Shown here: piece after piece, positions 1 through 64,000 of the stretch
Position numbering within the stretch: the first letter of the stretch is position 1
Layout: every line of letters begins with the position of its first letter
Assembly: GCA_963707025.1 (NCBI GenBank)
Contig: CAVPOM010000006.1
Location: forward strand, 672,001-736,000
DNA: 64,000 nt
Source: an uncultured Verrucomicrobiae bacterium
GTDB lineage: Bacteria > Verrucomicrobiota > Verrucomicrobiia > Limisphaerales > Palsa-1400
Direction of reading: 5' to 3'
Program-made: the position numbers and the translations under genes
Notes under the pieces: generated by a model
Told to the model about the DNA's origin: nothing
Seen by the model: the letters and a program-made list of their open reading frames with translations, nothing else
Databases searched by the model: none

Positions 1-219
1 TGCACCTATGCGGTCAAGGACAACGGCATCGGCATTGCCCCGGAACATCAGGCCAAGGTGTTCGAGATTTTCCACCGCTTGGACCCTGCCGCCTCCGAAG
101 GGGAAGGACTGGGGTTGACCATCGCCCAGAAAATTCTGGAACGACAGGAGGGCAGGATCTGGGTGGAATCCAAAGCCGGGCAAGGCAGCATTTTTTTCGT
201 TTCTTTGCCCGCCGCTTGA
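1..219 (+). CDS. Sensor histidine kinase, C-terminal HATPase_c fragment (runs off the window start)
   Basis: Manual translation of frame 1 gives ...VKDNGIGI...FEIFHRL...[13 protein letters not shown]...[20 protein letters not shown], i.e. G1/F/G2 boxes; TGA at 217-219. Confidence 0.9.
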
Positions 220-231
220 GGCATAAGTGGC

Positions 232-675
232 ATGAGCATGACCAAAGAAGTAGTTGTCTTGATTGCCGATGATGATCTGGGCCACGTCCGCCTGATCGAG
301 AAGAATCTCAGCCGGGCCGGGCTGCACAATCCCATTGAGCGGTTTGGCAACGGCCAGGAGATATTGGATTTTCTCTTCGGCCGCGGCCCGCGCCGGCGGG
401 CCGGGGAAGCGTCCTACTTGCTGCTGCTGGATATCCGCATGCCAAAAATGGACGGCGTGGAAGTGCTCCGGCAGATCAAGGCCGACCCGGAGCTAAGGAA
501 AATTCCGGTCATCATGCTCACGACCACCGATGATCCGCGCGAAGTGGAACATTGCCATGCCCTGGGTTGCAGCACCTACGTGGTCAAACCGGTGGATTAC
601 GAAAAGTTTGCCGAGGCGATCAAGCAGTTCGGCTTGTTCATTGCGCTGGTGCAAGTGCCCGAAGTTCGCACCTGA
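232..675 (+). CDS. Single-domain response regulator (Rcp1-like)
   Basis: LIADDD, LLLDIRMPKMDG, IPVIMLTT, YVVKP receiver motifs. Confidence 0.9.
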   Translation: MSMTKEVVVLIADDDLGHVRLIEKNLSRAGLHNPIERFGNGQEILDFLFGRGPRRRAGEASYLLLLDIRMPKMDGVEVLRQIKADPELRKIPVIMLTTTDDPREVEHCHALGCSTYVVKPVDYEKFAEAIKQFGLFIALVQVPEVRT

Positions 676-682
676 GTGGAGC

Positions 683-2101
683 ATGAGGGCAGACAAACCA
701 GCGGCGACGCTTTTGATTGTGGATGATGATCGCGGGCTGCTGCGCTTGGCGGCCAAGGCCCTGCAACGGGAGGGGTTCGCCGTCGCCACCGCCGCGGCCG
801 GCCCGGAAGCCATGGCCTGGCTGAAAGCCAGCCGGCCGGATTTGCTCCTGCTCGATTTGAAGCTTCAGGATTGCGACGCCCGCCAACTCCTTCGTCAACT
901 CTCCGACCTCAACCGCCTGCCCCCCTTCCTCATTATCACCGGCCAGGGCGATGAACGGGTCGCCGTCGAGATGATGAAAGGCGGCGCCCGGGATTACCTG
1001 GTCAAAGGCGCCGATTTTTTGGAGTTCCTGCCCAAGGTGGCCGCCCGCGTGCTGGCCCAGATCGAGCAGGAAGGCAAACTGGCCGCCGCCGAAGCCGCCT
1101 TGCGTTTGAGCGAGGAACGATTCCGCGTGGCCTTGAAGAATTCTCCCATCATGGTCTTTAACCAGGACACCCGCCTGCGCTATACCTGGGTTCACAACCA
1201 GGCGGTCGTGCAAGCGGGCCGCGACATGCTGGGCAGGACCGACGGCGAACTCTTTGCCGCCGCCGAGGCGGACCGGTTGACCCAGATTAAAGCCCGCGTT
1301 CTGTTGACAGGAACCGGTTTGCGACAGGAGATTTGCCGCGTGGCGGGCGGGGAAAAACATTTCTATGATCTGACGGTCGAACCGGTGCGGGATGCTCAGG
1401 GCCAGATCAGGGGCATCACCGGGGCGGCCATGGAGGTGACCGAGCGCAAGCGCTTGGAGGAGGAAATCCTGCAAATCAGCGAAATGGAACAGCGCCGCAT
1501 CGGGCAGGATTTGCACGATGGCATTTGCCAGCACCTGGCCGGCATCGAATTGAAAAGCCAGTCCCTGGCCCAGACCCTGGAGAAGAAAGCCAAGGCCCAG
1601 GCCGCCCAAGCCGAACAAATCGCCCGCCATGTCCGTGATGTCCTCGGCCAGACCCGCTCCCTGGCCCGCGGCCTGTCCCCCTTTATTCTGGAAGCCGAAG
1701 GTTGGGTGTCGGCGTTGCGGGAATTGGCCGCCCACACACAGAAACTGTTCAACGTCAAATGTCATTTCCGCAACGACCGGCCGGTGGCGATTGCCGATCC
1801 GGCCATGGCCACCCATCTTTATCGCATTGCCCAGGAAGCCGTCACCAACGCCATCAAACACGGCAAGGCCAGCGCCGTCGAAATCAGCCTGACCCACGCC
1901 AACGATAAAATGGTTTTGGCCATCAGCGATAATGGCATCGGTTTTAAATCCCCGGCCCGGCCCGGAACCGGCATGGGCTTGCGCACCATGCAATATCGGG
2001 CTGGCAGAATCGGGGCCGCCTTGCTGGTGCAGACCCCGCCCGAGGGGGGGACCAGAATCGTTTGCTTTTTCCAGAACTCCGCCCGCCCGCCCGCCCCATG
2101 A
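683..2101 (+). CDS. Receiver-PAS-histidine kinase (HisKA_3, NarX-like)
   Basis: N-terminal LIVDDD receiver, PAS (FNQDTRLRYTW), EQRRIGQDLHDGICQ H-box, EAVTNAIKHG, DNGIG, GMGL; ATG 683 chosen just after the upstream stop. Confidence 0.88.
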   Translation: MRADKPAATLLIVDDDRGLLRLAAKALQREGFAVATAAAGPEAMAWLKASRPDLLLLDLKLQDCDARQLLRQLSDLNRLPPFLIITGQGDERVAVEMMKGGARDYLVKGADFLEFLPKVAARVLAQIEQEGKLAAAEAALRLSEERFRVALKNSPIMVFNQDTRLRYTWVHNQAVVQAGRDMLGRTDGELFAAAEADRLTQIKARVLLTGTGLRQEICRVAGGEKHFYDLTVEPVRDAQGQIRGITGAAMEVTERKRLEEEILQISEMEQRRIGQDLHDGICQHLAGIELKSQSLAQTLEKKAKAQAAQAEQIARHVRDVLGQTRSLARGLSPFILEAEGWVSALRELAAHTQKLFNVKCHFRNDRPVAIADPAMATHLYRIAQEAVTNAIKHGKASAVEISLTHANDKMVLAISDNGIGFKSPARPGTGMGLRTMQYRAGRIGAALLVQTPPEGGTRIVCFFQNSARPPAP

Positions 2102-2778
2102 AGCCGATGAGAAAAGCGGCCCAGGCGCAAACCAGAATCCTCATCGTGGATGATCATCCCATGATGCGGGAGGGTTTGGCCCAACTGATTGCCCACCAGC
2201 CGGACATGATGGTCTGCGGCGAAGCGGGCGAGGCGGGCGACGCCTTGGAAAAAGTCAGGCTGCTCAAACCCAACCTGGTCCTGGCCGACATTACGCTGCC
2301 GGGTCGAAACGGCCTGGAACTGATCAAAGACCTCCAGGCGATGGATGCCGGCGTTTTGGTTCTGGTTATTTCCATGCACGATGAATCCCTTTATGCCGAG
2401 CGTGTCCTCCGCGCCGGCGGGCGCGGCTACGTCATGAAACAGGAAGGCGGCAAAAAAATCATGGAAGCCATTCGCCAGGTTTCCGCCGGGCAGATTTTTG
2501 TCAGCGAAAAAATGTCGGCCAGGATTTTGGAACTGTTCTCCGGCCGCCGTCCGCCAGGCGGCAAAGCCGCGGTGCAAAACCTGACCGACCGCGAATTCGA
2601 GGTTTACCAATTGATTGGCCAGGGCCTGGGCACCAAGGATATCGCCCGGCAACTGCACCTCAGCCCCAAAACCATCGAAGTCCATCGCGCCAACATCAAA
2701 GTCAAGCTCCAGACCAAAAGCATGGCCGAACTCATCCGCCACGCCGTCCGCTGGGTGGAATCCGATAAGCGGGACTAA
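2098..2778 (+). CDS. NarL/FixJ-family response regulator
   Basis: ILIVDDHPMMREG receiver plus LuxR HTH (LTDREFEV...LSPKTIEVHR); ATGA overlap with the upstream kinase. Confidence 0.92.
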   Translation: MKPMRKAAQAQTRILIVDDHPMMREGLAQLIAHQPDMMVCGEAGEAGDALEKVRLLKPNLVLADITLPGRNGLELIKDLQAMDAGVLVLVISMHDESLYAERVLRAGGRGYVMKQEGGKKIMEAIRQVSAGQIFVSEKMSARILELFSGRRPPGGKAAVQNLTDREFEVYQLIGQGLGTKDIARQLHLSPKTIEVHRANIKVKLQTKSMAELIRHAVRWVESDKRD

Positions 2779-2834
2779 TCCAGCCAGGCGCCGGGTTGGG
2801 ATTCAACCCGTAAAGAATTCAGGGCGCTTCTCCC

Positions 2835-3473
2835 TTACTCCAGATGAATGATGCCTCGTTGCAGGGCGGTGGTGGCGGCTTGGGTGCGGTCGTTCGCGCT
2901 CAGTTTGGTCAGAATATGGCCCACATGCAGCTTGACGGTGACCTCGGCAATGGTCAGGTCAGAGGCGATTTCCTTGTTGCTTTTGCCCTTGACGATCAAG
3001 CGCAGAACGTCAATCTCCCGCGCCGTCAGGTCCGGGTGCGTCATCCGTTCGGCCAGGCGCGCGCCCACCGCCGGCGAGATGGACCGTTCGCCGGCATTGA
3101 CCGCGCGGATGGTGTCAATCAACTCATTGCGCGCCGCGGTCTTAAGGAGGTAGGTGCGGGCTCCGGCCAGGAGAGAGCGATAAATGTCCTCCTCCCCATC
3201 GTGCGTCGAGAGCATGATGACGGCCGCGCCGGGAAATTCTTTGCAGATGGCCTCGGTCGCCTTCACCCCGCCGATGCCCGGCAGCTTTAAATCCATCAAA
3301 ACGATGTCCGGCTGGTGCTGGCGGTAGGCGGCCACGGCTTGCTCGCCCGTGGAGGCCTCGGTCGTCACCACCATGTCGGCTTCGACGTTAATCGAACCGC
3401 TCAACCCCATCCGCACCACGAAATGGTCATCCACCACCATGACGCGAATTTTCTTTTTGGCTCCGGCTGTCAT
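2835..3473 (-). CDS. NarL/FixJ-family response regulator
   Basis: VMVVDDHFVVRMG receiver plus LTAREIDVL...SNKEIA...TVKLHV HTH. Confidence 0.92.
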   Translation of the reverse strand: MTAGAKKKIRVMVVDDHFVVRMGLSGSINVEADMVVTTEASTGEQAVAAYRQHQPDIVLMDLKLPGIGGVKATEAICKEFPGAAVIMLSTHDGEEDIYRSLLAGARTYLLKTAARNELIDTIRAVNAGERSISPAVGARLAERMTHPDLTAREIDVLRLIVKGKSNKEIASDLTIAEVTVKLHVGHILTKLSANDRTQAATTALQRGIIHLE

Positions 3474-3487
3474 AAAAGCTCATCTCC

Positions 3488-5623
3488 TCAGGCGGCCGGC
3501 AACTGGAATTGACGCTCCGGCCCGGCGGCGGCCACGCCCTCCCGCTTTTCCGCGAACTCGGCGCGGATTTCCGTGCCCTGGCCGGGCACGCTGCACAGGG
3601 AGAAGCGGCCGCCCATCTTTTCCGCCCGTTCGCTCATGTCCAGCAATCCAAAATGGCCCCCATAAATGACCGCGCGGTTGTTGGTGTCGAAGCCTACCCC
3701 GTCATCCTGCACCCGCAAACAGACTTTGCCGGGGTCATAAGCCAGATGGACCGCGATCCGTCCGGCGCGGGCGTGCTTGAGCGCGTTGGCCAGCGCTTCC
3801 TGCGCGATGCGCAGCAGATTGTTCTCCACTTGCGGTGGCAATTTGCGCGGCACACCGGAAGTCTCCGCCGAAATCGGCACCAGCGAACTGCCCGACATCA
3901 GTTTGGTGACTTCGCGCAAGGCGGTGTCCAGGGTGCTGTTTTCCAGCAGGTGCGACCGCAAATCCCACACCGAGCGCCGCGCTTCAAACAGGCTGCGCCG
4001 GCTCATGTTCCGCGCCAGTTGCAGCATCTGCCGGGCCACGCCCGGCGCGGTGTCGAACTGGTCGGCGACCGTTTCCAGTTGGATCGTGATGGCCACCAGT
4101 TCCTGCTCCAGGGTGTCGTGAAATTCCCGCGCGATGCGGGTGCGCTCCTCCAGCACCGCCTCCCGTTGCAGCTTCTGTTGAATGATCGCCGTCTGGTGCC
4201 GGACCCGCCGGTTGAGCACAAATACCCAGGCGAAGCCGGCCAGCAGAATCACCGTCATGATTTCCAGCATCCACAGCAGGCGCGACAGCGTCCACCACGG
4301 CGGATTGCGCATCACCACCACGTCGTCGGCCGAGCGCAGCAACAACTGAAAAGATTCCGGGTGGGTAAAGATGGACGGATTCCAGTTTTCCATGGGCTGC
4401 GGCAGGCAAACACCGGTCAACTCCAATTCACTCCCGATCTGCAAGGCGTTGAAGCGGCGGCCGGTGTTGGCCGTGTCCACCCGCGCGCTCAAAATCACGT
4501 TTTCCGCCTCCAGCACCAGCACCTGCTCCTCACCCCGTTGCGCCCGGTTCATCAGCCGGCCCCGCAACCGGACCAACGCCCCGTCATAGTCGTCGGACAT
4601 CAACTGATTGATCGTCGCGTTGATGGGCGGGGGCGGGGCGCCATGGCCCAGCCGCTGCACCAGCGCGTCCTCCAGCACCGGCACGTACTGGCCCACCGCG
4701 GGAAACCCGGTCACGGCCACCAGATCGCCGGGAATAAACAGGTTGGTCTGGTGCGTTTTGATCGTCAGACCCTCCCCCTGCTCCTGGATGAACAGAGAGG
4801 ATTGCTTTTGCTCCGTCACCACCCCTTGCACTCTTACCCGCCGGCCATAATAACCCTCCGATTTGAACTGGAATAGCTTGGTCAGCGGCACTTCCACCGT
4901 CCCGCCCGCCGCCGGGGTTTCCACGGTAATGTCATCCGAACTGGTCACGCTCAGGAATGGGGCGCGCATTTGCCGGCGGTTGTTGAAACTGGTGCGGCAG
5001 ACCCCTCTGACCCGCACCGTCGCGGCAATGAACTTCTCCGCCTCGGCCGAATCACATCGCGTCACCAGCGCGCTGAGGCGCTGCCCATCGCTGAGCAGAT
5101 CAATCAGCATGTGTCCCCGCACCGACGGCACGATGGACCGCACCACGCCGCGCAGTTCCACCCACTGGCTGTCTTCCGTGCCGGAGGCCACTTGTTCATA
5201 AGTGACGCGGTTGGGTTCTGGCAGCGCCGCCCGGCCCACCACCTTGACCTGTTCGACCAGCACCACCGGCACAAAATCTCCCGGCCCGCTCCGGCCCTTG
5301 ACCTCCACTTCGTCCCCCGCGCTGAAGTCGTTGGTTCCCTCGCCCAGCTTGACGAAAATCCCCCCGGTGGCGTCGTGGATGAACATCCCCCAGTCGTAGG
5401 TGGCCTCGCAAAAGGTCACCACCCCGCGCAGATGCACCGGGTACTGTTTGGCCGCCTGTTCCGGCGTCACTTCGCGAATTTGGCGCACCGTGGTGAGGGT
5501 CGGCAGTTCCGGCGTTTCCCCTGCCGCCGCCCCTTTTGCCGCCACGGAGAAAACAAGGCTGGGCAGCAGAAAAGCCCACAGGGACAAGGGGCTTTGGGCC
5601 GCTTCAAGGTGTTTAGCTTTCAC
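3488..5623 (-). CDS. Membrane sensor histidine kinase with repeated OB-fold-like extracytoplasmic domains (start uncertain, 5623-5701)
   Basis: Signal-like segment, repeated V-x-L/V-R-G-V-V units, PPWWT plus TM helix, ERTRIAREFHDTLEQ H-box, DDGVGF, GHFGL. Confidence 0.85.
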   Translation of the reverse strand: MKAKHLEAAQSPLSLWAFLLPSLVFSVAAKGAAAGETPELPTLTTVRQIREVTPEQAAKQYPVHLRGVVTFCEATYDWGMFIHDATGGIFVKLGEGTNDFSAGDEVEVKGRSGPGDFVPVVLVEQVKVVGRAALPEPNRVTYEQVASGTEDSQWVELRGVVRSIVPSVRGHMLIDLLSDGQRLSALVTRCDSAEAEKFIAATVRVRGVCRTSFNNRRQMRAPFLSVTSSDDITVETPAAGGTVEVPLTKLFQFKSEGYYGRRVRVQGVVTEQKQSSLFIQEQGEGLTIKTHQTNLFIPGDLVAVTGFPAVGQYVPVLEDALVQRLGHGAPPPPINATINQLMSDDYDGALVRLRGRLMNRAQRGEEQVLVLEAENVILSARVDTANTGRRFNALQIGSELELTGVCLPQPMENWNPSIFTHPESFQLLLRSADDVVVMRNPPWWTLSRLLWMLEIMTVILLAGFAWVFVLNRRVRHQTAIIQQKLQREAVLEERTRIAREFHDTLEQELVAITIQLETVADQFDTAPGVARQMLQLARNMSRRSLFEARRSVWDLRSHLLENSTLDTALREVTKLMSGSSLVPISAETSGVPRKLPPQVENNLLRIAQEALANALKHARAGRIAVHLAYDPGKVCLRVQDDGVGFDTNNRAVIYGGHFGLLDMSERAEKMGGRFSLCSVPGQGTEIRAEFAEKREGVAAAGPERQFQLPAA

Positions 5624-5763
5624 TCGGCCATCGTGCCAGAGCACCGAGGGAACTTCAATGCGGCGATGGGCCTCCATTCGGAATAAGACGGTGCCAGCCA
5701 TTGTTGGAGAAGTCTCGACAAAATGGGGATTCCGTCAAGGCGGCACTCCGGTTAGAGAAAAAC

Positions 5764-5780
5764 TATACTTTGGGAGTATA
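5764..5780. promoter_or_regulatory. Inverted repeat TATACT-N5-AGTATA, candidate operator
   Basis: Perfect 6-bp AT-rich inverted repeat in the divergent intergenic region between the kinase/RR pair and the secreted-protein gene. Confidence 0.4.
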
Positions 5781-6037
5781 TGATAATAAATCCAATGCGG
5801 GCGTGACATTTCCGGCCAGACCGTTAGGCTGGGCACCAATCCCAGCGGCGAACGGCAAGCGGTCGAATCGCTCGCTTAAGATTGTGCTTATGAGTATGCA
5901 AAGACGTTGTGCTATCGCCGCATCTGACCGGGCGGGGCGGTTAACGGGGAAGATCTGTTTTCAACGCCCGGCTCGCGTCTGCCCCTGAGATTTACCGTCT
6001 GTCTTCCCAGAACAAACCCGCAGACCCATCCAAATCC

Positions 6038-8065
6038 ATGAAACCAAAACTCGCAAACAATATGAAACGATTACACCGAGAGTCAAAACTTCTCACTATT
6101 CTGGCCGGCGTGATGCTGATGCAGTGCGTCGGCAATGCCCAAACCGTCATTACCGGATATACCAACACTTTTCCCAACGGCGCCAATACGGGACAGTATC
6201 CGGCGCCCGACTGGGACTATTGGTATAGTGTTTACCAAGACCAGAGCTTGGGGGGCTACAATCTCCAAGGCACCAACGACGCGGCCGTGGATGCCGCCGC
6301 CGACGCAACTTCCGGCTCCATGTACGTTTATGCGCCCTTTACCGTCAGTCACGATCAAAACGTATTTGACATCTCGTTTAGCGGCACCGGCATCCATAGC
6401 GGCGGCTCGCAAATTCAAATCAACCTCATCACCAACATTTCGTGGGATATTCACGTCCTGCCGGGAACGATGACCAATACCGACGGCAATTTTGGCTCAC
6501 TCTCGGGCGGTATCATAGAAAACTATAACCGGCATGATGTGACCTTCCTGACGATTCCTGGCTCGGCCACCAACGGCTGGGCTCACATGTCCGAAAACGA
6601 TAGCAATGTGTTCATCGCCATGGCCCTGACCATCAATGCCGCCACTCCCAACGCCGCCATGGGTTGGGGCGTGGCATTCGATCAAAACAGTTATGAGGGT
6701 TATCCCACCAATAACATGACCTTTTGGATTGATAACCTGGTGGTGCAAAGCGCCAGCGTCCCGCCGCCCCCGCCCCCGCCGCCCAGCCTTTTGCCTGATT
6801 TCCAAGCGGCGGCGCCTGGCTTGAACCTGTTCGCAGGCGGGAGCACCGCGCTCAACAACAGGCAGGACCTGGAAACGGTCGCGCAAACTTATTCGTGGGT
6901 TGGGGCCGCGGGGCCGGTCAGTTACTCCTTTACCATCACCAATTATCCTGTCGCGACGAACGATCAATTCCAAACTCAAATCTTCCTGGTGCCGAATCCG
7001 GATGCCGCCGTGGCGCCGGATTACAATGATACGAACTGCATATTTATTGACATGGAAAGCACAACCTCCGGCGGCACGCAAATGACTTTCCGATACAAGA
7101 CCAACAACCCGAACAACAACTCGATGATATACGGAACCAATATATACGGCCTGGGTGGCGGGGTGGCTTCGATCCGCAGCGCCACGCCGCTTGGGACTTA
7201 TACGCTGACTTTTAATCAAAACACCAACGTGACGATGACCGTGCCGGACGGCACCACCACAAACTTCAGCCTTCAAGATGATGCCACCGCGGACACCATG
7301 ACGTTATTCGCCAACAACGTGGCCCTCTACTTCGGCGTGCAAGGGAACAACGCCGCAGGACAGAACGACCATATTGTCGCCTCCGAGTTCAAGGTAACCG
7401 GTCTGGGTGTGAGTGACTTTGACGACAACTTCATTGCCGACGCCGGGGTTCCGAACACGGTCATTTGGAAAACCAACGCCGCCTATGCCCGCGCCATCCA
7501 GTACGTATTGCCCGGCAACCCGTATTGGGTGCGCTGGACCGAGCCAGCCGGCGGCTATGCCCTGCAATCCACCGCCGCCTTGTCAACCAATATTACGTGG
7601 ACCGATGCGACGAACAACCCGGTTTTCACCTCGGGTGCTTACTTCGACCAGTTGATCAACACGAACGACCTGCAACCTGGCAACGCGGCCTACTTCGTCC
7701 TCGTCAAACATATCTTCTCGCAACTGCAAGTCTTGCTGCCGGGCGAAACCAACGCGCCGAACACAACCACAGGCAAGACGGGAACCCCCACTCCAAACAG
7801 TCTGAGCGTTAGTGGCGGCATCGTGACCTGTACCGTCCTGGCGGTGGACGCGCATTGGAACCCGATTCCCGGTGTGACTGACACCGTGGCCGTCACCGAC
7901 AGTGGCGGCGGGGTGGATCCCAACAACGCGGCCTTGGTCAATGGATCGGGCCAGTTTCAGGTGTTCTACGGCGCTCCAGCCAACGGCATTACCATCACCG
8001 CCACGGATGTGACGACTGGCACCATCTTGCCGAACACCAGTTCCCCGTTCAATATCACTCCATGA
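6038..8065 (+). CDS. Secreted multidomain protein of unknown function (beta-rich, Pro linker, C-terminal Ig-like domain)
   Basis: Signal peptide (...VGNA-Q), Thr/Asn-rich composition, poly-Pro linker, YALQS...W...YF module. Confidence 0.75.
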
Positions 8066-9003
8066 TGTTGCGCCTCCATTCGGCGGGCGCCGGTTCAGTC
8101 CGGCGCCTGCCCTTTCAAGGTCGCGGATTCACCCTGATTGAGTTGCTGGTCGTCATCGCCATCATCGCCATTCTGGCGGCCCTGCTGCTCCCGGCCCTGG
8201 CGCTTGCCAAACAGCATGCCCTGTCAACCGAGTGCATGAACAACTCCCGCCAGATCATGCTCGGCTGGCACATGTACTCCGACGATAACAACGACCTTCT
8301 CCCCCCCAACGATTATCCTTTCGAAACCTGTTATTATACCGATCCCAACAAAAATGAATTGAAGAATTTGGTTTGCGGCACGATGGAACAGCCGATTGAC
8401 GCGATCATGCTCAGCGAACTCACCGACCCGATCGGCACGGCCCTGTCCTGGTATGTTTCCAACCCCCAGGTTTACCATTGTCCTGCGGACAACTACATTG
8501 ACCCAAATTCGCACAAAGTCCATGTGCGGAGCATCTCCATGAACTCCGCCATCGGGACGGTTTGGTACGGTTTCTATGCCGACGGACTCAAGCTCGGCTC
8601 GACGGTCGGGGGCGGATGGCTGCCTGGCGCCAGCTATAATGCCAATCAGACCACTTGGTTGACTTACGGCAAAATGTCCTCCTTCTCTCAACCAGGCCCG
8701 GCCAACACTTGGGCGATCATGGACGAAAACCCGTACACCATCAACGACGCCTCCCTGGCCATCTCGGCCATGGCGGCCCCCGGCGCCACCTATCTCATTG
8801 ATTATCCTGCCAGCAATCATAACAAGGCGTCGGGCATTTCCTTTGCCGACGGCCATTCCATCATGCACAGGTGGTCGGATCCGCGCACTTACACCCCGGA
8901 AAATCTGCTGGGTCCCGGCCAGGGCAGCACCAGCTCGACCTTGCAGAACCCTGACAACCCGGATTGCTTCTTCCTGGCGCCCATCACCTCCGCCCTGCGC
9001 TAA
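8062..9003 (+). CDS. Prepilin-type N-methylation / H-X9-DG domain protein (DUF1559-like)
   Basis: [44 protein letters not shown] (H-X9-DG). Confidence 0.9.
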
Positions 9004-9027
9004 GGCGCGCGGGTCACTTCTTGCGGC

Positions 9028-9294
9028 GGCTTCCAGGATTGGAGTTGGGCCGGTGACAACCTGGAAAACAGCTCGCCGGTTTATTCCGGCAGCGCTTCCA
9101 TCAGTGTCAGCGGCACCAACTGGCAGGCGCTTTGGCTGTACCACAGTGACTTTAACACCGCCCTTTACTCCAACATCAGCTTCTGGATCAACGGCGGCGC
9201 TGGCGGCGGGCAAGTCATCCAGGTGGTCGGCGTACTCAACGGCCTTTATTACGCCGACAGCCTGGGCCAATTGATGAAGACGGAGTTCAATTAA
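9028..9294 (+). pseudogene. Start-less, apparently internally deleted remnant of a secreted glycoside hydrolase
   Basis: Stop-free frame with no start codon: GFQDWSWAGDNLENSSPVYSGSASISV...ISFWINGG...QVVGVLNGLYYADSLGQLMKTEFN*; resembles a CBM-like N-terminal domain joined to a catalytic-domain segment. Confidence 0.55.
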
Positions 9295-9468
9295 GAATAA
9301 ACCGCTTCCGGCCGATATACAATGTGATGAACTTTTGGATCAAATCAAGAAAGCTCAAACCGGCCGCCACCGTGCCGCCCGAGAGGGATGGTAACGCCTG
9401 CTGACACATGGCCGGACTCCCTCCAGGAAATGTACGGCCAGCAAAGGGCGGATTAGCCACATCATTTC

Positions 9469-10926
9469 ATGGTTTTTAGCGCGCCGAGCTTTTTATTCGT
9501 TTTCCTGCCGGCCGTTTTGATGGGCAGTGTGCTGCCCAGCCTGCGTCTGCGCAACCTGTGGCTGCTCGGGTTCAGCATCCTTTTTTACGCTTGGGGCGAG
9601 CCGGCCTTTGTCTTGTTGATGTTGGGATCAACCCTGCTCAATTATTTTCTGGGCCGGTGGGTCGAACGGAAAACGGACCTTCGCGGGCGCAGATGGGCTG
9701 CCGGCCTGGCCATCGGCCTCAACGTGGGGCTGCTCGCCTTCTTCAAGTACGCCAATTTCGCAGTGGAGAATGTGAATTGGATCCTGGCCTCGGTTGGCCT
9801 GCACCCGGTGCAGGCTGCATCCATCCGGCTGCCGATCGGCATCTCCTTCTTCACCTTTCACGCGCTGTCCTACGTTATAGACATCTACCGCCGAAAATCG
9901 GCCCCGGCCAACAGCCCGGCCGCCACGGCACTCTATATATTCTTCTTCCCGCAATTGATCGCCGGGCCAATCCTGCGGTGGAGCGCCATCGCGCCCCAAA
10001 TCGCCAACCGCACTCAGACGGTGGAACGCTTCGCCCAGGGAGTCCGCCGGTTCGCCGAGGGACTGGCCAAGAAAGTCCTGATCGCCAATGTGCTGGCAGC
10101 CCCAGCCGACGAAATCTTCAAAATCTCCGGCCACGGCCAGGACCTCAGCATGGGATTGGCCTGGTTGGGGGCTGTCTGCTACATGCTGCAAATTTACTTT
10201 GACTTCTCCGGATACTCGGACATGGCGGTCGGCCTGGGGAAGATGTTCGGCTTCCAGTTCATGGAGAATTTCAACTACCCCTATATCTCGCAATCCATCC
10301 GCGAATTCTGGCGGCGCTGGCATATCTCCCTCTCCACCTGGTTTCGCGATTACCTCTACATTCCGTTGGGCGGCAACCGTCGCTCGACCTGGCGCAACCA
10401 CTTTAATCTGCTCATCGTCTTTCTCCTTTGCGGCCTGTGGCACGGAGCCAGTTGGACCTTTGTCATTTGGGGTTTGTATCATGGCTTTTTTATCGTGCTG
10501 GAACATGCCGGCCTGGAGCGGATGCTGGAACGGGCGGCGCGCCCCTTGCGCCATCTCTACGCTCTTCTGGTTGTTCTGGCGGGCTGGGTGCTTTTTCGGG
10601 CGGCAACCTTTTACGGCGCCATCGCCTTTCTGGCAAACATGGTGGGAATAACCTTCGGGCCGGTGGCACCCAGACCGCCGGAATCTTTGTTCACCCATCA
10701 AGCGGCCTGTTCCCTGATTGCCGGACTGGCCCTGTCGGCGCCGCTGTGGCCCTGCTGGAAGCAATGGACCACCCGGACACTGGAGAGGCTGCCAGCGGCT
10801 TTCGCATCCCTCGCGCGCGTCCTCTGCAGCTTGGGCCATCTGCTGCTGACCATCGCACTGCTGCTCCTGTCCGCAGTCTGGCTGGCGGGGGGAACTTATA
10901 ACCCGTTCATCTACTTTAGATTTTAG
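9469..10926 (+). CDS. algI: MBOAT-family O-acyltransferase (AlgI/PatA-like)
   Basis: LPIGISFFTF, FFPQLIAGPI, QIYFDFSGYSDMA, EFWRRWHISLSTWFRDYLYIPLGG, GLWHGA, YNPFIYFRF. Confidence 0.92.
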   Translation: MVFSAPSFLFVFLPAVLMGSVLPSLRLRNLWLLGFSILFYAWGEPAFVLLMLGSTLLNYFLGRWVERKTDLRGRRWAAGLAIGLNVGLLAFFKYANFAVENVNWILASVGLHPVQAASIRLPIGISFFTFHALSYVIDIYRRKSAPANSPAATALYIFFFPQLIAGPILRWSAIAPQIANRTQTVERFAQGVRRFAEGLAKKVLIANVLAAPADEIFKISGHGQDLSMGLAWLGAVCYMLQIYFDFSGYSDMAVGLGKMFGFQFMENFNYPYISQSIREFWRRWHISLSTWFRDYLYIPLGGNRRSTWRNHFNLLIVFLLCGLWHGASWTFVIWGLYHGFFIVLEHAGLERMLERAARPLRHLYALLVVLAGWVLFRAATFYGAIAFLANMVGITFGPVAPRPPESLFTHQAACSLIAGLALSAPLWPCWKQWTTRTLERLPAAFASLARVLCSLGHLLLTIALLLLSAVWLAGGTYNPFIYFRF

Positions 10927-10929
10927 CCA

Positions 10930-12084
10930 ATGAGCCAGACGCCCTTTCCAGACAGATTAGATCGCATGGCCAACCGCGCGCTGATCATCCTTTTCCTGGC
11001 GCTGCTTTGGCTGCCGACGCTCGACTCCCTCTGGCATCTGGACCGATGCCCGCCGCCAAATGAAAAGCGCAAACTGGCGGATTTCCCGGACTATAAAGGC
11101 CCGAAGAACGCCGGGGCGTATGTGGCCTCGTTGGAGCGATACTTTGACGACCATTTTGGTTTTCGCAAGCAACTGGTGCGCTGGAATAACGACTGGAAGA
11201 TTAAGATCTTTCACGAACCACTGATCGGCCTGGCCCTGCAAGGGCGCGCTGGCTGGCTCTACTGGGCAGGAGACCGCATGCTGGCCAATTACGAGGGAAC
11301 ACTGCGCTTCACCCAACAGGATTTGGAAGACTGGCAGAAACTTCTGGAAACCAGGCGCGACTGGCTTAAAGCGCGCGGGCATAAATATGTTTTCGTCATC
11401 GCCCCCGACAAACAATCCATTTATCCGGAGTATCTCCCGGAATGGGTGGTAAGAAGCGGCCAACCCTCCAAATTGGACCAACTCCTCGCCTACATGCGCG
11501 CGCACTCCACCGTGGAAGTGCTCGACTTGCGCCCCGTCCTCACAGCCGCCAAAAAAGACGGGCCGACCTTCCTGCAAACCGACACGCACTGGAACCAATT
11601 CGGCGCCTTTGTCGCCTGCCAGCAATTGGTCCTGACTCTGCAACGTCAATTGCCCGGAATGAAACCGCTGCCATTGGACGCGTTTGACCGTAAGAACATC
11701 GTCGGCCGGGGTGGTGATCTGGCGGTCTGCCTCGAACAGGAAGATGTGATTCAGGAAACTCAAGAGGTGGTTTTCACACCGCGCTGGCCCTTGTCTCCAT
11801 TGCGGCCAGTCAACGCCGGATCCATTGGCCAACCGCCGGGAACAGCCGTGGTCCTCACCCGAAACCCCAACGCCGTTGGCAAAGTTATCTTGTTTCGAGA
11901 CTCTTTTGCCGAGGCGTGGCTGCCCTTTTTGGGTTATCACTTCAATGAAGCGATATACCTGCGGCAAGAAGGATGGAACAAGCAATTCCTCGAGAGGGAA
12001 GAACCTGACGTCGTCATAGACGAAATGGTGGAACGGCTGTTCAACAATCAAAATCCCAGGAAGTTGCTCCAATCGGATGGTTAA
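10930..12084 (+). CDS. AlgJ/AlgX-family SGNH-like acetyltransferase
   Basis: N-terminal TM, DHFGFR, APDKQSIYPEYLP, TDTHWN, FRDSF; directly downstream of the MBOAT gene. Confidence 0.85.
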   Translation: MSQTPFPDRLDRMANRALIILFLALLWLPTLDSLWHLDRCPPPNEKRKLADFPDYKGPKNAGAYVASLERYFDDHFGFRKQLVRWNNDWKIKIFHEPLIGLALQGRAGWLYWAGDRMLANYEGTLRFTQQDLEDWQKLLETRRDWLKARGHKYVFVIAPDKQSIYPEYLPEWVVRSGQPSKLDQLLAYMRAHSTVEVLDLRPVLTAAKKDGPTFLQTDTHWNQFGAFVACQQLVLTLQRQLPGMKPLPLDAFDRKNIVGRGGDLAVCLEQEDVIQETQEVVFTPRWPLSPLRPVNAGSIGQPPGTAVVLTRNPNAVGKVILFRDSFAEAWLPFLGYHFNEAIYLRQEGWNKQFLEREEPDVVIDEMVERLFNNQNPRKLLQSDG

Positions 12085-12137
12085 CCTGAAGGAAGGAGAC
12101 GCACATGGTCAGTGCCGCAGACTCCAAACCCAGGCAC

Positions 12138-12362
12138 TCACTCCCGGCTTTTCGAATCCAGGAGGATGGTCACAGGGCCGTCGTTGGTCAGACTGACCTT
12201 CATGTCCGCGCCAAATTGGCCCGTTTGAATGCTCCTTCCCAAATCTGCCGTCAACTGGCGGATGAATTCCTCGTAAAGCGGAACCGCCAACTCCGGGCGG
12301 GCCGACCGGCTGAAGGAAGGGCGGTTGCCCTTCTTCGTGCTGGCCAAAAGGGTGAACTGGGC
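12138..12362 (-). pseudogene. dtd: 5'-truncated D-aminoacyl-tRNA deacylase
   Basis: [16 protein letters not shown]...[24 protein letters not shown] is the C-terminal half of Dtd; the N-terminal half is absent and SQFTL reads AQFTL. Confidence 0.85.
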
Positions 12363-12547
12363 GGATCGTGATACCACCACCGCGCGAATTGACAATTTCC
12401 TCGCCGCACGAAGTGGGGAAAGGCTTGCGGCCCGGTTGGCTTGACGCACTCCAATGCTCTCATCAGAAATCCTCTCTGTTTCCGCTGTTTTCGGTTCATC
12501 CCGTCTGTTGTTCTTGGGTTATTGGTGCAGAGTGAGGTGCATTTTAG

Positions 12548-12638
12548 CCGTTACACCGTTACACCTGTTGCACCACAAGCACTTACGCATTTTCGAGCCG
12601 TTACAATGGCCGTTACACCCCCGTTACATGCCGTTACA
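12548..12638 (+). repeat. Cluster of six direct CCGTTACA octamers
   Basis: Exact copies at 12548, 12556, 12598, 12610, 12621 and 12631, plus a degenerate CTGTTGCA at 12565. Confidence 0.85.
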
Positions 12639-12778
12639 TCTGCGGAGGTGTTAAAACAGCCATTCTTTGTACCATATTATCGGTAACACCTTCCAGCGCT
12701 GGCGTTTCCATGATGACGGCCATGCGGCGCCCGTACTGCCGGGGCACTGGCCCGGCAGAAGATCGCGTCCGCCTCCTG

Positions 12779-12830
12779 TTCCCTCTCCGCTCCCATCGGA
12801 TGGGAGGGGAGAGGGAACAGGGTGAGGTGA
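12779..12830. repeat. REP-like palindrome (CCCTCTCC...GGAGAGGG family)
   Basis: TTCCCTCTCCgCTCCCAT-cgg-ATGGGAGgGGAGAGGGAA followed by a GGGTGAGG tail. Confidence 0.7.
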
Positions 12831-13198
12831 GGGTTCACGGAAGAGAACCTGTCCTCCCTTCTGGCTGCCGTCCCACCATCCAGGGATTTAAAGCCCAAAG
12901 AACCCTTCCCGCAGCGCGGCCAGTCGCAACCAAAGAAGTTGAACAGGAGCAAACGGAGAAAGCGGAGAAGGAAAAATTTTGCCAGAAATGCGCAATTCTT
13001 AGACAGCAGGGCAGAGGGTTGCGCCGCCGTGGATATTTCCGAAATGACTTCCGGGGGCAAATCGCCTGTGTCGCGCCCAGACACCCATCGCCCCACAGCC
13101 GACATGCCAGCGAAGGCCGGAGACGGTTGCAGCACCGACTGACAAATCCGTAAGAAAGCTTCCATTTCAGCAAACAACGATGTAAAAACCATCCAAAC

Positions 13199-16100
13199 AT
13201 GCCAAAACACGATTCACTGGACCAATTGATTTCAAGGAAAGCGGCCGAATATGCCGACCAAATCAAGGCGGCGGCGGCGATGGCAGCCAACGAGGAGGAA
13301 ATTCGCATCGAATCGGAGAGGCAGTTGGCCTTCATTGAAAAGGCGGCTGACGTTAAGCTGGAGGGCCGGCACGAGTTCACCGTTGCAAGCGGACGCATTG
13401 ATTCGGTTTACTCCCGTGTCATCATTGAATACAAGAATCCCAAAAGTCCGGGTGATCGCATCGGGCCGAAGGCGGACTCGCCGGGCAGCAAGAAGGTCGT
13501 CGAGCAGATCAAAAAGCGGTTTTACGACTTGCGGGCACAGCACGGCCAACCGATGAATTCACTTTTCGGCGTCGGCCTGGATGGGAATCACTTCATCTTC
13601 GTCCGCTTCCGGGACGAGAAGTGGCAAGTGCAAGAGCCGGTCGAGGTCAATCGCCATTCCGCCGAGCGTTTCCTTTGGGCGCTGTTCAACCTCGGTAACA
13701 AGGGCAAGGCGTTCACGGCGGAATATCTTGCGGGGGACTTTGGGTCGGAAGGCGGCAATACTGTCGCCATCGCTGGAATTCACGCGCTCTACCGTGCCAT
13801 CATTACCACGGACAATCCGAAGGCGCAGACATTCTTCAGCCAGTGGAAAATTCTTTTCGGTGAAGTTTGTGGATACGACGTGGAGAACCCTTCCGACAAA
13901 ATCAAGAAGCTCGCGGAGTTCTATCAGGTGGGTGTGAAAAACCTGAAACCAGCCGAACTGCTCTTTGCGGTTCACACTTACTACGCCCTGTTTATGAAGT
14001 TGCTGGCATCGGAAATCGTCGCTTTTTTTCACAAGCTGCCGACGCCGTTGCAGAAAATGATGCAGGCCGGTACGAGCGCCAAGCTCAAGCGCGAGATGGA
14101 CGACCTCGAAGCTGGCAGTATCTTCCGCCACCTCAACATCACCAACTTTCTGGAAGGCGACCTCTTCGCATGGTATACTGGCGTTTGGACGGAGCCGATC
14201 GAGAAACTCGTGCGCGCAATGGTGGCGCGGCTGGACAACTATAATCCAGGCACGCTCTCGGAAGACCCTGCGGATAGTCGCGATTTGCTCAAAAAACTTT
14301 ACCAGCAACTTTTTCCCAAGAGCGTCCGCCACGACCTCGGAGAATACTACACGCCCGACTGGCTCGCTGAACACGTCCTCAATGAACTCAGGTACACGGG
14401 GGACCCCGACAAACGATTGCTTGATCCCGCTGGTGGTTCGGGAACTTTTGTTGTGATGGCTATCAACCGCATCCGGCGATGGTATGACCTTAACCGGGAG
14501 AAATGCCGCTTCGACGAAGGCGAACTCTGCCGGAAGATTCTCGCAAACGTCATGGCCTTCGACCTCAATCCGCTCGCGGTGATGGCCTCGCGTACCAACT
14601 ACCTCATTGCTATTCGCGACCTCATTGGCCGCGTGGATAAAGTGGAGATTCCGGTTTACCTATGCGATTCGATTATGACCCCCTCTGAATACGGTGGCTT
14701 GTTCGTCGGCGGCTTGGGCAAAGCCAGAAAGTTGAAGACTGCGCCGACGACCTTCATCATTCCGACCGAGATTGCCACGAATCGCGACGATGTTTCGATG
14801 TATGCCGATCAATTAGAGTCTAGCGTTCGCAACGGCGATTCGCCAGAGGAGTTCATTCAGCGCTGCCGCGACGAGGGACTTCCAATCAGCGAACATACCC
14901 TTCACACCAGGCTATATTGCGAGCTAGTGAAGCTGGACAAGGCAAACAAAAACGGAGTGTGGGCACGGATTATTAAGAATGCGTTTGCGCCCCTATTTAT
15001 CGGCAAGGTTGATTATGTCGCCGGGAATCCTCCTTGGGTAAATTGGGAGAGCCTTCCCGCCGAATATCGGGAAGCCACAAAACCGTTGTGGACTCGGTAT
15101 GGTCTTTTCACGTTGAAGGGACACGCAGCTCGACTTGGGGGTGGTAAAAAGGACATCTCAATGCTTTTTGTTTACCTCTGTCTTGACAACTATCTCGTAG
15201 AGTCGGGCCTGCTGGGATTCGTTATCACTCAAACGCTCTTCAAGACACGTGAGGCAGGGGATGGATTCAGGAATTTCTCCTTTCACCGAGACGGAAAGAT
15301 CATTCACATCAACCCGGTCAACGTCATAGACATGACGGAACTGCATCCGTTCGAGGGAGCGACGAACCGAACTGCGAGCTTTCTTTGCGGGACTTCGGCA
15401 ACTGCGACCGTCTGGCCGGTGAAATACGAAACTTGGTCGCCGAAGGCGGGGGCGAGAATCAGCGAAAGTTCAGATTTCGAAGATGTCAGTCGCTCTGTCA
15501 CGAGACGGCGGATGGGTGCAATTCCTATGCTTCCGGGAATCATAAATTCAGCCTGGTTGACAGCTCCACCCAAGGCGATCCCCGGACTGAAAAAGGTCAT
15601 GGGCAAGAGTCATATAAAGGCACATGCCGGTGTCTGCACGTGGATGAACGGCGTTTTCTGGCTTAAATCTGTGACTCCTATTCGGCCGGGTTGCGTGCGC
15701 ATTCTCAATTGGCACGATGTAGGGAAGATCAAAGTGGATTCAGTTGACACCGTTGTCGAGGCGGATTTGATTTACCCCCTTCTTCGTGGGCGCGATGTGC
15801 ATCGCTGGGTGAGCAAACCTTCCACTCACATCCTTTTGACCCAAGACCCCACGACGCGCAGCGGCATCGCGCAAAGCGAAATGAAGAATAGATTTCGCCT
15901 CTCTCATGAGTATTTGCTCAAGTTTGAGTCAATTCTGCGCAGGCGATCTGGATATGTGAAGTACTTCGATCCGAAGAAAGACCCCTTTTGGACGATCTAT
16001 AATGTGGGAGAGTATTCGGTTTCTCCGTACCGTGTCCTGTTCAAGGAACTAACAGACTTCTTCCAATGTGCGGTTGTTGAATCCAGCAAAAAACCCGCCG

Positions 16101-16501
16101 TCGCCGACACGAAGTTGCGCTTCATTGAGTGCGGGTCATCGGAGGAAGCCCATTTTCTTTGCGGGCTGCTGAATTCCGCGCCTGCCGTGCTGTTCCTGTA
16201 TTGCACGGCCACATGGGTTCAAACAGCCGATTATCAAGCCAGCGATATTTCGCGGCTGGCGCTGCCCAGATTCGCACAGTCAAACAAGCTCCACACTCAA
16301 ATCTGCCGTTGCTCCGAGGAGTGCCACAAGGTGGTAGCCCAGGGAAATCGCTCAGAGCTTGAGAAGTTTGAGCGCAAGTTAGATGAGGCGGCGGCTCAAC
16401 TTTGGGGCATCACTAAAGACGAACTTAACGGCATCGAGGAATCGCTTGCCAATTTTGGATTTTCCGCCAATTACGAGGATGATGAAGAGGACGACGAATA
16501 A
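13199..16501 (+). CDS. Type IIG/Eco57I-like fused restriction endonuclease-N6-adenine methyltransferase with C-terminal target-recognition region
   Basis: N-terminal PD-(D/E)xK-like RIDSVY...IIEYK; GEYYTP; motif I LLDPAGGSGTF; motif IV GNPPW. Confidence 0.85.
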   Translation: MPKHDSLDQLISRKAAEYADQIKAAAAMAANEEEIRIESERQLAFIEKAADVKLEGRHEFTVASGRIDSVYSRVIIEYKNPKSPGDRIGPKADSPGSKKVVEQIKKRFYDLRAQHGQPMNSLFGVGLDGNHFIFVRFRDEKWQVQEPVEVNRHSAERFLWALFNLGNKGKAFTAEYLAGDFGSEGGNTVAIAGIHALYRAIITTDNPKAQTFFSQWKILFGEVCGYDVENPSDKIKKLAEFYQVGVKNLKPAELLFAVHTYYALFMKLLASEIVAFFHKLPTPLQKMMQAGTSAKLKREMDDLEAGSIFRHLNITNFLEGDLFAWYTGVWTEPIEKLVRAMVARLDNYNPGTLSEDPADSRDLLKKLYQQLFPKSVRHDLGEYYTPDWLAEHVLNELRYTGDPDKRLLDPAGGSGTFVVMAINRIRRWYDLNREKCRFDEGELCRKILANVMAFDLNPLAVMASRTNYLIAIRDLIGRVDKVEIPVYLCDSIMTPSEYGGLFVGGLGKARKLKTAPTTFIIPTEIATNRDDVSMYADQLESSVRNGDSPEEFIQRCRDEGLPISEHTLHTRLYCELVKLDKANKNGVWARIIKNAFAPLFIGKVDYVAGNPPWVNWESLPAEYREATKPLWTRYGLFTLKGHAARLGGGKKDISMLFVYLCLDNYLVESGLLGFVITQTLFKTREAGDGFRNFSFHRDGKIIHINPVNVIDMTELHPFEGATNRTASFLCGTSATATVWPVKYETWSPKAGARISESSDFEDVSRSVTRRRMGAIPMLPGIINSAWLTAPPKAIPGLKKVMGKSHIKAHAGVCTWMNGVFWLKSVTPIRPGCVRILNWHDVGKIKVDSVDTVVEADLIYPLLRGRDVHRWVSKPSTHILLTQDPTTRSGIAQSEMKNRFRLSHEYLLKFESILRRRSGYVKYFDPKKDPFWTIYNVGEYSVSPYRVLFKELTDFFQCAVVESSKKPAVADTKLRFIECGSSEEAHFLCGLLNSAPAVLFLYCTATWVQTADYQASDISRLALPRFAQSNKLHTQICRCSEECHKVVAQGNRSELEKFERKLDEAAAQLWGITKDELNGIEESLANFGFSANYEDDEEDDE

Positions 16502-19500
16502 TGCTCCGTGTTGATTACATTGACAACTTTGAAACCAAAGCGCTCGATGCCATTCGCGATTTATCGGCCGAGGCCGAGCGTGTGGACATTGCGGTGGCGT
16601 TCCTGTCGTACCGAGGTTGGATTGAACTCAAACCCACTTTGACGGCGGTGGTGTCGCGCGGTGGACGGCTTCGTGTCATCGTGCGGCGCGACGTGCGGCA
16701 GAACAGCGCGGAGGCGGTCGAAGAATTCTTTCGGTTGCCCAACACGCAGATTGCCTTTGGGTTGGAGGACGTGGCGTTTCATCCCAAGGATTACCTTTTT
16801 CACGAAGGTAAACGCCTGACGGTGCTGACTTCTTCCGCCAACGCGACTTATGCGGGGCTGACCCACAACGATGAGGGCGGGGCAATCATTAGGCACGCCG
16901 AAATCGCGACTGATGAAGCGGCGCAGAAGGCCATCGGCATTTTTGAGCGCCGCTGGCACAATGCTACGCTCCTGAATGAGAAGGTGTTAGCCGCGTTCAA
17001 GACGGAGGCTATTGCACCTGCGTTTGCCGAAGGCGAATTTGTTCGCAGCACAAACGAGCTCTACAAGGAATACGGCATCGGCCGCATTCAAAAGGCGCGC
17101 GGGGCGCAGGCGAAGGTGGAGTTTAATCCTTCGGTGTTCATGCCGCCGCCGTACCGCTCGGAAAACAAAATCCTGCATCTGGCGGAGATTGAACACGTCG
17201 AAACGCCGTTGGACCGGGCGGCGCGTGGCCAGTGGGACGAGCCCTGGCGGTTCGAGTTGAAGATGCTGGCGGCACGGTTTCTGACGGGCAACAAGGGAGG
17301 CCAGCTTTCCAACGCCCGCACGGAGATTCTGCCGCACCAGATTTTTGCGGCGTACCGGGTGGTTTCCAGCGCGCGGCGGCGTTTCCTCTTGGCGGATGAA
17401 GTCGGCTTGGGCAAGACAATTGAGGCGGGAATGATCTGGCAGGCATTGTCGCAGCGCGGGCAGGCCCGGCGGACGTTGATCATTACGCCGGCGGGTTTGA
17501 CGACGCAGTGGCAGGAGGAAATGCAGGACAAGTTCGATACGGTGTTTCAAATCTTTGGCCGTGATTTCGCAGCCATCAATCCGCGCATCTGGGATTTCCA
17601 GGCGACGGCCATCGCTTCCATTGACACCCTCAAGCGGGCCGAGCACAAGAGGGTGTTGTTGGAAAACCGCAAGTGGGACTTGATAATCTTTGACGAAGCG
17701 CACCGTCTCAGCGCGGTGGACTATGGTTCGGGGAAGACCGAGAAGACGCAAAACTACCGCCTGGCAGAGGAAGTGAGCCAGAAACACTACTCGGATGCGT
17801 TACTGCTCCTCACAGCGACACCGCATCAGGGCGAGGAGAACAATAGCCGTTTCAAGAACCTCGTTTCGCTGCTGGAGGAAAATGTTAATTTCGCCGGGCT
17901 GGAAGAGGCCGGTCTTTTCGATAAGAGCGGACTGCCGTTCACGGAATTGGTCATACGCACGCCAAAGAAGGACGTGACGGACGCGAACGGACGGAAAGTA
18001 TTCAAGGGGCGGCAGACACACCGGCTGCCTTTCAAGATGCATCCTGACGAGGAAAAGTTTTACAAGGCCGTTTCAGAGTACATCCGCGACGGCTACCAAA
18101 TGTTGGAGCGTGTGAATGATCCGATGCGCCGACGCGCCGCTGGATTTTTGTTGACCACTTTTCAGAAGCTCAATGCCAGTTCCACGGCAGCCATCAAGTC
18201 TGCCTTGTCAAAGCGGCTTGGCCGACTCAAGGGCCAACTGGCCAAGCTGCCGCCTCAAGAAGAGGAGGAAGAAAAGGAGCAGGACGAGCGGTACGAGGGG
18301 GAAAATGAAGAGAAGGAGGCATTACAAGACGACACCGCGATTTTGAAAGATGAGATTGAGCGGGTGGAATCGCTGGTTGCAATCAACACCAAACACGACA
18401 AGAAGCTCGACGAATTGATGCGTTTGACTGACCACATCGCGACGGAAAGCCCCCGCGCACGCGAGGAAAAGGTTCTCATCTTCACAGAATACCGCGAGAC
18501 GCAGCGCTACATCGTGCGAGAGTTGGAGGCCAAGTATGGCAAAGGCTCGGTGGTCGTCATCCACGGAGACATGAAATTGGAGCGGCGCGAAGAAGCCGAC
18601 ATGGAAGCCGAAGCGGTCTGGCAACCATTTGCCAAGGACGGCGCGTTGGTTGCGCCAACCACCAAGCGGACGAGCCAGCGGTTGTTCCGCGATCATGCTG
18701 AAGTGCGTTTCTTGGTTTCGACAGAGGCCGGCGGGGAAGGCATCAACCTACAGTTCTGCCACATTTGCGTGAACTATGACCTTCCGTGGAACCCGATGCG
18801 GGTCGAGCAGCGTGTCGGGCGAATTTACCGATATGGGCAGGATAAGGTCGTGCAAGTGTATCACTTCTTTAACAAGGGCACGGTTGAAGAAAAGGTACAA
18901 TCGTATTTTGAGGAACGATTGGACCGCGCCGCGATTGCACTGGCCAAGGTGACAGGCGAGAACCCGGAAGAAATCAAGGGCACATTGAACGGCCAACTCG
19001 AAAGCGAAATTGACCCGACCAGGATTTACAAACGGGCGCTGGTGGAAGGAAACCTGAACAAGCAAACCCAGAAGGAAATCGCGGAAGCGGTCGAGCGTGC
19101 CAAGCGCGCTTTCGAGATTGCCACGCAAAGCCTGTTCCGCGATGTGTCGAGCTATTCGTTCGACAACTACCGGCGTGAAATTGCCACGGAACTCACACTC
19201 AACGATTTACAGCGCTTCACCGAGCGTTTTCTCGGAAAGCATCGCCGCCAACTCCAAGCCAGGGGGCCGTTTGTCGAGTTTATAGTTCCAGACGTATTGA
19301 GAGAATTCGACCTTCCCGAACGCTACCAGGAGGCGACCTTTGACCGAGAACTGGCGATCAAGCGCACGGACGCGCAGTTCATGGCCGTCGGCCATCCGTT
19401 CGTTGACGCGACCCTCTCGTATGTCGGCTCCTATGACTTCGGCGGCCTGACAGCAATCCGCCAGATCAACGAACCGGCCCTGGCCGGCCGCTCCGGTTAT

Positions 19501-19788
19501 CTCTTTGCGTTTGTTTTGCTCCAACGCGTGAACCGCGAAGATGGCGACGAATGTCTTTTTCAATTCCAGCCTGTCTTTGTATCCGCCGATGGACAAGTTG
19601 ACAAATCCGCGCTCGCGGCGGCGGTGGCGATGGAAGCTGCCGAGAGGCCAACATCGAAAATATCCCCGCCTGATCCATCACCCGCATTTGAAATCGCCAA
19701 GCGCCACATCGAAGAAACGCTCAATCTGTGGGATTGGACTGAGGAAGTGGAATTCCTCGGATTGAGTTGGGTTGAGTTTGTCCGATAA
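16501..19788 (+). CDS. PLD-family nuclease fused to a SNF2/RapA-like helicase
   Basis: DIAVAFLS, FHPKDYLF, SSANATYAG (single HxK PLD domain); LPHQ, LADEVGLGKTIEAG, DEAHRL, LTATP, STEAGGEGINLQ, DLPWNPMRVEQRVGR; TAATG overlap with the upstream gene. Confidence 0.88.
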   Translation: MLRVDYIDNFETKALDAIRDLSAEAERVDIAVAFLSYRGWIELKPTLTAVVSRGGRLRVIVRRDVRQNSAEAVEEFFRLPNTQIAFGLEDVAFHPKDYLFHEGKRLTVLTSSANATYAGLTHNDEGGAIIRHAEIATDEAAQKAIGIFERRWHNATLLNEKVLAAFKTEAIAPAFAEGEFVRSTNELYKEYGIGRIQKARGAQAKVEFNPSVFMPPPYRSENKILHLAEIEHVETPLDRAARGQWDEPWRFELKMLAARFLTGNKGGQLSNARTEILPHQIFAAYRVVSSARRRFLLADEVGLGKTIEAGMIWQALSQRGQARRTLIITPAGLTTQWQEEMQDKFDTVFQIFGRDFAAINPRIWDFQATAIASIDTLKRAEHKRVLLENRKWDLIIFDEAHRLSAVDYGSGKTEKTQNYRLAEEVSQKHYSDALLLLTATPHQGEENNSRFKNLVSLLEENVNFAGLEEAGLFDKSGLPFTELVIRTPKKDVTDANGRKVFKGRQTHRLPFKMHPDEEKFYKAVSEYIRDGYQMLERVNDPMRRRAAGFLLTTFQKLNASSTAAIKSALSKRLGRLKGQLAKLPPQEEEEEKEQDERYEGENEEKEALQDDTAILKDEIERVESLVAINTKHDKKLDELMRLTDHIATESPRAREEKVLIFTEYRETQRYIVRELEAKYGKGSVVVIHGDMKLERREEADMEAEAVWQPFAKDGALVAPTTKRTSQRLFRDHAEVRFLVSTEAGGEGINLQFCHICVNYDLPWNPMRVEQRVGRIYRYGQDKVVQVYHFFNKGTVEEKVQSYFEERLDRAAIALAKVTGENPEEIKGTLNGQLESEIDPTRIYKRALVEGNLNKQTQKEIAEAVERAKRAFEIATQSLFRDVSSYSFDNYRREIATELTLNDLQRFTERFLGKHRRQLQARGPFVEFIVPDVLREFDLPERYQEATFDRELAIKRTDAQFMAVGHPFVDATLSYVGSYDFGGLTAIRQINEPALAGRSGYLFAFVLLQRVNREDGDECLFQFQPVFVSADGQVDKSALAAAVAMEAAERPTSKISPPDPSPAFEIAKRHIEETLNLWDWTEEVEFLGLSWVEFVR

Positions 19789-19944
19789 AAGGGTCTAAAA
19801 GGGGAAAATGGGTCGTACGGTAGCTTTGTCCATTCAGAAGCCTGCTTTGCCGAGAATGAGCCGTTTGATTGCACTTGAAAGGCTATCCTCGTCCGCTAAA
19901 GCAATTTCATGAAAACTGTGGCCGCACGGAAGCCGACCGAAAGG

Positions 19945-19985
19945 CCTCCTCTCCCCGGCCCTCTCCTCCCGTGGAGGAGAGGGAG
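19945..19985. repeat. REP-like palindrome (CCCTCTCC...GGAGAGGG family)
   Basis: CCCTCTCCTCC-cgt-GGAGGAGAGGG preceded by CCTCTCCCCGG. Confidence 0.7.
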
Positions 19986-20159
19986 AATTGGAGGAATTCA
20001 GCGCTGCGCGGAGATGAAAGGCTCGTCCTCACGCCCTCCTTGGCCAAGGCTTGCGCCTTCGCCGGGCCTTCCAAGGAGCCCGGATGGGAGGGATGGGACA
20101 TATAGGACCAATGGGACGAATGGCACAGTTGGTATCTTCCAAAATCCGGCGGCACAAGT

Positions 20160-23100
20160 TCACTTCGCCAGGGCGGGCCTGGCGGAGCCGTTGATCGGCA
20201 CAGCCATCCTCTCGTAAAGGGCGAATTTGCTCAAGACCTCGTCTTGCGCGGCGTCCAGTATGGCTTTGCTCTGCGCCGGGTCCTGGCCGGCAGTGGCCTT
20301 GAAACGGCGTTCCGTGGCCCAAAACTTTTCCAGGGAAATCTTGGGCGCCGCCGAATCCAGCTTCAATCCCGGCTCGCCCGCCGCCACCCGCCGCGGATCG
20401 AACCGGTAGAGCGGCCAGAAGCCGGTGTCCACCGCCAGTTTTTGCTGGTCCAGGCTCTGCCCAAGCTCGTAACCATGCTCGATGCAGGGACAGTAGGCGA
20501 TCACCAGCGAGGTGCCGGGGTAGGACTCGGCTTCCTCGAAGGCCTTGACGGTTTGTGAATCCTTCGAGCCTAACGCCACCTGGGCCACGTAGGCGGTGCC
20601 GTAGGCCATGGCCAGCAGGCCCAGGTCTTTGCGCCCCGTCCGCTTGCCCGCCGAGGCGAACCGCGCCGCCGCGCCCCGCGGGGTCGCCTTGGACTGCTGC
20701 CCGCCTGTGTTGGAGTAAACTTCCGTGTCAAGCACAAGAATGTTGACCTTGGCGTTCATGGCGATCACATGGTCCAGGCCGCCAAAACCGATGTCGTAGG
20801 CCCAGCCGTCGCCGCCCAGAATCCAGACGGATTTTTTGACGAGCGCATCGGCCAGGGCATGCAGGCTGGAGGCTTCCGGCGCGGACAATGCTTGCAGGCG
20901 CAGCCGCAATTCGGCCACCCGCTCCCGCTGCGCCGCAATCTCCCCTTCGTTGTCTTGTTTGGCTCCGAGCAAGGCCTCCACCAATTCCCCGCCCACTTGC
21001 GGCGCGAGTTTTCGCGCCAGTTCCCGCGCGAATTCAGTTTGCTTGTCGAGGGCCACCCGGTGCCCAAAGCCATATTCGGCGTTGTCCTCAAAAAGCGAAT
21101 TGGACCACGCCGGGCCGCGTCCGGCCCCGTTGACCGTGTAAGGGGTCGTGGGCAGATTGCCGCCATAAATGGAGGAACACCCGGTGGCGTTGGCCACGAT
21201 GAGCCGGTCGCCCGACATCTGCGTCAGCAGTTTGACGTAGGGCGTTTCCCCGCAGCCCGAACAGGCCCCGGAATACTCGAAGAGCGGCTCGCGGAATTGG
21301 CTGCCTTTGACATCCATCGCCAGGCGCGTGCGGTCGGGGGAAGGCAGCTTGAGGAAAAATTCATAGTTGACCTTCTCCTGCTCGCGCAAGGCGGGCATCG
21401 GCTTCATGTTGATGGCTTTGTGTTTGGGATCCGTTTTTGCTTTCACCGGGCATACCGCCACGCACAACGTGCAACCCGTGCAATCTTCCGGAGACACCTG
21501 CAGCGAGTAGAGGGCGTCCTTGTGCTCTTGCGAGCGAAAGCCGGTGGATTTGAATTGGGCCGGCGCATTGGCCAGGTGGCTGGCCGGATAAAACTTGGCC
21601 CGGATGGCGGCGTGCGGACACACCAGCACGCATTTGTTGCATTGAATGCAGATCGCGGTGTCCCATACCGGAATTTCCAGCGCGATGGCCCGTTTTTCCC
21701 AGCGGGTCGTCCCGGAAGGCCAGGTCCCATCCACCGGGAAGGCGCTGACCGGCAGCAAATCCCCCTTGTTGGCCAGCATCAGCGCCGTGACCCGCTGCAC
21801 AAAATCCGGCGCTGCCTCCGCCACGATGGGGGGCTGATGATGACCGCTGGAGACCGCCTGCGGAATCTTGACTTGGTGCAACGCCGCCAGCGTTTGGTCC
21901 ACCGCCGCGAAGTTTTGGTCCACCACCGCCTGGCCCTTGCGGGCGTAGGTCTTGCGGATGGCTTTCTTGATTTGGGCGATGGCCTCCTCGCGCGGCAGCA
22001 CATTGGAGATGGCGAAGAAACAGGTTTGCATGATGGTATTGATGCGGCCGCCCATCCCGGCCGCCTTGGCCACCGGGTAGGCGTCAATCACATAACATTT
22101 CAGTTTCCGGGCGATGATTTCGCGCTGCACTTCCGCGGAAAAATGGTCCCACACTTCTTCCGGGCCGTAGGGCGAGTTGAGCAGGAGCGTCGCGCCCTGG
22201 CTGGCGTAATCCACCACGTTGTATCGCTCCAAAAACGGCCATTGATGGCACGCCACAAAGTCCGCCCGCTTGAGCAGGTAGGCGGCATGGATCGGTTTTG
22301 GCCCAAAGCGCAGATGCGATATGGTCACGGCCCCGGATTTCTTGGAGTCATAGACGAAATAGCCCTGCGCATACAGCTCGGTTTCCTCGCCGATGATCTT
22401 GATGGAGTTCTTGTTCGCGCCCACCGTGCCGTCCGCGCCCAGTCCGAAAAACACCGCCCGCACCTCCTCCTTCGGTTCGATCCCAAACTCTCCGTCAAAG
22501 GGCAGCGACGCATGGGTGACATCATCCACAATGCCGGCGGTAAAATGATTCTTCGGCGCGGCCAACTTCAGTTCGTCGAATACCGCCTTGACCATGGCCG
22601 GGGAAAATTCCTTGGAAGACAGGCCATAGCGCCCGCCCACCACCAGCGGTTCGGCATCAAAGGAGGCCAGCCCTTTGTCGCAAGCTTCCCGCAAGGCGGT
22701 CACCGTATCCACATAGAGCGGTTCGCCCACCGCGCCCGGCTCCTTGGTGCGGTCCAGCACGGCGATGCGCCGGGTGCTGGCGGGCAGGGCGCCGACAAAG
22801 GCCTCGACCGAAAACGGCCGGTAGAGGCGCACTCTCATCACCCCGGTCTTTTCCCCGTGCTGGTTGAGCCAGCGGGCGGTCTGTTCCGCCGTTTCGCCGC
22901 CCGAACCCATGATGACCAGCACCCGCTCGGCCTGCGCATGGCCGGCGTAATCGAACAACCGGTATTGGCGCCCGGTGATCCCCCCAAACCGGTTCATCAC
23001 CTCCTGGACGATGCCCGCCGTGCGGTCGTAATAAGGATTGCACGCTTCGCGCGCCTGGAAGAAAACATCCGGATTCTGGGCCGTGCCCCGAATGCAGGGC

Positions 23101-23771
23101 CGGTCCGGGGACAGCCCGTGGAGACGAAACGCCTGGAGGGCCTGGGTGTAGTCGTCCATCATCTCGCGCAATTGTTCGTCGGTCAGGACGCGGATTTTCG
23201 CCACTTCATGCGAGGTGCGGAACCCGTCAAAGAAATGGAGGAACGGCACGCGCGATTCCAGCGTGGCGGCATGGGCGATACAGGCCAGGTCTTGCGCCTC
23301 CTGCACCGAACCGGAGGAGAGCAGGGCAAAGCCAGTTTGCCGGCACGCCATGACGTCGGAATGATCGCCGAAAATGGACAGGCAATGCGTGGCCAGGGTG
23401 CGCGCTGTCACGTGCATGCAAAAGGGGAGCAGTTCGCCCGCGATTTTATACATGTTGGGTATCATCAACAGCAGCCCTTGGGACGCGGTGAAGGTCGTGC
23501 TCAAGGAGCCGACTTGCAACATCCCGTGCAGCGCCCCGGCGGCCCCGGCTTCCGATTGCATTTCCACCAGGCGCGGCACCGTGCCGTAGAGGTTGGGCCG
23601 GCCCGCGGCCGACCATTGATCGCACCATTCCGCCATGGGCGAGGAGGGGGTGATCGGGTAGATGGCGACCGTTTCGGTCAGGCGATAGGCGACCGAGGCC
23701 GCGGCTTCGTTGCCGTCCAGGGTGGCGAAGGGGATGGCGGGTGAACTTTGGACTTTTTGGGATGTTTTCAT
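20160..23771 (-). CDS. nifJ: Pyruvate:ferredoxin (flavodoxin) oxidoreductase, single-chain type
   Basis: DGNEAAA, YPITPS, EMQSEAGAAG, GLGADGTVGANKNS, two CxxCxxCxxxCP, GACSGCGETPY, NATGCSSIYG, GGDGWAYDIG; ATG 23771 overlaps the nuoN stop. Confidence 0.95.
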   Translation of the reverse strand: MKTSQKVQSSPAIPFATLDGNEAAASVAYRLTETVAIYPITPSSPMAEWCDQWSAAGRPNLYGTVPRLVEMQSEAGAAGALHGMLQVGSLSTTFTASQGLLLMIPNMYKIAGELLPFCMHVTARTLATHCLSIFGDHSDVMACRQTGFALLSSGSVQEAQDLACIAHAATLESRVPFLHFFDGFRTSHEVAKIRVLTDEQLREMMDDYTQALQAFRLHGLSPDRPCIRGTAQNPDVFFQAREACNPYYDRTAGIVQEVMNRFGGITGRQYRLFDYAGHAQAERVLVIMGSGGETAEQTARWLNQHGEKTGVMRVRLYRPFSVEAFVGALPASTRRIAVLDRTKEPGAVGEPLYVDTVTALREACDKGLASFDAEPLVVGGRYGLSSKEFSPAMVKAVFDELKLAAPKNHFTAGIVDDVTHASLPFDGEFGIEPKEEVRAVFFGLGADGTVGANKNSIKIIGEETELYAQGYFVYDSKKSGAVTISHLRFGPKPIHAAYLLKRADFVACHQWPFLERYNVVDYASQGATLLLNSPYGPEEVWDHFSAEVQREIIARKLKCYVIDAYPVAKAAGMGGRINTIMQTCFFAISNVLPREEAIAQIKKAIRKTYARKGQAVVDQNFAAVDQTLAALHQVKIPQAVSSGHHQPPIVAEAAPDFVQRVTALMLANKGDLLPVSAFPVDGTWPSGTTRWEKRAIALEIPVWDTAICIQCNKCVLVCPHAAIRAKFYPASHLANAPAQFKSTGFRSQEHKDALYSLQVSPEDCTGCTLCVAVCPVKAKTDPKHKAINMKPMPALREQEKVNYEFFLKLPSPDRTRLAMDVKGSQFREPLFEYSGACSGCGETPYVKLLTQMSGDRLIVANATGCSSIYGGNLPTTPYTVNGAGRGPAWSNSLFEDNAEYGFGHRVALDKQTEFARELARKLAPQVGGELVEALLGAKQDNEGEIAAQRERVAELRLRLQALSAPEASSLHALADALVKKSVWILGGDGWAYDIGFGGLDHVIAMNAKVNILVLDTEVYSNTGGQQSKATPRGAAARFASAGKRTGRKDLGLLAMAYGTAYVAQVALGSKDSQTVKAFEEAESYPGTSLVIAYCPCIEHGYELGQSLDQQKLAVDTGFWPLYRFDPRRVAAGEPGLKLDSAAPKISLEKFWATERRFKATAGQDPAQSKAILDAAQDEVLSKFALYERMAVPINGSARPALAK

Positions 23772-25282
23772 AATTGGATAAATGCAGAGTGGAGTGACAC
23801 GGGCAGTTTTCCCAGCAACCAGCCGGGCGCGCAACCCAGGGCGATGACCAGCCCGGCCAGCAGCGCAATGGAAAGGAGCGCCGCATAAGGCGGGCAAAAC
23901 GGTTTGCTGTCCGCGGGTGGCTCGGCGCTGTAAATCTGTTTGAGCACTTGCAGATAGTAATAGAGCGAAATGGCGCTGGCCGCAACCGCAACGATGACCA
24001 GCCAAAGCATGGCCAAATCCGGCTTGCCGGCCGCGCTCGTGCCGCCCAGGGCCGCGGTGAACACATAGAACTTGCCGAAGAAACCGCCCAGCGGGGGAAT
24101 GCCGGCCAGCGAGAGCATGAAGACGAACATGCAGGCCGAGAGCAGCGGCGCGCGCCGGCCCAGCCCGGCCCAGTCCGCCAGCCCGTCCCGCCCGCCGCTG
24201 TTTTCAACCACCGCCACCACCGCAAAGGCCCCCAGCACGGTCAGCGCGTAAGTGATGACATAAAAGAACAGCGCCGGAACCATTTGCTGCGAGTTACCAA
24301 AGAAAGCGAGCAGCGCATAGCCGGCGTGGGCAATGGCCGAATAGGCCAGCAACCGCTTGACCCGGGTCTGCACCAGGGCCGCGATGTTGCCCGCCACCAT
24401 CGAGACCACCGCCAGCACCGCCAGCACCGGCATCCATCCCGCCGCAAAGGAATGCCAGGCGGCGCTGCCGTGCATCGGGCCAAATCCCTCCACGATGATT
24501 CTGGCGAGCACAAAGAAGCTGGCCACCTTCGATCCCGACGCGATGAAACAGGCGATGGGCGCCGGCGCTCCCTCATAGACATCCGGCGCCCAGAAATGAA
24601 ACGGCGCCGCCGCCACTTTGAAGGCGAAGCCAGCCAGGGTCATGACCAGCCCGGCATAAAAGACCGGCTCCAGCGGCGGTGATTTCAGTTTCACCGCAAT
24701 GGTTTCGGCCAGCGATCCCAGTTGCAGATCCCCGGTCAAGCCATAGAGCAGGCTGATGCCAAAAAGCGTGAACGCCGCCGCCACGCTGCCGAAGAGAAAG
24801 TATTTCAACGCCCCCTCGGCCGACGGCAGGCTCCCCTTGTTAAAAGCCGTCAGCACATAGAGCGGCAGGCTGAGCATTTCCAGCGCGATAAAGATCATCA
24901 AAAGATTGTCGGAACTGATCAGCAGCAGCAAGCCGGCGGTGGCGATGAGGAGCAGCGCAAAATACTCCCCGAGGTGCCGCGTGAACCGCGCCCCGAAGGA
25001 AAGAACCGCCACCACCAGCGTCAAGCCCAGCAGGGCCATTTTCAAGAATTGCGTCAACGGAGTCAGGGCCAGCATTTCGGCCGTCTTGCCTCCCGGCCCC
25101 AACGCGATCCACATCATGGCGGCCAGGCATCCCAGGCAAGCCGTCCCGCCAATCGCCCCCGCCCGAAAGGCCAGGCTTTTGCGCCGCACCAACGCAAAAT
25201 CCAGGAGCAGCGCCGCCAGCGCGGACACAATCACGATTTCCTCGGGCACCAGCGGAATCGTCCACTGCAAAGAAAGGCTCAT
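23768..25282 (-). CDS. nuoN: NADH-quinone oxidoreductase subunit N
   Basis: EGALKYFLFGS, FKVAAAPFHFWAPDVYEGAP, KRLLAYSAIAHAGY, SLAGIPPLGGFFGK. Confidence 0.93.
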   Translation of the reverse strand: MSLSLQWTIPLVPEEIVIVSALAALLLDFALVRRKSLAFRAGAIGGTACLGCLAAMMWIALGPGGKTAEMLALTPLTQFLKMALLGLTLVVAVLSFGARFTRHLGEYFALLLIATAGLLLLISSDNLLMIFIALEMLSLPLYVLTAFNKGSLPSAEGALKYFLFGSVAAAFTLFGISLLYGLTGDLQLGSLAETIAVKLKSPPLEPVFYAGLVMTLAGFAFKVAAAPFHFWAPDVYEGAPAPIACFIASGSKVASFFVLARIIVEGFGPMHGSAAWHSFAAGWMPVLAVLAVVSMVAGNIAALVQTRVKRLLAYSAIAHAGYALLAFFGNSQQMVPALFFYVITYALTVLGAFAVVAVVENSGGRDGLADWAGLGRRAPLLSACMFVFMLSLAGIPPLGGFFGKFYVFTAALGGTSAAGKPDLAMLWLVIVAVAASAISLYYYLQVLKQIYSAEPPADSKPFCPPYAALLSIALLAGLVIALGCAPGWLLGKLPVSLHSAFIQL

Positions 25283-26766
25283 GGCAAGCCTCCTTTCCAG
25301 AGCGGTTGAAACAGGGGCGAGCGCAGCGTCGGCGTTATCAGGTTCAGGAGCAATCCGGGCCACAAGCCGATCAGGACCGTCGTGCCCAGGAGCAGATACG
25401 CTCCCGCCCGTTCGGCGATGCTAATGGGTTCAATCCGGATCGCGGCCGGCTGGCTCTCGTTCTCCGCGAAAAAGCCCTTGATCCAGATGCGCACCATGAA
25501 GGCGATGCCCACCAGAATCCCGACTCCCGCAAAAATGGTCAGGCGGGGGAAAACCCCCCAGGCGCCCGCCAGCACCTGCAATTCGGCGATAAACCCGCTG
25601 AAACCGGGCAACCCCATGGAGGCCGCCCCCGCAATCACAAAGGTAACTGCCGCAAACGGCGCCAGAACGCTCAGATTCATCGGCTGCAATTCGCTTAATA
25701 AACGCCTATGGGTCCGGTCGTAAACCATCCGGCCAACCACGGCAAAAAGCAGGCCGGCGATAATGCCGTGCGAAAACATTTGCAGGACCGCGCCGCTCAG
25801 GCCGATTTGGGTCAGGGTCATCAGGCCGAGCAAGACAAAGCCCATGTGGCTCACGCTCGAATAGCCGATGACAAATTTGATGTCGCGTTGCACCAGCGCC
25901 ACCGTGGCCCCATAAACGATGCCGATCACGGCCAACAGGGCGATTTCATTTTGCCAGTAACGCAGCCCGTCTGGAAAAAGCGTCATGGCCACGCGCAACG
26001 CCCCGTAGGCCCCCAGTTTCATCACCACCCCGGCCAGCAACATGGAAGCCGCCGTGGGCGCGGCCACATGCCCGGTCGGCGCCCAAGTGTGGAAGGGCCA
26101 TAGTCCGGCCAGCACCGCAAAGCCGACAAAGACCAGCAGGAAAGCCCAGTGTTGAAAGGCCACCGGGAAAGACTGTTTGGACAGAACGACCAAATCAAAC
26201 GTGTGCGCCCCGGAGACGACGTAGGCGGCCATCAATCCGAGGAGGACCATCGCGCTGCCCACCAACGAATAGAGGGCCAGTTTCATCGCCCCGTATTCCT
26301 TGCGGGTTGATCCCCACACGGCAATGAGGAAGTATTTCGGAATGATGGCGATTTCGTAAAAGACGAACAGCAGAAAGAGATCAAAGCTCAGAAAAACCCC
26401 ATAGACCCCGCCGATCAGCGCCAGATAGAGCGCGAAAAACTCCTTGGTGCGCCGCTCGATGTTCCAGGAAAACAACACCCCCGCCACCGCCGCAATGCCG
26501 GTCAGCAACACCAGCGTGATGCTCACCCCGTCCGCGGCCAGGTGAAAATTGATGCCCAGATCCTTGATCCACGAGATATTGACGAGGTCCACCTGCACGC
26601 CGGATGGGGTCTGGCGCTCGTATTGCACCGCGCCGGCCAGGCCGAGCGCCAGTCCCGCCAGGGCCGTCAGCAGGGCCGTGATCCGCGCCGCCCGCCGGCG
26701 CTGCGGCGGCAGCAGCACCAGCGCCGCCGCGCCCAGAAACGAGATATAAATGGTCCAGGACAGCAT
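25279..26766 (-). CDS. nuoM: NADH-quinone oxidoreductase subunit M, second copy
   Basis: FVFYEIAIIP, WPFHTWAPTGHVAAPT, VMKLGAYG, YSSVSHMG, MGLPGFSGFIAE. Confidence 0.9.
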   Translation of the reverse strand: MLSWTIYISFLGAAALVLLPPQRRRAARITALLTALAGLALGLAGAVQYERQTPSGVQVDLVNISWIKDLGINFHLAADGVSITLVLLTGIAAVAGVLFSWNIERRTKEFFALYLALIGGVYGVFLSFDLFLLFVFYEIAIIPKYFLIAVWGSTRKEYGAMKLALYSLVGSAMVLLGLMAAYVVSGAHTFDLVVLSKQSFPVAFQHWAFLLVFVGFAVLAGLWPFHTWAPTGHVAAPTAASMLLAGVVMKLGAYGALRVAMTLFPDGLRYWQNEIALLAVIGIVYGATVALVQRDIKFVIGYSSVSHMGFVLLGLMTLTQIGLSGAVLQMFSHGIIAGLLFAVVGRMVYDRTHRRLLSELQPMNLSVLAPFAAVTFVIAGAASMGLPGFSGFIAELQVLAGAWGVFPRLTIFAGVGILVGIAFMVRIWIKGFFAENESQPAAIRIEPISIAERAGAYLLLGTTVLIGLWPGLLLNLITPTLRSPLFQPLWKGGLP

Positions 26767-26769
26767 GGT

Positions 26770-28332
26770 TCAAAAATGTTTTAACATGGCCAGCGCGGCC
26801 GGATTGGCCACGCGGATGAGTATTTGCGGACAAATCCCCAGCACAAAAATCAGGGCGATGACCGGCCCCAGCGTCCAGCGCTCGCCGGTCGTCAGGTCCT
26901 TCCAGCCGGCCCAGCGATTGGGCAGCGGCCCGCTGAAGACCCGCTGCAAAATGGTCAGCAGAAAAATCGCCGTGATGAGCAGCCCGAGGGTCGAGACCGC
27001 CGCGGCCCACCCCGCCAGCGGCAAAGCCCCTTTGAAAATCAGAAACTCGCTGACAAATCCATTCAGCCCGGGCAATCCGAGCGACGCCAGCAGAGTGATG
27101 CCCATCAATCCGCAAAAAACCGGCGCCGCTTTGCGCAGGCCCCCAAAATCGTCCAGCCCGCGCAGCCCGCCGCTCCGCTGCTCGATCAGCCCGACAAAAT
27201 AAAAGAGGGCCGAGGCCGTCAGACCGTGATTGAACATTTGCAGCATGACCCCGTTGAGGGCGGCGGCTTTATCGGCAGTCGAATCCGCCGTGTCCCCGGT
27301 CAGTTGCACCGCGACAAAAATGCCCAGGAGGCAGTAGCCGACGTGATTGATCGAGGAATAAGCCACCATCCGTTTCAAATCCCGCTGGGCCAGCGCCGCC
27401 GCCGCCGAAAAGACGATCGTCGCCACCGCCAAGCAGAGCAGGGGGGGTTGCATGGCCTGCATCTGCGCCGGAAAGAGCGGCAGCAAAATGCGCAAAAATC
27501 CATACACCCCCATTTTCGACATCGCCCCGGTCAGCAGCATGGACGTGCCGGTGGGCGCTTCGGCATAAGCCGACGGCAGCCAGGTATGGAAGGGCATGAG
27601 CGGCGCTTTCACCGCGAACCCAAGGAACACGCCGGCAAATACCAGGGTGGCCAGCGTTTCTTTGGAGTGGAAAAAGGCGCCGCCCAGTTTGGCCAGCTTG
27701 TCTTGCAGCTCGCCGTTCCGGGCCAGTTCGGACAGCTTTGCAAAGTCAAACACTCCCGTCGCCGCGAAAATGGCCAGGAAGCCCAGCAGCATGGCCACGC
27801 TGCCGGCCAGTGTGTATATGAAGAACTGGCTGGCCGCCCGCGTGCGCCGGGGGCCACCCCACATCTTGATCAGGAAATACGCCGGAATCAGGCCCAGTTC
27901 CCAATAGATAAACCAGTGGAAAAAGTTCAGCGCGGTAAAGGTGCCGAACAGGCCGGCTTCTAAAAACAGAATCAGGGCAAAATAGAGCTTCGCATTCTGC
28001 TCGATTTTCCACGAGGCCATCATGGCAAAGGGCACCAGCAGCGCCGACAGGCCCACCATCAAAAGCCCCAATCCATCAATGCCCAGGTGGTAATCAATCC
28101 CCTGGTAATCATTCGCCGGCGACGGCACCCACGGGAGGTTCTCGGCGAATTGCCAGCCAAGCTGGCCGGGGTCGAACGCCGCCCACAACAGCGCCGCCAC
28201 GCCCAGTGCCAGCAGGCTCGCTCCGAAGGCAATGCGACGCGCCACTTTTGCGGGACCGGGCGCCAGCAGCGCCGCTCCGCCGCCGAGCAGCGGGATCAAC
28301 GTCAGAACGCTCAGCAATGGAATCCCTTTCAT
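26770..28332 (-). CDS. nuoM: NADH-quinone oxidoreductase subunit M, first copy
   Basis: YHLGIDG, YWELGLIP, AVKAPLMPFHTWLP, SKMGVYG, AYSSINHVG, LGLPGLNGFVSE. Confidence 0.92.
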   Translation of the reverse strand: MKGIPLLSVLTLIPLLGGGAALLAPGPAKVARRIAFGASLLALGVAALLWAAFDPGQLGWQFAENLPWVPSPANDYQGIDYHLGIDGLGLLMVGLSALLVPFAMMASWKIEQNAKLYFALILFLEAGLFGTFTALNFFHWFIYWELGLIPAYFLIKMWGGPRRTRAASQFFIYTLAGSVAMLLGFLAIFAATGVFDFAKLSELARNGELQDKLAKLGGAFFHSKETLATLVFAGVFLGFAVKAPLMPFHTWLPSAYAEAPTGTSMLLTGAMSKMGVYGFLRILLPLFPAQMQAMQPPLLCLAVATIVFSAAAALAQRDLKRMVAYSSINHVGYCLLGIFVAVQLTGDTADSTADKAAALNGVMLQMFNHGLTASALFYFVGLIEQRSGGLRGLDDFGGLRKAAPVFCGLMGITLLASLGLPGLNGFVSEFLIFKGALPLAGWAAAVSTLGLLITAIFLLTILQRVFSGPLPNRWAGWKDLTTGERWTLGPVIALIFVLGICPQILIRVANPAALAMLKHF

Positions 28333-30362
28333 GCGCACCCCCAGATCAAGGCCAGCGCCAGCAGAGCGACGGCCAGGCCCGCCATTCGCAAATAGCGCTG
28401 TACCCGCCCATTTTGCGCCCAGGCCAGGAAACCTCCCGCGCCACGCAGTTCTTCGCAGCCCAAATCGAAACCGGCATTGATCCCCAATTCGTCAATGGCG
28501 CGGTTGCACAGCGCCCACACCATCGTCAACCCGGATAGCGCGTTGACCGCTCCCGCCCAGATCACCCGATCCAGCCAGTCGGCGCAGTTCGAAAACGCCG
28601 CGTTCAGCCGGATCACTGTCGCCTCATAAATCTCGTCCACCCAAAATTTATTTTGGAGCAACCGAAAGACCGCCGGCACGGATTTCTCCAACGGGTCTGC
28701 TTCCCGGCTGCTTTGCGCCGCCACATTGGAATAGATTCGCCAGCCCAGAAACAGGGCCGCGCCAACGACGATGGTGGACAGCAGCATCAGACTGAGTTGC
28801 GGGCCGGCCAGGAGGGCCGCGGGCGTGAACCGGACCTGTTCTCCGTTCAAATAGGAGGCGAACCAGGGCCAGGCCGGCGTTCCCAGGAATCCAGCCAGCA
28901 CCGCGAAGCCCGCCAGGATCATAAGAGGAACCGTCATCACGGCGGGGCTTTCATGCGCCGGAACTCGCGAGCCGGCCGCATCGGCTGGTTTTCCGAAGAA
29001 CACCCAGCTTACCTGCCGGGTCATGTAAAAGGCCGTCAGAAAAGCCCCTGCCACGCCCAGATAAAATGGCACCGCCGACACATCCCAAACTCGCGCCGCG
29101 TGCAGGATTTCATCCTTGCTCCAGAAGCCGGAGAAGAACAGCGGCACACCGCACAGCGCCATCATGCCCGCGGCGTAAGTCGCGAACGTCCACGGCATCA
29201 GCCTTTTCAGGCCGCCCATTTTGCGGATGTCCTGTTCGCCATGACAGCCGTGAATGACCGAGCCTGCGCCCAGAAAGAGGAGCGACTTGAAAAAGGCGTG
29301 CGTGATCAGATGAAACATTCCCACCGCCACCCCGCCCACGCCCAGGCCCATCATCATGTAGCCCAATTGCGAGATCGTGGAAAAAGCGATGATTCGCTTG
29401 ATGTCGTTCTGCGCCACCGCGATGGCCGCGGCAAACACGGCGGTGATGGCCCCCACCCAGGTGATGACTTGGAGGGCCGCCGGATGCGGACCGGCGCTCA
29501 TCAGCGGATACATGCGGGCCACCAGAAACACTCCCGCCGCCACCATGGTGGCGGCATGGATCAGCGCGCTGACCGGGGTCGGGCCTTCCATGGCGTCGGG
29601 CAGCCAGACGTGCAGGGGGAACTGGCCGGATTTTCCCATGGCCCCCATGAAAATCAGCAGGGAGATGGCGGTCGAAACCGCCATGCCGCCCACGGTGGCG
29701 GCGGTCGCCAGATGTGTCAGCGAGGATTGTTCCAGACAGCCGTTGCCGTGGTCGTAAAAGAGCAGTGTGCCGCTTTTGCTATAGAGCCAGAGCATGCCCA
29801 GCAGAAGCCCCAAGTCGCCAAGGCGCGTGGTGATGAAGGCTTTTTTTGCCGCCGCCGCCGCCGCCGGCTTTTCAAACCAGAAACCGATCAGCAGGTAGGA
29901 CGACAGGCCGACCAATTCCCAGCAGATGAACAGCAGGAGCAGGCTGTTGGCGATGACTATGCCCAGCATGGCCGCGGCAAACAGCGACATGAAACAGAAG
30001 AACCGGGTGTAATTCCCGTCCTGCGCCATGTAGCCCAGGCTGTAAATGAAAATGAGCAGCGACAGCAACGCCACCATCATCAGCATAATCGCGGTCAGGG
30101 GATCCAGCACCCAGCCCAGCGGCACCGCCGTGGCGGCGGTGGCGCCCAGATCGAACCAGCGAAAACTCCACGTCTGCCGGAACGGATGCGCGCTCAAGCT
30201 GGTCAGGAAGGCCACACAGGACAGCACCAGGCAAACCGCCATTCCCCCAATGGCCAGCGTCGCCGCCCATTGCCGCCGCTCGCGCTTGAGCAACGACCCC
30301 AGGCCCGCCATCACCAGCGGCACCGCCGGAATCAACCACAGGTATTTGACGACGTATTCCAT
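28329..30362 (-). CDS. nuoL: NADH-quinone oxidoreductase subunit L with lengthened C-terminal amphipathic helix
   Basis: WELVGLSSYLLIGFW, GKSGQFPLHVWLPDAMEGPTPVSALIHAATMV, THAFFKSLLFLGAG. Confidence 0.95.
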   Translation of the reverse strand: MEYVVKYLWLIPAVPLVMAGLGSLLKRERRQWAATLAIGGMAVCLVLSCVAFLTSLSAHPFRQTWSFRWFDLGATAATAVPLGWVLDPLTAIMLMMVALLSLLIFIYSLGYMAQDGNYTRFFCFMSLFAAAMLGIVIANSLLLLFICWELVGLSSYLLIGFWFEKPAAAAAAKKAFITTRLGDLGLLLGMLWLYSKSGTLLFYDHGNGCLEQSSLTHLATAATVGGMAVSTAISLLIFMGAMGKSGQFPLHVWLPDAMEGPTPVSALIHAATMVAAGVFLVARMYPLMSAGPHPAALQVITWVGAITAVFAAAIAVAQNDIKRIIAFSTISQLGYMMMGLGVGGVAVGMFHLITHAFFKSLLFLGAGSVIHGCHGEQDIRKMGGLKRLMPWTFATYAAGMMALCGVPLFFSGFWSKDEILHAARVWDVSAVPFYLGVAGAFLTAFYMTRQVSWVFFGKPADAAGSRVPAHESPAVMTVPLMILAGFAVLAGFLGTPAWPWFASYLNGEQVRFTPAALLAGPQLSLMLLSTIVVGAALFLGWRIYSNVAAQSSREADPLEKSVPAVFRLLQNKFWVDEIYEATVIRLNAAFSNCADWLDRVIWAGAVNALSGLTMVWALCNRAIDELGINAGFDLGCEELRGAGGFLAWAQNGRVQRYLRMAGLAVALLALALIWGCA

Positions 30363-30365
30363 CTT

Positions 30366-30689
30366 TCAACCTTTCAGCGCATCCAATCTATCCACTTGCG
30401 TGGTCTTTCGTTGACGGTAGATGGCAATGACCAGCGCCAGGCCGACTGCCGCCTCGGCGGCCGCGATGGCGATGGAAAAAAGCACGAACATCACGCCGGT
30501 CAACGCCTCCGGGTGAGGCCCATACCGCCAGAACGCGATAAAATTCAAGTTCGCCGCATTGAGCATCAATTCGATGCCGATGAGCACCAGGATGGCGCTG
30601 CGGCGCGCCACCACGCCCGCGAAACCGATGCTGAACAGCAACGCCGACAGGATCAGATAATGGGAGAGAAGCGGGTTCATTTCATCCAT
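30366..30689 (-). CDS. nuoK: NADH-quinone oxidoreductase subunit K
   Basis: [21 protein letters not shown]. Confidence 0.95.
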
Positions 30690-30726
30690 ATGCCCGGAAG
30701 CATTTCGCCTTTTGGGTAACTTCTCC

Positions 30727-30762
30727 TAATCTTAATCTTAATCATAATCATAATCTTAATCT
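30727..30762 (+). repeat. Hexamer microsatellite (TAATCT/TAATCA)x6
   Basis: TAATCT TAATCT TAATCA TAATCA TAATCT TAATCT; overlaps the nuoJ stop codon. Confidence 0.9.
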
Positions 30763-31358
30763 TGGGCAGAAAGAGCGGAAACCTCCCCAGCCCTGCCCTC
30801 TCCGGCAAAAGCAGGTGGAGGAGGGGGGGAAGACGCAGGAGTTTTGTTTTTGGATTCCTCACGCATGGCGATGACCACCGCTCCCAGCAGCGCCGCCGTC
30901 AAAAGTACGCCGATCATTTCCAGCGGCAGCACGTAACGGGTCATCAATTCCACGCCGATTAAACCCGTCATTTTCGCCGGAATGTCCGCCGCGGGCGGAG
31001 CCAGCCGTCGCAGGCTGGGGCTGGCCAGCACCGGCAGGGCAATTCCAGCCAGCACCAGCAGGGCCACCGCCACACCGGCCAGCCACGAAGGCGAGGACTG
31101 GCGGCTGCCGGGCAGAACTTCATCCCCGCGCGTGAGCAGCACGGCAAACACGATCAGAATGGCGATCGCGCCCACATAGACCAGCAGTTGGGCAAATCCG
31201 ACAAATTCGGCGTCGAGTTGCAGGTAGATCACGGCCAGGCCGGCAAAAGCCGCGGCGGCGCACAAGGCGCAATGGATCAATTGCCGCAGGGCCATGGCCG
31301 CAACCGCGCAAGCCAGGGTGATGGCGGCGATCAGATAAAATGCGATCTCATTCAGCAT
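30756..31358 (-). CDS. nuoJ: NADH-quinone oxidoreductase subunit J
   Basis: AEFVGFAQLLVYVGAIAIL, YVLPLE. Confidence 0.93.
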   Translation of the reverse strand: MLNEIAFYLIAAITLACAVAAMALRQLIHCALCAAAAFAGLAVIYLQLDAEFVGFAQLLVYVGAIAILIVFAVLLTRGDEVLPGSRQSSPSWLAGVAVALLVLAGIALPVLASPSLRRLAPPAADIPAKMTGLIGVELMTRYVLPLEMIGVLLTAALLGAVVIAMREESKNKTPASSPPPPPAFAGEGRAGEVSALSAQD

Positions 31359-32538
31359 AACTATATTGGTGTTGGGCTGGTCTCCCGCCTTTCAAGACCC
31401 GGCCCAGCCAGACATACACACCCGCCAGCAGGCCCGTGCCCAGCAGCCAGCGGATTTCCAACGCGCCTGGGAATTGCCAGGCTCCGCTTTGCCACCAAGC
31501 CACCGCGACGACCAGGTTGACCAGCGCGAGCGGAACCAGAAATTTCCAGGCGAAATTCAACAGTTGGTCCAGACGCAAACGCGGCAGGGTGGCGCGCACC
31601 CAGATGAACAGAAAAATCAGGACGCTGAATTTGACCGCGAACCAGCCCCAGGATGGCAGCCATTCCAGCCACGGGGCCGGGGCCTGCCATCCTCCCAGAA
31701 ACAGGGTCACGCCCAGCCCGGTCACGGCGAAAAGCCCCAGGTATTCCCCGAGGAAAAACAGCGCGTATTTGAAACCCGAATACTCGGTCAGAAAGCCGGC
31801 AATCAACTCCGATTCCCCTTCCGGCAGGTCAAACGGACAACGGTTGGATTCAGCGGCGGCGGCGATCATGAACAGGGCGAAGCCGGCCAGACCCCAGGGC
31901 GTGAAGACGTTCCAGCGCGGCAGCCAGCCCATCACGAAGCCGGATTGGGCCTGGACAATGTCCGGCAGGGACAAGGAACTGGCCGCCAGCAACACCGGAA
32001 TGGTGGCCAGCACCAACGGGACCTCGTAGCTGATCATTTGCGCGATGGCCCGCATCGCGCCCAGCAGCGAATATTTATTCTGACTCGACCATCCCGCCAT
32101 GAAGACCGCCAGCTCGGACGCGGAGCCGATGGCAAAAAAGAAGAGAATGCCCGCGTCCAGTTCAATCGCGCTCATGTTGCGTCCGAAGGGCAGAACGGCG
32201 AAGGCCAGCCAAATCGGCGCCGTCAGGGCCACCGGCGCGAGGAAATGCACCACTTGGTCGGCGGAAAAAGGAACAATGTCCTCCTTGATGAGCATCTTGA
32301 CCCCGTCGGCCAACGGTTGGAACAAACCGCAAGGCCCGACGCGGTTGGGGCCATAACGATTCTGCATCCGGCCCAGGATCTTGCGCTCCAGGATCGTGGT
32401 CAGGGCAAAGCACGTTCCGAACACCGCCATCAGGCCCGCGATGATGAGCACCATCAAAACCAGCGGACGGACCGAAGCCGGAGCCAATCCCGCCAGCCAA
32501 TGCTGGGTCGAAACAAAAACTTGGTCTAAGGCGTTCAT
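31348..32538 (-). CDS. nuoH: NADH-quinone oxidoreductase subunit H
   Basis: ERKILGRMQNRYGPNRVG, QPLADGVK, ISYEVP, NRCPFDLPEGESEL. Confidence 0.95.
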   Translation of the reverse strand: MNALDQVFVSTQHWLAGLAPASVRPLVLMVLIIAGLMAVFGTCFALTTILERKILGRMQNRYGPNRVGPCGLFQPLADGVKMLIKEDIVPFSADQVVHFLAPVALTAPIWLAFAVLPFGRNMSAIELDAGILFFFAIGSASELAVFMAGWSSQNKYSLLGAMRAIAQMISYEVPLVLATIPVLLAASSLSLPDIVQAQSGFVMGWLPRWNVFTPWGLAGFALFMIAAAAESNRCPFDLPEGESELIAGFLTEYSGFKYALFFLGEYLGLFAVTGLGVTLFLGGWQAPAPWLEWLPSWGWFAVKFSVLIFLFIWVRATLPRLRLDQLLNFAWKFLVPLALVNLVVAVAWWQSGAWQFPGALEIRWLLGTGLLAGVYVWLGRVLKGGRPAQHQYSYAE

Positions 32539-33104
32539 GCGGTGGTTGGCGTGGCTGGAGCCGGGGTGACGGCCTTCCTGGCCTGCGCCTTGCGTTGTTC
32601 TTCCGTCCGCTCTGCATCCACGGCGGCGGCTTCGGCGGGATGGATTCGGCGGAAGTAATCATTGGATTTGGCCAAGTCCCTTTTCTGCAACACCATGGCG
32701 CAATCCTCGCTGGCCAGCTCAAAAACCTGGTCCATCTTGATGGAATCAAACGGGCAAACTTCCACGCAGATGCCGCAACCCATGCAGACGGCCATGTCAA
32801 TGTTGAAAACCTTGGGTTGGAACTGCAGCTTCCCCAGGTAATCCTGCTTTTTGACCGTATCTTTGACGATTTCTATGCAATGCGCCGGACATTCCTGCGC
32901 ACAGATCGTGCAGGCGGTGCAGCGCAACCCGGCGAGGGGATCCGCGCCATCGCAAACCAAAAAAGGAACCGTGCGCGCGTTTGCCTGCGGGGCAAGTTTC
33001 TCCTCCGGGTACTGCACGGTGGTCAGCCGCGCGGGATCAAAATAGCTGCCGCAAAAATTGCGCCCGGTCTCGAAGAACCCTCGAAGTAAGCCGCGGCCCA
33101 GCAT
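32535..33104 (-). CDS. nuoI: NADH-quinone oxidoreductase subunit I (2x[4Fe-4S])
   Basis: TVQYPEE, CTACTICAQECP, CMGCGICVEVCP. Confidence 0.92.
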   Translation of the reverse strand: MLGRGLLRGFFETGRNFCGSYFDPARLTTVQYPEEKLAPQANARTVPFLVCDGADPLAGLRCTACTICAQECPAHCIEIVKDTVKKQDYLGKLQFQPKVFNIDMAVCMGCGICVEVCPFDSIKMDQVFELASEDCAMVLQKRDLAKSNDYFRRIHPAEAAAVDAERTEEQRKAQARKAVTPAPATPTTA

Positions 33105-34255
33105 TAGCGATCCACCTCCCCGAGCACAATATCAATGCTGCCCAGGATAATGACGACATCCGCGATGGTATGGCCGAGGCACATATCTTCCAGGACCGTC
33201 AGGTTGATAAGACTTGGAGGGCGGATGCGGTAACGCCAAGGCGTCGGCCCGCCGTCGCTGATGAGGTAAAAGCCCAGTTCGCCTTTGGGCGATTCGATCC
33301 GCCCGTAGGCTTCCCCGGTTTTGGGGCGCAGATTGCGCAGTTTGACTTTGGGATCCAGGATTGCTCCCGCGGGAATGTCGCGCAAGGCCTGGGCCAGAAT
33401 CTTGACCGATTCCCGCATTTCGAGAATCCGCACCATGTAACGATCGAAAACGTCCCCTTGCTGGCCGAGCGGGACGCGGAATTTGAAGCGGTCGTAAATC
33501 CCGTAGCGGTCCACTTTGCGAAGGTCGTAATTGACTCCGCTGGCCCGCAGCCCCGGGCCGGTCACGCCGGCATTGACCGCCAGGTCGCGCGGCAACACGC
33601 CCACGCCTTCACTGCGAGCGCGGAGAATTTCGTTTTCGCTCAGGAGAGCCTCGAATTGGTCGAGAAAGACGTCGAAATCCGCCGCGACCCTGGCGGCCTG
33701 TTCCTGCCAGCCGGGCGGGAGGTCGCAACGGCAGCCGCCGAAACGCAGGTAATTGCACATCATCCGCGAGCCGCTGAGCGCTTCGAAAAGGTCGAGGATT
33801 TTTTCCCGTTCGCGAAAGGCGTACATCAGGGGCGTGCCCAGGGCGCCCATGTCCTGCAAAACAAATCCCGCCAGGCAGGCGTGGTTGAACAGGCGGGTCA
33901 GTTCGGCGACAATGACCCGGATGTATTCGGCGCGCTCGGCCACCATCAATCCCGCCAGCTTCTCCACGCTCAGGACATAGGCCCAGTTGTTGGTCATCGA
34001 GCAGATGTAATCCAGCCGGTCGGTGTAGGGGATGGAGGCCAGGTAGCTGTTCTTCTCGGCGATTTTCTCGTGGTTGCGATGGAGGTAGCCGAAAACCGGC
34101 GTCAGTTTCACCACCGTTTCGCCATCCAGAACAACATTCATCCGAAAAACACCGTGAGTGGAGGGATGATGCGGCCCCATGGACACTTCGAGCAGGTCAT
34201 GGCCGTCAAATTTGGAGAGGGCCTGCCCCTGCGGCGCTGGCAGTGTGGCGATCAT
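33104..34255 (-). CDS. nuoD: NADH-quinone oxidoreductase subunit D
   Basis: [40 protein letters not shown]; no Ni-binding CxxC. Confidence 0.95.
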
Positions 34256-34827
34256 GGCTGGGCCTCCATTTGCTCGGCCGGCACGTAATCCTTGCGCATG
34301 GGATGATCGGCAAAGTTGTCCCACATCAGGATGCGGCGCAGATCGGGATGTCCCTCAAACTCGATGCCAAACAGATCAAAGATCTCCCGTTCCTGCAACT
34401 CGCAACTGCGCCAAACCGGCGTGAGGGAGGGCAGGGCGACGCGGTCGGTTCGATTGCCGGTGCGCAGCCGGATAATGAGCGGCCCCTGGCCGAGCGCCAT
34501 GGAATAGAGATGATAAACCGCTTCGAGGAAGGCGGGGGTCTTGCGTGCGGCCAGTTCCTCGGCTTCCTTTTCCACTCCGTCAATGATCTGCTTGACCTTG
34601 ACTTTCTCCTGGACGGTTTTTTCCGGCCAGTCCACGCCCGTGACGTTGGAGGCGTAGTCGAAGCGCAACTGCGGCTGGTCGCGCAAAAATTTTGCGATCT
34701 CCCGCGCCTGCCCGTGATCCAGGAGCAGGGAGGCTTGATTGGCCGGACTACCGTTGGGAATGACCTCCAGGCGCGCGCCCGGAAAAGCGGCGGCGATGCA
34801 GTCTTTGATTTGTTGCAGAGTTTGCAT
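34252..34827 (-). CDS. nuoC: NADH-quinone oxidoreductase subunit C
   Basis: [23 protein letters not shown]...HPMRKDY. Confidence 0.93.
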
Positions 34828-35441
34828 CAGGTGTTCCGGGCTTTGTCCAATTGCGGCCCCACCAAGTCATGCGGTCCGAATTGCGGCACGGGGAATTCGC
34901 CGGCGGCGCCCGCCTCCAGGTGGGGCGGACGATCCGGGCCCGTCAGGCGCTGGCGCGCTATTTTTTGTTGCAAAGTGATCAGCCCCTCCAGCAACGCCTC
35001 CGGCCGGGGCGGACAACCGGGGATATACACGTCCACCGGCAGATAGAGGTTTATCCCCCGCAGGACATTGTAGCCGTCGCGAAAGGGTCCGCCGCAAATG
35101 GCGCAGGCGCCCATGGCGATGACATATTTGGGCTCCGGCATCTGGTTGAACAGGCGCACGACTTGCGGGGCCATTTTCTTGGTGACGGTCCCGGAAACGA
35201 TCATCAGGTCCGCCTGCCGGGGGGAGGGCCGAAAGACCTCCGCGCCGAAGCGGGCCATGTCGAAGCGGGCCATGGAGGCGGCGATCATCTCAATGGCGCA
35301 GCAGGCCAGGCCGAACTGCAGCGGCCACAGGGAATTCTTCCGGCCCCAGTTGTAAAGCTCCTCCACCGTGGTGAGAACGACGCCTTGCTGCCTCAATCGG
35401 TTTTGTAGTTCCTGGTTCATGGGAGGCTTGTCCTCGTTCAT
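34827..35441 (-). CDS. nuoB: NADH-quinone oxidoreductase subunit B
   Basis: [34 protein letters not shown] 35441 overlaps the nuoA stop. Confidence 0.95.
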
Positions 35442-35809
35442 TTCCAGGCCAGAATCCCCTTGGCCCAGGCCCAGGCCAGTCCTTCCACCAGCAGGAGGAG
35501 GAAAATCAACATCGCCAGGCACGCGGCAAAGGGAAGGCCTTTGCAGGCCACGGCAAACGGCAGCAAGAAAATGGTTTCCACATCGAAGATCAGGAAAATG
35601 ATCCCATAGAGGTAGTATTCGGACTTGAATTGCACCCATCCGGTGGGTTGGACGTCCAGGCCGCATTCGTAAACGGCATTTTTGACCGCACCGGGCTTGC
35701 GCGGCGAGAAAGCGCGCGCCCAGAGCCAGGCGATGGCCAGCGGCGCCAGGGCGAACCCGACCGCCGCGGCGGCAAAAACGGCCAGAAACAAACAGGTATT
35801 CGTGCTCAT
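35438..35809 (-). CDS. nuoA: NADH-quinone oxidoreductase subunit A
   Basis: [15 protein letters not shown], three TM helices. Confidence 0.93.
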
Positions 35810-35841
35810 AACCTACGACTCGATCAGCCTCCCCGGCCGCC

Positions 35842-36144
35842 TCAAGACGGCAGCGGCTCGACCAGTATCATTTGGGCCAATTGTGAACTCAGGGCCAGGC
35901 GCGCGTTGCACACCTGGCAAATCAGGTTGGATTGGCGGATCAGCAGTCTGATCACCTGCCGTTCGCCAAAGCCAATTTCCCGCAAGCGCCGCGTCACCGC
36001 CGGCGGCGCGGAAAGTTCCTTGATCCGCACCAGCATCCCCGCCCGGACCCGGCTGAGCGGGCAGGTGAAGGGCTTCGCACAATGGATTTCGCCGCCCGGC
36101 GGGTTGCGGTCATCTAATTGAGTTGTCTGAGCAAACGGTTTCAT
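35842..36144 (-). CDS. feoA: FeoA-domain protein
   Basis: PLSRVRAG...RRLREIGF...[18 protein letters not shown]3-like FeoA pattern. Confidence 0.75.
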
Positions 36145-36203
36145 TGTTTTTACTGTTCGAGAGCCAACCTACAAGGAGGTGGCGGCGGAGACTCCACTGT
36201 TTT

Positions 36204-36219
36204 TGCTATTCACAGGCCA
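36204..36219 (-). promoter_or_regulatory. Candidate sigma-54 (-24/-12) promoter for feoA-nuo-nifJ
   Basis: Minus strand reads TGGCCTGTGAATAGCA, i.e. GG-N10-GC, 60 bp upstream of the feoA ATG. Confidence 0.5.
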
Positions 36220-36277
36220 TTTTTTGGCCGATGGCGAAACGTGGAATTTTTCCGCCGACACTCCACTTCCCAATAAA

Positions 36278-36293
36278 TGTCGAACAAATCGCA
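36278..36293. promoter_or_regulatory. Shared operator copy TGTC-N8-CGCA
   Basis: aaaTGTCgaacaaatCGCAa; related copies at 37541, 45760 and 53165. Confidence 0.55.
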
Positions 36294-36433
36294 ACCTGTG
36301 TGTAGTTGGTCTTACCCCTCATGGGCGATGGTGCGAGCGACATGAAAAGCACAAAAAGGTTTAAGAACCTCGAATCGCTTATGAGTAAAATGCAAAATTT
36401 CAAGCAGGGCGCCAGTGCCGCAAGGAGGCCCGC

Positions 36434-37522
36434 ATGATGTTCGTGGCTGGCATCAGTTTTAAGACCGCCCCGGTCGCCCTGCGCGAGCAATTGGCAGTGA
36501 CGCCCTCGCGTCTCATCGAAACCGCCATCCGGCTCAAAGAGCAGGGCGGCCTGTCCGAATTGGTGCTCCTCTGCACCTGCAACCGGGTGGAATTGTACGG
36601 CGTGGCCGATCAGGACGGGGGACTGGCCGGGTTGCTCGCCTCGCTCGCCCGCACCCCGGCGGAAGTCGCGCCTTATGTCTATCTTCATACCGGGGAGGCG
36701 GCCGCCCGCCATCTTTTCTCCGTCGCCAGCGGGCTGGATTCGATGGTGCTGGGCGAAACGGAAATCACCGGCCAGATAAAAACCGCCTACGAGACGGCCC
36801 TGGCGGCGAAGTTGACCGGGCGGGTCCTCAATTGCGCCTTCCAACGCGCCTTTCAAGTGGTCAAAGCCATTCGCACCAAGACGCTCATCGGGCGCGGCGC
36901 CACCTCCGTGGGCAGCGTGGCCGTGCAGTTGGCGGAGAAGATCTTCGGCGGCGATTTTCACGACAAGACCGTCATGATCATCGGCGCCGGCAAAATGGGG
37001 GAAGCCTGCATCCGGCACATCGCCAAAAACGGCATCGGCTCCATCATCGTGGCCAACCGCACCCTCCAGCACGCCGAGGAACTCGCCCGCCAATTCGGAG
37101 GACGCGCGGTCAATTATATGGACGACGGCCTGGCCGCGATGGCCGGGGCGGACATCGTGGTCAGTTCCACCGGCTGCCCGGAAACCATCCTGGACCGGGA
37201 GGACGTGGAAGCGGTCATGCGGCAGCGGCCCAACCGGCCGTTGTTCCTGATTGATATCGCCGTGCCCCGGGACATTGATCCCGCGGCGCAGCGGGTGGAG
37301 AACGTTTTTCTGTACGACATAGACGACCTGGAGAAGCTGGTGGCCGAAAATGTGAAGCTGCGCGAGCAGGAGATGGCGCCCTGCCGGAGCATCATTGAAA
37401 AGCACACGGCGGAATTGATGGCCAAACTCAACGGCGCGGCCAGGAAGCCGGAGGCGGCCGGCCCGCCACCCCACGTGGCCTGGGAATTTCCCGGACGGAT
37501 TCACGACTATGCACAACCATAA
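36434..37522 (+). CDS. hemA: Glutamyl-tRNA reductase (short C-terminus)
   Basis: TCNRVE, SGLDSMVLGETEITGQ, GAGKMG, DIAVPRDI. Confidence 0.95.
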   Translation: MMFVAGISFKTAPVALREQLAVTPSRLIETAIRLKEQGGLSELVLLCTCNRVELYGVADQDGGLAGLLASLARTPAEVAPYVYLHTGEAAARHLFSVASGLDSMVLGETEITGQIKTAYETALAAKLTGRVLNCAFQRAFQVVKAIRTKTLIGRGATSVGSVAVQLAEKIFGGDFHDKTVMIIGAGKMGEACIRHIAKNGIGSIIVANRTLQHAEELARQFGGRAVNYMDDGLAAMAGADIVVSSTGCPETILDREDVEAVMRQRPNRPLFLIDIAVPRDIDPAAQRVENVFLYDIDDLEKLVAENVKLREQEMAPCRSIIEKHTAELMAKLNGAARKPEAAGPPPHVAWEFPGRIHDYAQP

Positions 37523-37540
37523 CCGGGCCGATAATGGCCC

Positions 37541-37556
37541 TGCACAAATTTTGACA
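37541..37556. promoter_or_regulatory. Shared operator copy TGCA-N8-GACA
   Basis: TGCAcaaattttGACA (TGTC-N8-TGCA on the minus strand), upstream of the first nonaheme cytochrome. Confidence 0.5.
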
Positions 37557-37656
37557 GTTGAAAACCAAAGGCGGGTGGGATTGGGACGGCTGTCAGGACG
37601 CAACGCCGCGCGGCGCTGCGGATCAGCAAACACCATGACAGCCCCGGAACCCTGGC

Positions 37657-37704
37657 AAACTTAACGATCAACGCAACGACAAACTTAACGACAAACGCAA
37701 CGAC
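37657..37704 (+). repeat. Tandem 24-bp duplication in the A/C-rich leader
   Basis: AAACTTAACGATCAACGCAACGAC / AAACTTAACGACAAACGCAACGAC (22/24 identical), ending 6 nt before the ATG at 37711. Confidence 0.85.
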
Positions 37705-37710
37705 GCAACT

Positions 37711-40077
37711 ATGAAAACAAACATGTCAACCCAACAAAAGGCAACCCGCCTAAAAGGAGCATTGCTCCTGGCGCTGGCCGCCACCCTGGGGGCCCAGGCG
37801 GCGCCGATTCCGCTGACCGCGCGGCTCATCGCCCGGCCGGTAACACCCGGCGACGTGACCCGGTTCGCGCTTCCCGCGAGCACGGAGTATTCAACAGGCT
37901 TCAATACGGTGGGCATTGGCACGCCCGTTTATCTGGAGGTGGATGTGAGCAGCAAGGTTCCGCTCTCCACCATCACCAACGTCACCTTTACGCTCACGCA
38001 AGCGCCGCTGAGATCGGCAGCGGGGTTTACGGCCAACACGTTCCCCACGAACATGGGGGTCTTTGAGCCGGCTGACAAACTGATTTACGAGGTGGCCGGG
38101 CGCGCGGTGTTGCGGCCCGACCTGACGACGGCTGACCGGCCCTACATCGTCACCGCGACGATCAACACCACGACCAATGGCTCGACCAACGTGAGCTTCA
38201 CCATTAACGCGGGAACGTATTTGGGAATTTCAGCGTGCGTGTTTTGCCACAGTCCCGGCGGCGGCGCGCCGCCCAAGGTGCCGTTTTGGCAGACCACGGA
38301 GCATGCGAGCATGTTTACCCGAGGGATTGACGGCGTGGTGAGCAGCCACTACAGCGCATCGTGCGAAAAGTGCCATACGGTCGGCTACGACACCAATGCG
38401 GCGAGCCTGGCGGACAACGGATTCTACTCGACGGCCCAGGCCGAGGGTTGGACATTTCCGGCGACATTGAACAGCAACAATTGGGCGTCCATGGTGAGTA
38501 ACTACCCGGACCTCGCCAACCTGGCCAATATTCAATGCGAGAATTGCCACGGGCCAGCCAGCGAACACGCTTATGCCTTCGGCGATACCAACGCAGCCTA
38601 CTGGCCGAGGATCGCGGTGGCGACCAACAACGCGGGCACTTGCAACCAATGCCATGACAGTCCCCCGACGGAAGCCGACGGAGCGCAATGGTACTCCTCG
38701 GCGCACGCGGTGACCACGACCATTCCCACCGGCTCCGGCCGCGACCAATGCGTGATGTGCCACACCGCCTTTGGCTTCGTCACCCGGATCAACAACGTCC
38801 TGACCAACAGCCTGGTTGGCAACACCATCACGAATTTTGCTCCGACCAATACGGCCTACGCGGCGATCAATTGCCAGACCTGCCATGAGCCGCACGGCGA
38901 AACCACCCCGACGAACAATCCGCACTTGATCCGCATGCTGGCATCGGTCACGCTCGGCGACGGCACGGTCGTCACCAACGCGGGAGAGGGAGAACTGTGC
39001 CTGGAATGCCACCACTCGCGCAATGGCTCGGCCGTCACCAACGTCACCCTGTGGTCGTCGGGGCAAAAAACCTGGGCAGGAGCCGCAGTGCCTGTCAGTT
39101 CAAGCGACTTTGGCCCGCACGACGGAGGGCAGGGAGACATGATCGAGGCGGCCAACGCCATCACTTACGGCCTGACCATCCCCAGTTCCGCCCACCGCTT
39201 AACGGTGAGCAACGTGTGCGTCGGCTGCCACATGCAAACGATTGCTTCCGCCGATCCGGGCTTCCTCGTCTCGGGCGAGCACAGCTTCGAAATGAAATAC
39301 AATGTCACCAACAGCGGCGTGGTGACGGAGGTGGACCAGGTGGGCGTCTGCAATGAATGCCACGGCGGGATCAAGTCCTTCAACTTCCCTGTGGAGGACT
39401 ACGATGGCGACGGCGTGATCGAAGGCGTCCAGACCGAAGTGCAGAATCTCCTGAACAAGCTCTCGACACTCGTGCCCAACGCCAACGGCGTGGTGGACGG
39501 CACGGTGAAAACCAAGATGTCTGTCACCACCAACTGGAGCCAGGCGCAGTTGCAGGCGGCCTACAATTGGCAGTATGTCGCCAATGACGGCAGCTTGGGT
39601 GTGCATAACGCCCCCTTTGCCACCGGCATCCTCAAAGCCTCCATCGCCAACCTGACCGGCGTGTCGGCGGCGGGCGGCCTGCCGGATGTGTGGGAGACCG
39701 CATACTACGGCTCGATCACCAACGCCAGCGGCGCACCCAACGCCGTCGGCGCCTGCGGCCTGCCGAACTGGCTGGCCTACGCGCTGGGCGTTAATCCCAA
39801 CAGCGCCAGTGTCACTTACCCAGGCGGAGTGGTTTGGGCCAACAGCTCGGGCGTGGTGGGCGGCAGCACTAACACCATCCAGATCTACACGGCGGCCGAT
39901 ATCACCTTTGACACGGTGGCCGGCACGTCTTATCAAATCCAGGCCATCAACTTCCTGGGCGGGACATGGGCGAATGTCGGAGACCCGATTGTGGCGACCA
40001 ACACCGCCTCCATGAGCTACTTGACGCCGACGCATGGTAATGCGCAACAATTCTACCGCGTAGTGCATACGCCCTGA
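37711..40077 (+). CDS. Secreted nonaheme c-type cytochrome
   Basis: Signal peptide (AQA); CVFCH, CEKCH, CENCH, CNQCH, CVMCH, CQTCH, CLECH, CVGCH, CNECH; DYDGDG Ca-type loop; DGSLGVHN; C-terminal YQIQ...W...FYRV module. Confidence 0.9.
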   Translation: MKTNMSTQQKATRLKGALLLALAATLGAQAAPIPLTARLIARPVTPGDVTRFALPASTEYSTGFNTVGIGTPVYLEVDVSSKVPLSTITNVTFTLTQAPLRSAAGFTANTFPTNMGVFEPADKLIYEVAGRAVLRPDLTTADRPYIVTATINTTTNGSTNVSFTINAGTYLGISACVFCHSPGGGAPPKVPFWQTTEHASMFTRGIDGVVSSHYSASCEKCHTVGYDTNAASLADNGFYSTAQAEGWTFPATLNSNNWASMVSNYPDLANLANIQCENCHGPASEHAYAFGDTNAAYWPRIAVATNNAGTCNQCHDSPPTEADGAQWYSSAHAVTTTIPTGSGRDQCVMCHTAFGFVTRINNVLTNSLVGNTITNFAPTNTAYAAINCQTCHEPHGETTPTNNPHLIRMLASVTLGDGTVVTNAGEGELCLECHHSRNGSAVTNVTLWSSGQKTWAGAAVPVSSSDFGPHDGGQGDMIEAANAITYGLTIPSSAHRLTVSNVCVGCHMQTIASADPGFLVSGEHSFEMKYNVTNSGVVTEVDQVGVCNECHGGIKSFNFPVEDYDGDGVIEGVQTEVQNLLNKLSTLVPNANGVVDGTVKTKMSVTTNWSQAQLQAAYNWQYVANDGSLGVHNAPFATGILKASIANLTGVSAAGGLPDVWETAYYGSITNASGAPNAVGACGLPNWLAYALGVNPNSASVTYPGGVVWANSSGVVGGSTNTIQIYTAADITFDTVAGTSYQIQAINFLGGTWANVGDPIVATNTASMSYLTPTHGNAQQFYRVVHTP

Positions 40078-40182
40078 GCGGGTTGTGTGCCTGCGGCCTG
40101 TGGCCGCACGGCAACTGACTGACAACATGGCGGCTGGCCGCGAGGCCAGCCGCCGCACCAAATAGTGCGAGAAAGAAAATCT

Positions 40183-41097
40183 ATGAACCGATCCACGGCG
40201 GACAATGCGGGTGCAACGGAGAAACGGCGCGAAGGCGCGGGGGCGGGCGTTCGCAGCCTGGTTGTGGGATTGGCCTTTTTCGCGGCCGGGGTTGCTCTGA
40301 GTGCGTTGTGGTTTATGCGCGCGCCGGCGCGTGCTCCGTCCGCGCCCGAGGACGCCGGACAGCCCGCGTTGTCGGACGCCACCAGGGCGATTCTACAGCA
40401 CCTTGCTTCACCGGTTGAAATCCGGTTTTATTCATTGCTCGATCCTGCCAGCGCCGGCGACCGCGGGCGGGAATTTTCCGGGCGGGTGGACCAAATGCTG
40501 GCGCAATACGAGCAGGAGGCCGGCGGCAAAATCAAGGTCGCGCGTGTCAATTCGATTTCTACAGCCGCGGCCAATGCGGCGGAGGCTGATGGCATCAAGG
40601 CATTCAACAGGGACAAAGGCGAGGTCTGTTACCTCGGCCTCGCGGTGGTCCGCAACGGCCACAAGGAATCTGTTCCGTCGCTGGCCCCGGAGTGGGAGCC
40701 AGCCTTGGAATCGGACCTGAGCCGCGCCATCGCGGGCGTGGCCGAGGCCGATCCCCCGGCGCAACGCATGGCCAAGGCGGATGGGGCCGCGCTGGAAGCG
40801 GTGAGACGGACCATACCGAACCTTGATGCCGTGTCAGTGGAGGAGGGTTCGCGGCTGCTGCGGGTCGCGGCGGTCGCTCAATTTAAGAAGACCGGGCAGG
40901 AAATGCAGGCCCGGGTCAAACAGGCGGAAGAACATTTTCTCCAAGCGCAAAGCAGCCAGGCCGAGGCGGAACAGGAAGCCGCCGTGAAGGACCTTGAGCA
41001 AGCCAAAAAGGAACAGGCGGCGAAGCTGAAGGAAATCGCCTTGCAGTCCAAGGCGCAAGTGGAGGCGCTGCAACAGCTCAAGGGAGCGGCCCATTGA
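40183..41097 (+). CDS. Membrane-anchored GldG-like domain protein with C-terminal coiled coil
   Basis: TM helix, LSDATRAILQHLASPVEIRFY...LAQYE...KIKV...CYLGLAV...ESDLSRAI, E/K/Q-rich tail. Confidence 0.65.
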   Translation: MNRSTADNAGATEKRREGAGAGVRSLVVGLAFFAAGVALSALWFMRAPARAPSAPEDAGQPALSDATRAILQHLASPVEIRFYSLLDPASAGDRGREFSGRVDQMLAQYEQEAGGKIKVARVNSISTAAANAAEADGIKAFNRDKGEVCYLGLAVVRNGHKESVPSLAPEWEPALESDLSRAIAGVAEADPPAQRMAKADGAALEAVRRTIPNLDAVSVEEGSRLLRVAAVAQFKKTGQEMQARVKQAEEHFLQAQSSQAEAEQEAAVKDLEQAKKEQAAKLKEIALQSKAQVEALQQLKGAAH

Positions 41098-41158
41098 CGC
41101 GGCGATGAGAGGCCTTCCGCGCTTGACATTCCACCGATATTCAGGAATTGCAAAGAAT

Positions 41159-42733
41159 GTGAAGACGCTCTTGTTTGACGGCGTGGCCGGCCTGCTGGCG
41201 GCGGGGTGCCTGGCCGCGCACGCCCAGAGCGTGCCCCATCTGAGCATCACCCAGCCGGGAGGAATGCCCGGGTTGCCGGTGGTGACCGGAGTGGCGCGGG
41301 CGACCAACGGCCTGAGCGTCACCTGGGACGGCCCCTCCGGCTATTACCAACTGTTTGAAAGCGGCAGCTTGACCAACGCCAAGTGGCAGGCCGTGGGAAA
41401 AGACACCAATTTGAACCGACAAGCGACCGTCAGCATAATTTCATCCAACGAGTTCTTTCGCGTCTCGGGCCCGCCGCCCCAATACGCGGGATGGCAGGAA
41501 TGCGCGGGATGCCATTCGCCCATCTTCAACACGGTGGCGCATACCGCGCATCCGTCGGCCTTCACCAACGCGGAGTTTGTCACCGCCGGCGGCCAAAGCA
41601 ACGTCTCCTGTCTGCCCTGCCACACCGTCGGTGCCGGCTTGCCCACGGGATTCACCAGCCTGGCCAAAACTCCCAAACTGGCGGGCGTGCAATGCGAGAA
41701 TTGCCACGGGCCGGCCGGCTATCACGCCGCCAATCCCGAAGATCCAACCCTGGTGCCGCGCGTCGAAGTCGCGGCCACCGCCTGCGGCGGCTGCCATGCC
41801 CGGAGGTATGGGGAATGGGGAACCAGCCAACACGCGGTGGTGATCTCCAATCTGAACGCCAGCACACAGATTGACAACTGCGGACGTTGTCACTCCGGCA
41901 CGGCGCGCTTGAGCCTGATCCAGGGCCTGGCGCCGCTCGCAGGCGACACCGGCTTGGGAATCCAGTGCATCAACTGCCATGACCCGCATCAGACCAACGG
42001 CTACGCGGCGCAACTCCGCTATCCTTTGTCCTCGACCAACGACTATTTCATGCCCACCAACGGCGTGTTCACCAATTACTACAATGCCAGCATCAACGTG
42101 TGCGGCCAGTGCCACAATGATGCCGGGGCCTCGTGGACCAATTCCGCCGCCCCGCCGCATCTCTCGCCGCAATACAACCTGCTGTTGGGAACCGTGGGCG
42201 AACTGGACCCGCCGCTGGCGCATTTCCCGGCCTCCCATGCCACCAAGCTGACCAACCAATGCGTGGCCTGCCACATGCAAACGACGCCTTTCGTCAGCCA
42301 GGCGGCGCCTGGCGACGGCGGCCACAAGTTCACGGTGGACAGTTATGTGGTGTGCGCCGGTTGTCATGGGACCCTCGCCACAGTGCCGCAATTTATGCAG
42401 CAGGTGCAACAATTTCGGAAGGGCAATGCACTTTATCTTCAAGAGTTGACGCTGGATTTGGCTTACTGGGCGACCAACAGCGCCCCCGCGGCGCTGCGGA
42501 GCAAATACGGAACCAATGCGTGGGAATACACCGCGCCCGGCGGGTTGTCACCCGGCGCCCTTGCCGGACCAAACGCGGCCGAGCAGGCGTCAATACCCGC
42601 CAACATTCAAAGGGCGCGGTTTAATATTTACATTGTGTTCAGCGACCAAAGCCTGGGTGTCCACAACCCCGATTATGTGCTGAATCTCCTCGATCAGGCG
42701 GAAATGTGGATCGCCGACGAGCTGGCCCCGTAG
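41159..42733 (+). CDS. Secreted nonaheme c-type cytochrome, paralog of 37711 (GTG start inferred; alternative ATG 41105)
   Basis: Signal peptide (AHA); CAGCH, CLPCH, CENCH, CGGCH, CGRCH, CINCH, CGQCH, CVACH, CAGCH; DQSLGVHN. Confidence 0.9.
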   Translation: MKTLLFDGVAGLLAAGCLAAHAQSVPHLSITQPGGMPGLPVVTGVARATNGLSVTWDGPSGYYQLFESGSLTNAKWQAVGKDTNLNRQATVSIISSNEFFRVSGPPPQYAGWQECAGCHSPIFNTVAHTAHPSAFTNAEFVTAGGQSNVSCLPCHTVGAGLPTGFTSLAKTPKLAGVQCENCHGPAGYHAANPEDPTLVPRVEVAATACGGCHARRYGEWGTSQHAVVISNLNASTQIDNCGRCHSGTARLSLIQGLAPLAGDTGLGIQCINCHDPHQTNGYAAQLRYPLSSTNDYFMPTNGVFTNYYNASINVCGQCHNDAGASWTNSAAPPHLSPQYNLLLGTVGELDPPLAHFPASHATKLTNQCVACHMQTTPFVSQAAPGDGGHKFTVDSYVVCAGCHGTLATVPQFMQQVQQFRKGNALYLQELTLDLAYWATNSAPAALRSKYGTNAWEYTAPGGLSPGALAGPNAAEQASIPANIQRARFNIYIVFSDQSLGVHNPDYVLNLLDQAEMWIADELAP

Positions 42734-42745
42734 CACATCGAGTTT

Positions 42746-43606
42746 ATGATAAAACGCAACCTCAGCATCCTCGCCCGGCAGGCCGAACGGCACGCCCGGG
42801 CATTGGCGCTGATGGCCGCCGCGCTGGTCCTGGCGCTGGCGGCGATCTCATGCGGCACGGTCAGCCGTTCGGTGGTGTTGCTGCCCAATGTTCCCGGCGC
42901 GAAGTACATCGGCTCCAAGGAATGCGAACAGTGTCACGACGAGCTTTACAAGGATTTTGCCACCGCGGACCACGCCCGGTTGATGGCGCCCGGAACCAAC
43001 GCCCTTAATGCCGGCTGCGAATCATGTCACGGGCCCTGCAGTGTTCACGCCGAATCCGGCGGCGAGACCCTGCCTCCCTACACCTTTAAACCAGGACGCC
43101 CGGCAACGGGCAGCTTCGGGGCGCGCCTGGCCGAAGCGCCCGCGCGCTCCACCGGGACGATGTGTTTTCAATGCCACGCCGACGTGCGCGGCGCGTTCTC
43201 CCTGCCCAGCCATCATCAGGTGCCGGAAGGCAAGCTTTCCTGCACCGACTGCCATTCGCCGCACAAGGGTTCCATTCATCTTGGCGGGGGAACTTCGATC
43301 CTGTCCGAAAATGAAACGTGCCTGCGGTGCCACGCCGCGCAGCGCGGGCCTTATGTCTTCGAGCACGAGGCCATCCGGGAAGGCTGCACCATCTGCCACG
43401 TCCCCCACGGCTCGGTCAATGCAAAATTATTGACAGTCCGCGACGCCAACCTCTGTTTGAAGTGCCACTTTCAACAGCAGACCGCGGGCGGGATAATGAT
43501 CGGCGGTTCCGATCACACCACCCGCGTCCAGCAAGGCACCTGCTGGACGGCGGGATGCCACGAGGCGGTGCATGGTTCGCGCGTCAGCCCTGCCCTGCGA
43601 TTCTGA
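42746..43606 (+). CDS. MtrA/DmsE-like multiheme cytochrome (8 motifs), probable lipoprotein
   Basis: LALAAISC lipobox-like segment; seven CxxCH plus CWTAGCH; FSLPSHH, GPYVFEH, PHGS, HGS patterns typical of MtrA/DmsE. Confidence 0.85.
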   Translation: MIKRNLSILARQAERHARALALMAAALVLALAAISCGTVSRSVVLLPNVPGAKYIGSKECEQCHDELYKDFATADHARLMAPGTNALNAGCESCHGPCSVHAESGGETLPPYTFKPGRPATGSFGARLAEAPARSTGTMCFQCHADVRGAFSLPSHHQVPEGKLSCTDCHSPHKGSIHLGGGTSILSENETCLRCHAAQRGPYVFEHEAIREGCTICHVPHGSVNAKLLTVRDANLCLKCHFQQQTAGGIMIGGSDHTTRVQQGTCWTAGCHEAVHGSRVSPALRF

Positions 43607-43618
43607 CCCAGGAAACCC

Positions 43619-45743
43619 ATGCCCATCAAATCACCGCGCGCATTCCGCAAGGCGCCCCTCCGCTGGTGCCGGGCATGGCTGCTGGGCCTTTGCGCCGCGG
43701 GCGGCGGTCTTTGCGCGGCCGACACCAATGCCCCGCCGGCCATGACCCCGGAGCAGATGTTCGAGGGCGGCACCAACGCCTACAGCAACTGGATTGATTT
43801 CACGGCGGGTCAGGCCTTTGTCAGCGGCAACAGCGCGCAATTTCAGCAGCAGCATCAAATCCCCGCTGGAACGTTTGGCGGCATCGGCGATTTCCATTTC
43901 CAAACCGGCATCGCCACCAACACCACGATGACCCTGGACGGCCATGCCATCGCGGAGAACCACGACTACCAGCTCACTCTCGGCGTCCAGCGCGAGAAGG
44001 TCGGCTTCTTGCGCCTGTCCTACGAGCAATCGCGCACCTGGTCCGACGGGGACGGCGGGTTTTTCCCGGGATCAGGACAATACTACCCGGCGGCGGACAA
44101 TCCGCTCGGGCTGGATCGCGGCAAGTTGTCCCTGGAAGGCGGATGGACGCCGGAAACGGGGCCGAAAGGTGACCTTTAAATACACGCACTCGTTCCGCGA
44201 CGGCGCCGAAGGCTCCACCGAGTGGGGCTACGCCCATGAGCCGGGCATCCCTTATGCGCAGGGACTCAGCCCGACCTTGGAGCAGAACCACGAGCACAGC
44301 GACAGCTTTCAAGTGGACGTGGCCAATCACATCAAGGCCACGGATGTCGGCCTGGGCCTCCGTTATGAGACCGGACATCTGGATGATGCGATCAAAATAA
44401 CCGAGTACCCGGGCGAGCCGGTCCAGCAGAAGATCACCGACCGCCAGGGCACGAGCTACGACCTGTTCAGTGTCCACAGCTTCACCGAGACATGGGTCAG
44501 GACCAATGTCATGTTCTCCACCGGGTTCTCCTATTCCGGCGTGGGCAACGACTTTTCCGCCAGCCGGATATACGGCAATGACTTCAACGTCGGTTACGTC
44601 CCCAATGCCAACAGCGATTTCGGCTACTACGGACTGACCGGCACATCGCGTTTGCACGATTATGTATTTGACCTGAACCTGTTCTACAAACCGTCGCCCC
44701 ATTTCACGCTCGTCCCTTCTCTGCGGGTGGATCGGGAAGATTGGAACGCGAGCAGCAGCGGTCTTGAAACCTTTGAGTTGAACACGCCCGTGCCCTTCAC
44801 CACCGACAGCTCCCGCGGCCTGATTGATCTGCGCGAGCGGCTGGACCTGAATTACAACGGCCTGACCAATTGGGCCTTCTATGGACGCGGCGATTTCACC
44901 GAGGGCGACGGGAACTTGAACCAGAACGGCGGGTTGATCCCGGTGGCCGGCTACGGAATTCCAGGCGTGGAGGAGCAGACCGATGACCGCCGCTTCTTCC
45001 AAAAATACAGCGCGGGCGCCCGCTGGTATCCCTCGCGCGGCGTCACGCTGGACGTCGGCGGTTATTACAAAATCAACCACTACCACTATGGCATCGGCCT
45101 GGACAGCACAACCAACAGCCCCGGCAGCCCGAACGAATATCCCAATTTTCTGGCCATGCAGGATTTCGAGACCTATGACGCCAATTGCCGGCTGACCTTG
45201 AGGCCGTGGCAGAACGTGACCGCCATCAGCCGCTACGAGTTCCAACTATCCACCATTCACACCGAGCCGGACCCGGCCTCGGGCCTCTCCGAGGTCGAAG
45301 CATCGCGCATGACCAGCCATATCATCGCCCAGGATGTCAGTTGGATCCCGTGGAGCCGCCTCTCCCTCCAAGCCGGCTTGAACTACGTTTTGAGCGACAC
45401 CCACACGCCGGCCTCCGACCTCACCCAGGCCATCCTCACCGCGCAAAACAACTATTGGACGGTCAACTTTTCCTCGGGCCTGGTGCTGGATGACAAGACC
45501 GACCTCAACCTCAGCTACCTCTACTACCTTTCCGGCGATTACAGCAACAATTCCCCGCTGGGGGTGCCCTACGGCGCCGGCAGCGAGGAGCACGCCCTGA
45601 CGGCGACCTTGACCCGGCGCCTCAGCCAAAGCCTTCGTCTGGCCCTCAGGTATGGCTATTTCCGCTACAACGACGCGGCCTTTGGCGCAAACCGGGATTT
45701 CGGGGCGAACCTCATTTCCGCGAGCCTGCGCTACCGGTTTTGA
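43619..45743 (+). CDS. MtrB/PioB-like outer-membrane beta-barrel, split by a +1 frameshift near 44165
   Basis: Signal peptide, alternating aromatic beta-strands, terminal LRYRF beta-signal; ORFs 43619..44179 and 43944..45743 join as ETGPK/VTFKY on removing one base (707 aa). Confidence 0.8.
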
Positions 45744-45759
45744 ACGGCTTCTCTAAAAA

Positions 45760-45775
45760 TGTCATGCGAGGCGCA
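45760..45775. promoter_or_regulatory. Shared operator copy TGTC-N8-CGCA
   Basis: aaaaaTGTCatgcgaggCGCAaaaaa upstream of the cytochrome c at 45906. Confidence 0.55.
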
Positions 45776-45905
45776 AAAAATGGCCAGCAAAACACAATTC
45801 ACGTTGAGCAAAGAATGGCCGGCAAAGCCATCTTGAACACGATGAAACACAAATAGGCCCGCCCAACGCGGGCCTGACCGAAAACAAAACGACAAAATAA
45901 ATGCC

Positions 45906-46235
45906 ATGAAAATGAAAAAAATGCTCCTTACTTCCCTGGCCCTCGCGGCCACCACGGCGGCCGTGTCGGCTGCCGACGCTGCGGCGACTTGGGACAAGCA
46001 ATGCAAGGCCTGCCACGGCGTTGACGGAAAGGGCCAGACGGCGATGGGCAAGAAACTGGGTTTGAAGGATTTCACTGATGCCAAGTTCCAGGCCACTTTC
46101 ACCGATGTCCAGGCCACCAAGGCCATCAAGGAAGGCGTCAAGGACGGCGACAAGACCAAGATGAAAGCCGCCGAAGACGTGACCGACGCCGACATCAAGG
46201 CGCTCGTCGCCATGGTTCGCGCATTCAAGAAATAG
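45906..46235 (+). CDS. Periplasmic monoheme class I cytochrome c
   Basis: Signal peptide, CKACH, distal Met (KMK), Lys-rich. Confidence 0.92.
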   Translation: MKMKKMLLTSLALAATTAAVSAADAAATWDKQCKACHGVDGKGQTAMGKKLGLKDFTDAKFQATFTDVQATKAIKEGVKDGDKTKMKAAEDVTDADIKALVAMVRAFKK

Positions 46236-46384
46236 CCAGAACTGCGTCCGGACGGATACTGGCGGGTGTCCTGCCAGCTCCGTCCCCGTGGTCCTCCCCG
46301 GGGCCGGCGGGAAGCCAGGCCGGACTTTCACGGCCGTCGCCTCCCATGGAAGCCTCCGGCCCGGGTTGCACCACAAACCGCCTG

Positions 46385-47768
46385 ATGACAGCCAACGCGA
46401 AATCCGGAATCACCGTCGCAGTGATGTGTGCCGCCTTCTCCGCGCTGGCGCTGGCCTTTTTGTCGGATTCGGGCGGAACGCACCTCAACCGCCCCGCCAT
46501 TGCCCTGGTGGACACCAATTTCCTGGACACCTCAACCACCCGGCGGTCCTACGCGGACTTGGTTCGGGCGGGAGCGGACCTGTCGGATTTTGACTGCTAT
46601 GTTTGTCACGATAAGAAGGCCCCCCCGCCATTGCGCCTGGACGCCCACCAGAACATCATCGTCGCCACGGAGCATGTCGGTCCCACGACGTTTGCAGCGG
46701 ATGACCTGGGCACCAACGATTTGGCCGGGATCATCAAGCGATTAAGGGGGCACTCCGATCCAGTATCCGCTTTGCTGTGGCAGGGTTTGTCAAACTCGGA
46801 GCAATTACTGCTGGTGAATTACCAGCCTGCGGAACCCAGTTCCAAGCCGGCTCAAGATTTGGTGGTGGCAGCTCTTAACAAGATCATTGCAGGACCGTGT
46901 CTTTACGAGCGCGAACGATTCAAAGGGATCTTGTTGGGAGCGGAAACGATCGTCCATCTGGCGCAAAGCCGGACAGGCCCCAACCTGGCCCATCTCAACC
47001 GCCTGCTTCTGGAAGACGCCTTTCCACTGGAATTGTCCAGGAACCGGCATGCCGACATTGTGATGGGGCACGGAGAGCACGGCCGCAACAACAATTGCTT
47101 TAACTGCCACAACGAAACCAATCTCCTCCTGCTCCAGCCCAGGGACGGGCGGGAGTTGACCTTCGCCCAAAGCACCCAATTGTGCGGCAGTTGTCACGGG
47201 CCGACCAAGGCCGACTGGGACGCGGGCGCGCATGGCCGCACCAGCGGGGATTGGGATCGTCACTCCGGGCGCCAAGGGGTACGCTGCCTTTTCAGTTGAT
47301 GAAATCAAGGATTGGCCGGGTTTCGCAAAGAAGTTGAAGGACCATTCCGATGCGGTCTCCGCTTTTCTCTGGCAGAGATTGTCCAACCAGGACCAGGAAC
47401 TGCTGAAGAGCGACCGGCCGTCAGGGCCAGGCTCCAATCCAGCTCAAGTTGCCGTGGTTCAAGTCCTGAACAAGATCATCGGAGAACCGAGTATTGACCA
47501 GGACAAGCGGTTCCAAGGCATTTTGTTGCGTCCCGAAACAACCGACCTGAGGAAAGGATCTCCGGCTGGACCCGGCTTGAGCCGCCTCAACCGGTTGCTT
47601 CTCGAAGACGCGTATCCGCTGGAATTGTCCAGGGACATGGAACGCAAGGACTGCGTGAACTGCCACAACCCTCATTACCCCCACTTTCCTTCGCGAAAGC
47701 CCGCCCCCGGCCCGCACCCATTGAGGGAGATTGACACGGCCGCCGTGGCGCAGACCGGCCAGGAATGA
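46385..47768 (+). CDS. Tetraheme cytochrome c carrying two inserted copies of a ~120-aa domain; +1 frameshift near 47268
   Basis: N-terminal signal/TM; CYVCH, CFNCH, CGSCH, CVNCH; ORFs 46346..47299 and 47232..47768 join at WDRHSG/AKGY. Confidence 0.78.
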
Positions 47769-47769
47769 T

Positions 47770-48729
47770 ATGGACAAACCACCCTCATCTCCAGCCAGGA
47801 ATCCGGGGCCCCCGGCCAACGTGATGGGGCGGCGCAGCTTCCTGCGCACCTCCGCCGTGCTGACGACGGGGTTGGCCGCGCTGGCCGCCAGCCTGAAGCC
47901 GCTGCTGGAGATGAACGATTTTCCCACCATGGAGCGGTTCCTGCAAAAGTATTACAAGGAGATGACGCCGCAGGACATGGCCAAAGTTTTGAAGCGGATC
48001 GAGGACGAAGTGGAAGAGCAGTATCACTTGCGCCCCCATGTGCGGGATTTGAAGCCCATGGACGGGGTTGATTTCGTCTATTGCCTGAACTTGACCCGGT
48101 GCATCGGCTGCCGCAAATGCGTCCACGCCTGCGTGGCGGAGAACAACCAGTCGCGCGATCCCGAAATCCAATACATCCGCGTTCTGCGGCTGCCGGACGG
48201 CTCGCTGGATATTGACAAAGCCGACCACTTCTACGCGCCGGATTCGGTGCCGGAGAAGGGCTACTTTTACATGCCGGTGCAGTGCCAGCAATGCAGGAAT
48301 CCGCCCTGCGTCAAAGTTTGCCCGGTGCATGCGACGTGGCAGGAAGCCGACGGCATCACCGTGATAGATTACGACTGGTGCATTGGCTGTCGCTATTGCG
48401 AAGCGGCCTGCCCGTATTGGGCGCGGCGCTTTAACTTCACCAAGCCGTCCACCCTGCCCAAGGAACGCCTCAACCTCGATATGTCTTATCTGGGCAACCG
48501 CCCGCGGCGCCAGGGGGTCATGGAGAAATGCCACTTCTGCATCCAGCGCACGCGCGTCGGCCGCTATCCGGCCTGCGTGGAGGTCTGCCCCGCCGGCGCC
48601 CGCAAGTTCGGCAACATTCTCGACCCGGCCAGCGAGGTCTCCTACATCCTGAGAAGCAAACGTGTTTTTATTCAGCTCAAGGAGGAAATGGGCACCGCGC
48701 CGCGCTTCTTTTACTACTTCGACGTATGA
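47770..48729 (+). CDS. NrfC/DsrO-like 4Fe-4S protein with twin-arginine motif
   Basis: GRRSFL, CIGCRKCVHAC, CQQCRNPPCVKVCP, CIGCRYCEAACP, KCHFC...PACVEVCP. Confidence 0.92.
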   Translation: MDKPPSSPARNPGPPANVMGRRSFLRTSAVLTTGLAALAASLKPLLEMNDFPTMERFLQKYYKEMTPQDMAKVLKRIEDEVEEQYHLRPHVRDLKPMDGVDFVYCLNLTRCIGCRKCVHACVAENNQSRDPEIQYIRVLRLPDGSLDIDKADHFYAPDSVPEKGYFYMPVQCQQCRNPPCVKVCPVHATWQEADGITVIDYDWCIGCRYCEAACPYWARRFNFTKPSTLPKERLNLDMSYLGNRPRRQGVMEKCHFCIQRTRVGRYPACVEVCPAGARKFGNILDPASEVSYILRSKRVFIQLKEEMGTAPRFFYYFDV

Positions 48730-50465
48730 GGCGCGCCACTCGGAACTATTTTGTTTTTCTGCGGCGTTGCGCGGGCCTGGCCTTGGAGGGCGACTGGCGT
48801 TACTACGCGTGGATGGGCCTGCTCATCGTGTTCTGCCTGCTCGGCCTCAACGCTTATTGCCGGCAGTTTGCGCATGGCCTGATCGTCACCGGGATGAGCG
48901 ACGAAGTTTCCTGGGGCGTTTACATTGCCAACTTCACTTTCCTGGTCGGGGTGGCGGCGGCGGCCGTCATGATGGTCATCCCCGTTTATATCTATAAGAA
49001 CGAGGACCTGCATGACTTGGTCATCTTCGGAGAACTGCTCGCCGTGGCGGCGATCCTGATGTGCCTGGCCTTTGTCACCGTTGACCTGGGGCGGCCGGAT
49101 CGCTTCTGGCATCTGATCCCTGGAATCGGGCAATTCAACTTTCCCAAATCCATGCTCAGTTGGGACGTCCTGGTGCTCAACGGCTATCTCTTGCTCAACG
49201 TCCACATTTGCGGCTATCTGCTCTACTGTCGCTATCGCAAGGTTAAACCGGCCAAATGGTTTTACATTCCGTTTGTGTTCATCGCCATCGTCTGGGCTGT
49301 CTCCATCCACACCGTCACCGCCTTTCTCTATGTGGGTCTGGGCGGGCGGCCATTTTGGAATTCTTCCATCGTTGGACCCCGTTTCCTGGCCTCCGCCTTT
49401 ACCGCGGGTCCGGCTCTGATCATCCTGGCCATGCAGGTCGTGCGCCGCGTCACCTCTTCCTCTTACATGGCCGCCAGCCCGCCCGGCGAGGGCAGCGGTC
49501 CCATGCCGCAACCCAAACGCCGCGCCGCCACCATCGCCGACTTCGCTCTGCTGTGCCGCCATCTTCCCGAAATGGCCTCGGTGCCGGGCGAGGCCGGCCA
49601 GCGGGCTTTGGCGACGGCGGAAGTCCTGGAGGCCCAGCCTGGCGATGCGGTTTTGCGCCAGGGAGAAACGGAGGCTCGGGCCTTCTTTATCCTGCGCGGC
49701 ACGGTGGTGGTGATACGTCAGGAAGCCGGGCGTTTTCGGGTCACGCGCACGGCAGGACCGGGGGAACAGGTGGGAGAGGTTTCGGCTCTCCATGCCACCC
49801 CGCGCATGGCCAGCGCCATCGCCGAAGAACCCAGCCTGGTCTTGAGCTTCACCGCCGATGCCTTGCGCCTGCTCATGGAATCCACCCAGGTCAACAAGAT
49901 CGTCCGGTCCAGAATGTCCGAGCGGCTCCTCATCACCGATCGCGCCCTCATGACCCTGCGCAGCATCGTGCAGGTTTCCATGCTCATCAACGTCTTCTTG
50001 CTCGTCAACGAAGTCTTCAAGGAATTCTATTCGGGCAACCTGCATGACGAGTCCTCCAAATACCTCTTTGTCGGCCTGGACGGCCATCACGCCCTGGTGC
50101 CCTGGATTTGGACCGCCATCGCCTTCAACCTGACGGCCATGGTCCTGCTGGTCCTGCCGGTCAGCCGCAGCCTCAAATGGCTCAACCTGACCTGCGTCCT
50201 TTGTATTGTGGGCATCTGGATCGAAAAAGGCATGGGCTTGGTCATCCCCGGCTTCATCCCGACGCCCCTGGGCGAAATGATGGAATACCGGCCTTCCCTC
50301 AACGAGACCCTGGTTTGCTTTGGCATCTGGGCCTTCGGACTGCTCTGCTACACGGTTTTCCTCCGCATGTCCGTGCCCATTCTCCAGGGACGATTGTCCA
50401 GGGAGAACGAAGGCGCGCCGAGCCGGTCCATTCGGGCCGCCGTCCCCGCCTCCCCTCAGGGCTGA
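48726..50465 (+). CDS. NrfD/DsrP-like quinol-interacting membrane protein with inserted cNMP-binding domain
   Basis: TGMSDEVSWGVYIANFTF, DLGRPDRFWH, SMLSWD, SIHTVTAFL, WIEKG; internal GDAVLRQGE...FFILRG...GEQVGEVSAL...RMASA. Confidence 0.9.
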   Translation: MRRATRNYFVFLRRCAGLALEGDWRYYAWMGLLIVFCLLGLNAYCRQFAHGLIVTGMSDEVSWGVYIANFTFLVGVAAAAVMMVIPVYIYKNEDLHDLVIFGELLAVAAILMCLAFVTVDLGRPDRFWHLIPGIGQFNFPKSMLSWDVLVLNGYLLLNVHICGYLLYCRYRKVKPAKWFYIPFVFIAIVWAVSIHTVTAFLYVGLGGRPFWNSSIVGPRFLASAFTAGPALIILAMQVVRRVTSSSYMAASPPGEGSGPMPQPKRRAATIADFALLCRHLPEMASVPGEAGQRALATAEVLEAQPGDAVLRQGETEARAFFILRGTVVVIRQEAGRFRVTRTAGPGEQVGEVSALHATPRMASAIAEEPSLVLSFTADALRLLMESTQVNKIVRSRMSERLLITDRALMTLRSIVQVSMLINVFLLVNEVFKEFYSGNLHDESSKYLFVGLDGHHALVPWIWTAIAFNLTAMVLLVLPVSRSLKWLNLTCVLCIVGIWIEKGMGLVIPGFIPTPLGEMMEYRPSLNETLVCFGIWAFGLLCYTVFLRMSVPILQGRLSRENEGAPSRSIRAAVPASPQG

Positions 50466-50476
50466 CCACCGCTCCG

Positions 50477-50917
50477 ATGTCAAGAAGACTTACAGCCGAT
50501 GACGCCAGGCAATCGTTGAGCGCCCATGTCGCGGGCAGAGGCGCCGAAATATTTGAAAAATATGGACCGCGCATCGGCTGGAACGAGTTGCTGCGCATTC
50601 TGGAAGACCGCGCCTGCGTCCGCTACCCCTGCAAGGCCGCCTTCGACGCCGCCCCGCTGCAACCGGGAGAGTGCGCCTATGCCAGGGCAAATAGCGTCCA
50701 GCCCGAAGACGGATTTGTGATTTACATCCATCCTCTCTTCATGACGCAGATGGACCGGGTGGCGCACCTGGCGCTCTATCAGTTGGCCGTTGTCAACTAT
50801 GGGGAGTTCGCGTCCCCGGATGACGCGGAGGCTTTTGGCGCGGCCGCCCTGGGCATTTCCCGGGAACAGTACTATCAGGGCCTTTGTCAAATGGCCGGTT
50901 TGCTCGAAGAACAGTAA
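50477..50917 (+). CDS. Hypothetical protein
   Basis: Codon-typical ORF from ATG 50477 directly after the NrfD-like gene (VRYP...YQLAVVNYGEFAS). Confidence 0.65.
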   Translation: MSRRLTADDARQSLSAHVAGRGAEIFEKYGPRIGWNELLRILEDRACVRYPCKAAFDAAPLQPGECAYARANSVQPEDGFVIYIHPLFMTQMDRVAHLALYQLAVVNYGEFASPDDAEAFGAAALGISREQYYQGLCQMAGLLEEQ

Positions 50918-50941
50918 CGCCCTGATTCGAAGTGTCTTTAT

Positions 50942-51319
50942 TTATCGCCCGTCAAAAAGCTGGCCCACCAATGCGCCGGCCTTGCGCGTGGAGATTCGGA
51001 TGCGCAAGATTTTGCGGGCCACGCCTCCCCTGGCCTGGTTTGCCTCCACCAAGGCGGCCAATTCATGCAACGCATCGCGCTGCCGCCGGGCCTTGCCCAA
51101 ATACCGGACCAGCATGAAATCCCGCTCGAAGCAGCGGGGCAGAGTTTTGCGGATGAGAGGAGCCAGCAGGCGCGCGCGCCGGTAAAGCAATATTCGGAAG
51201 GCGCGCTCCTCAAATTCCGCGGGCGGGCAGCGGTGCCGCTGGCAGAATAGAGACATGAAATCCGGCGTGGCCGGCGGTGCGCCGGTTGGTTGTTCCGGGG
51301 ATAATCTGGATGAGGTCAT
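50942..51319 (-). CDS. Hypothetical basic protein
   Basis: ORF with FCQRHRC...FEERAF...RISTRK; start inferred. Confidence 0.55.
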   Translation of the reverse strand: MTSSRLSPEQPTGAPPATPDFMSLFCQRHRCPPAEFEERAFRILLYRRARLLAPLIRKTLPRCFERDFMLVRYLGKARRQRDALHELAALVEANQARGGVARKILRIRISTRKAGALVGQLFDGR

Positions 51320-51363
51320 AAAACCACGGGGCATTATCGCCGCGCCGCGGTCGGAATATGGCA

Positions 51364-51789
51364 TCAGCTTTTCGAGTTGGTCCCGCCCTGCCCGGGTGAC
51401 TGATTTTCCGGCGGGCCGGCCTGGTCCACCCAATTCATCTCATCGAGACCGAGGAATTTTCCGCCGCACTGGCATTGGGTTTGGCCATCGTTGATTTTTA
51501 AGCCGTGGCATTTTTGGCAAACGACGGTGCGGTTCCTCTTGGCGCGCCCCCGATACACCCAGTACCCAACTGCCAGCACCAACCCAACCAGCGCGACCTT
51601 GCGCAAGGCGTCCGGCACGAGCCGGGGAATCGGCAAAACCAATCCCCAGAGACTCCGGCCATGCCAGGCCGGCGAGGTGGCGACCACATAGAGCAACACC
51701 GTCCACGCCGCCAACGCCGCCAGGATTTGGCGCCGCCGCCGGATTCTTTTCTGCGCGAGTTTTTCCGCCTCTGTTTTTTCGCGCCACAT
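51364..51789 (-). CDS. Hypothetical membrane protein with C-terminal Cys cluster
   Basis: Two hydrophobic helices, then CQKC...CQCGG (Zn-ribbon-like). Confidence 0.55.
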   Translation of the reverse strand: MWREKTEAEKLAQKRIRRRRQILAALAAWTVLLYVVATSPAWHGRSLWGLVLPIPRLVPDALRKVALVGLVLAVGYWVYRGRAKRNRTVVCQKCHGLKINDGQTQCQCGGKFLGLDEMNWVDQAGPPENQSPGQGGTNSKS

Positions 51790-52264
51790 GTTTCAGAAAC
51801 AGGTTTACCCGGACATCTCAATCCGCGCGTGCCTCGCAGCACTTTGGAAATTTAAGCCAGGCTCGCCGCGGCGTATAGCGGGTCATTTACCAAACTTATA
51901 GTAGGTTTTACCAGGAATGCTGTAGGGGCTTGCCTCTCACGATGGCCGTCCGGCCCCGGACCGCGGATTGGAAACTCCCGTCAGGCTGGCCGGCGGGCTT
52001 GTGATGTCGGGGCACTCAAGTCTGGTCTTTTCGTGCTTGCAGACGGCGCGCTTGTCGGCCACAGCGCGCACCGGAGCCGTGTGTGGTTTGGTGATAAAGG
52101 AAACGCGGCAGAGGCTTGATGGACGCAGCGCTGCCCAAAAAGCGGACAGTGGCATGGGATCACTGGACAAGCGACGCGTCTTGCCTGGTGCTTTCCGCCG
52201 CCCGCGACGGCCATCCACTGGCAGGAAGGCTGCGGAATTCCTCACTTTGACTGCGCCAAAGGAC

Positions 52265-52280
52265 TGGCATCGCTTCTGCT
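52265..52280 (+). promoter_or_regulatory. Sigma-54 (-24/-12) promoter upstream of the pilin gene
   Basis: TGGCATCGCTTCTGCT, GG-N10-GC, close to consensus TGGCACG-N4-TTGCW. Confidence 0.65.
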
Positions 52281-52415
52281 ATAGTTTCTTAGTGTATCAT
52301 CGTCGTGATGACAAAACGCCAGACTGGCAGCATTGGAAAGATCGGACAAACGCAATCATGCTAACCCGCTGCTGGTAATGATTAACAACATATCAAACGA
52401 AAGGTCAGTCAAACT

Positions 52416-52793
52416 ATGAAAATGAAGAACAAGAAACAGAGTGGGTTCACACTGGTCGAAATTATGATCGTGGTCGCCATTATCGGCCTGCTGGCCGCCA
52501 TCGCGATTCCGAACTTCGTTCGCGCCCGCACCACCTCGCAGACCAATGCCTGCATCAGCAACCTCCGCATCATTGACGGCGCCAAGGGCCAGTGGGCCTT
52601 GGAAGTCCACAAACAGAACACCGACACGCCGCTCGGCACCGACCTCCAGCCCTACATGGGCCGTGGTTCCGCCGGTGAATTGCCCATGTGCCCGAATGAC
52701 TCGGCGCAAACCTTCGCCACCAGCTACACCCCCAACAGTGTTGGCATCAAACCGGTGTGCAACATCGTGCCGGCCACCCACAGCCTGCCATAA
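52416..52793 (+). CDS. Type IV pilin-like protein
   Basis: Basic leader, G|FTLVEIMIVVAIIGLLAAIAIPNF, C-terminal Cys pair. Confidence 0.9.
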   Translation: MKMKNKKQSGFTLVEIMIVVAIIGLLAAIAIPNFVRARTTSQTNACISNLRIIDGAKGQWALEVHKQNTDTPLGTDLQPYMGRGSAGELPMCPNDSAQTFATSYTPNSVGIKPVCNIVPATHSLP

Positions 52794-52835
52794 GACAACT
52801 CTTCTGTCTTGATCGCTCAGATCATGACAGCCCAG

Positions 52836-52864
52836 GCCCGGAAGAAATTCCGGGCTTTTTTTTT
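52836..52864 (+). terminator. Rho-independent terminator
   Basis: GCCCGGAA-gaaa-TTCCGGGC followed by T9. Confidence 0.85.
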
Positions 52865-53164
52865 GTTCGCGCGGCACGACCGGCGCAACGGGTGTCCCGG
52901 CCGGCCGCTCCACGTGCGCCGGGTGAAGGGCGATGGAGCGGTGGCGGCGAGTGCGGCCGGGGGAGGCGGTTCTTCCTCTCACGGCGATGGAGGGGCCGGC
53001 AAGACTTTGAGCGAAAGACGGTATTCTTGCCAAACGAACCCAACTTGGACTTCCCGGCAAGAGCGCGGCAGCGGAATTGAACCCCTTGTGGGCCAACGCG
53101 CCAGGAATGAACGGCCTCTTTCCGTTAAAAACAAGGCGATGTGGGAAAGCAACTCCACAAAAAA

Positions 53165-53180
53165 TGTCGTGTAAATGACA
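53165..53180. promoter_or_regulatory. Shared operator copy, symmetric TGTC-N8-GACA
   Basis: aaaaaTGTCgtgtaaatGACAaa, about 105 bp upstream of the ATG at 53286. Confidence 0.6.
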
Positions 53181-53285
53181 AATCCCGCGAAGCCGAATCG
53201 GCGCTGGGTTGCGATGTTGCCAAAGTGAAAACAAAGTGGAAATCAAAAGCCGCCGGAAATTCCGGCGCCGCCTGGAACGGAGACG

Positions 53286-53747
53286 ATGTCGCGCTTGCTT
53301 AAAATGCCGCCGCAACTGGTCCGCCTGGTGCTGCTGACCATTGGGATCGTGTGCGTTTATTTCGTCGCGCGCTACTTCCTGGCGCCCCCGTCCTTTGGGC
53401 AATACGGCCATTACCGGGCGGCCGCGTTGCAGGAGATCGCCGCGCGCCAGCCCTATTGGGCCGGCAAGGCGGCGTGCGTGGAATGCCATGCCGCCCATGC
53501 GGAGAAGCTGGCCAAAGGCGAGCACAAGAACCTTTCGTGCGAAACCTGCCACGGCCCCGGCCAGGCGCATGTGGCCAATCCCCCCGAGAAACTGCCCAAG
53601 CTCGACATGAGCCTTTGCGTGCGGTGCCATGAGGCCAGCCCGTCCAAACCGAAATGGCTCCATCAAATCAACAGCCACGACCATTACACCGGGAATCTTT
53701 GCACCGAGTGCCATGTTCCCCACCAACCCAAGGAGGTTCCACCATGA
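53286..53747 (+). CDS. Membrane-anchored tetraheme cytochrome c
   Basis: N-terminal TM; CVECH, CETCH, CVRCH, CTECH. Confidence 0.9.
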   Translation: MSRLLKMPPQLVRLVLLTIGIVCVYFVARYFLAPPSFGQYGHYRAAALQEIAARQPYWAGKAACVECHAAHAEKLAKGEHKNLSCETCHGPGQAHVANPPEKLPKLDMSLCVRCHEASPSKPKWLHQINSHDHYTGNLCTECHVPHQPKEVPP

Positions 53748-54550
53748 GCGAGCAGATCACCCGGCGCACCATCCTGAAGAATCTGGCTGGAATAGTCGGA
53801 GGTATTCTTGCCTTGCCGGCCGCCCGCACCTGCAAAGCGGGGGTGCAAAACCTTCTGGCCTCATCTCCCGCCCCGTCCGGCTACGATCCGTTCGAGCACA
53901 AATGGCTGATGGCGCTGGACGTGGACCGGTGCATCGGCTGCGGCCGTTGCGTGGAAGCTTGCTGCGAGGAGAACGGGGTGCCGGAAGGCCACTGGCGCAC
54001 CTGGATTGAACGCTACGTCATCACCAGGCCCAAGGCAGGCTCCGGCGAGACCCGCGGGGCAACGTTTGTGGACTCACCGGATGCCGGGAGATATGGCTTT
54101 CCGCAGTTGCTCATTCCAAAGGAGGACATTCTCAAGTCGTTCTTTGTCCCCAAACTCTGCAACCTGTGCGAGCATTCGCCCTGCACCCAGGTCTGCCCGG
54201 TTGGGGCCACCTTCGACGCCCCGGACGGCGCGGTGCTGGTGGACAAGAATTATTGCATCGGCTGCGGTTTTTGCATCCAGGCCTGCCCGTACGGATGCCG
54301 CTTTTTTAATCCGCAAACCCACACCGCCGACAAATGCAACCTGTGCTACCATCGGATTACCCGCGGCCTCAAGCCCGCCTGCGTGGAGATTTGTCCCTCG
54401 CAGGCCCGGGTTTTCGGCGATCTGAAACACCCCGTGCCGGACGATCCGCTGCAAAAATTCATCAACGAGAACAAGGTGGAAGAGTTGAAAAAAAGCCTGG
54501 GCACCGGTCCGCGCGTGGTCTATGCGGGCCTGGACGAGGAGGTCCGATAA
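53744..54550 (+). CDS. NrfC-like 4Fe-4S protein with twin-arginine motif
   Basis: TRRTIL, CIGCGRCVEAC, CNLCEHSPCTQVCP, CIGCGFCIQACP, KCNLC...PACVEICP. Confidence 0.92.
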   Translation: MSEQITRRTILKNLAGIVGGILALPAARTCKAGVQNLLASSPAPSGYDPFEHKWLMALDVDRCIGCGRCVEACCEENGVPEGHWRTWIERYVITRPKAGSGETRGATFVDSPDAGRYGFPQLLIPKEDILKSFFVPKLCNLCEHSPCTQVCPVGATFDAPDGAVLVDKNYCIGCGFCIQACPYGCRFFNPQTHTADKCNLCYHRITRGLKPACVEICPSQARVFGDLKHPVPDDPLQKFINENKVEELKKSLGTGPRVVYAGLDEEVR

Positions 54551-55809
54551 TGAGCGCCGCCATTCTCACCAACGTCGTGGAGGCGCTCCCGCAGTTCCAA
54601 GGCTACGTCTATCCCAACGAACGGACGCTGCATCCCCTGTGGAGTGTGCTCATCGTGGTCTATCCCTACATCACCGGTTTGGTGGCGGGGGCTTTCATCA
54701 TGGCCTCGCTGGTGCGGGTTTTCAAAGTCAAGGCGCTGGAGCCGATTTACCGGCTGGCCCTGTTGACGGCGCTGGCCTTCATGCTCTGCGCCACCTTGCC
54801 CCTGCTGTTTCACCTCGGCCATCCGGAACGCTGCTTTGAAATCATGATGACGCCGCACTTCAGTTCTCCCATGGCCATGTTCGGCTTCGTCTATGCCTGG
54901 TACCTGATGGCCGTGCTCCTGCTCGAACTTTGGTTTGACTACCGCCGGGACTTTGTCGCCTGGTCCAAGACGGCGGCCGGTTTGCGCGGCATCCTCTACC
55001 GCGCCTTCACCTTGGGAGTGACCGACCTGTCCGAGCCGGCGCTGCGGCTGGATGCCCGCATGGGCCGGATCATTTCCATCGTCGGCATTCCGTCGGCCTT
55101 TCTCTTGCACGGTTATGTCGGTTTCATTTTCGGCTCGATCAAGGCCAATCCCTGGTGGGGCAACCCGCTGATGCCGATTATTTTCATTCTTTCCGCCGTG
55201 GTGTCGGGCATGGCGCTGTGCGTGTTCGCCTACATGTTCCTGTGCTGGGCGCGACGCATCACGGCAGACATGCGGTGCCTGGATTTGATGATCAGCTTCC
55301 TTTTTTATGCCGTGGTGCTGGATGCGACCATCGAAGGGCTGGACTGGCTGCACCGGCTTTATTCGGCGGAGGAGGGGATTGAAGTGCTCAAGTCGGTGGC
55401 GTCGAGCAAGCTGTTTTACACGCTGCTCATCGGGCAGGCCTGCCTGGGCACGCTGGTGCCGCTCCTGCTCCTGGGAACCATGCAACTCATCCGCAAAAAA
55501 GTCGCGGAGTTGAATCGCCGCCGCGTCTATTTCTCCAGCACGGTGCTCATCCTGATCGGCGTGCTGGCCATGCGGTGGAATGTGGTCATCGGCGGCCAGC
55601 TTTTTTCCAAGAGCCTGCGCGGTTTCATGAGCTACAAAATGGAGTTCGCCGGCCACGAAGGCTGGTGGCTTTCCCTCGCGCTGCTCGCCCTTCCTTTTGT
55701 CATTTTGACGGTGTTCATCAAGTATTTTTTGGACCGGGACCTGCCCACGCTGGAGAACGTGGTTCCGGGCGCGCCGCCGCGGGCGGGTTCGCCCCCGGCG
55801 CCGGCTTGA
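54550..55809 (+). CDS. NrfD-like membrane protein
   Basis: YPYITGLVAG, HLGHPER, LHGYVGFIFG, MRWNVVIGGQ. Confidence 0.9.
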   Translation: MSAAILTNVVEALPQFQGYVYPNERTLHPLWSVLIVVYPYITGLVAGAFIMASLVRVFKVKALEPIYRLALLTALAFMLCATLPLLFHLGHPERCFEIMMTPHFSSPMAMFGFVYAWYLMAVLLLELWFDYRRDFVAWSKTAAGLRGILYRAFTLGVTDLSEPALRLDARMGRIISIVGIPSAFLLHGYVGFIFGSIKANPWWGNPLMPIIFILSAVVSGMALCVFAYMFLCWARRITADMRCLDLMISFLFYAVVLDATIEGLDWLHRLYSAEEGIEVLKSVASSKLFYTLLIGQACLGTLVPLLLLGTMQLIRKKVAELNRRRVYFSSTVLILIGVLAMRWNVVIGGQLFSKSLRGFMSYKMEFAGHEGWWLSLALLALPFVILTVFIKYFLDRDLPTLENVVPGAPPRAGSPPAPA

Positions 55810-55903
55810 GATTTGGCCGCGTGTGGCGCGGCCTCGGTTTTCCCGGCGGGTTGGAGTTCGCCGCCGGGAAACACGCAAAAAAACCCGGACTCCCGGAGGA
55901 ACT

Positions 55904-56233
55904 ATGAAAAGAAAGATAATAATTGCAGCGGTCATCGGCATGATGGCGGCCGGGGTGGCTTACGCGCAGGACGACAGCAAGGCGTTGTACGAAAAGAGCT
56001 GCCAAAAGTGCCATGGCGCGGACGGCAAGGGCCAGGTCACAATGGGCAAGAAGCTCGGGTGCAAAGATTACAGCGACGCCAAGGTCCAGGATGCGTTGAA
56101 GGACGACGTGGCGCTCAAGTCCATCAAGGAAGGACTGAAGAAGGGTGACACGACGTTGATGAAGCCCGCCGAGGGCCTCACCGACAACCAGATCAAGGGG
56201 CTTGTCAAGTACATGAGGACCTTCAAGAAGTAA
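55904..56233 (+). CDS. Periplasmic monoheme cytochrome c, paralog of 45906
   Basis: Signal peptide, CQKCHGADGKGQ-x-x-MGKKLG, LMKP. Confidence 0.92.
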   Translation: MKRKIIIAAVIGMMAAGVAYAQDDSKALYEKSCQKCHGADGKGQVTMGKKLGCKDYSDAKVQDALKDDVALKSIKEGLKKGDTTLMKPAEGLTDNQIKGLVKYMRTFKK

Positions 56234-56305
56234 AAGCGCCCAGGGCGTGAATCTGTGTTGGAGCAGCCCCGCAATGGGTTGCTCCAACACTCCCGCCCCC
56301 CAACC

Positions 56306-57790
56306 ATGGACACACTTCCTCCAACCGGCCCGGCTCGCCTGCCTTCCCTGTTCCGCAACTGGGTTTCCCTGGCGGGGATGGTGCTCATGGCTTCGAGCAT
56401 TTTCGCCTTTCTCCTCTTGTTCTTCCTGGACACGATGGCGTATTCCTCCAATCCGTACGTGGGGATCCTGACGTTCTTTGTGGCGCCGGCCTTCTTTTTC
56501 GCGGGGCTGATCGTGTTTCTTTTTGGAGCGTGGCGCTGGCGGAGGAAGATGGCCAAAGCCAATGGCGGCGCGGGCGCGTTGCGCATCAACATAGACTTCT
56601 CGCGCCCCCACGACCGGCGGGTGCTGGCCTTCTTTGTTCCAGCCAGCGCGGGCTTCCTCCTCCTCACGGCGATGGGCAGCTACCACACCTATCATTTCAC
56701 CGAATCGGTGCAGTTTTGCGGGGAGTCCTGCCATACGGTCATGAAGCCGGAGCTGATCAGCTACCTCCATTCGCCGCACGCCAGGGTGGCCTGCGCGGAA
56801 TGCCACATCGGCGCGGGGGCCACCTGGTACGTGCGCTCAAAATTGTCTGGCACCTACCAGGTTTATGCCACCCTGGCCCACAAATACCCCACGCCCATTC
56901 CCACCCCGGTCAAGAATCTGCGGCCCGCCCAGGAAACCTGCGAGCAATGCCATTGGCCCAAGAAGTTTGTCGGCAACCTGGACCGCACCCTCTCTTATTA
57001 TCTCCCGGACCAGTCCAATTCCCTCTACACCGTCCGCCTCCTGCTCAAAGTCGGCGGCGGGGACCCGACGCATGGGCCGCTGGGCGGCATTCATTGGCAC
57101 ATGAACGTGGCCAACAAAATCGAATACATCGCCACCGATGAGGCCCGCCAAAAAATCCCCTGGGTGCGCATGACCGACCCCCAGGGCGTGGTGACCGAGT
57201 ATCGGACCAAGGAATTCACCAATGACGTCAGCCAGGCGCCCAAGCGCAGGATGGACTGCATGGATTGCCACAACCGGCCCGCCCACAAGTTCCAGTCCCC
57301 GGAAAGCGCGGTCAACCTGGCCATGTCGCTCAGCAACATTGATATTTCGCTGCCCTACATCAAGACCAACGCCGTCGGCGTCCTCTGCCGCCCCTACACC
57401 AACCAAACCGAAGGCCTGGAAGGCATTGCCACCACCTTGTCGGAACGATTCCCCAAAGATCCGCGCATCCGCGGGACGATCGCAGCGGTGCAGGATATTT
57501 ACACGAACAATTTCTTCCCGGAAATGAAAGCCAGTTGGCGCGACTACCCGGACAACATCGGGCACAAGGACTTTCCCGGCTGCTTCCGCTGCCATGATGG
57601 CAAGCACATTTCCAGCGCCGGCCGCGACATGATCAAGGCCAACGACTGCAACGCCTGCCATCTCATTTTGGCCCAGGGCAGCGGCGCGCAGTTGAACCAA
57701 GTCAACGCGGAGGGCCAGAAGTTCGCCCATCCTTTCGATGAATATGATCCAGCTTACCAATGCACCGACTGCCATAACGGCGGCTTGTAA
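56306..57790 (+). CDS. ImcH-like inner-membrane heptaheme cytochrome (NapC/NirT-related)
   Basis: Three N-terminal TM helices with NPYVGILT; CGESCH, CAECH, CEQCH, CMDCH, CFRCH, CNACH, CTDCH; GIHWH. Confidence 0.82.
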   Translation: MDTLPPTGPARLPSLFRNWVSLAGMVLMASSIFAFLLLFFLDTMAYSSNPYVGILTFFVAPAFFFAGLIVFLFGAWRWRRKMAKANGGAGALRINIDFSRPHDRRVLAFFVPASAGFLLLTAMGSYHTYHFTESVQFCGESCHTVMKPELISYLHSPHARVACAECHIGAGATWYVRSKLSGTYQVYATLAHKYPTPIPTPVKNLRPAQETCEQCHWPKKFVGNLDRTLSYYLPDQSNSLYTVRLLLKVGGGDPTHGPLGGIHWHMNVANKIEYIATDEARQKIPWVRMTDPQGVVTEYRTKEFTNDVSQAPKRRMDCMDCHNRPAHKFQSPESAVNLAMSLSNIDISLPYIKTNAVGVLCRPYTNQTEGLEGIATTLSERFPKDPRIRGTIAAVQDIYTNNFFPEMKASWRDYPDNIGHKDFPGCFRCHDGKHISSAGRDMIKANDCNACHLILAQGSGAQLNQVNAEGQKFAHPFDEYDPAYQCTDCHNGGL

Positions 57791-59901
57791 GGCGGCGCGC
57801 CGGGCCATTTGCGCGCTCGCCTTCCTGTCCTTGCTCCAGGCGGGCCGCCTCGCCGCGCACATTATCTCCAACCAGGATTGCCTGGAGTGCCACCGTGATC
57901 CCACCACCGCGCGCACCGTCGCCGGGAAATCCGTGGCGCTGGCGGTATTCGACACCAATGCCTTTCAGAAGTCCGTGCATGCCCGGCTCAATTGCACCGA
58001 CTGCCACAACACCGTCAAAGAGCTGGTGCATCCGGGCGGACTGCCCCCCGCCCAATGCGCCTCGTGCCATTCTTCCGAGACGGCCCAATACGTGGGCAGC
58101 ATCCACGGCATGAGCAAGGCCCGGGGGGCCTCCGCGGCCGCCGGGTGCGCGGACTGCCACGGCACCCACGGCATCGTTTCTGTCAAGAATGTAGATTCGC
58201 CCGTTTTCAAGCTCAACCTGTCGGTCACCTGCGCCAAATGCCATAGTGAACCCGGGCTGACCAGCCGAGTACCGGATGAAGTATCCGCTGGTGGCCAGCC
58301 AGTACACCGACAGCATCCACGGGCGGGCGCTGATGAAAATGGGATTGATCGTGGCCCCTTCGTGCAACGATTGCCACGGCACGCACGACATCGGGCGGAG
58401 CGTGGACCGCAGTTCGCCCATCAACCACGCCAACGTCGCCGCCACCTGCGGCAAATGCCATCTGGGGATCGAAAAAACCTACAACGCCAGCATCCACGGG
58501 CAGCTTCTGGCCAAGGGCGGGCAAAACGGCCCGGTCTGCGTGGATTGCCATTCCGCCCATCAAATCACCGAGCCGGACGGCAGCAATTTCAAGGCGGCCA
58601 GCGACGAGAAATGCGGCAGTTGCCACCAGGACCGGCTGGCGCATTATCGCGACACCTACCACGGCAAGGCGATGTTGCTGGGCCGGCCCAACCTCGCCCC
58701 CGAAGTGGCGGCGTGCTACGACTGCCACGGCCATCACGACGTGCTGCCGCGGTCCGATCCGGCCTCGCATCTTTCCAAGGCCAATATCGTGGCCACCTGC
58801 CAGAAATGCCATCCGGGCGCCAACGCCAATTTTGCCAAATACATCCCCCACGCCAATCCGCTCGACGCCCAGCACTATCCGCAGTTGCATTGGACCTTCT
58901 TGGCGATGACGGCGCTGTTGATCGGCGTCTTTGCCTTCTTCGGCGCGCATACCGGCCTGTGGCTCTTCCGCTCCGGTTACCTATGGGCGCACGACTCGAA
59001 AACTTTCCGCGAAGCCAAGATCAAAACCCAACAAAGCGATGAGTGGTTCACCCGCTTCCCGCCCTTTGAACGGCTGCTGCACTTTCTGGTGGTGACCAGT
59101 TTTCTCCTGCTGGTCCTGACCGGCATGCCGCTCAAGTTTTACTATACCAGTTGGGCCAAAGTCATCTTCGCGTTGCTGGGCGGCCCGGAAACGGCCCGCT
59201 TCCTTCACCGCACTGGCGCGGTCATTACCTTCCTCTATTTCGGTCTGCACCTGGCCAAGCTGCTCCTTAGGTCCTGGCAGGCCCGCGGCCGCTTCCGCGG
59301 CGGCGACTGGCACTCCAAGTGGACCCGGCTGAAATGGGCGCTGTTCGGTCCCGACTCGATGATTCCAACCTGGCAGGATGTGAAGGAATTCATGGCGCAC
59401 CAGAAATGGTTTTTCGGCCAGGGGCCCAAGCCGCAATTCGACCGGTGGACTTACTGGGAGAAGTTCGATTACTTCGCCGTGTTCTGGGGGGTCTTTATCA
59501 TTGGAGCGTCGGGGTTGGTCATGTGGTTCCCGCAGTTCTTTTCCTATTTTCTGCCGGGCTGGACCATTAACATCGCGCTCATCATTCATTCCGACGAAGC
59601 CCTCTTGGCGGCGGGTTTCATCTTCACGATTCACTTCTTCAACACCCATTTTCGCCTGGAGAAATTTCCCATGGACACCGTGATTTTTTCCGGCCGCATT
59701 TCCAAAACCGAAATGCTGCATGAACGCCGGCGCTGGTACGAGCGGCTCCTGGCCGCCGGACGCCTGAACGATCTGCGTGTCAAAGACGAATGGGAACGCT
59801 GGAAAGCCATCGCCCGCGCCTTCGGCTTCCTCTTTTTCGGCGCCGGCATCGTCCTGCTGGTTTTGATCATCTACGCCATGGTCACGCGCCTGGCGCACTG
59901 A
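57738..59901 (+). CDS. CbcL-like multiheme c / di-heme b cytochrome, +1 frameshift near 58262
   Basis: Eleven CxxCH over the two joined frames; cytochrome-b part with ERLLH, LHR, EKFDYFAVFWG, IHSDEALLA, IHFF. Confidence 0.82.
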
Positions 59902-59984
59902 AGCAATGCCCAGCAAAATTGGTAAAGCAAAGGCCAACCAATGAGGAGCCGTTGGCCACGCCCCCTGTCACCCTTTCATCATGG

Positions 59985-60560
59985 GCATTCGATTGATTGT
60001 AACCCTGGCCGGGGCCTGTTATGCGGGCTGCCTCACGGCTTGCCGGGAGGGGCGGCGGCTGGTCAAGGACATGCTGCCCCGCCTGAAGGAGGCTCGGGAG
60101 GCGGCCGCCCATGCGCGGCGGCGGGCGGGCCTCGGCGGTGTCAAATCTAAATTTGAACGGTCCGGCTGCGCCGGGAAAATGGAGTATTGGCCGGTGGTCT
60201 GGGGCGCCGTCATCATGGGGGCGGCCGGCCTGATGATCTGGTCCAAAAGCCAGGGTGACCCAGTTTCTGCCCCGACGGGCGGTGGATGTGGCGGCGACCA
60301 ATCACTATTACGAGGCAATCCTGGCTTGCCTGGCCATTTTAGTATGGCATCTTTGTCACGTCATCTTTGATCCGGACGTCCATCCTTGGAACCGGGAGGT
60401 TCTAGACGGACGCGTCTCGCGGGAATGGCTGGAAGAGGAACACCGGTTGAACCGGGCCCTGGCCGGCGGCAAACCGGAAGCGGCCGCCCGCCGGGCGGCG
60501 GCGCCCAACGCGACCGCCCGCGCCGGCGAAGATGGAGGAACGAAACGTGCGCAGCTTTGA
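59985..60560 (+). pseudogene. Degenerate fragment of a second cytochrome-b (FdnI/CbcL-like) membrane domain
   Basis: KMEYWPVVWGAVIMG...W then, after a frame change near 60250, HYYEAILACLAILVWH...FDPDV...EEEH; no 5' half, several degenerate residues. Confidence 0.7.
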
Positions 60561-61491
60561 GAGCCTGAGCGAACGCGAGGTTCTTTCCCTGGCCATCGCG
60601 CTGGAGGAAGAGGACGCCAAGGTCTATGACAACTTCGCCGAAGGGTTGCGCGAAAGCTATCCGGCGCAGGCCGCCAAGTTCGATGAAATGCGCCGGGACG
60701 AGGACGGGCATCGCCACCGGCTGCTCGAACTTTTCCAAAGCCGTTTTGGCGGCCACCTTCCCTTGGTGCGGCGCGAGGACGTGCGCGGATTCATCAAGCG
60801 GCGCCCCATCTGGCTGGAACGGCCGCTCAGTTTGAAGGCGGCGCGAAAGCGGGCCGAATTGATGGAGTTGGAAACGGAACGCTTTTATGAGGTCTCGGCC
60901 CGCCGCGCGACCGATGCCGGCATCCGGCAATTGCTGGGGGATTTGGCGGCCGAGGAGCGCCATCACGCCCTGGCGGCGGAGGCGCTCGGTCAGACCCAGT
61001 TGAGCGACGCCGAAAGAGCCCATGAAAAACGGCGTTTTGCCTTGCAGGTCATCCAACCGGGCCTGGCCGGGCTGATGGACGGCTCGGTCTCAACCCTGGC
61101 TCCGTTGTTTGCCGCCAGATTTGCCACGGGCAACCATTGGGAAACTTTTCTGGTCGGTCTCGCCGCCAGCCTTGGGGCGGGCATCAGCATGGGGTTTGCC
61201 GAAGCGCTGTCAGACGACGGAACGCTCACCGGGCGCGGACATCCCTGGGCGCGCGGCTGGGTCTGCGGGGCCATGACCGCCGCGGGCGGATTGGGGCACA
61301 CACTGCCGTTTTTGATTCATGATATCAACTTTGCCACGGCCCTGGCGCTGGCGGTGGTCTGCGTGGAACTGGGGGTGATCGCCTGGATCCGCCACAAGTA
61401 CATGGACTCGCCGTGGACGGCCGCGACCCTTCAGGTCGTGCTCGGCGGCGTGCTGGTTTTTCTGGTGGGCATGCTCATCGGCAGCTCTTGA
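60532..61491 (+). CDS. mbfA: Erythrin-VIT1 iron exporter
   Basis: Rubrerythrin-like domain with E-x-x-H pairs (EDGH, EERH) plus QPGLAGLMDGSVSTLAP and GAGISMGFAEALSDDG. Confidence 0.92.
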   Translation: MEERNVRSFESLSEREVLSLAIALEEEDAKVYDNFAEGLRESYPAQAAKFDEMRRDEDGHRHRLLELFQSRFGGHLPLVRREDVRGFIKRRPIWLERPLSLKAARKRAELMELETERFYEVSARRATDAGIRQLLGDLAAEERHHALAAEALGQTQLSDAERAHEKRRFALQVIQPGLAGLMDGSVSTLAPLFAARFATGNHWETFLVGLAASLGAGISMGFAEALSDDGTLTGRGHPWARGWVCGAMTAAGGLGHTLPFLIHDINFATALALAVVCVELGVIAWIRHKYMDSPWTAATLQVVLGGVLVFLVGMLIGSS

Positions 61492-61526
61492 CAAACCGTT
61501 AACAACCGCAAACACACAGGAATATT

Positions 61527-62270
61527 ATGACTGACACACATGACCGCGAGGCCTGGGTCAAGGGGGGCGACGCCCTCTGCGCCGCCTTGCCGCCGCCACC
61601 ACCGCACATCTACCGTCTGATCCTGCTGGGCGCGCCGGGCGCCGGCAAGGGCACCCAGGCGGACTTGCTCGGCCAACGCCTCGGGGCGTGCCATCTTTCC
61701 ACCGGCGACGTTTTCCGCGCCGCCAAATCATTGCCCCGGGAGCAGCTCAGCCCGGCCATGCAAACCGCCATCATCTCCATGTCCCGGGGCGAACTGGTCC
61801 AGGACGAGACCGTGCTGGCCCTGGTCCGGGAGCGCTCGCGGTGCCTGCGGTGCCGGGGAGGGTTCTTGCTCGACGGGTTTCCCAGGACGGTCGTCCAAGC
61901 CGAGGCGCTGGACAACCTTTTGAAATGGGAGCGGCGCGCCCTCACCGCCGTTGTCAATTATGATTTGCCCACGGACGTTATCGTCGCCCGGTTGAGCGGG
62001 CGCCGCACCTGCCCGGGGTGCAAGGCCGTCTATCACGAGACGACCCGCCCGCCCAGGACGCCGGGCGTCTGCGACAACTGCGGGGGCAAATTGTATCAAC
62101 GGGAGGATGACCGGGCGGAATCGGTGCGGGTGCGGATGACGGCCTACCAGAAGAGCACCAAGCCGCTGGTAGACTTTTACGAGCGGCGCGGCCTGCTGGT
62201 GACGGTGGCGGCCTCGGGCACGCCGGACGAAATTTGCGAGCGGACCCTGGCCGCGCTGCACGCGCGGTGA
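61527..62270 (+). CDS. adk: Adenylate kinase with Zn-binding lid
   Basis: GAPGAGKGTQA, HLSTGDVFR, LDGFPRT, CPGC...CDNC, QREDD. Confidence 0.93.
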   Translation: MTDTHDREAWVKGGDALCAALPPPPPHIYRLILLGAPGAGKGTQADLLGQRLGACHLSTGDVFRAAKSLPREQLSPAMQTAIISMSRGELVQDETVLALVRERSRCLRCRGGFLLDGFPRTVVQAEALDNLLKWERRALTAVVNYDLPTDVIVARLSGRRTCPGCKAVYHETTRPPRTPGVCDNCGGKLYQREDDRAESVRVRMTAYQKSTKPLVDFYERRGLLVTVAASGTPDEICERTLAALHAR

Positions 62271-62394
62271 CGGCCTGCGCCGACCCATAGCTGGCTTTGT
62301 TCACGCAGTTGCCAATGTTTAATCGCATTCATATAATGCTGACAGAGGATTTAAGGCGGGAACACAAACAGGCGTCTTTCCTATAATCCGTGAC

Positions 62395-62505
62395 CTCTGC
62401 AAAACGCCTGTAGCGGCGGTCTATGACCGCCGCCATGCCGTTATTTCCCTTGGTTTGCGGCGGTCATAGACCGCCGCTACAATCGTGGACGCGCGTTTTG
62501 CAGAG
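62395..62505. repeat. REPIN-like nested inverted repeat (GTAG-type REP pair)
   Basis: Perfect 25-bp IR 62409-62433/62457-62481, each arm itself a hairpin, inside a 13-bp IR 62395-62407/62493-62505. Confidence 0.85.
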
Positions 62506-62571
62506 ATCTCAATTGGTAATTCGTGAATGTGAATCAATTACTCACGGTCTGCAGAATATAAAGGATGCGGG

Positions 62572-63177
62572 TTAATGATTCGGGTCCGCGTCGCCCAGGC
62601 CCAGCCCGGCCAGGGATTTTCGCAGCGCATGGCGCGCGCGGTAAATCCGCACCTCCACGGCCTTGGGTGTGCAATGCAGAATCCCGGCAATTTCCGCTTG
62701 CGCCAGATTCTCGTACTCGAACAGCACTAGCGCCGCGCGCAAATCCTCCGGCAGCGCCTGCACCGCCGCCCGCACTTGGGCGGCCCGTTCGCCCGCCTGC
62801 AATACTTCCCCCGGCAGCGGAGCATGGTCCGGCATCATTTCCAGGCCGCCGCCGCCCGCCCTCTCTCCTTCGGGCAGCGCAACCTCGGGATGCCGGGCCT
62901 GGCGGCGGTGGCAATCGCGCGCCAGATTGGTCGCGATGGCATAAAGCCAGGTGGTGAATTTCGCGCCGGAACGGAATTTTGCGCGATGACGATAAACCCG
63001 CACGAAGGCTTCCTGCGCGCAATCCTCGGCGTCGGATTGGTTGGATAATTGCCTGAGAAGATAGTGAAACAAGCGCTGGCCGTGGCGCTCCATCAAATCG
63101 TTGAGGGCCGCGTCCTGCCCGCCCGCCAAACGTTCCATGTCTTGCCGGTCTTGTTCATCATGCCCAGGGTCGCTCAT
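62572..63177 (-). CDS. ECF sigma-70 factor
   Basis: DAEDCAQEAF, FTTWLYAIATN, EIAGIL...VEVRIYRAR. Confidence 0.92.
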   Translation of the reverse strand: MSDPGHDEQDRQDMERLAGGQDAALNDLMERHGQRLFHYLLRQLSNQSDAEDCAQEAFVRVYRHRAKFRSGAKFTTWLYAIATNLARDCHRRQARHPEVALPEGERAGGGGLEMMPDHAPLPGEVLQAGERAAQVRAAVQALPEDLRAALVLFEYENLAQAEIAGILHCTPKAVEVRIYRARHALRKSLAGLGLGDADPNH

Positions 63178-63668
63178 TGCATCTGGTGCAGTTCATGGCC
63201 GGCGGCGTTCGACGGACTGCCGCCGCCGCCGAGCGTCCGGTCCTGAATCCAATCCAGATAGCGCCGGCCCTCCTCGGGCGGCATGGCGCGGCTGACCTCA
63301 TAAAAATGTTCCAGCATGTTTTCCTGGCATTGCGCGCGCAGTTGCGCGATCTCCGCCAACTTGTTCTCGATCTCCGGCGTCACGTTGTTGGTCCTGGCCA
63401 GCAGCGCCCGCAATTCCTCGTTCCGGGCGGCGATGCGCCCGCACATTTCCCGGCACTTGGGCAGGTAGCCCGCGTGCAGGTCGCTGATGCGCTGGAACTC
63501 GGCGTCGCCGAGCTTGAATTCCTGTTTCAACCACGACAATTCCGGCGTCCCGGCGCGGCGCGCCGCGCGGGTGGGGGCCGTGGCGGAGAGATAGAGGGCG
63601 CAATAGGCCAGCGCCGCCGCCACGATTCCGCAACAGAGAATGGTCAGGCCGCGTCTCATCTCAGTCAT
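63174..63668 (-). CDS. Periplasmic heavy-metal sensor (CnrX/Spy-like)
   Basis: N-terminal TM, WLKQEFKL, H...CREMC, helical hairpin, HFYEV...MPPE. Confidence 0.7.
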   Translation of the reverse strand: MTEMRRGLTILCCGIVAAALAYCALYLSATAPTRAARRAGTPELSWLKQEFKLGDAEFQRISDLHAGYLPKCREMCGRIAARNEELRALLARTNNVTPEIENKLAEIAQLRAQCQENMLEHFYEVSRAMPPEEGRRYLDWIQDRTLGGGGSPSNAAGHELHQMQ

Positions 63669-63990
63669 GGTTCTGGTAATAAGGATCAACGGACTGAACA
63701 TACCGGGCCGCCAGTTGGGCGTTCCCGCGCTGCTCACGCGCCTGGCCGCTGGCGTAGCCGGCGATCAACCCGGCGGCCAGCAGCACGGTGACGTAAGCCA
63801 GAGCCACCGCCTTTCTGGCGAAGATGCTTTCCATCCATCCTTGCAAAAATTCCCACGCGCTGGCTTTTCCCGCCGCCTCGGTCTGCTCGATGCGGCGCCA
63901 GACTTGTTCCTTAAAACGCGGCGGCAGCGGCTCGGCGATTCTCCATTGCCTGAGCCATGCGCGCAGAGGGTCATTTTCCGGGGACTTCAT
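63661..63990 (-). CDS. Probable single-TM anti-sigma factor (CnrY-like position)
   Basis: LRQW...PPRFKEQVWRRI, TM helix, YVQSVDP; first gene before the sensor and sigma factor. Confidence 0.6.
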   Translation of the reverse strand: MKSPENDPLRAWLRQWRIAEPLPPRFKEQVWRRIEQTEAAGKASAWEFLQGWMESIFARKAVALAYVTVLLAAGLIAGYASGQAREQRGNAQLAARYVQSVDPYYQNHD

Positions 63991-64000
63991 AGGTGTTGGG

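Follow-up and report, generated by a model that had tools for sequence, protein, structure and literature searches.

The window, i.e. the whole stretch of 64,000 nucleotides that was analysed, carries on its plus strand, like all features described below, an open frame (48726..50465) coding for a DsrP-like membrane subunit of the NrfD family. This protein of 579 amino acids has 10 transmembrane (TM) helices and an inserted cyclic nucleotide-binding (CNB) domain. Its start is overlapped by the stop of the preceding gene (47770..48729), whose product is a periplasmic DsrO-like 4Fe-4S subunit with a twin-arginine motif. The match of the latter to the NCBIfam DsrO profile (168 bits) is below the cut-off of 200; the RRxF motif is found in 73/73 of its orthologues and its gene lies upstream of the insert-bearing subunit in all 68 loci with room for it. 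The segment 46346..47768 codes for a membrane-anchored tetrahaem cytochrome c, which in the window is read in two frames (3+1 CXXCH motifs) and holds two copies of an unrelated module of ~115 amino acids. A near-identical contig differs from the window by one gap within this stretch. The tetrahaem cytochrome gene is found upstream in 66 of 68 loci and four haem motifs are present in 64 of 68 orthologues. A monohaem cytochrome c recognised by Pfam (45906..46235) is encoded at most 2.6 kb upstream in 37/68 loci.

The following gene (50477..50917) codes for a 146-aa protein with no obvious signal peptide or TM helix, a candidate cytoplasmic fourth subunit. It has no Pfam or NCBIfam match and its ESM Atlas neighbours are unnamed clusters. 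The gene is directly downstream in 69 of the 73 loci with room and occurs also near insertion-less copies. In locus L044 it is in frame with the membrane subunit, a single fusion that may be a sequence error.

The region 37711..45743 codes for multihaem cytochromes (9, 9 and 7 CXXCH motifs) and a DUF7088 protein, together with a probable outer-membrane porin that is present in two frames and whose label is deduced from position and sequence pattern with no family match. Putative parallel quinol-linked routes are encoded at 53286..59901. Besides a second cytochrome/FeS/NrfD module, which lacks the insert, they include an ImcH-like NapC/NirT cytochrome and a CbcL-like cytochrome b/multihaem protein, these two being named by match to the description in PMC6295460, with no family match. 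Pfam and NCBIfam searches of the window detected no dsrM, dsrK or dsrJ in the operon. In the source genome (88% complete) dsrA and dsrM gave no match and dsrK only 39 bits versus 400, while a separate ACIII-type locus has ActB/C/D/E/F-like genes, read by eye from translations. Judged from gene content, the host of the CNB domain is a tetrahaem cytochrome/DsrO-like/DsrP-like module without DsrMK, found beside a probable porin-cytochrome cluster.

The membrane subunit and its cytoplasmic insert

The 579-aa protein passes the NCBIfam DsrP cut-off (NF045798, 411.9 bits versus 350) and has a Pfam NrfD match of 127 bits over residues 54-244, in agreement with the NrfD/DsrP-like assignment made in an earlier, sequence-only reading of this DNA. 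The first membrane half (TM1-6, 48726..49454) features a predicted periplasm-side quinol site composed of D120, S142 and D147. When the insertion-less orthologue L022 is aligned with ActC, the three sites fall on H139, S164 and D169, whose roles have been described (PMC8076601); they are invariant in 87/87 insert-bearing and 117/117 close insertion-less rows. The second half (TM7-10, 49932..50465) carries K501 at the proposed proton-gate position, a Lys as in DsrP1, which is Arg395 in ActC. The intact quinol-site residues, the DsrP match and the tetrahaem and FeS partners bear out the quinol:cytochrome oxidoreductase context that had been proposed.

The insert has 159 residues (nucleotides 49455-49931) and is flanked by MQVVRRVT (residues 236-243) and ITDRAL (403-408). 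It had been reported to start at 49456 and to add about 158 residues: the insert is real, its start was misplaced by one base and its length by one residue. The motifs GDAVLRQGE, FFILRGTV and GEQVGEVSALHATPRMASA are all found in the protein. Alignment with close insertion-less orthologues showed that the site is normally a short loop, as had been supposed, with 3 residues in 116 of 120 proteins (one has the insert and three were unparsed). The insert thus adds a net 156 residues. The window's second NrfD (54550-55809) lacks the insertion, as claimed, and has no cNMP match in Pfam. It is a poor insertion-less control because it shares only 25% identity over 84 residues with the 579-aa protein. 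Proper controls are syntenic insertion-less orthologues, such as G010, which is 84% and 79% identical on the two membrane halves.

The insert sits in the TM6-TM7 loop, whose cytoplasmic location, suggested before from flanking basic residues, is upheld by charge bias (alternating loops average 17.1 versus 6.4 K+R), by alignment with ActC, whose termini lie on the N-side, and by the Tat motif of the FeS partner.

Organization and conservation of the CNB domain

The insert scores as cNMP_binding (PF00027) over residues 302-386 with 57.9 bits (E 1e-15, cut-off 27.5). The cassette residues G350, E351 and R360 are intact, confirming the CRP/cNMP beta-roll pattern recognised originally. It is modelled as a complete CNB domain, with N3A, beta-roll, hinge and C-helix (pLDDT 88), and the model matches a CRP/FNR protein (Z 17.6) and PKG CNB domains (Z 16.9). 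Its ESM Atlas neighbours are generic CNB clusters only.

The domain is preceded by a variable linker (residues 244-265, 49455..49520) that is predicted to be disordered (pLDDT <50 at 249-259). The helical N3A/alphaA part (residues 266-298, 49521..49619) has three helices in both models, and its residues R266, A268, D272, L276 and L280 are conserved in 76-80 of the 80 GTDB loci. The beta-roll (residues 299-373, 49620..49844), delimited by the PF00027 match and the structural Z scores, has an Arg-rich beta4-beta5 hairpin (R331, R336, R338, R341) and the phosphate-binding cassette G350-E351-x-S-A-L-xxx-P-R360-x-A-S-A (49773..49817). Sequence conservation and models then identify a hinge helix and a CRP-like C-helix with R396, M397, R400 and L401 (49845..49931). 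The C-helix continues straight into the start of TM7 (I403-T404-D405), a junction modelled with pLDDT <50.

Conservation was assessed in two sets, the 80 GTDB loci (the wider set) and 138 score-ranked rows. G350 and E351 are present in 138/138 rows of the latter. R360 (137/138 and 80/80 GTDB loci), R341 (136/138 and 80/80) and R338 (138/138 and 80/80) did not belong to the search-pattern residues used to gather the sequences. The phosphate-binding Arg, the PKG-like beta5 Arg and the CRP-like C-helix Arg are near-invariant. The insert is under purifying selection, the cassette being its most constrained stretch in the wider set (dN/dS 0.18), followed by the beta-roll (0.19-0.27), versus 0.51 and 0.77 in the linker. 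The CNB domain, whose divergence averages 38%, is less constrained than the membrane part (0.035-0.11).

R341 aligns with PfPKG R473, a guanine contact (PMC4412288), and so corresponds to the beta5 Arg of cGMP-selective PKG CNB-B/D-type domains. This Arg is found in 0/6 other CNB domains of the source genome. Together with a Thr at position 361 in the score-ranked set, R341 suggested cGMP specificity, a proposal weakened by the wider set: the PfPKG T493-type Thr is found in 91/138 rows but only in 20/80 GTDB loci. The 579-aa protein has Met after R360, and the commonest residues among the 80 are M (26), V (20), T (20), A (5), E (5) and L (3). In most known cNMP binders this residue is Ala, Ser or Thr. 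The beta2-beta3 loop position matching PKA Gly169, mapped by counting in the PKA alignment, is E316; Asp or Glu is found there in 60/80 and 121/138 sequences, and Gly only in 3 and 7, respectively. According to PMC2246266, PKA Gly169 co-evolves with the cassette Arg in cAMP binders, and two families keep this Arg yet also lack the Gly. Two canonical marks of cAMP sensors hence deviate, one in the beta2-beta3 loop and one directly after the cassette Arg.

Profile alignment covers E. coli CRP as far as residue 128, reached at D405; the structural alignment is shifted by one residue. The profile would place R400 near CRP Arg123, and T404-D405 near Thr127-Ser128, the site where cAMP sets off a coil-to-helix change in CRP (PMC11253593). 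T404 is Thr in 86/87 insert-bearing versus 41/117 close insertion-less rows, a difference that is partly circular as IT belonged to one search pattern.

The insert occurs in 19 of 60 related genomes, in the 80 GTDB loci kept (80/80), in all of the 120 best protein matches and in only 3/300 genomes sampled phylum-wide, for which just 13 candidates were scored per genome. The proteins are from soil, peat and freshwater Verrucomicrobia. An assembly chimera or mis-called gene, for which frameshifts in three adjoining genes of the window assembly could plead, is refuted by this shared architecture and by relatives' contigs from two independent runs that cross both junctions gap-free, providing the spanning support called for previously; no contig of run X1, the closest to the window's strain, crosses them among the matches listed.

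The history of the insert is only moderately resolved and gain is indistinguishable from loss, because two tree tests disagree. A single clade of insert-bearers was not rejected in a quick search with outgroup (58 rows, p-AU 0.116), while a careful ingroup test, from which 7 long-branched or outgroup rows were removed, rejected a single split (51 rows, p-AU 0.012, bootstrap not fully settled). A single origin is thus contradicted by one test and not by the other. At least 4 changes of insert state are needed on the ingroup tree, and 11, 6 and 13 on trees built individually from short alignments of the N half, the flanks and the C half. Close syntenic orthologues lack the CNB domain, representative P0122 carries a decayed copy and the related DsrP-type protein P0129 bears a CBS pair instead. 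The ~115-aa module is found in frame at 12 places, showing that the lineage tolerates other in-frame insertions.

Possible roles of the CNB domain

From the sequence, fold, topology, conservation and gene context established here we infer a sensor acting on a respiratory enzyme. As membrane subunit, the 579-aa protein would provide the quinol site of a quinol:cytochrome c oxidoreductase with three parts: the tetrahaem cytochrome, the DsrO-like FeS protein and the DsrP-like subunit, without DsrMK. From this complex, electrons would most likely pass to cytochromes of the periplasm and outer membrane. Binding of a purine 3',5'-cyclic nucleotide would involve G350, E351 and R360, with R400 as the cap. 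The C-helix, which merges at its end with the start of TM7, would then become ordered or shift, moving the second four-helix bundle and thereby tuning quinol turnover, proton coupling or assembly. We favour the explanation that cAMP or cGMP binds and that the oxidation of quinol is tuned by an action of the C-helix upon TM7, and give it a somewhat better than even chance of being correct; the direction of the effect and the electron acceptor are proposed with the same reserve.

As to the ligand, supply would speak for cAMP and the beta5 Arg for cGMP. The source genome encodes a CHASE2-class III cyclase with Lys/Thr motifs, which we take to be adenylate-type; at 88% completeness it yielded no match to CpdA or a class II phosphodiesterase. 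Cyclases do not discriminate, since 60/61 genomes of the order carry one with or without the insert, and their co-occurrence is uninformative as evidence. The sequence suggests that a second messenger may act directly on a respiratory enzyme, as in the gating proposed originally. 'Gating' may be too strong a word and modulation is safer, because two canonical positions deviate and close orthologues lack the domain.

A broader proposal is tentative, having clearly less than an even chance: the cyclic nucleotide would zip the C-helix into TM7 and directly gate the quinol oxidoreductase, switching electron or proton flow in the branch that feeds extracellular electron transfer. The sensor would be an exchangeable cassette that is gained and lost, or swapped by recombination, in Verrucomicrobiota, and a CBS sensor would have been recruited independently by DsrP-type relatives.

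Among the alternatives, a small but real chance is given to the same regulation by another small molecule (another cyclic nucleotide such as cUMP or cCMP, a linear nucleotide, a nucleoside or a ligand with more negative charge). The loss of the beta2-beta3 Gly, the variable residue after R360, the near-invariant R331/R336/R338/R341 cluster and the CBS pair of P0129 are in line with it. The CNB fold also binds cUMP in PycTIR (Z 15.4 to the insert model) and nucleosides (PMC10959531). However, the cassette keeps its Gly-Glu, Ala-Leu and Arg which, with the C-helix Arg, make up the set for a 3',5'-cyclic ribose-phosphate.

Next in probability, and doubtful, is a ligand-independent docking or assembly module that would stabilise the complex by binding a cytoplasmic partner such as the 146-aa protein, the membrane surface or a second copy of itself. 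The conserved Arg residues of hairpin and C-helix, the frequent 146-aa neighbour with its fusion in L044 and the DsrP-DsrP contacts that hold the DsrMKJOP decamer (bioRxiv 10.64898/2026.08.25.746951) would fit such a role, but the neighbour's presence beside insertion-less copies and the strongest constraint falling on the ligand-facing cassette argue against it.

An outward signal, in which redox or proton-motive state alters the affinity or exposure of the domain and the complex serves as redox-dependent cNMP sink or relay, is unlikely: allosteric coupling is in general reciprocal and the domain is joined to the membrane part at both ends, but Pfam found no output domain attached and no signalling gene was identified among the conserved neighbours matching window genes. 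It is very unlikely that the domain is a passenger, inserted long ago into a loop that tolerates it and kept folded only to spare the membrane protein. Its dispensability in close orthologues, its repeated changes of state, the decayed copy of P0122 and the tolerated in-frame modules would be expected of a passenger, which should however lose pocket residues first, and the ligand-facing E351, R360, R341 and R400 are near-invariant despite the mean divergence.

NrfD-family subunits are described as quinone-binding anchors that have no cofactors and may translocate protons (PMC8076601), and the literature found describes none with a regulatory domain. The hosts belong to bacteria that abound in peat, soil and lakes and for which respiration of humic substances or iron has been proposed. 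In bacteria, cAMP is known to act on respiration mainly via transcription. If the favoured explanation is true, a sensor wired into a TM helix of the quinol-site subunit would provide post-translational control of a respiratory branch. Where several routes of quinol oxidation run in parallel, the cell could switch one of them without having to express new genes. Alleles that are ~80% identical and differ by the presence of the domain occur naturally and allow a direct test, and a ligand-controlled NrfD could help to settle whether quinol oxidation is coupled by such subunits to conformational proton transport.

Comparison with known systems

The sequence-only reading knew of no characterised protein with this architecture, and the search, mostly of open-access main texts, retrieved no description of an NrfD subunit combined with a CNB domain. 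The CNB gene that has been published in a hydrogenase 3b cluster is a separate gene.

By gene content, the module resembles the DsrOhPh-tetrahaem module (DsrOhPhCyt, once 'candidate alternative complex III') in joining a tetrahaem cytochrome with DsrO and DsrP homologues apart from dsrMK. That module is found in cable bacteria, other Desulfobulbales and some Beta- and Gammaproteobacteria and is proposed to pass electrons from quinol to periplasmic cytochromes, also without sulfur metabolism; a cyclic-nucleotide domain is mentioned in neither source (PMC13047784; bioRxiv 10.64898/2026.08.25.746951). In contrast to it, the window module is part of a probable porin-cytochrome cluster and has the 146-aa gene as its downstream neighbour. 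Likeness to DsrP of DsrMKJOP extends to the NF045798 match, the 10 TM helices, the quinol-site Asp and Ser and the DsrP1-type Lys, while the window partner is a tetrahaem cytochrome instead of DsrJ and the subunit has 156 extra cytoplasmic residues. ActC of Alternative complex III is the top structural match of the modelled membrane part (TM-score 0.66-0.72 by target length), but no ActA/B/D/E/F is found beside the window subunit.

The probable porin and the multihaem cytochromes on one strand recall the verrucomicrobial porin-multihaem clusters of PMC5615132, and the ImcH-like and CbcL-like genes on the same strand recall Geobacter ImcH and CbcL (PMC6295460). The accessible parts of these two papers mention neither an NrfD subunit nor cyclic nucleotides.

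The CNB domain shares its fold with CRP/FNR-type and PKG-type domains and with Rv0998/Pat, Bd1971, MloK1 and SthK (Z 15.9-17.6). It has the cassette Gly-Glu...Arg, a C-helix Arg like CRP and a beta5 Arg like PKG CNB-B/D, with Asp/Glu replacing the beta2-beta3 Gly. In Rv0998/Pat, Bd1971, MloK1 and SthK the CNB domain is terminal, whereas that of the window interrupts a polytopic redox protein, has no HTH, kinase, EAL or pore domain attached and is tethered at both ends.

The insert and its place in the membrane subunit

The gene at 48726-50465 (+) codes in an open frame for a DsrP-like NrfD subunit of 579 amino acids, with a start that overlaps the stop codon of the 4Fe-4S (FeS) gene upstream. 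The Pfam NrfD domain covers residues 54-244. The domain for cyclic nucleotide binding (CNB) that a sequence-only reading had claimed to interrupt this protein is found there: 159 residues (nt 49455-49931) separate T243 and I403, and residues 302-386 match Pfam cNMP_binding (57.9 bits, cut-off 27.5). Hydropathy gives ten transmembrane (TM) segments, six amino-terminal and four carboxyl-terminal of the insert, a layout with which the AlphaFold model of the full-length protein agrees (mean pLDDT 86.4). The insert has 67% GC versus 58-60% in its flanks, while its third-position GC (78%) lies inside the flank range (77-83%) and thus the insert does not look newly foreign.

With the amino terminus inside, the TM6-TM7 loop that carries the insert would be cytoplasmic, as had been proposed and as three lines agree. 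Lys plus Arg residues average 17.1 on the insert-loop side versus 6.4 on the opposite side, the subunit aligns in register with ActC, whose two termini are described on the N-side (PMC8076601), and the FeS partner is Tat-type.

Host complex and gene neighbourhood

The subunit passes the NCBIfam DsrP model (411.9, cut-off 350), while the upstream FeS protein is DsrO-like with a score below the NCBIfam DsrO cut-off. Where loci leave room, the FeS gene (68/68) and a cytochrome gene (66/68) lie upstream of the subunit and a gene coding for 146 amino acids lies downstream (69/73). Four CXXCH motifs are present in 64 of 68 cytochrome orthologues and a twin-arginine motif in all 73 FeS protein orthologues. 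Neither dsrA, dsrK nor dsrM was found in the window's genome (88% complete), which has an ACIII-type locus elsewhere. The 146-amino-acid gene (50477-50917) is of no known family and is also found near insertion-less copies; its product has weak Atlas likeness (<=0.82) to zincin-like peptidase clusters and the HExxH motif is absent.

Aligned via an insertion-less orthologue, D120, S142, D147 and K501 correspond to ActC H139, S164, D169 and R395, and are invariant in 87/87 insert-bearing and 117/117 close insertion-less rows. The first three ActC residues are reported as quinol-site positions and R395 as a proposed gate position (PMC8076601). A cryo-EM preprint on DsrMKJOP (bioRxiv 10.64898/2026.08.25.746951) locates the quinol within DsrP close to the periplasm, next to a DsrO cluster, and describes DsrP as cofactor-free. 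Other DsrP-type relatives have carboxyl-terminal additions: a CBS pair in P0129, which passes the DsrP cut-off and suggests that a nucleotide sensor was recruited a second time by these subunits, a multihaem cytochrome in P0133, and in P0135 a long region without Pfam match that resembles an outer-membrane beta protein.

The window also contains multihaem cytochromes, a probable porin, a second NrfD module, and ImcH-like and CbcL-like genes. The probable porin (43619-45743), tetrahaem cytochrome (46346-47768) and CbcL-like (57738-59901) genes are each split over two frames. Their orthologues in relatives are mostly whole and a near-identical contig has one gap difference within the cytochrome gene; the splits are probably assembly indels. 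A module of ~115 amino acids without Pfam match occurs in 12 places of the window's genome (L038 among them), with two copies in the tetrahaem cytochrome gene (46691-47041 and 47289-47633) and one within the CHASE2 region of the cyclase. It is present in only 1 of 68 orthologous cytochromes, the contigs of relatives skipping those stretches, and resembles a mobile protein insert, kept in frame, of this lineage. The cytochrome cluster is closely preceded, on the opposite strand, by a complex I-like cluster (23768-35666, -), four subunits of which are antiporter-type, and directly followed by a rubrerythrin-VIT1 fusion, presumably an iron-export type protein (60532-61491, +). An Eco57I-type N6-methyltransferase and a PLD/SNF2-helicase pair (13199-19788, +) resemble a defence locus. 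Porin-like and DmsE-like genes are each found in 18/80 insert-bearing loci (flanks <=8 kb), so the tie of the module to extracellular transfer is frequent, though not necessarily fixed. For porin-cytochrome clusters of this type a role in humic or iron respiration was proposed (PMC5615132), and iron reduction was demonstrated for Limisphaera strains (PMC13608581).

Fold, pocket and selection of the CNB domain

The model of the isolated domain (pLDDT 88) has the N3A helices, beta-roll, hinge and C-helix all present. It matches domains of CRP/FNR, PKG, PKA, Rv0998, SthK and MloK1 with Z 15.9-17.6, a range that does not discriminate CRP/FNR, PKG, PKA and other CNB types. The Gly-Glu and Arg of the phosphate-binding cassette are kept as first read: G350 and E351 in 138/138 rows, R360 in 137/138 and in 80/80 loci. 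R400 of the C-helix is found in 138/138. The search patterns behind the 80 loci included G350, E351 and the C-helix end, so conservation in that set counts only for R338, R341 and R360. R341 aligns with PfPKG R473, a reported guanine contact (PMC4412288). Arg at this position is absent from all six other CNB domains of the window's genome. The single class III cyclase of that genome is CHASE2-linked and has Lys and Thr at the ATP-specifying positions.

Purine cNMP-dependent modulation of the activity or assembly of the complex is, on balance, the reading we favour. Two features depart from a textbook sensor: Met follows R360 here, at a place that varies across the family, and where PKA has Gly169 (PMC2246266), 121/138 insert rows have Asp/Glu. 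Sensing of another ligand is the foremost alternative and rather unlikely. Use of the domain for docking is a little less likely still, signalling that runs outward from the complex through the insert is improbable, and a passenger role of the insert is slightly more so.

In 11 close genomes dN/dS is 0.035 and 0.067 for the membrane part, 0.21 for the CNB domain, 0.084 for hinge plus C-helix and 0.51 for the linker. A wider set of 163 non-independent pairs (of 3160; 54 of 80 loci) gives 0.11 for the membrane part, 0.18 for the cassette, 0.27 for the beta-roll, 0.31 for hinge plus C-helix, 0.43 for N3A and 0.77 for the linker.

Distribution, history and proposed regulation

A protein search with the subunit scored 8000 candidates; the best 120, apart from the window's own fragment (100%), all have NrfD plus CNB at 77-91% identity. 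Matches run through both junctions in 19/60 related genomes (by rank: genus 5/5, family 12/30, other families of the order 7/30). In a GTDB scan the insert alignment retrieved 171 relatives; the best 80 were kept, and in all of them insert and both membrane halves share one open frame. Most of these 80 loci are labelled Verrucomicrobiota (Limisphaerales, Opitutaceae, Akkermansiaceae, Luteolibacter, Chthoniobacterales) and a few otherwise. The allele is patchy across the phylum: it turned up in 3/300 sampled genomes, where scoring was limited to 13 candidates each. Contigs of relatives from sequencing runs X3 and X4 (~86% identity) cross both junctions gap-free, and an artefact can be dismissed for practical purposes; an X2 contig joins the flanks with 19 letters between, an insertion-less allele. 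Genome G059 carries two insert-bearing modules that diverge from each other and lie ~7 kb apart on opposite strands (L027, contig C22), plus an insertion-less paralogue on a separate contig. The insert of cluster representative P0122 has decayed: the cassette Glu is replaced by Arg, the cassette Arg is gone and the C-helix is shortened.

In the related genome G010 the gene order is the same but the insert is absent, the halves being 84% and 79% identical to those of the window protein. A search with the G010 protein gave 120 proteins (82-92%): 119 have no cNMP match and 116 have exactly three residues at the insert site, typically x-Tyr-Arg/Ser/His. A similarly short loop with Tyr is seen in more distant homologues, which makes the short loop the probable ancestral state. 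Insert-bearing and insertion-less states intermingle in trees from the membrane part alone: FastTree gives 7 state changes (232 rows, after removal of duplicates and gappy rows from 252), a 58-row tree 7 changes (p-AU 0.116 for one insert clade) and 51 ingroup rows 4 changes (p-AU 0.012). The largest differences between the two states lie beside the junctions, at positions 239, 404, 406 and 409. A candidate history is a single old insertion, after which losses, or an exchange of cassette plus flanks by recombination, would have followed.

The family profile aligns to E. coli CRP up to CRP residue 128, at D405, a register from which the structural alignment range is offset by one residue; the host I-T-D at the TM7 start would thus occupy the place of CRP Thr127-Ser128. 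In that CRP region cAMP is reported to convert coil to helix (PMC11253593). The C-helix is interrupted at 399-402 in the full-length model and continuous to residue 410 in the isolated-domain model, both at low confidence, a difference that is no more than suggestive. T404 is found in 86/87 insert-bearing versus 41/117 insertion-less rows, a partly circular comparison since IT was in one search pattern. On the basis of the CRP register, the helix models and the T404 pattern, ligand binding would order the C-helix into TM7 and this ordering would act on the second four-helix bundle, which holds K501.

The component parts are known families and both domains are already annotated by databases. 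In the literature searched, mostly main texts outside subscription journals, an NrfD or DsrP protein with a CNB domain is not described; if binding holds, the regulatory logic would be an undescribed one. Fusions of CNB domains to soluble pyridine-nucleotide oxidoreductases have been listed (PMC2246266). Bd1971, in which a CNB domain is reported to switch an enzyme across 40 angstroms, is a precedent for bacterial CNB control of an enzyme (PMC6717892), and the DsrOhPh-tetrahaem module, of putative function (PMC13047784), is closest in organisation to the complex of the window.
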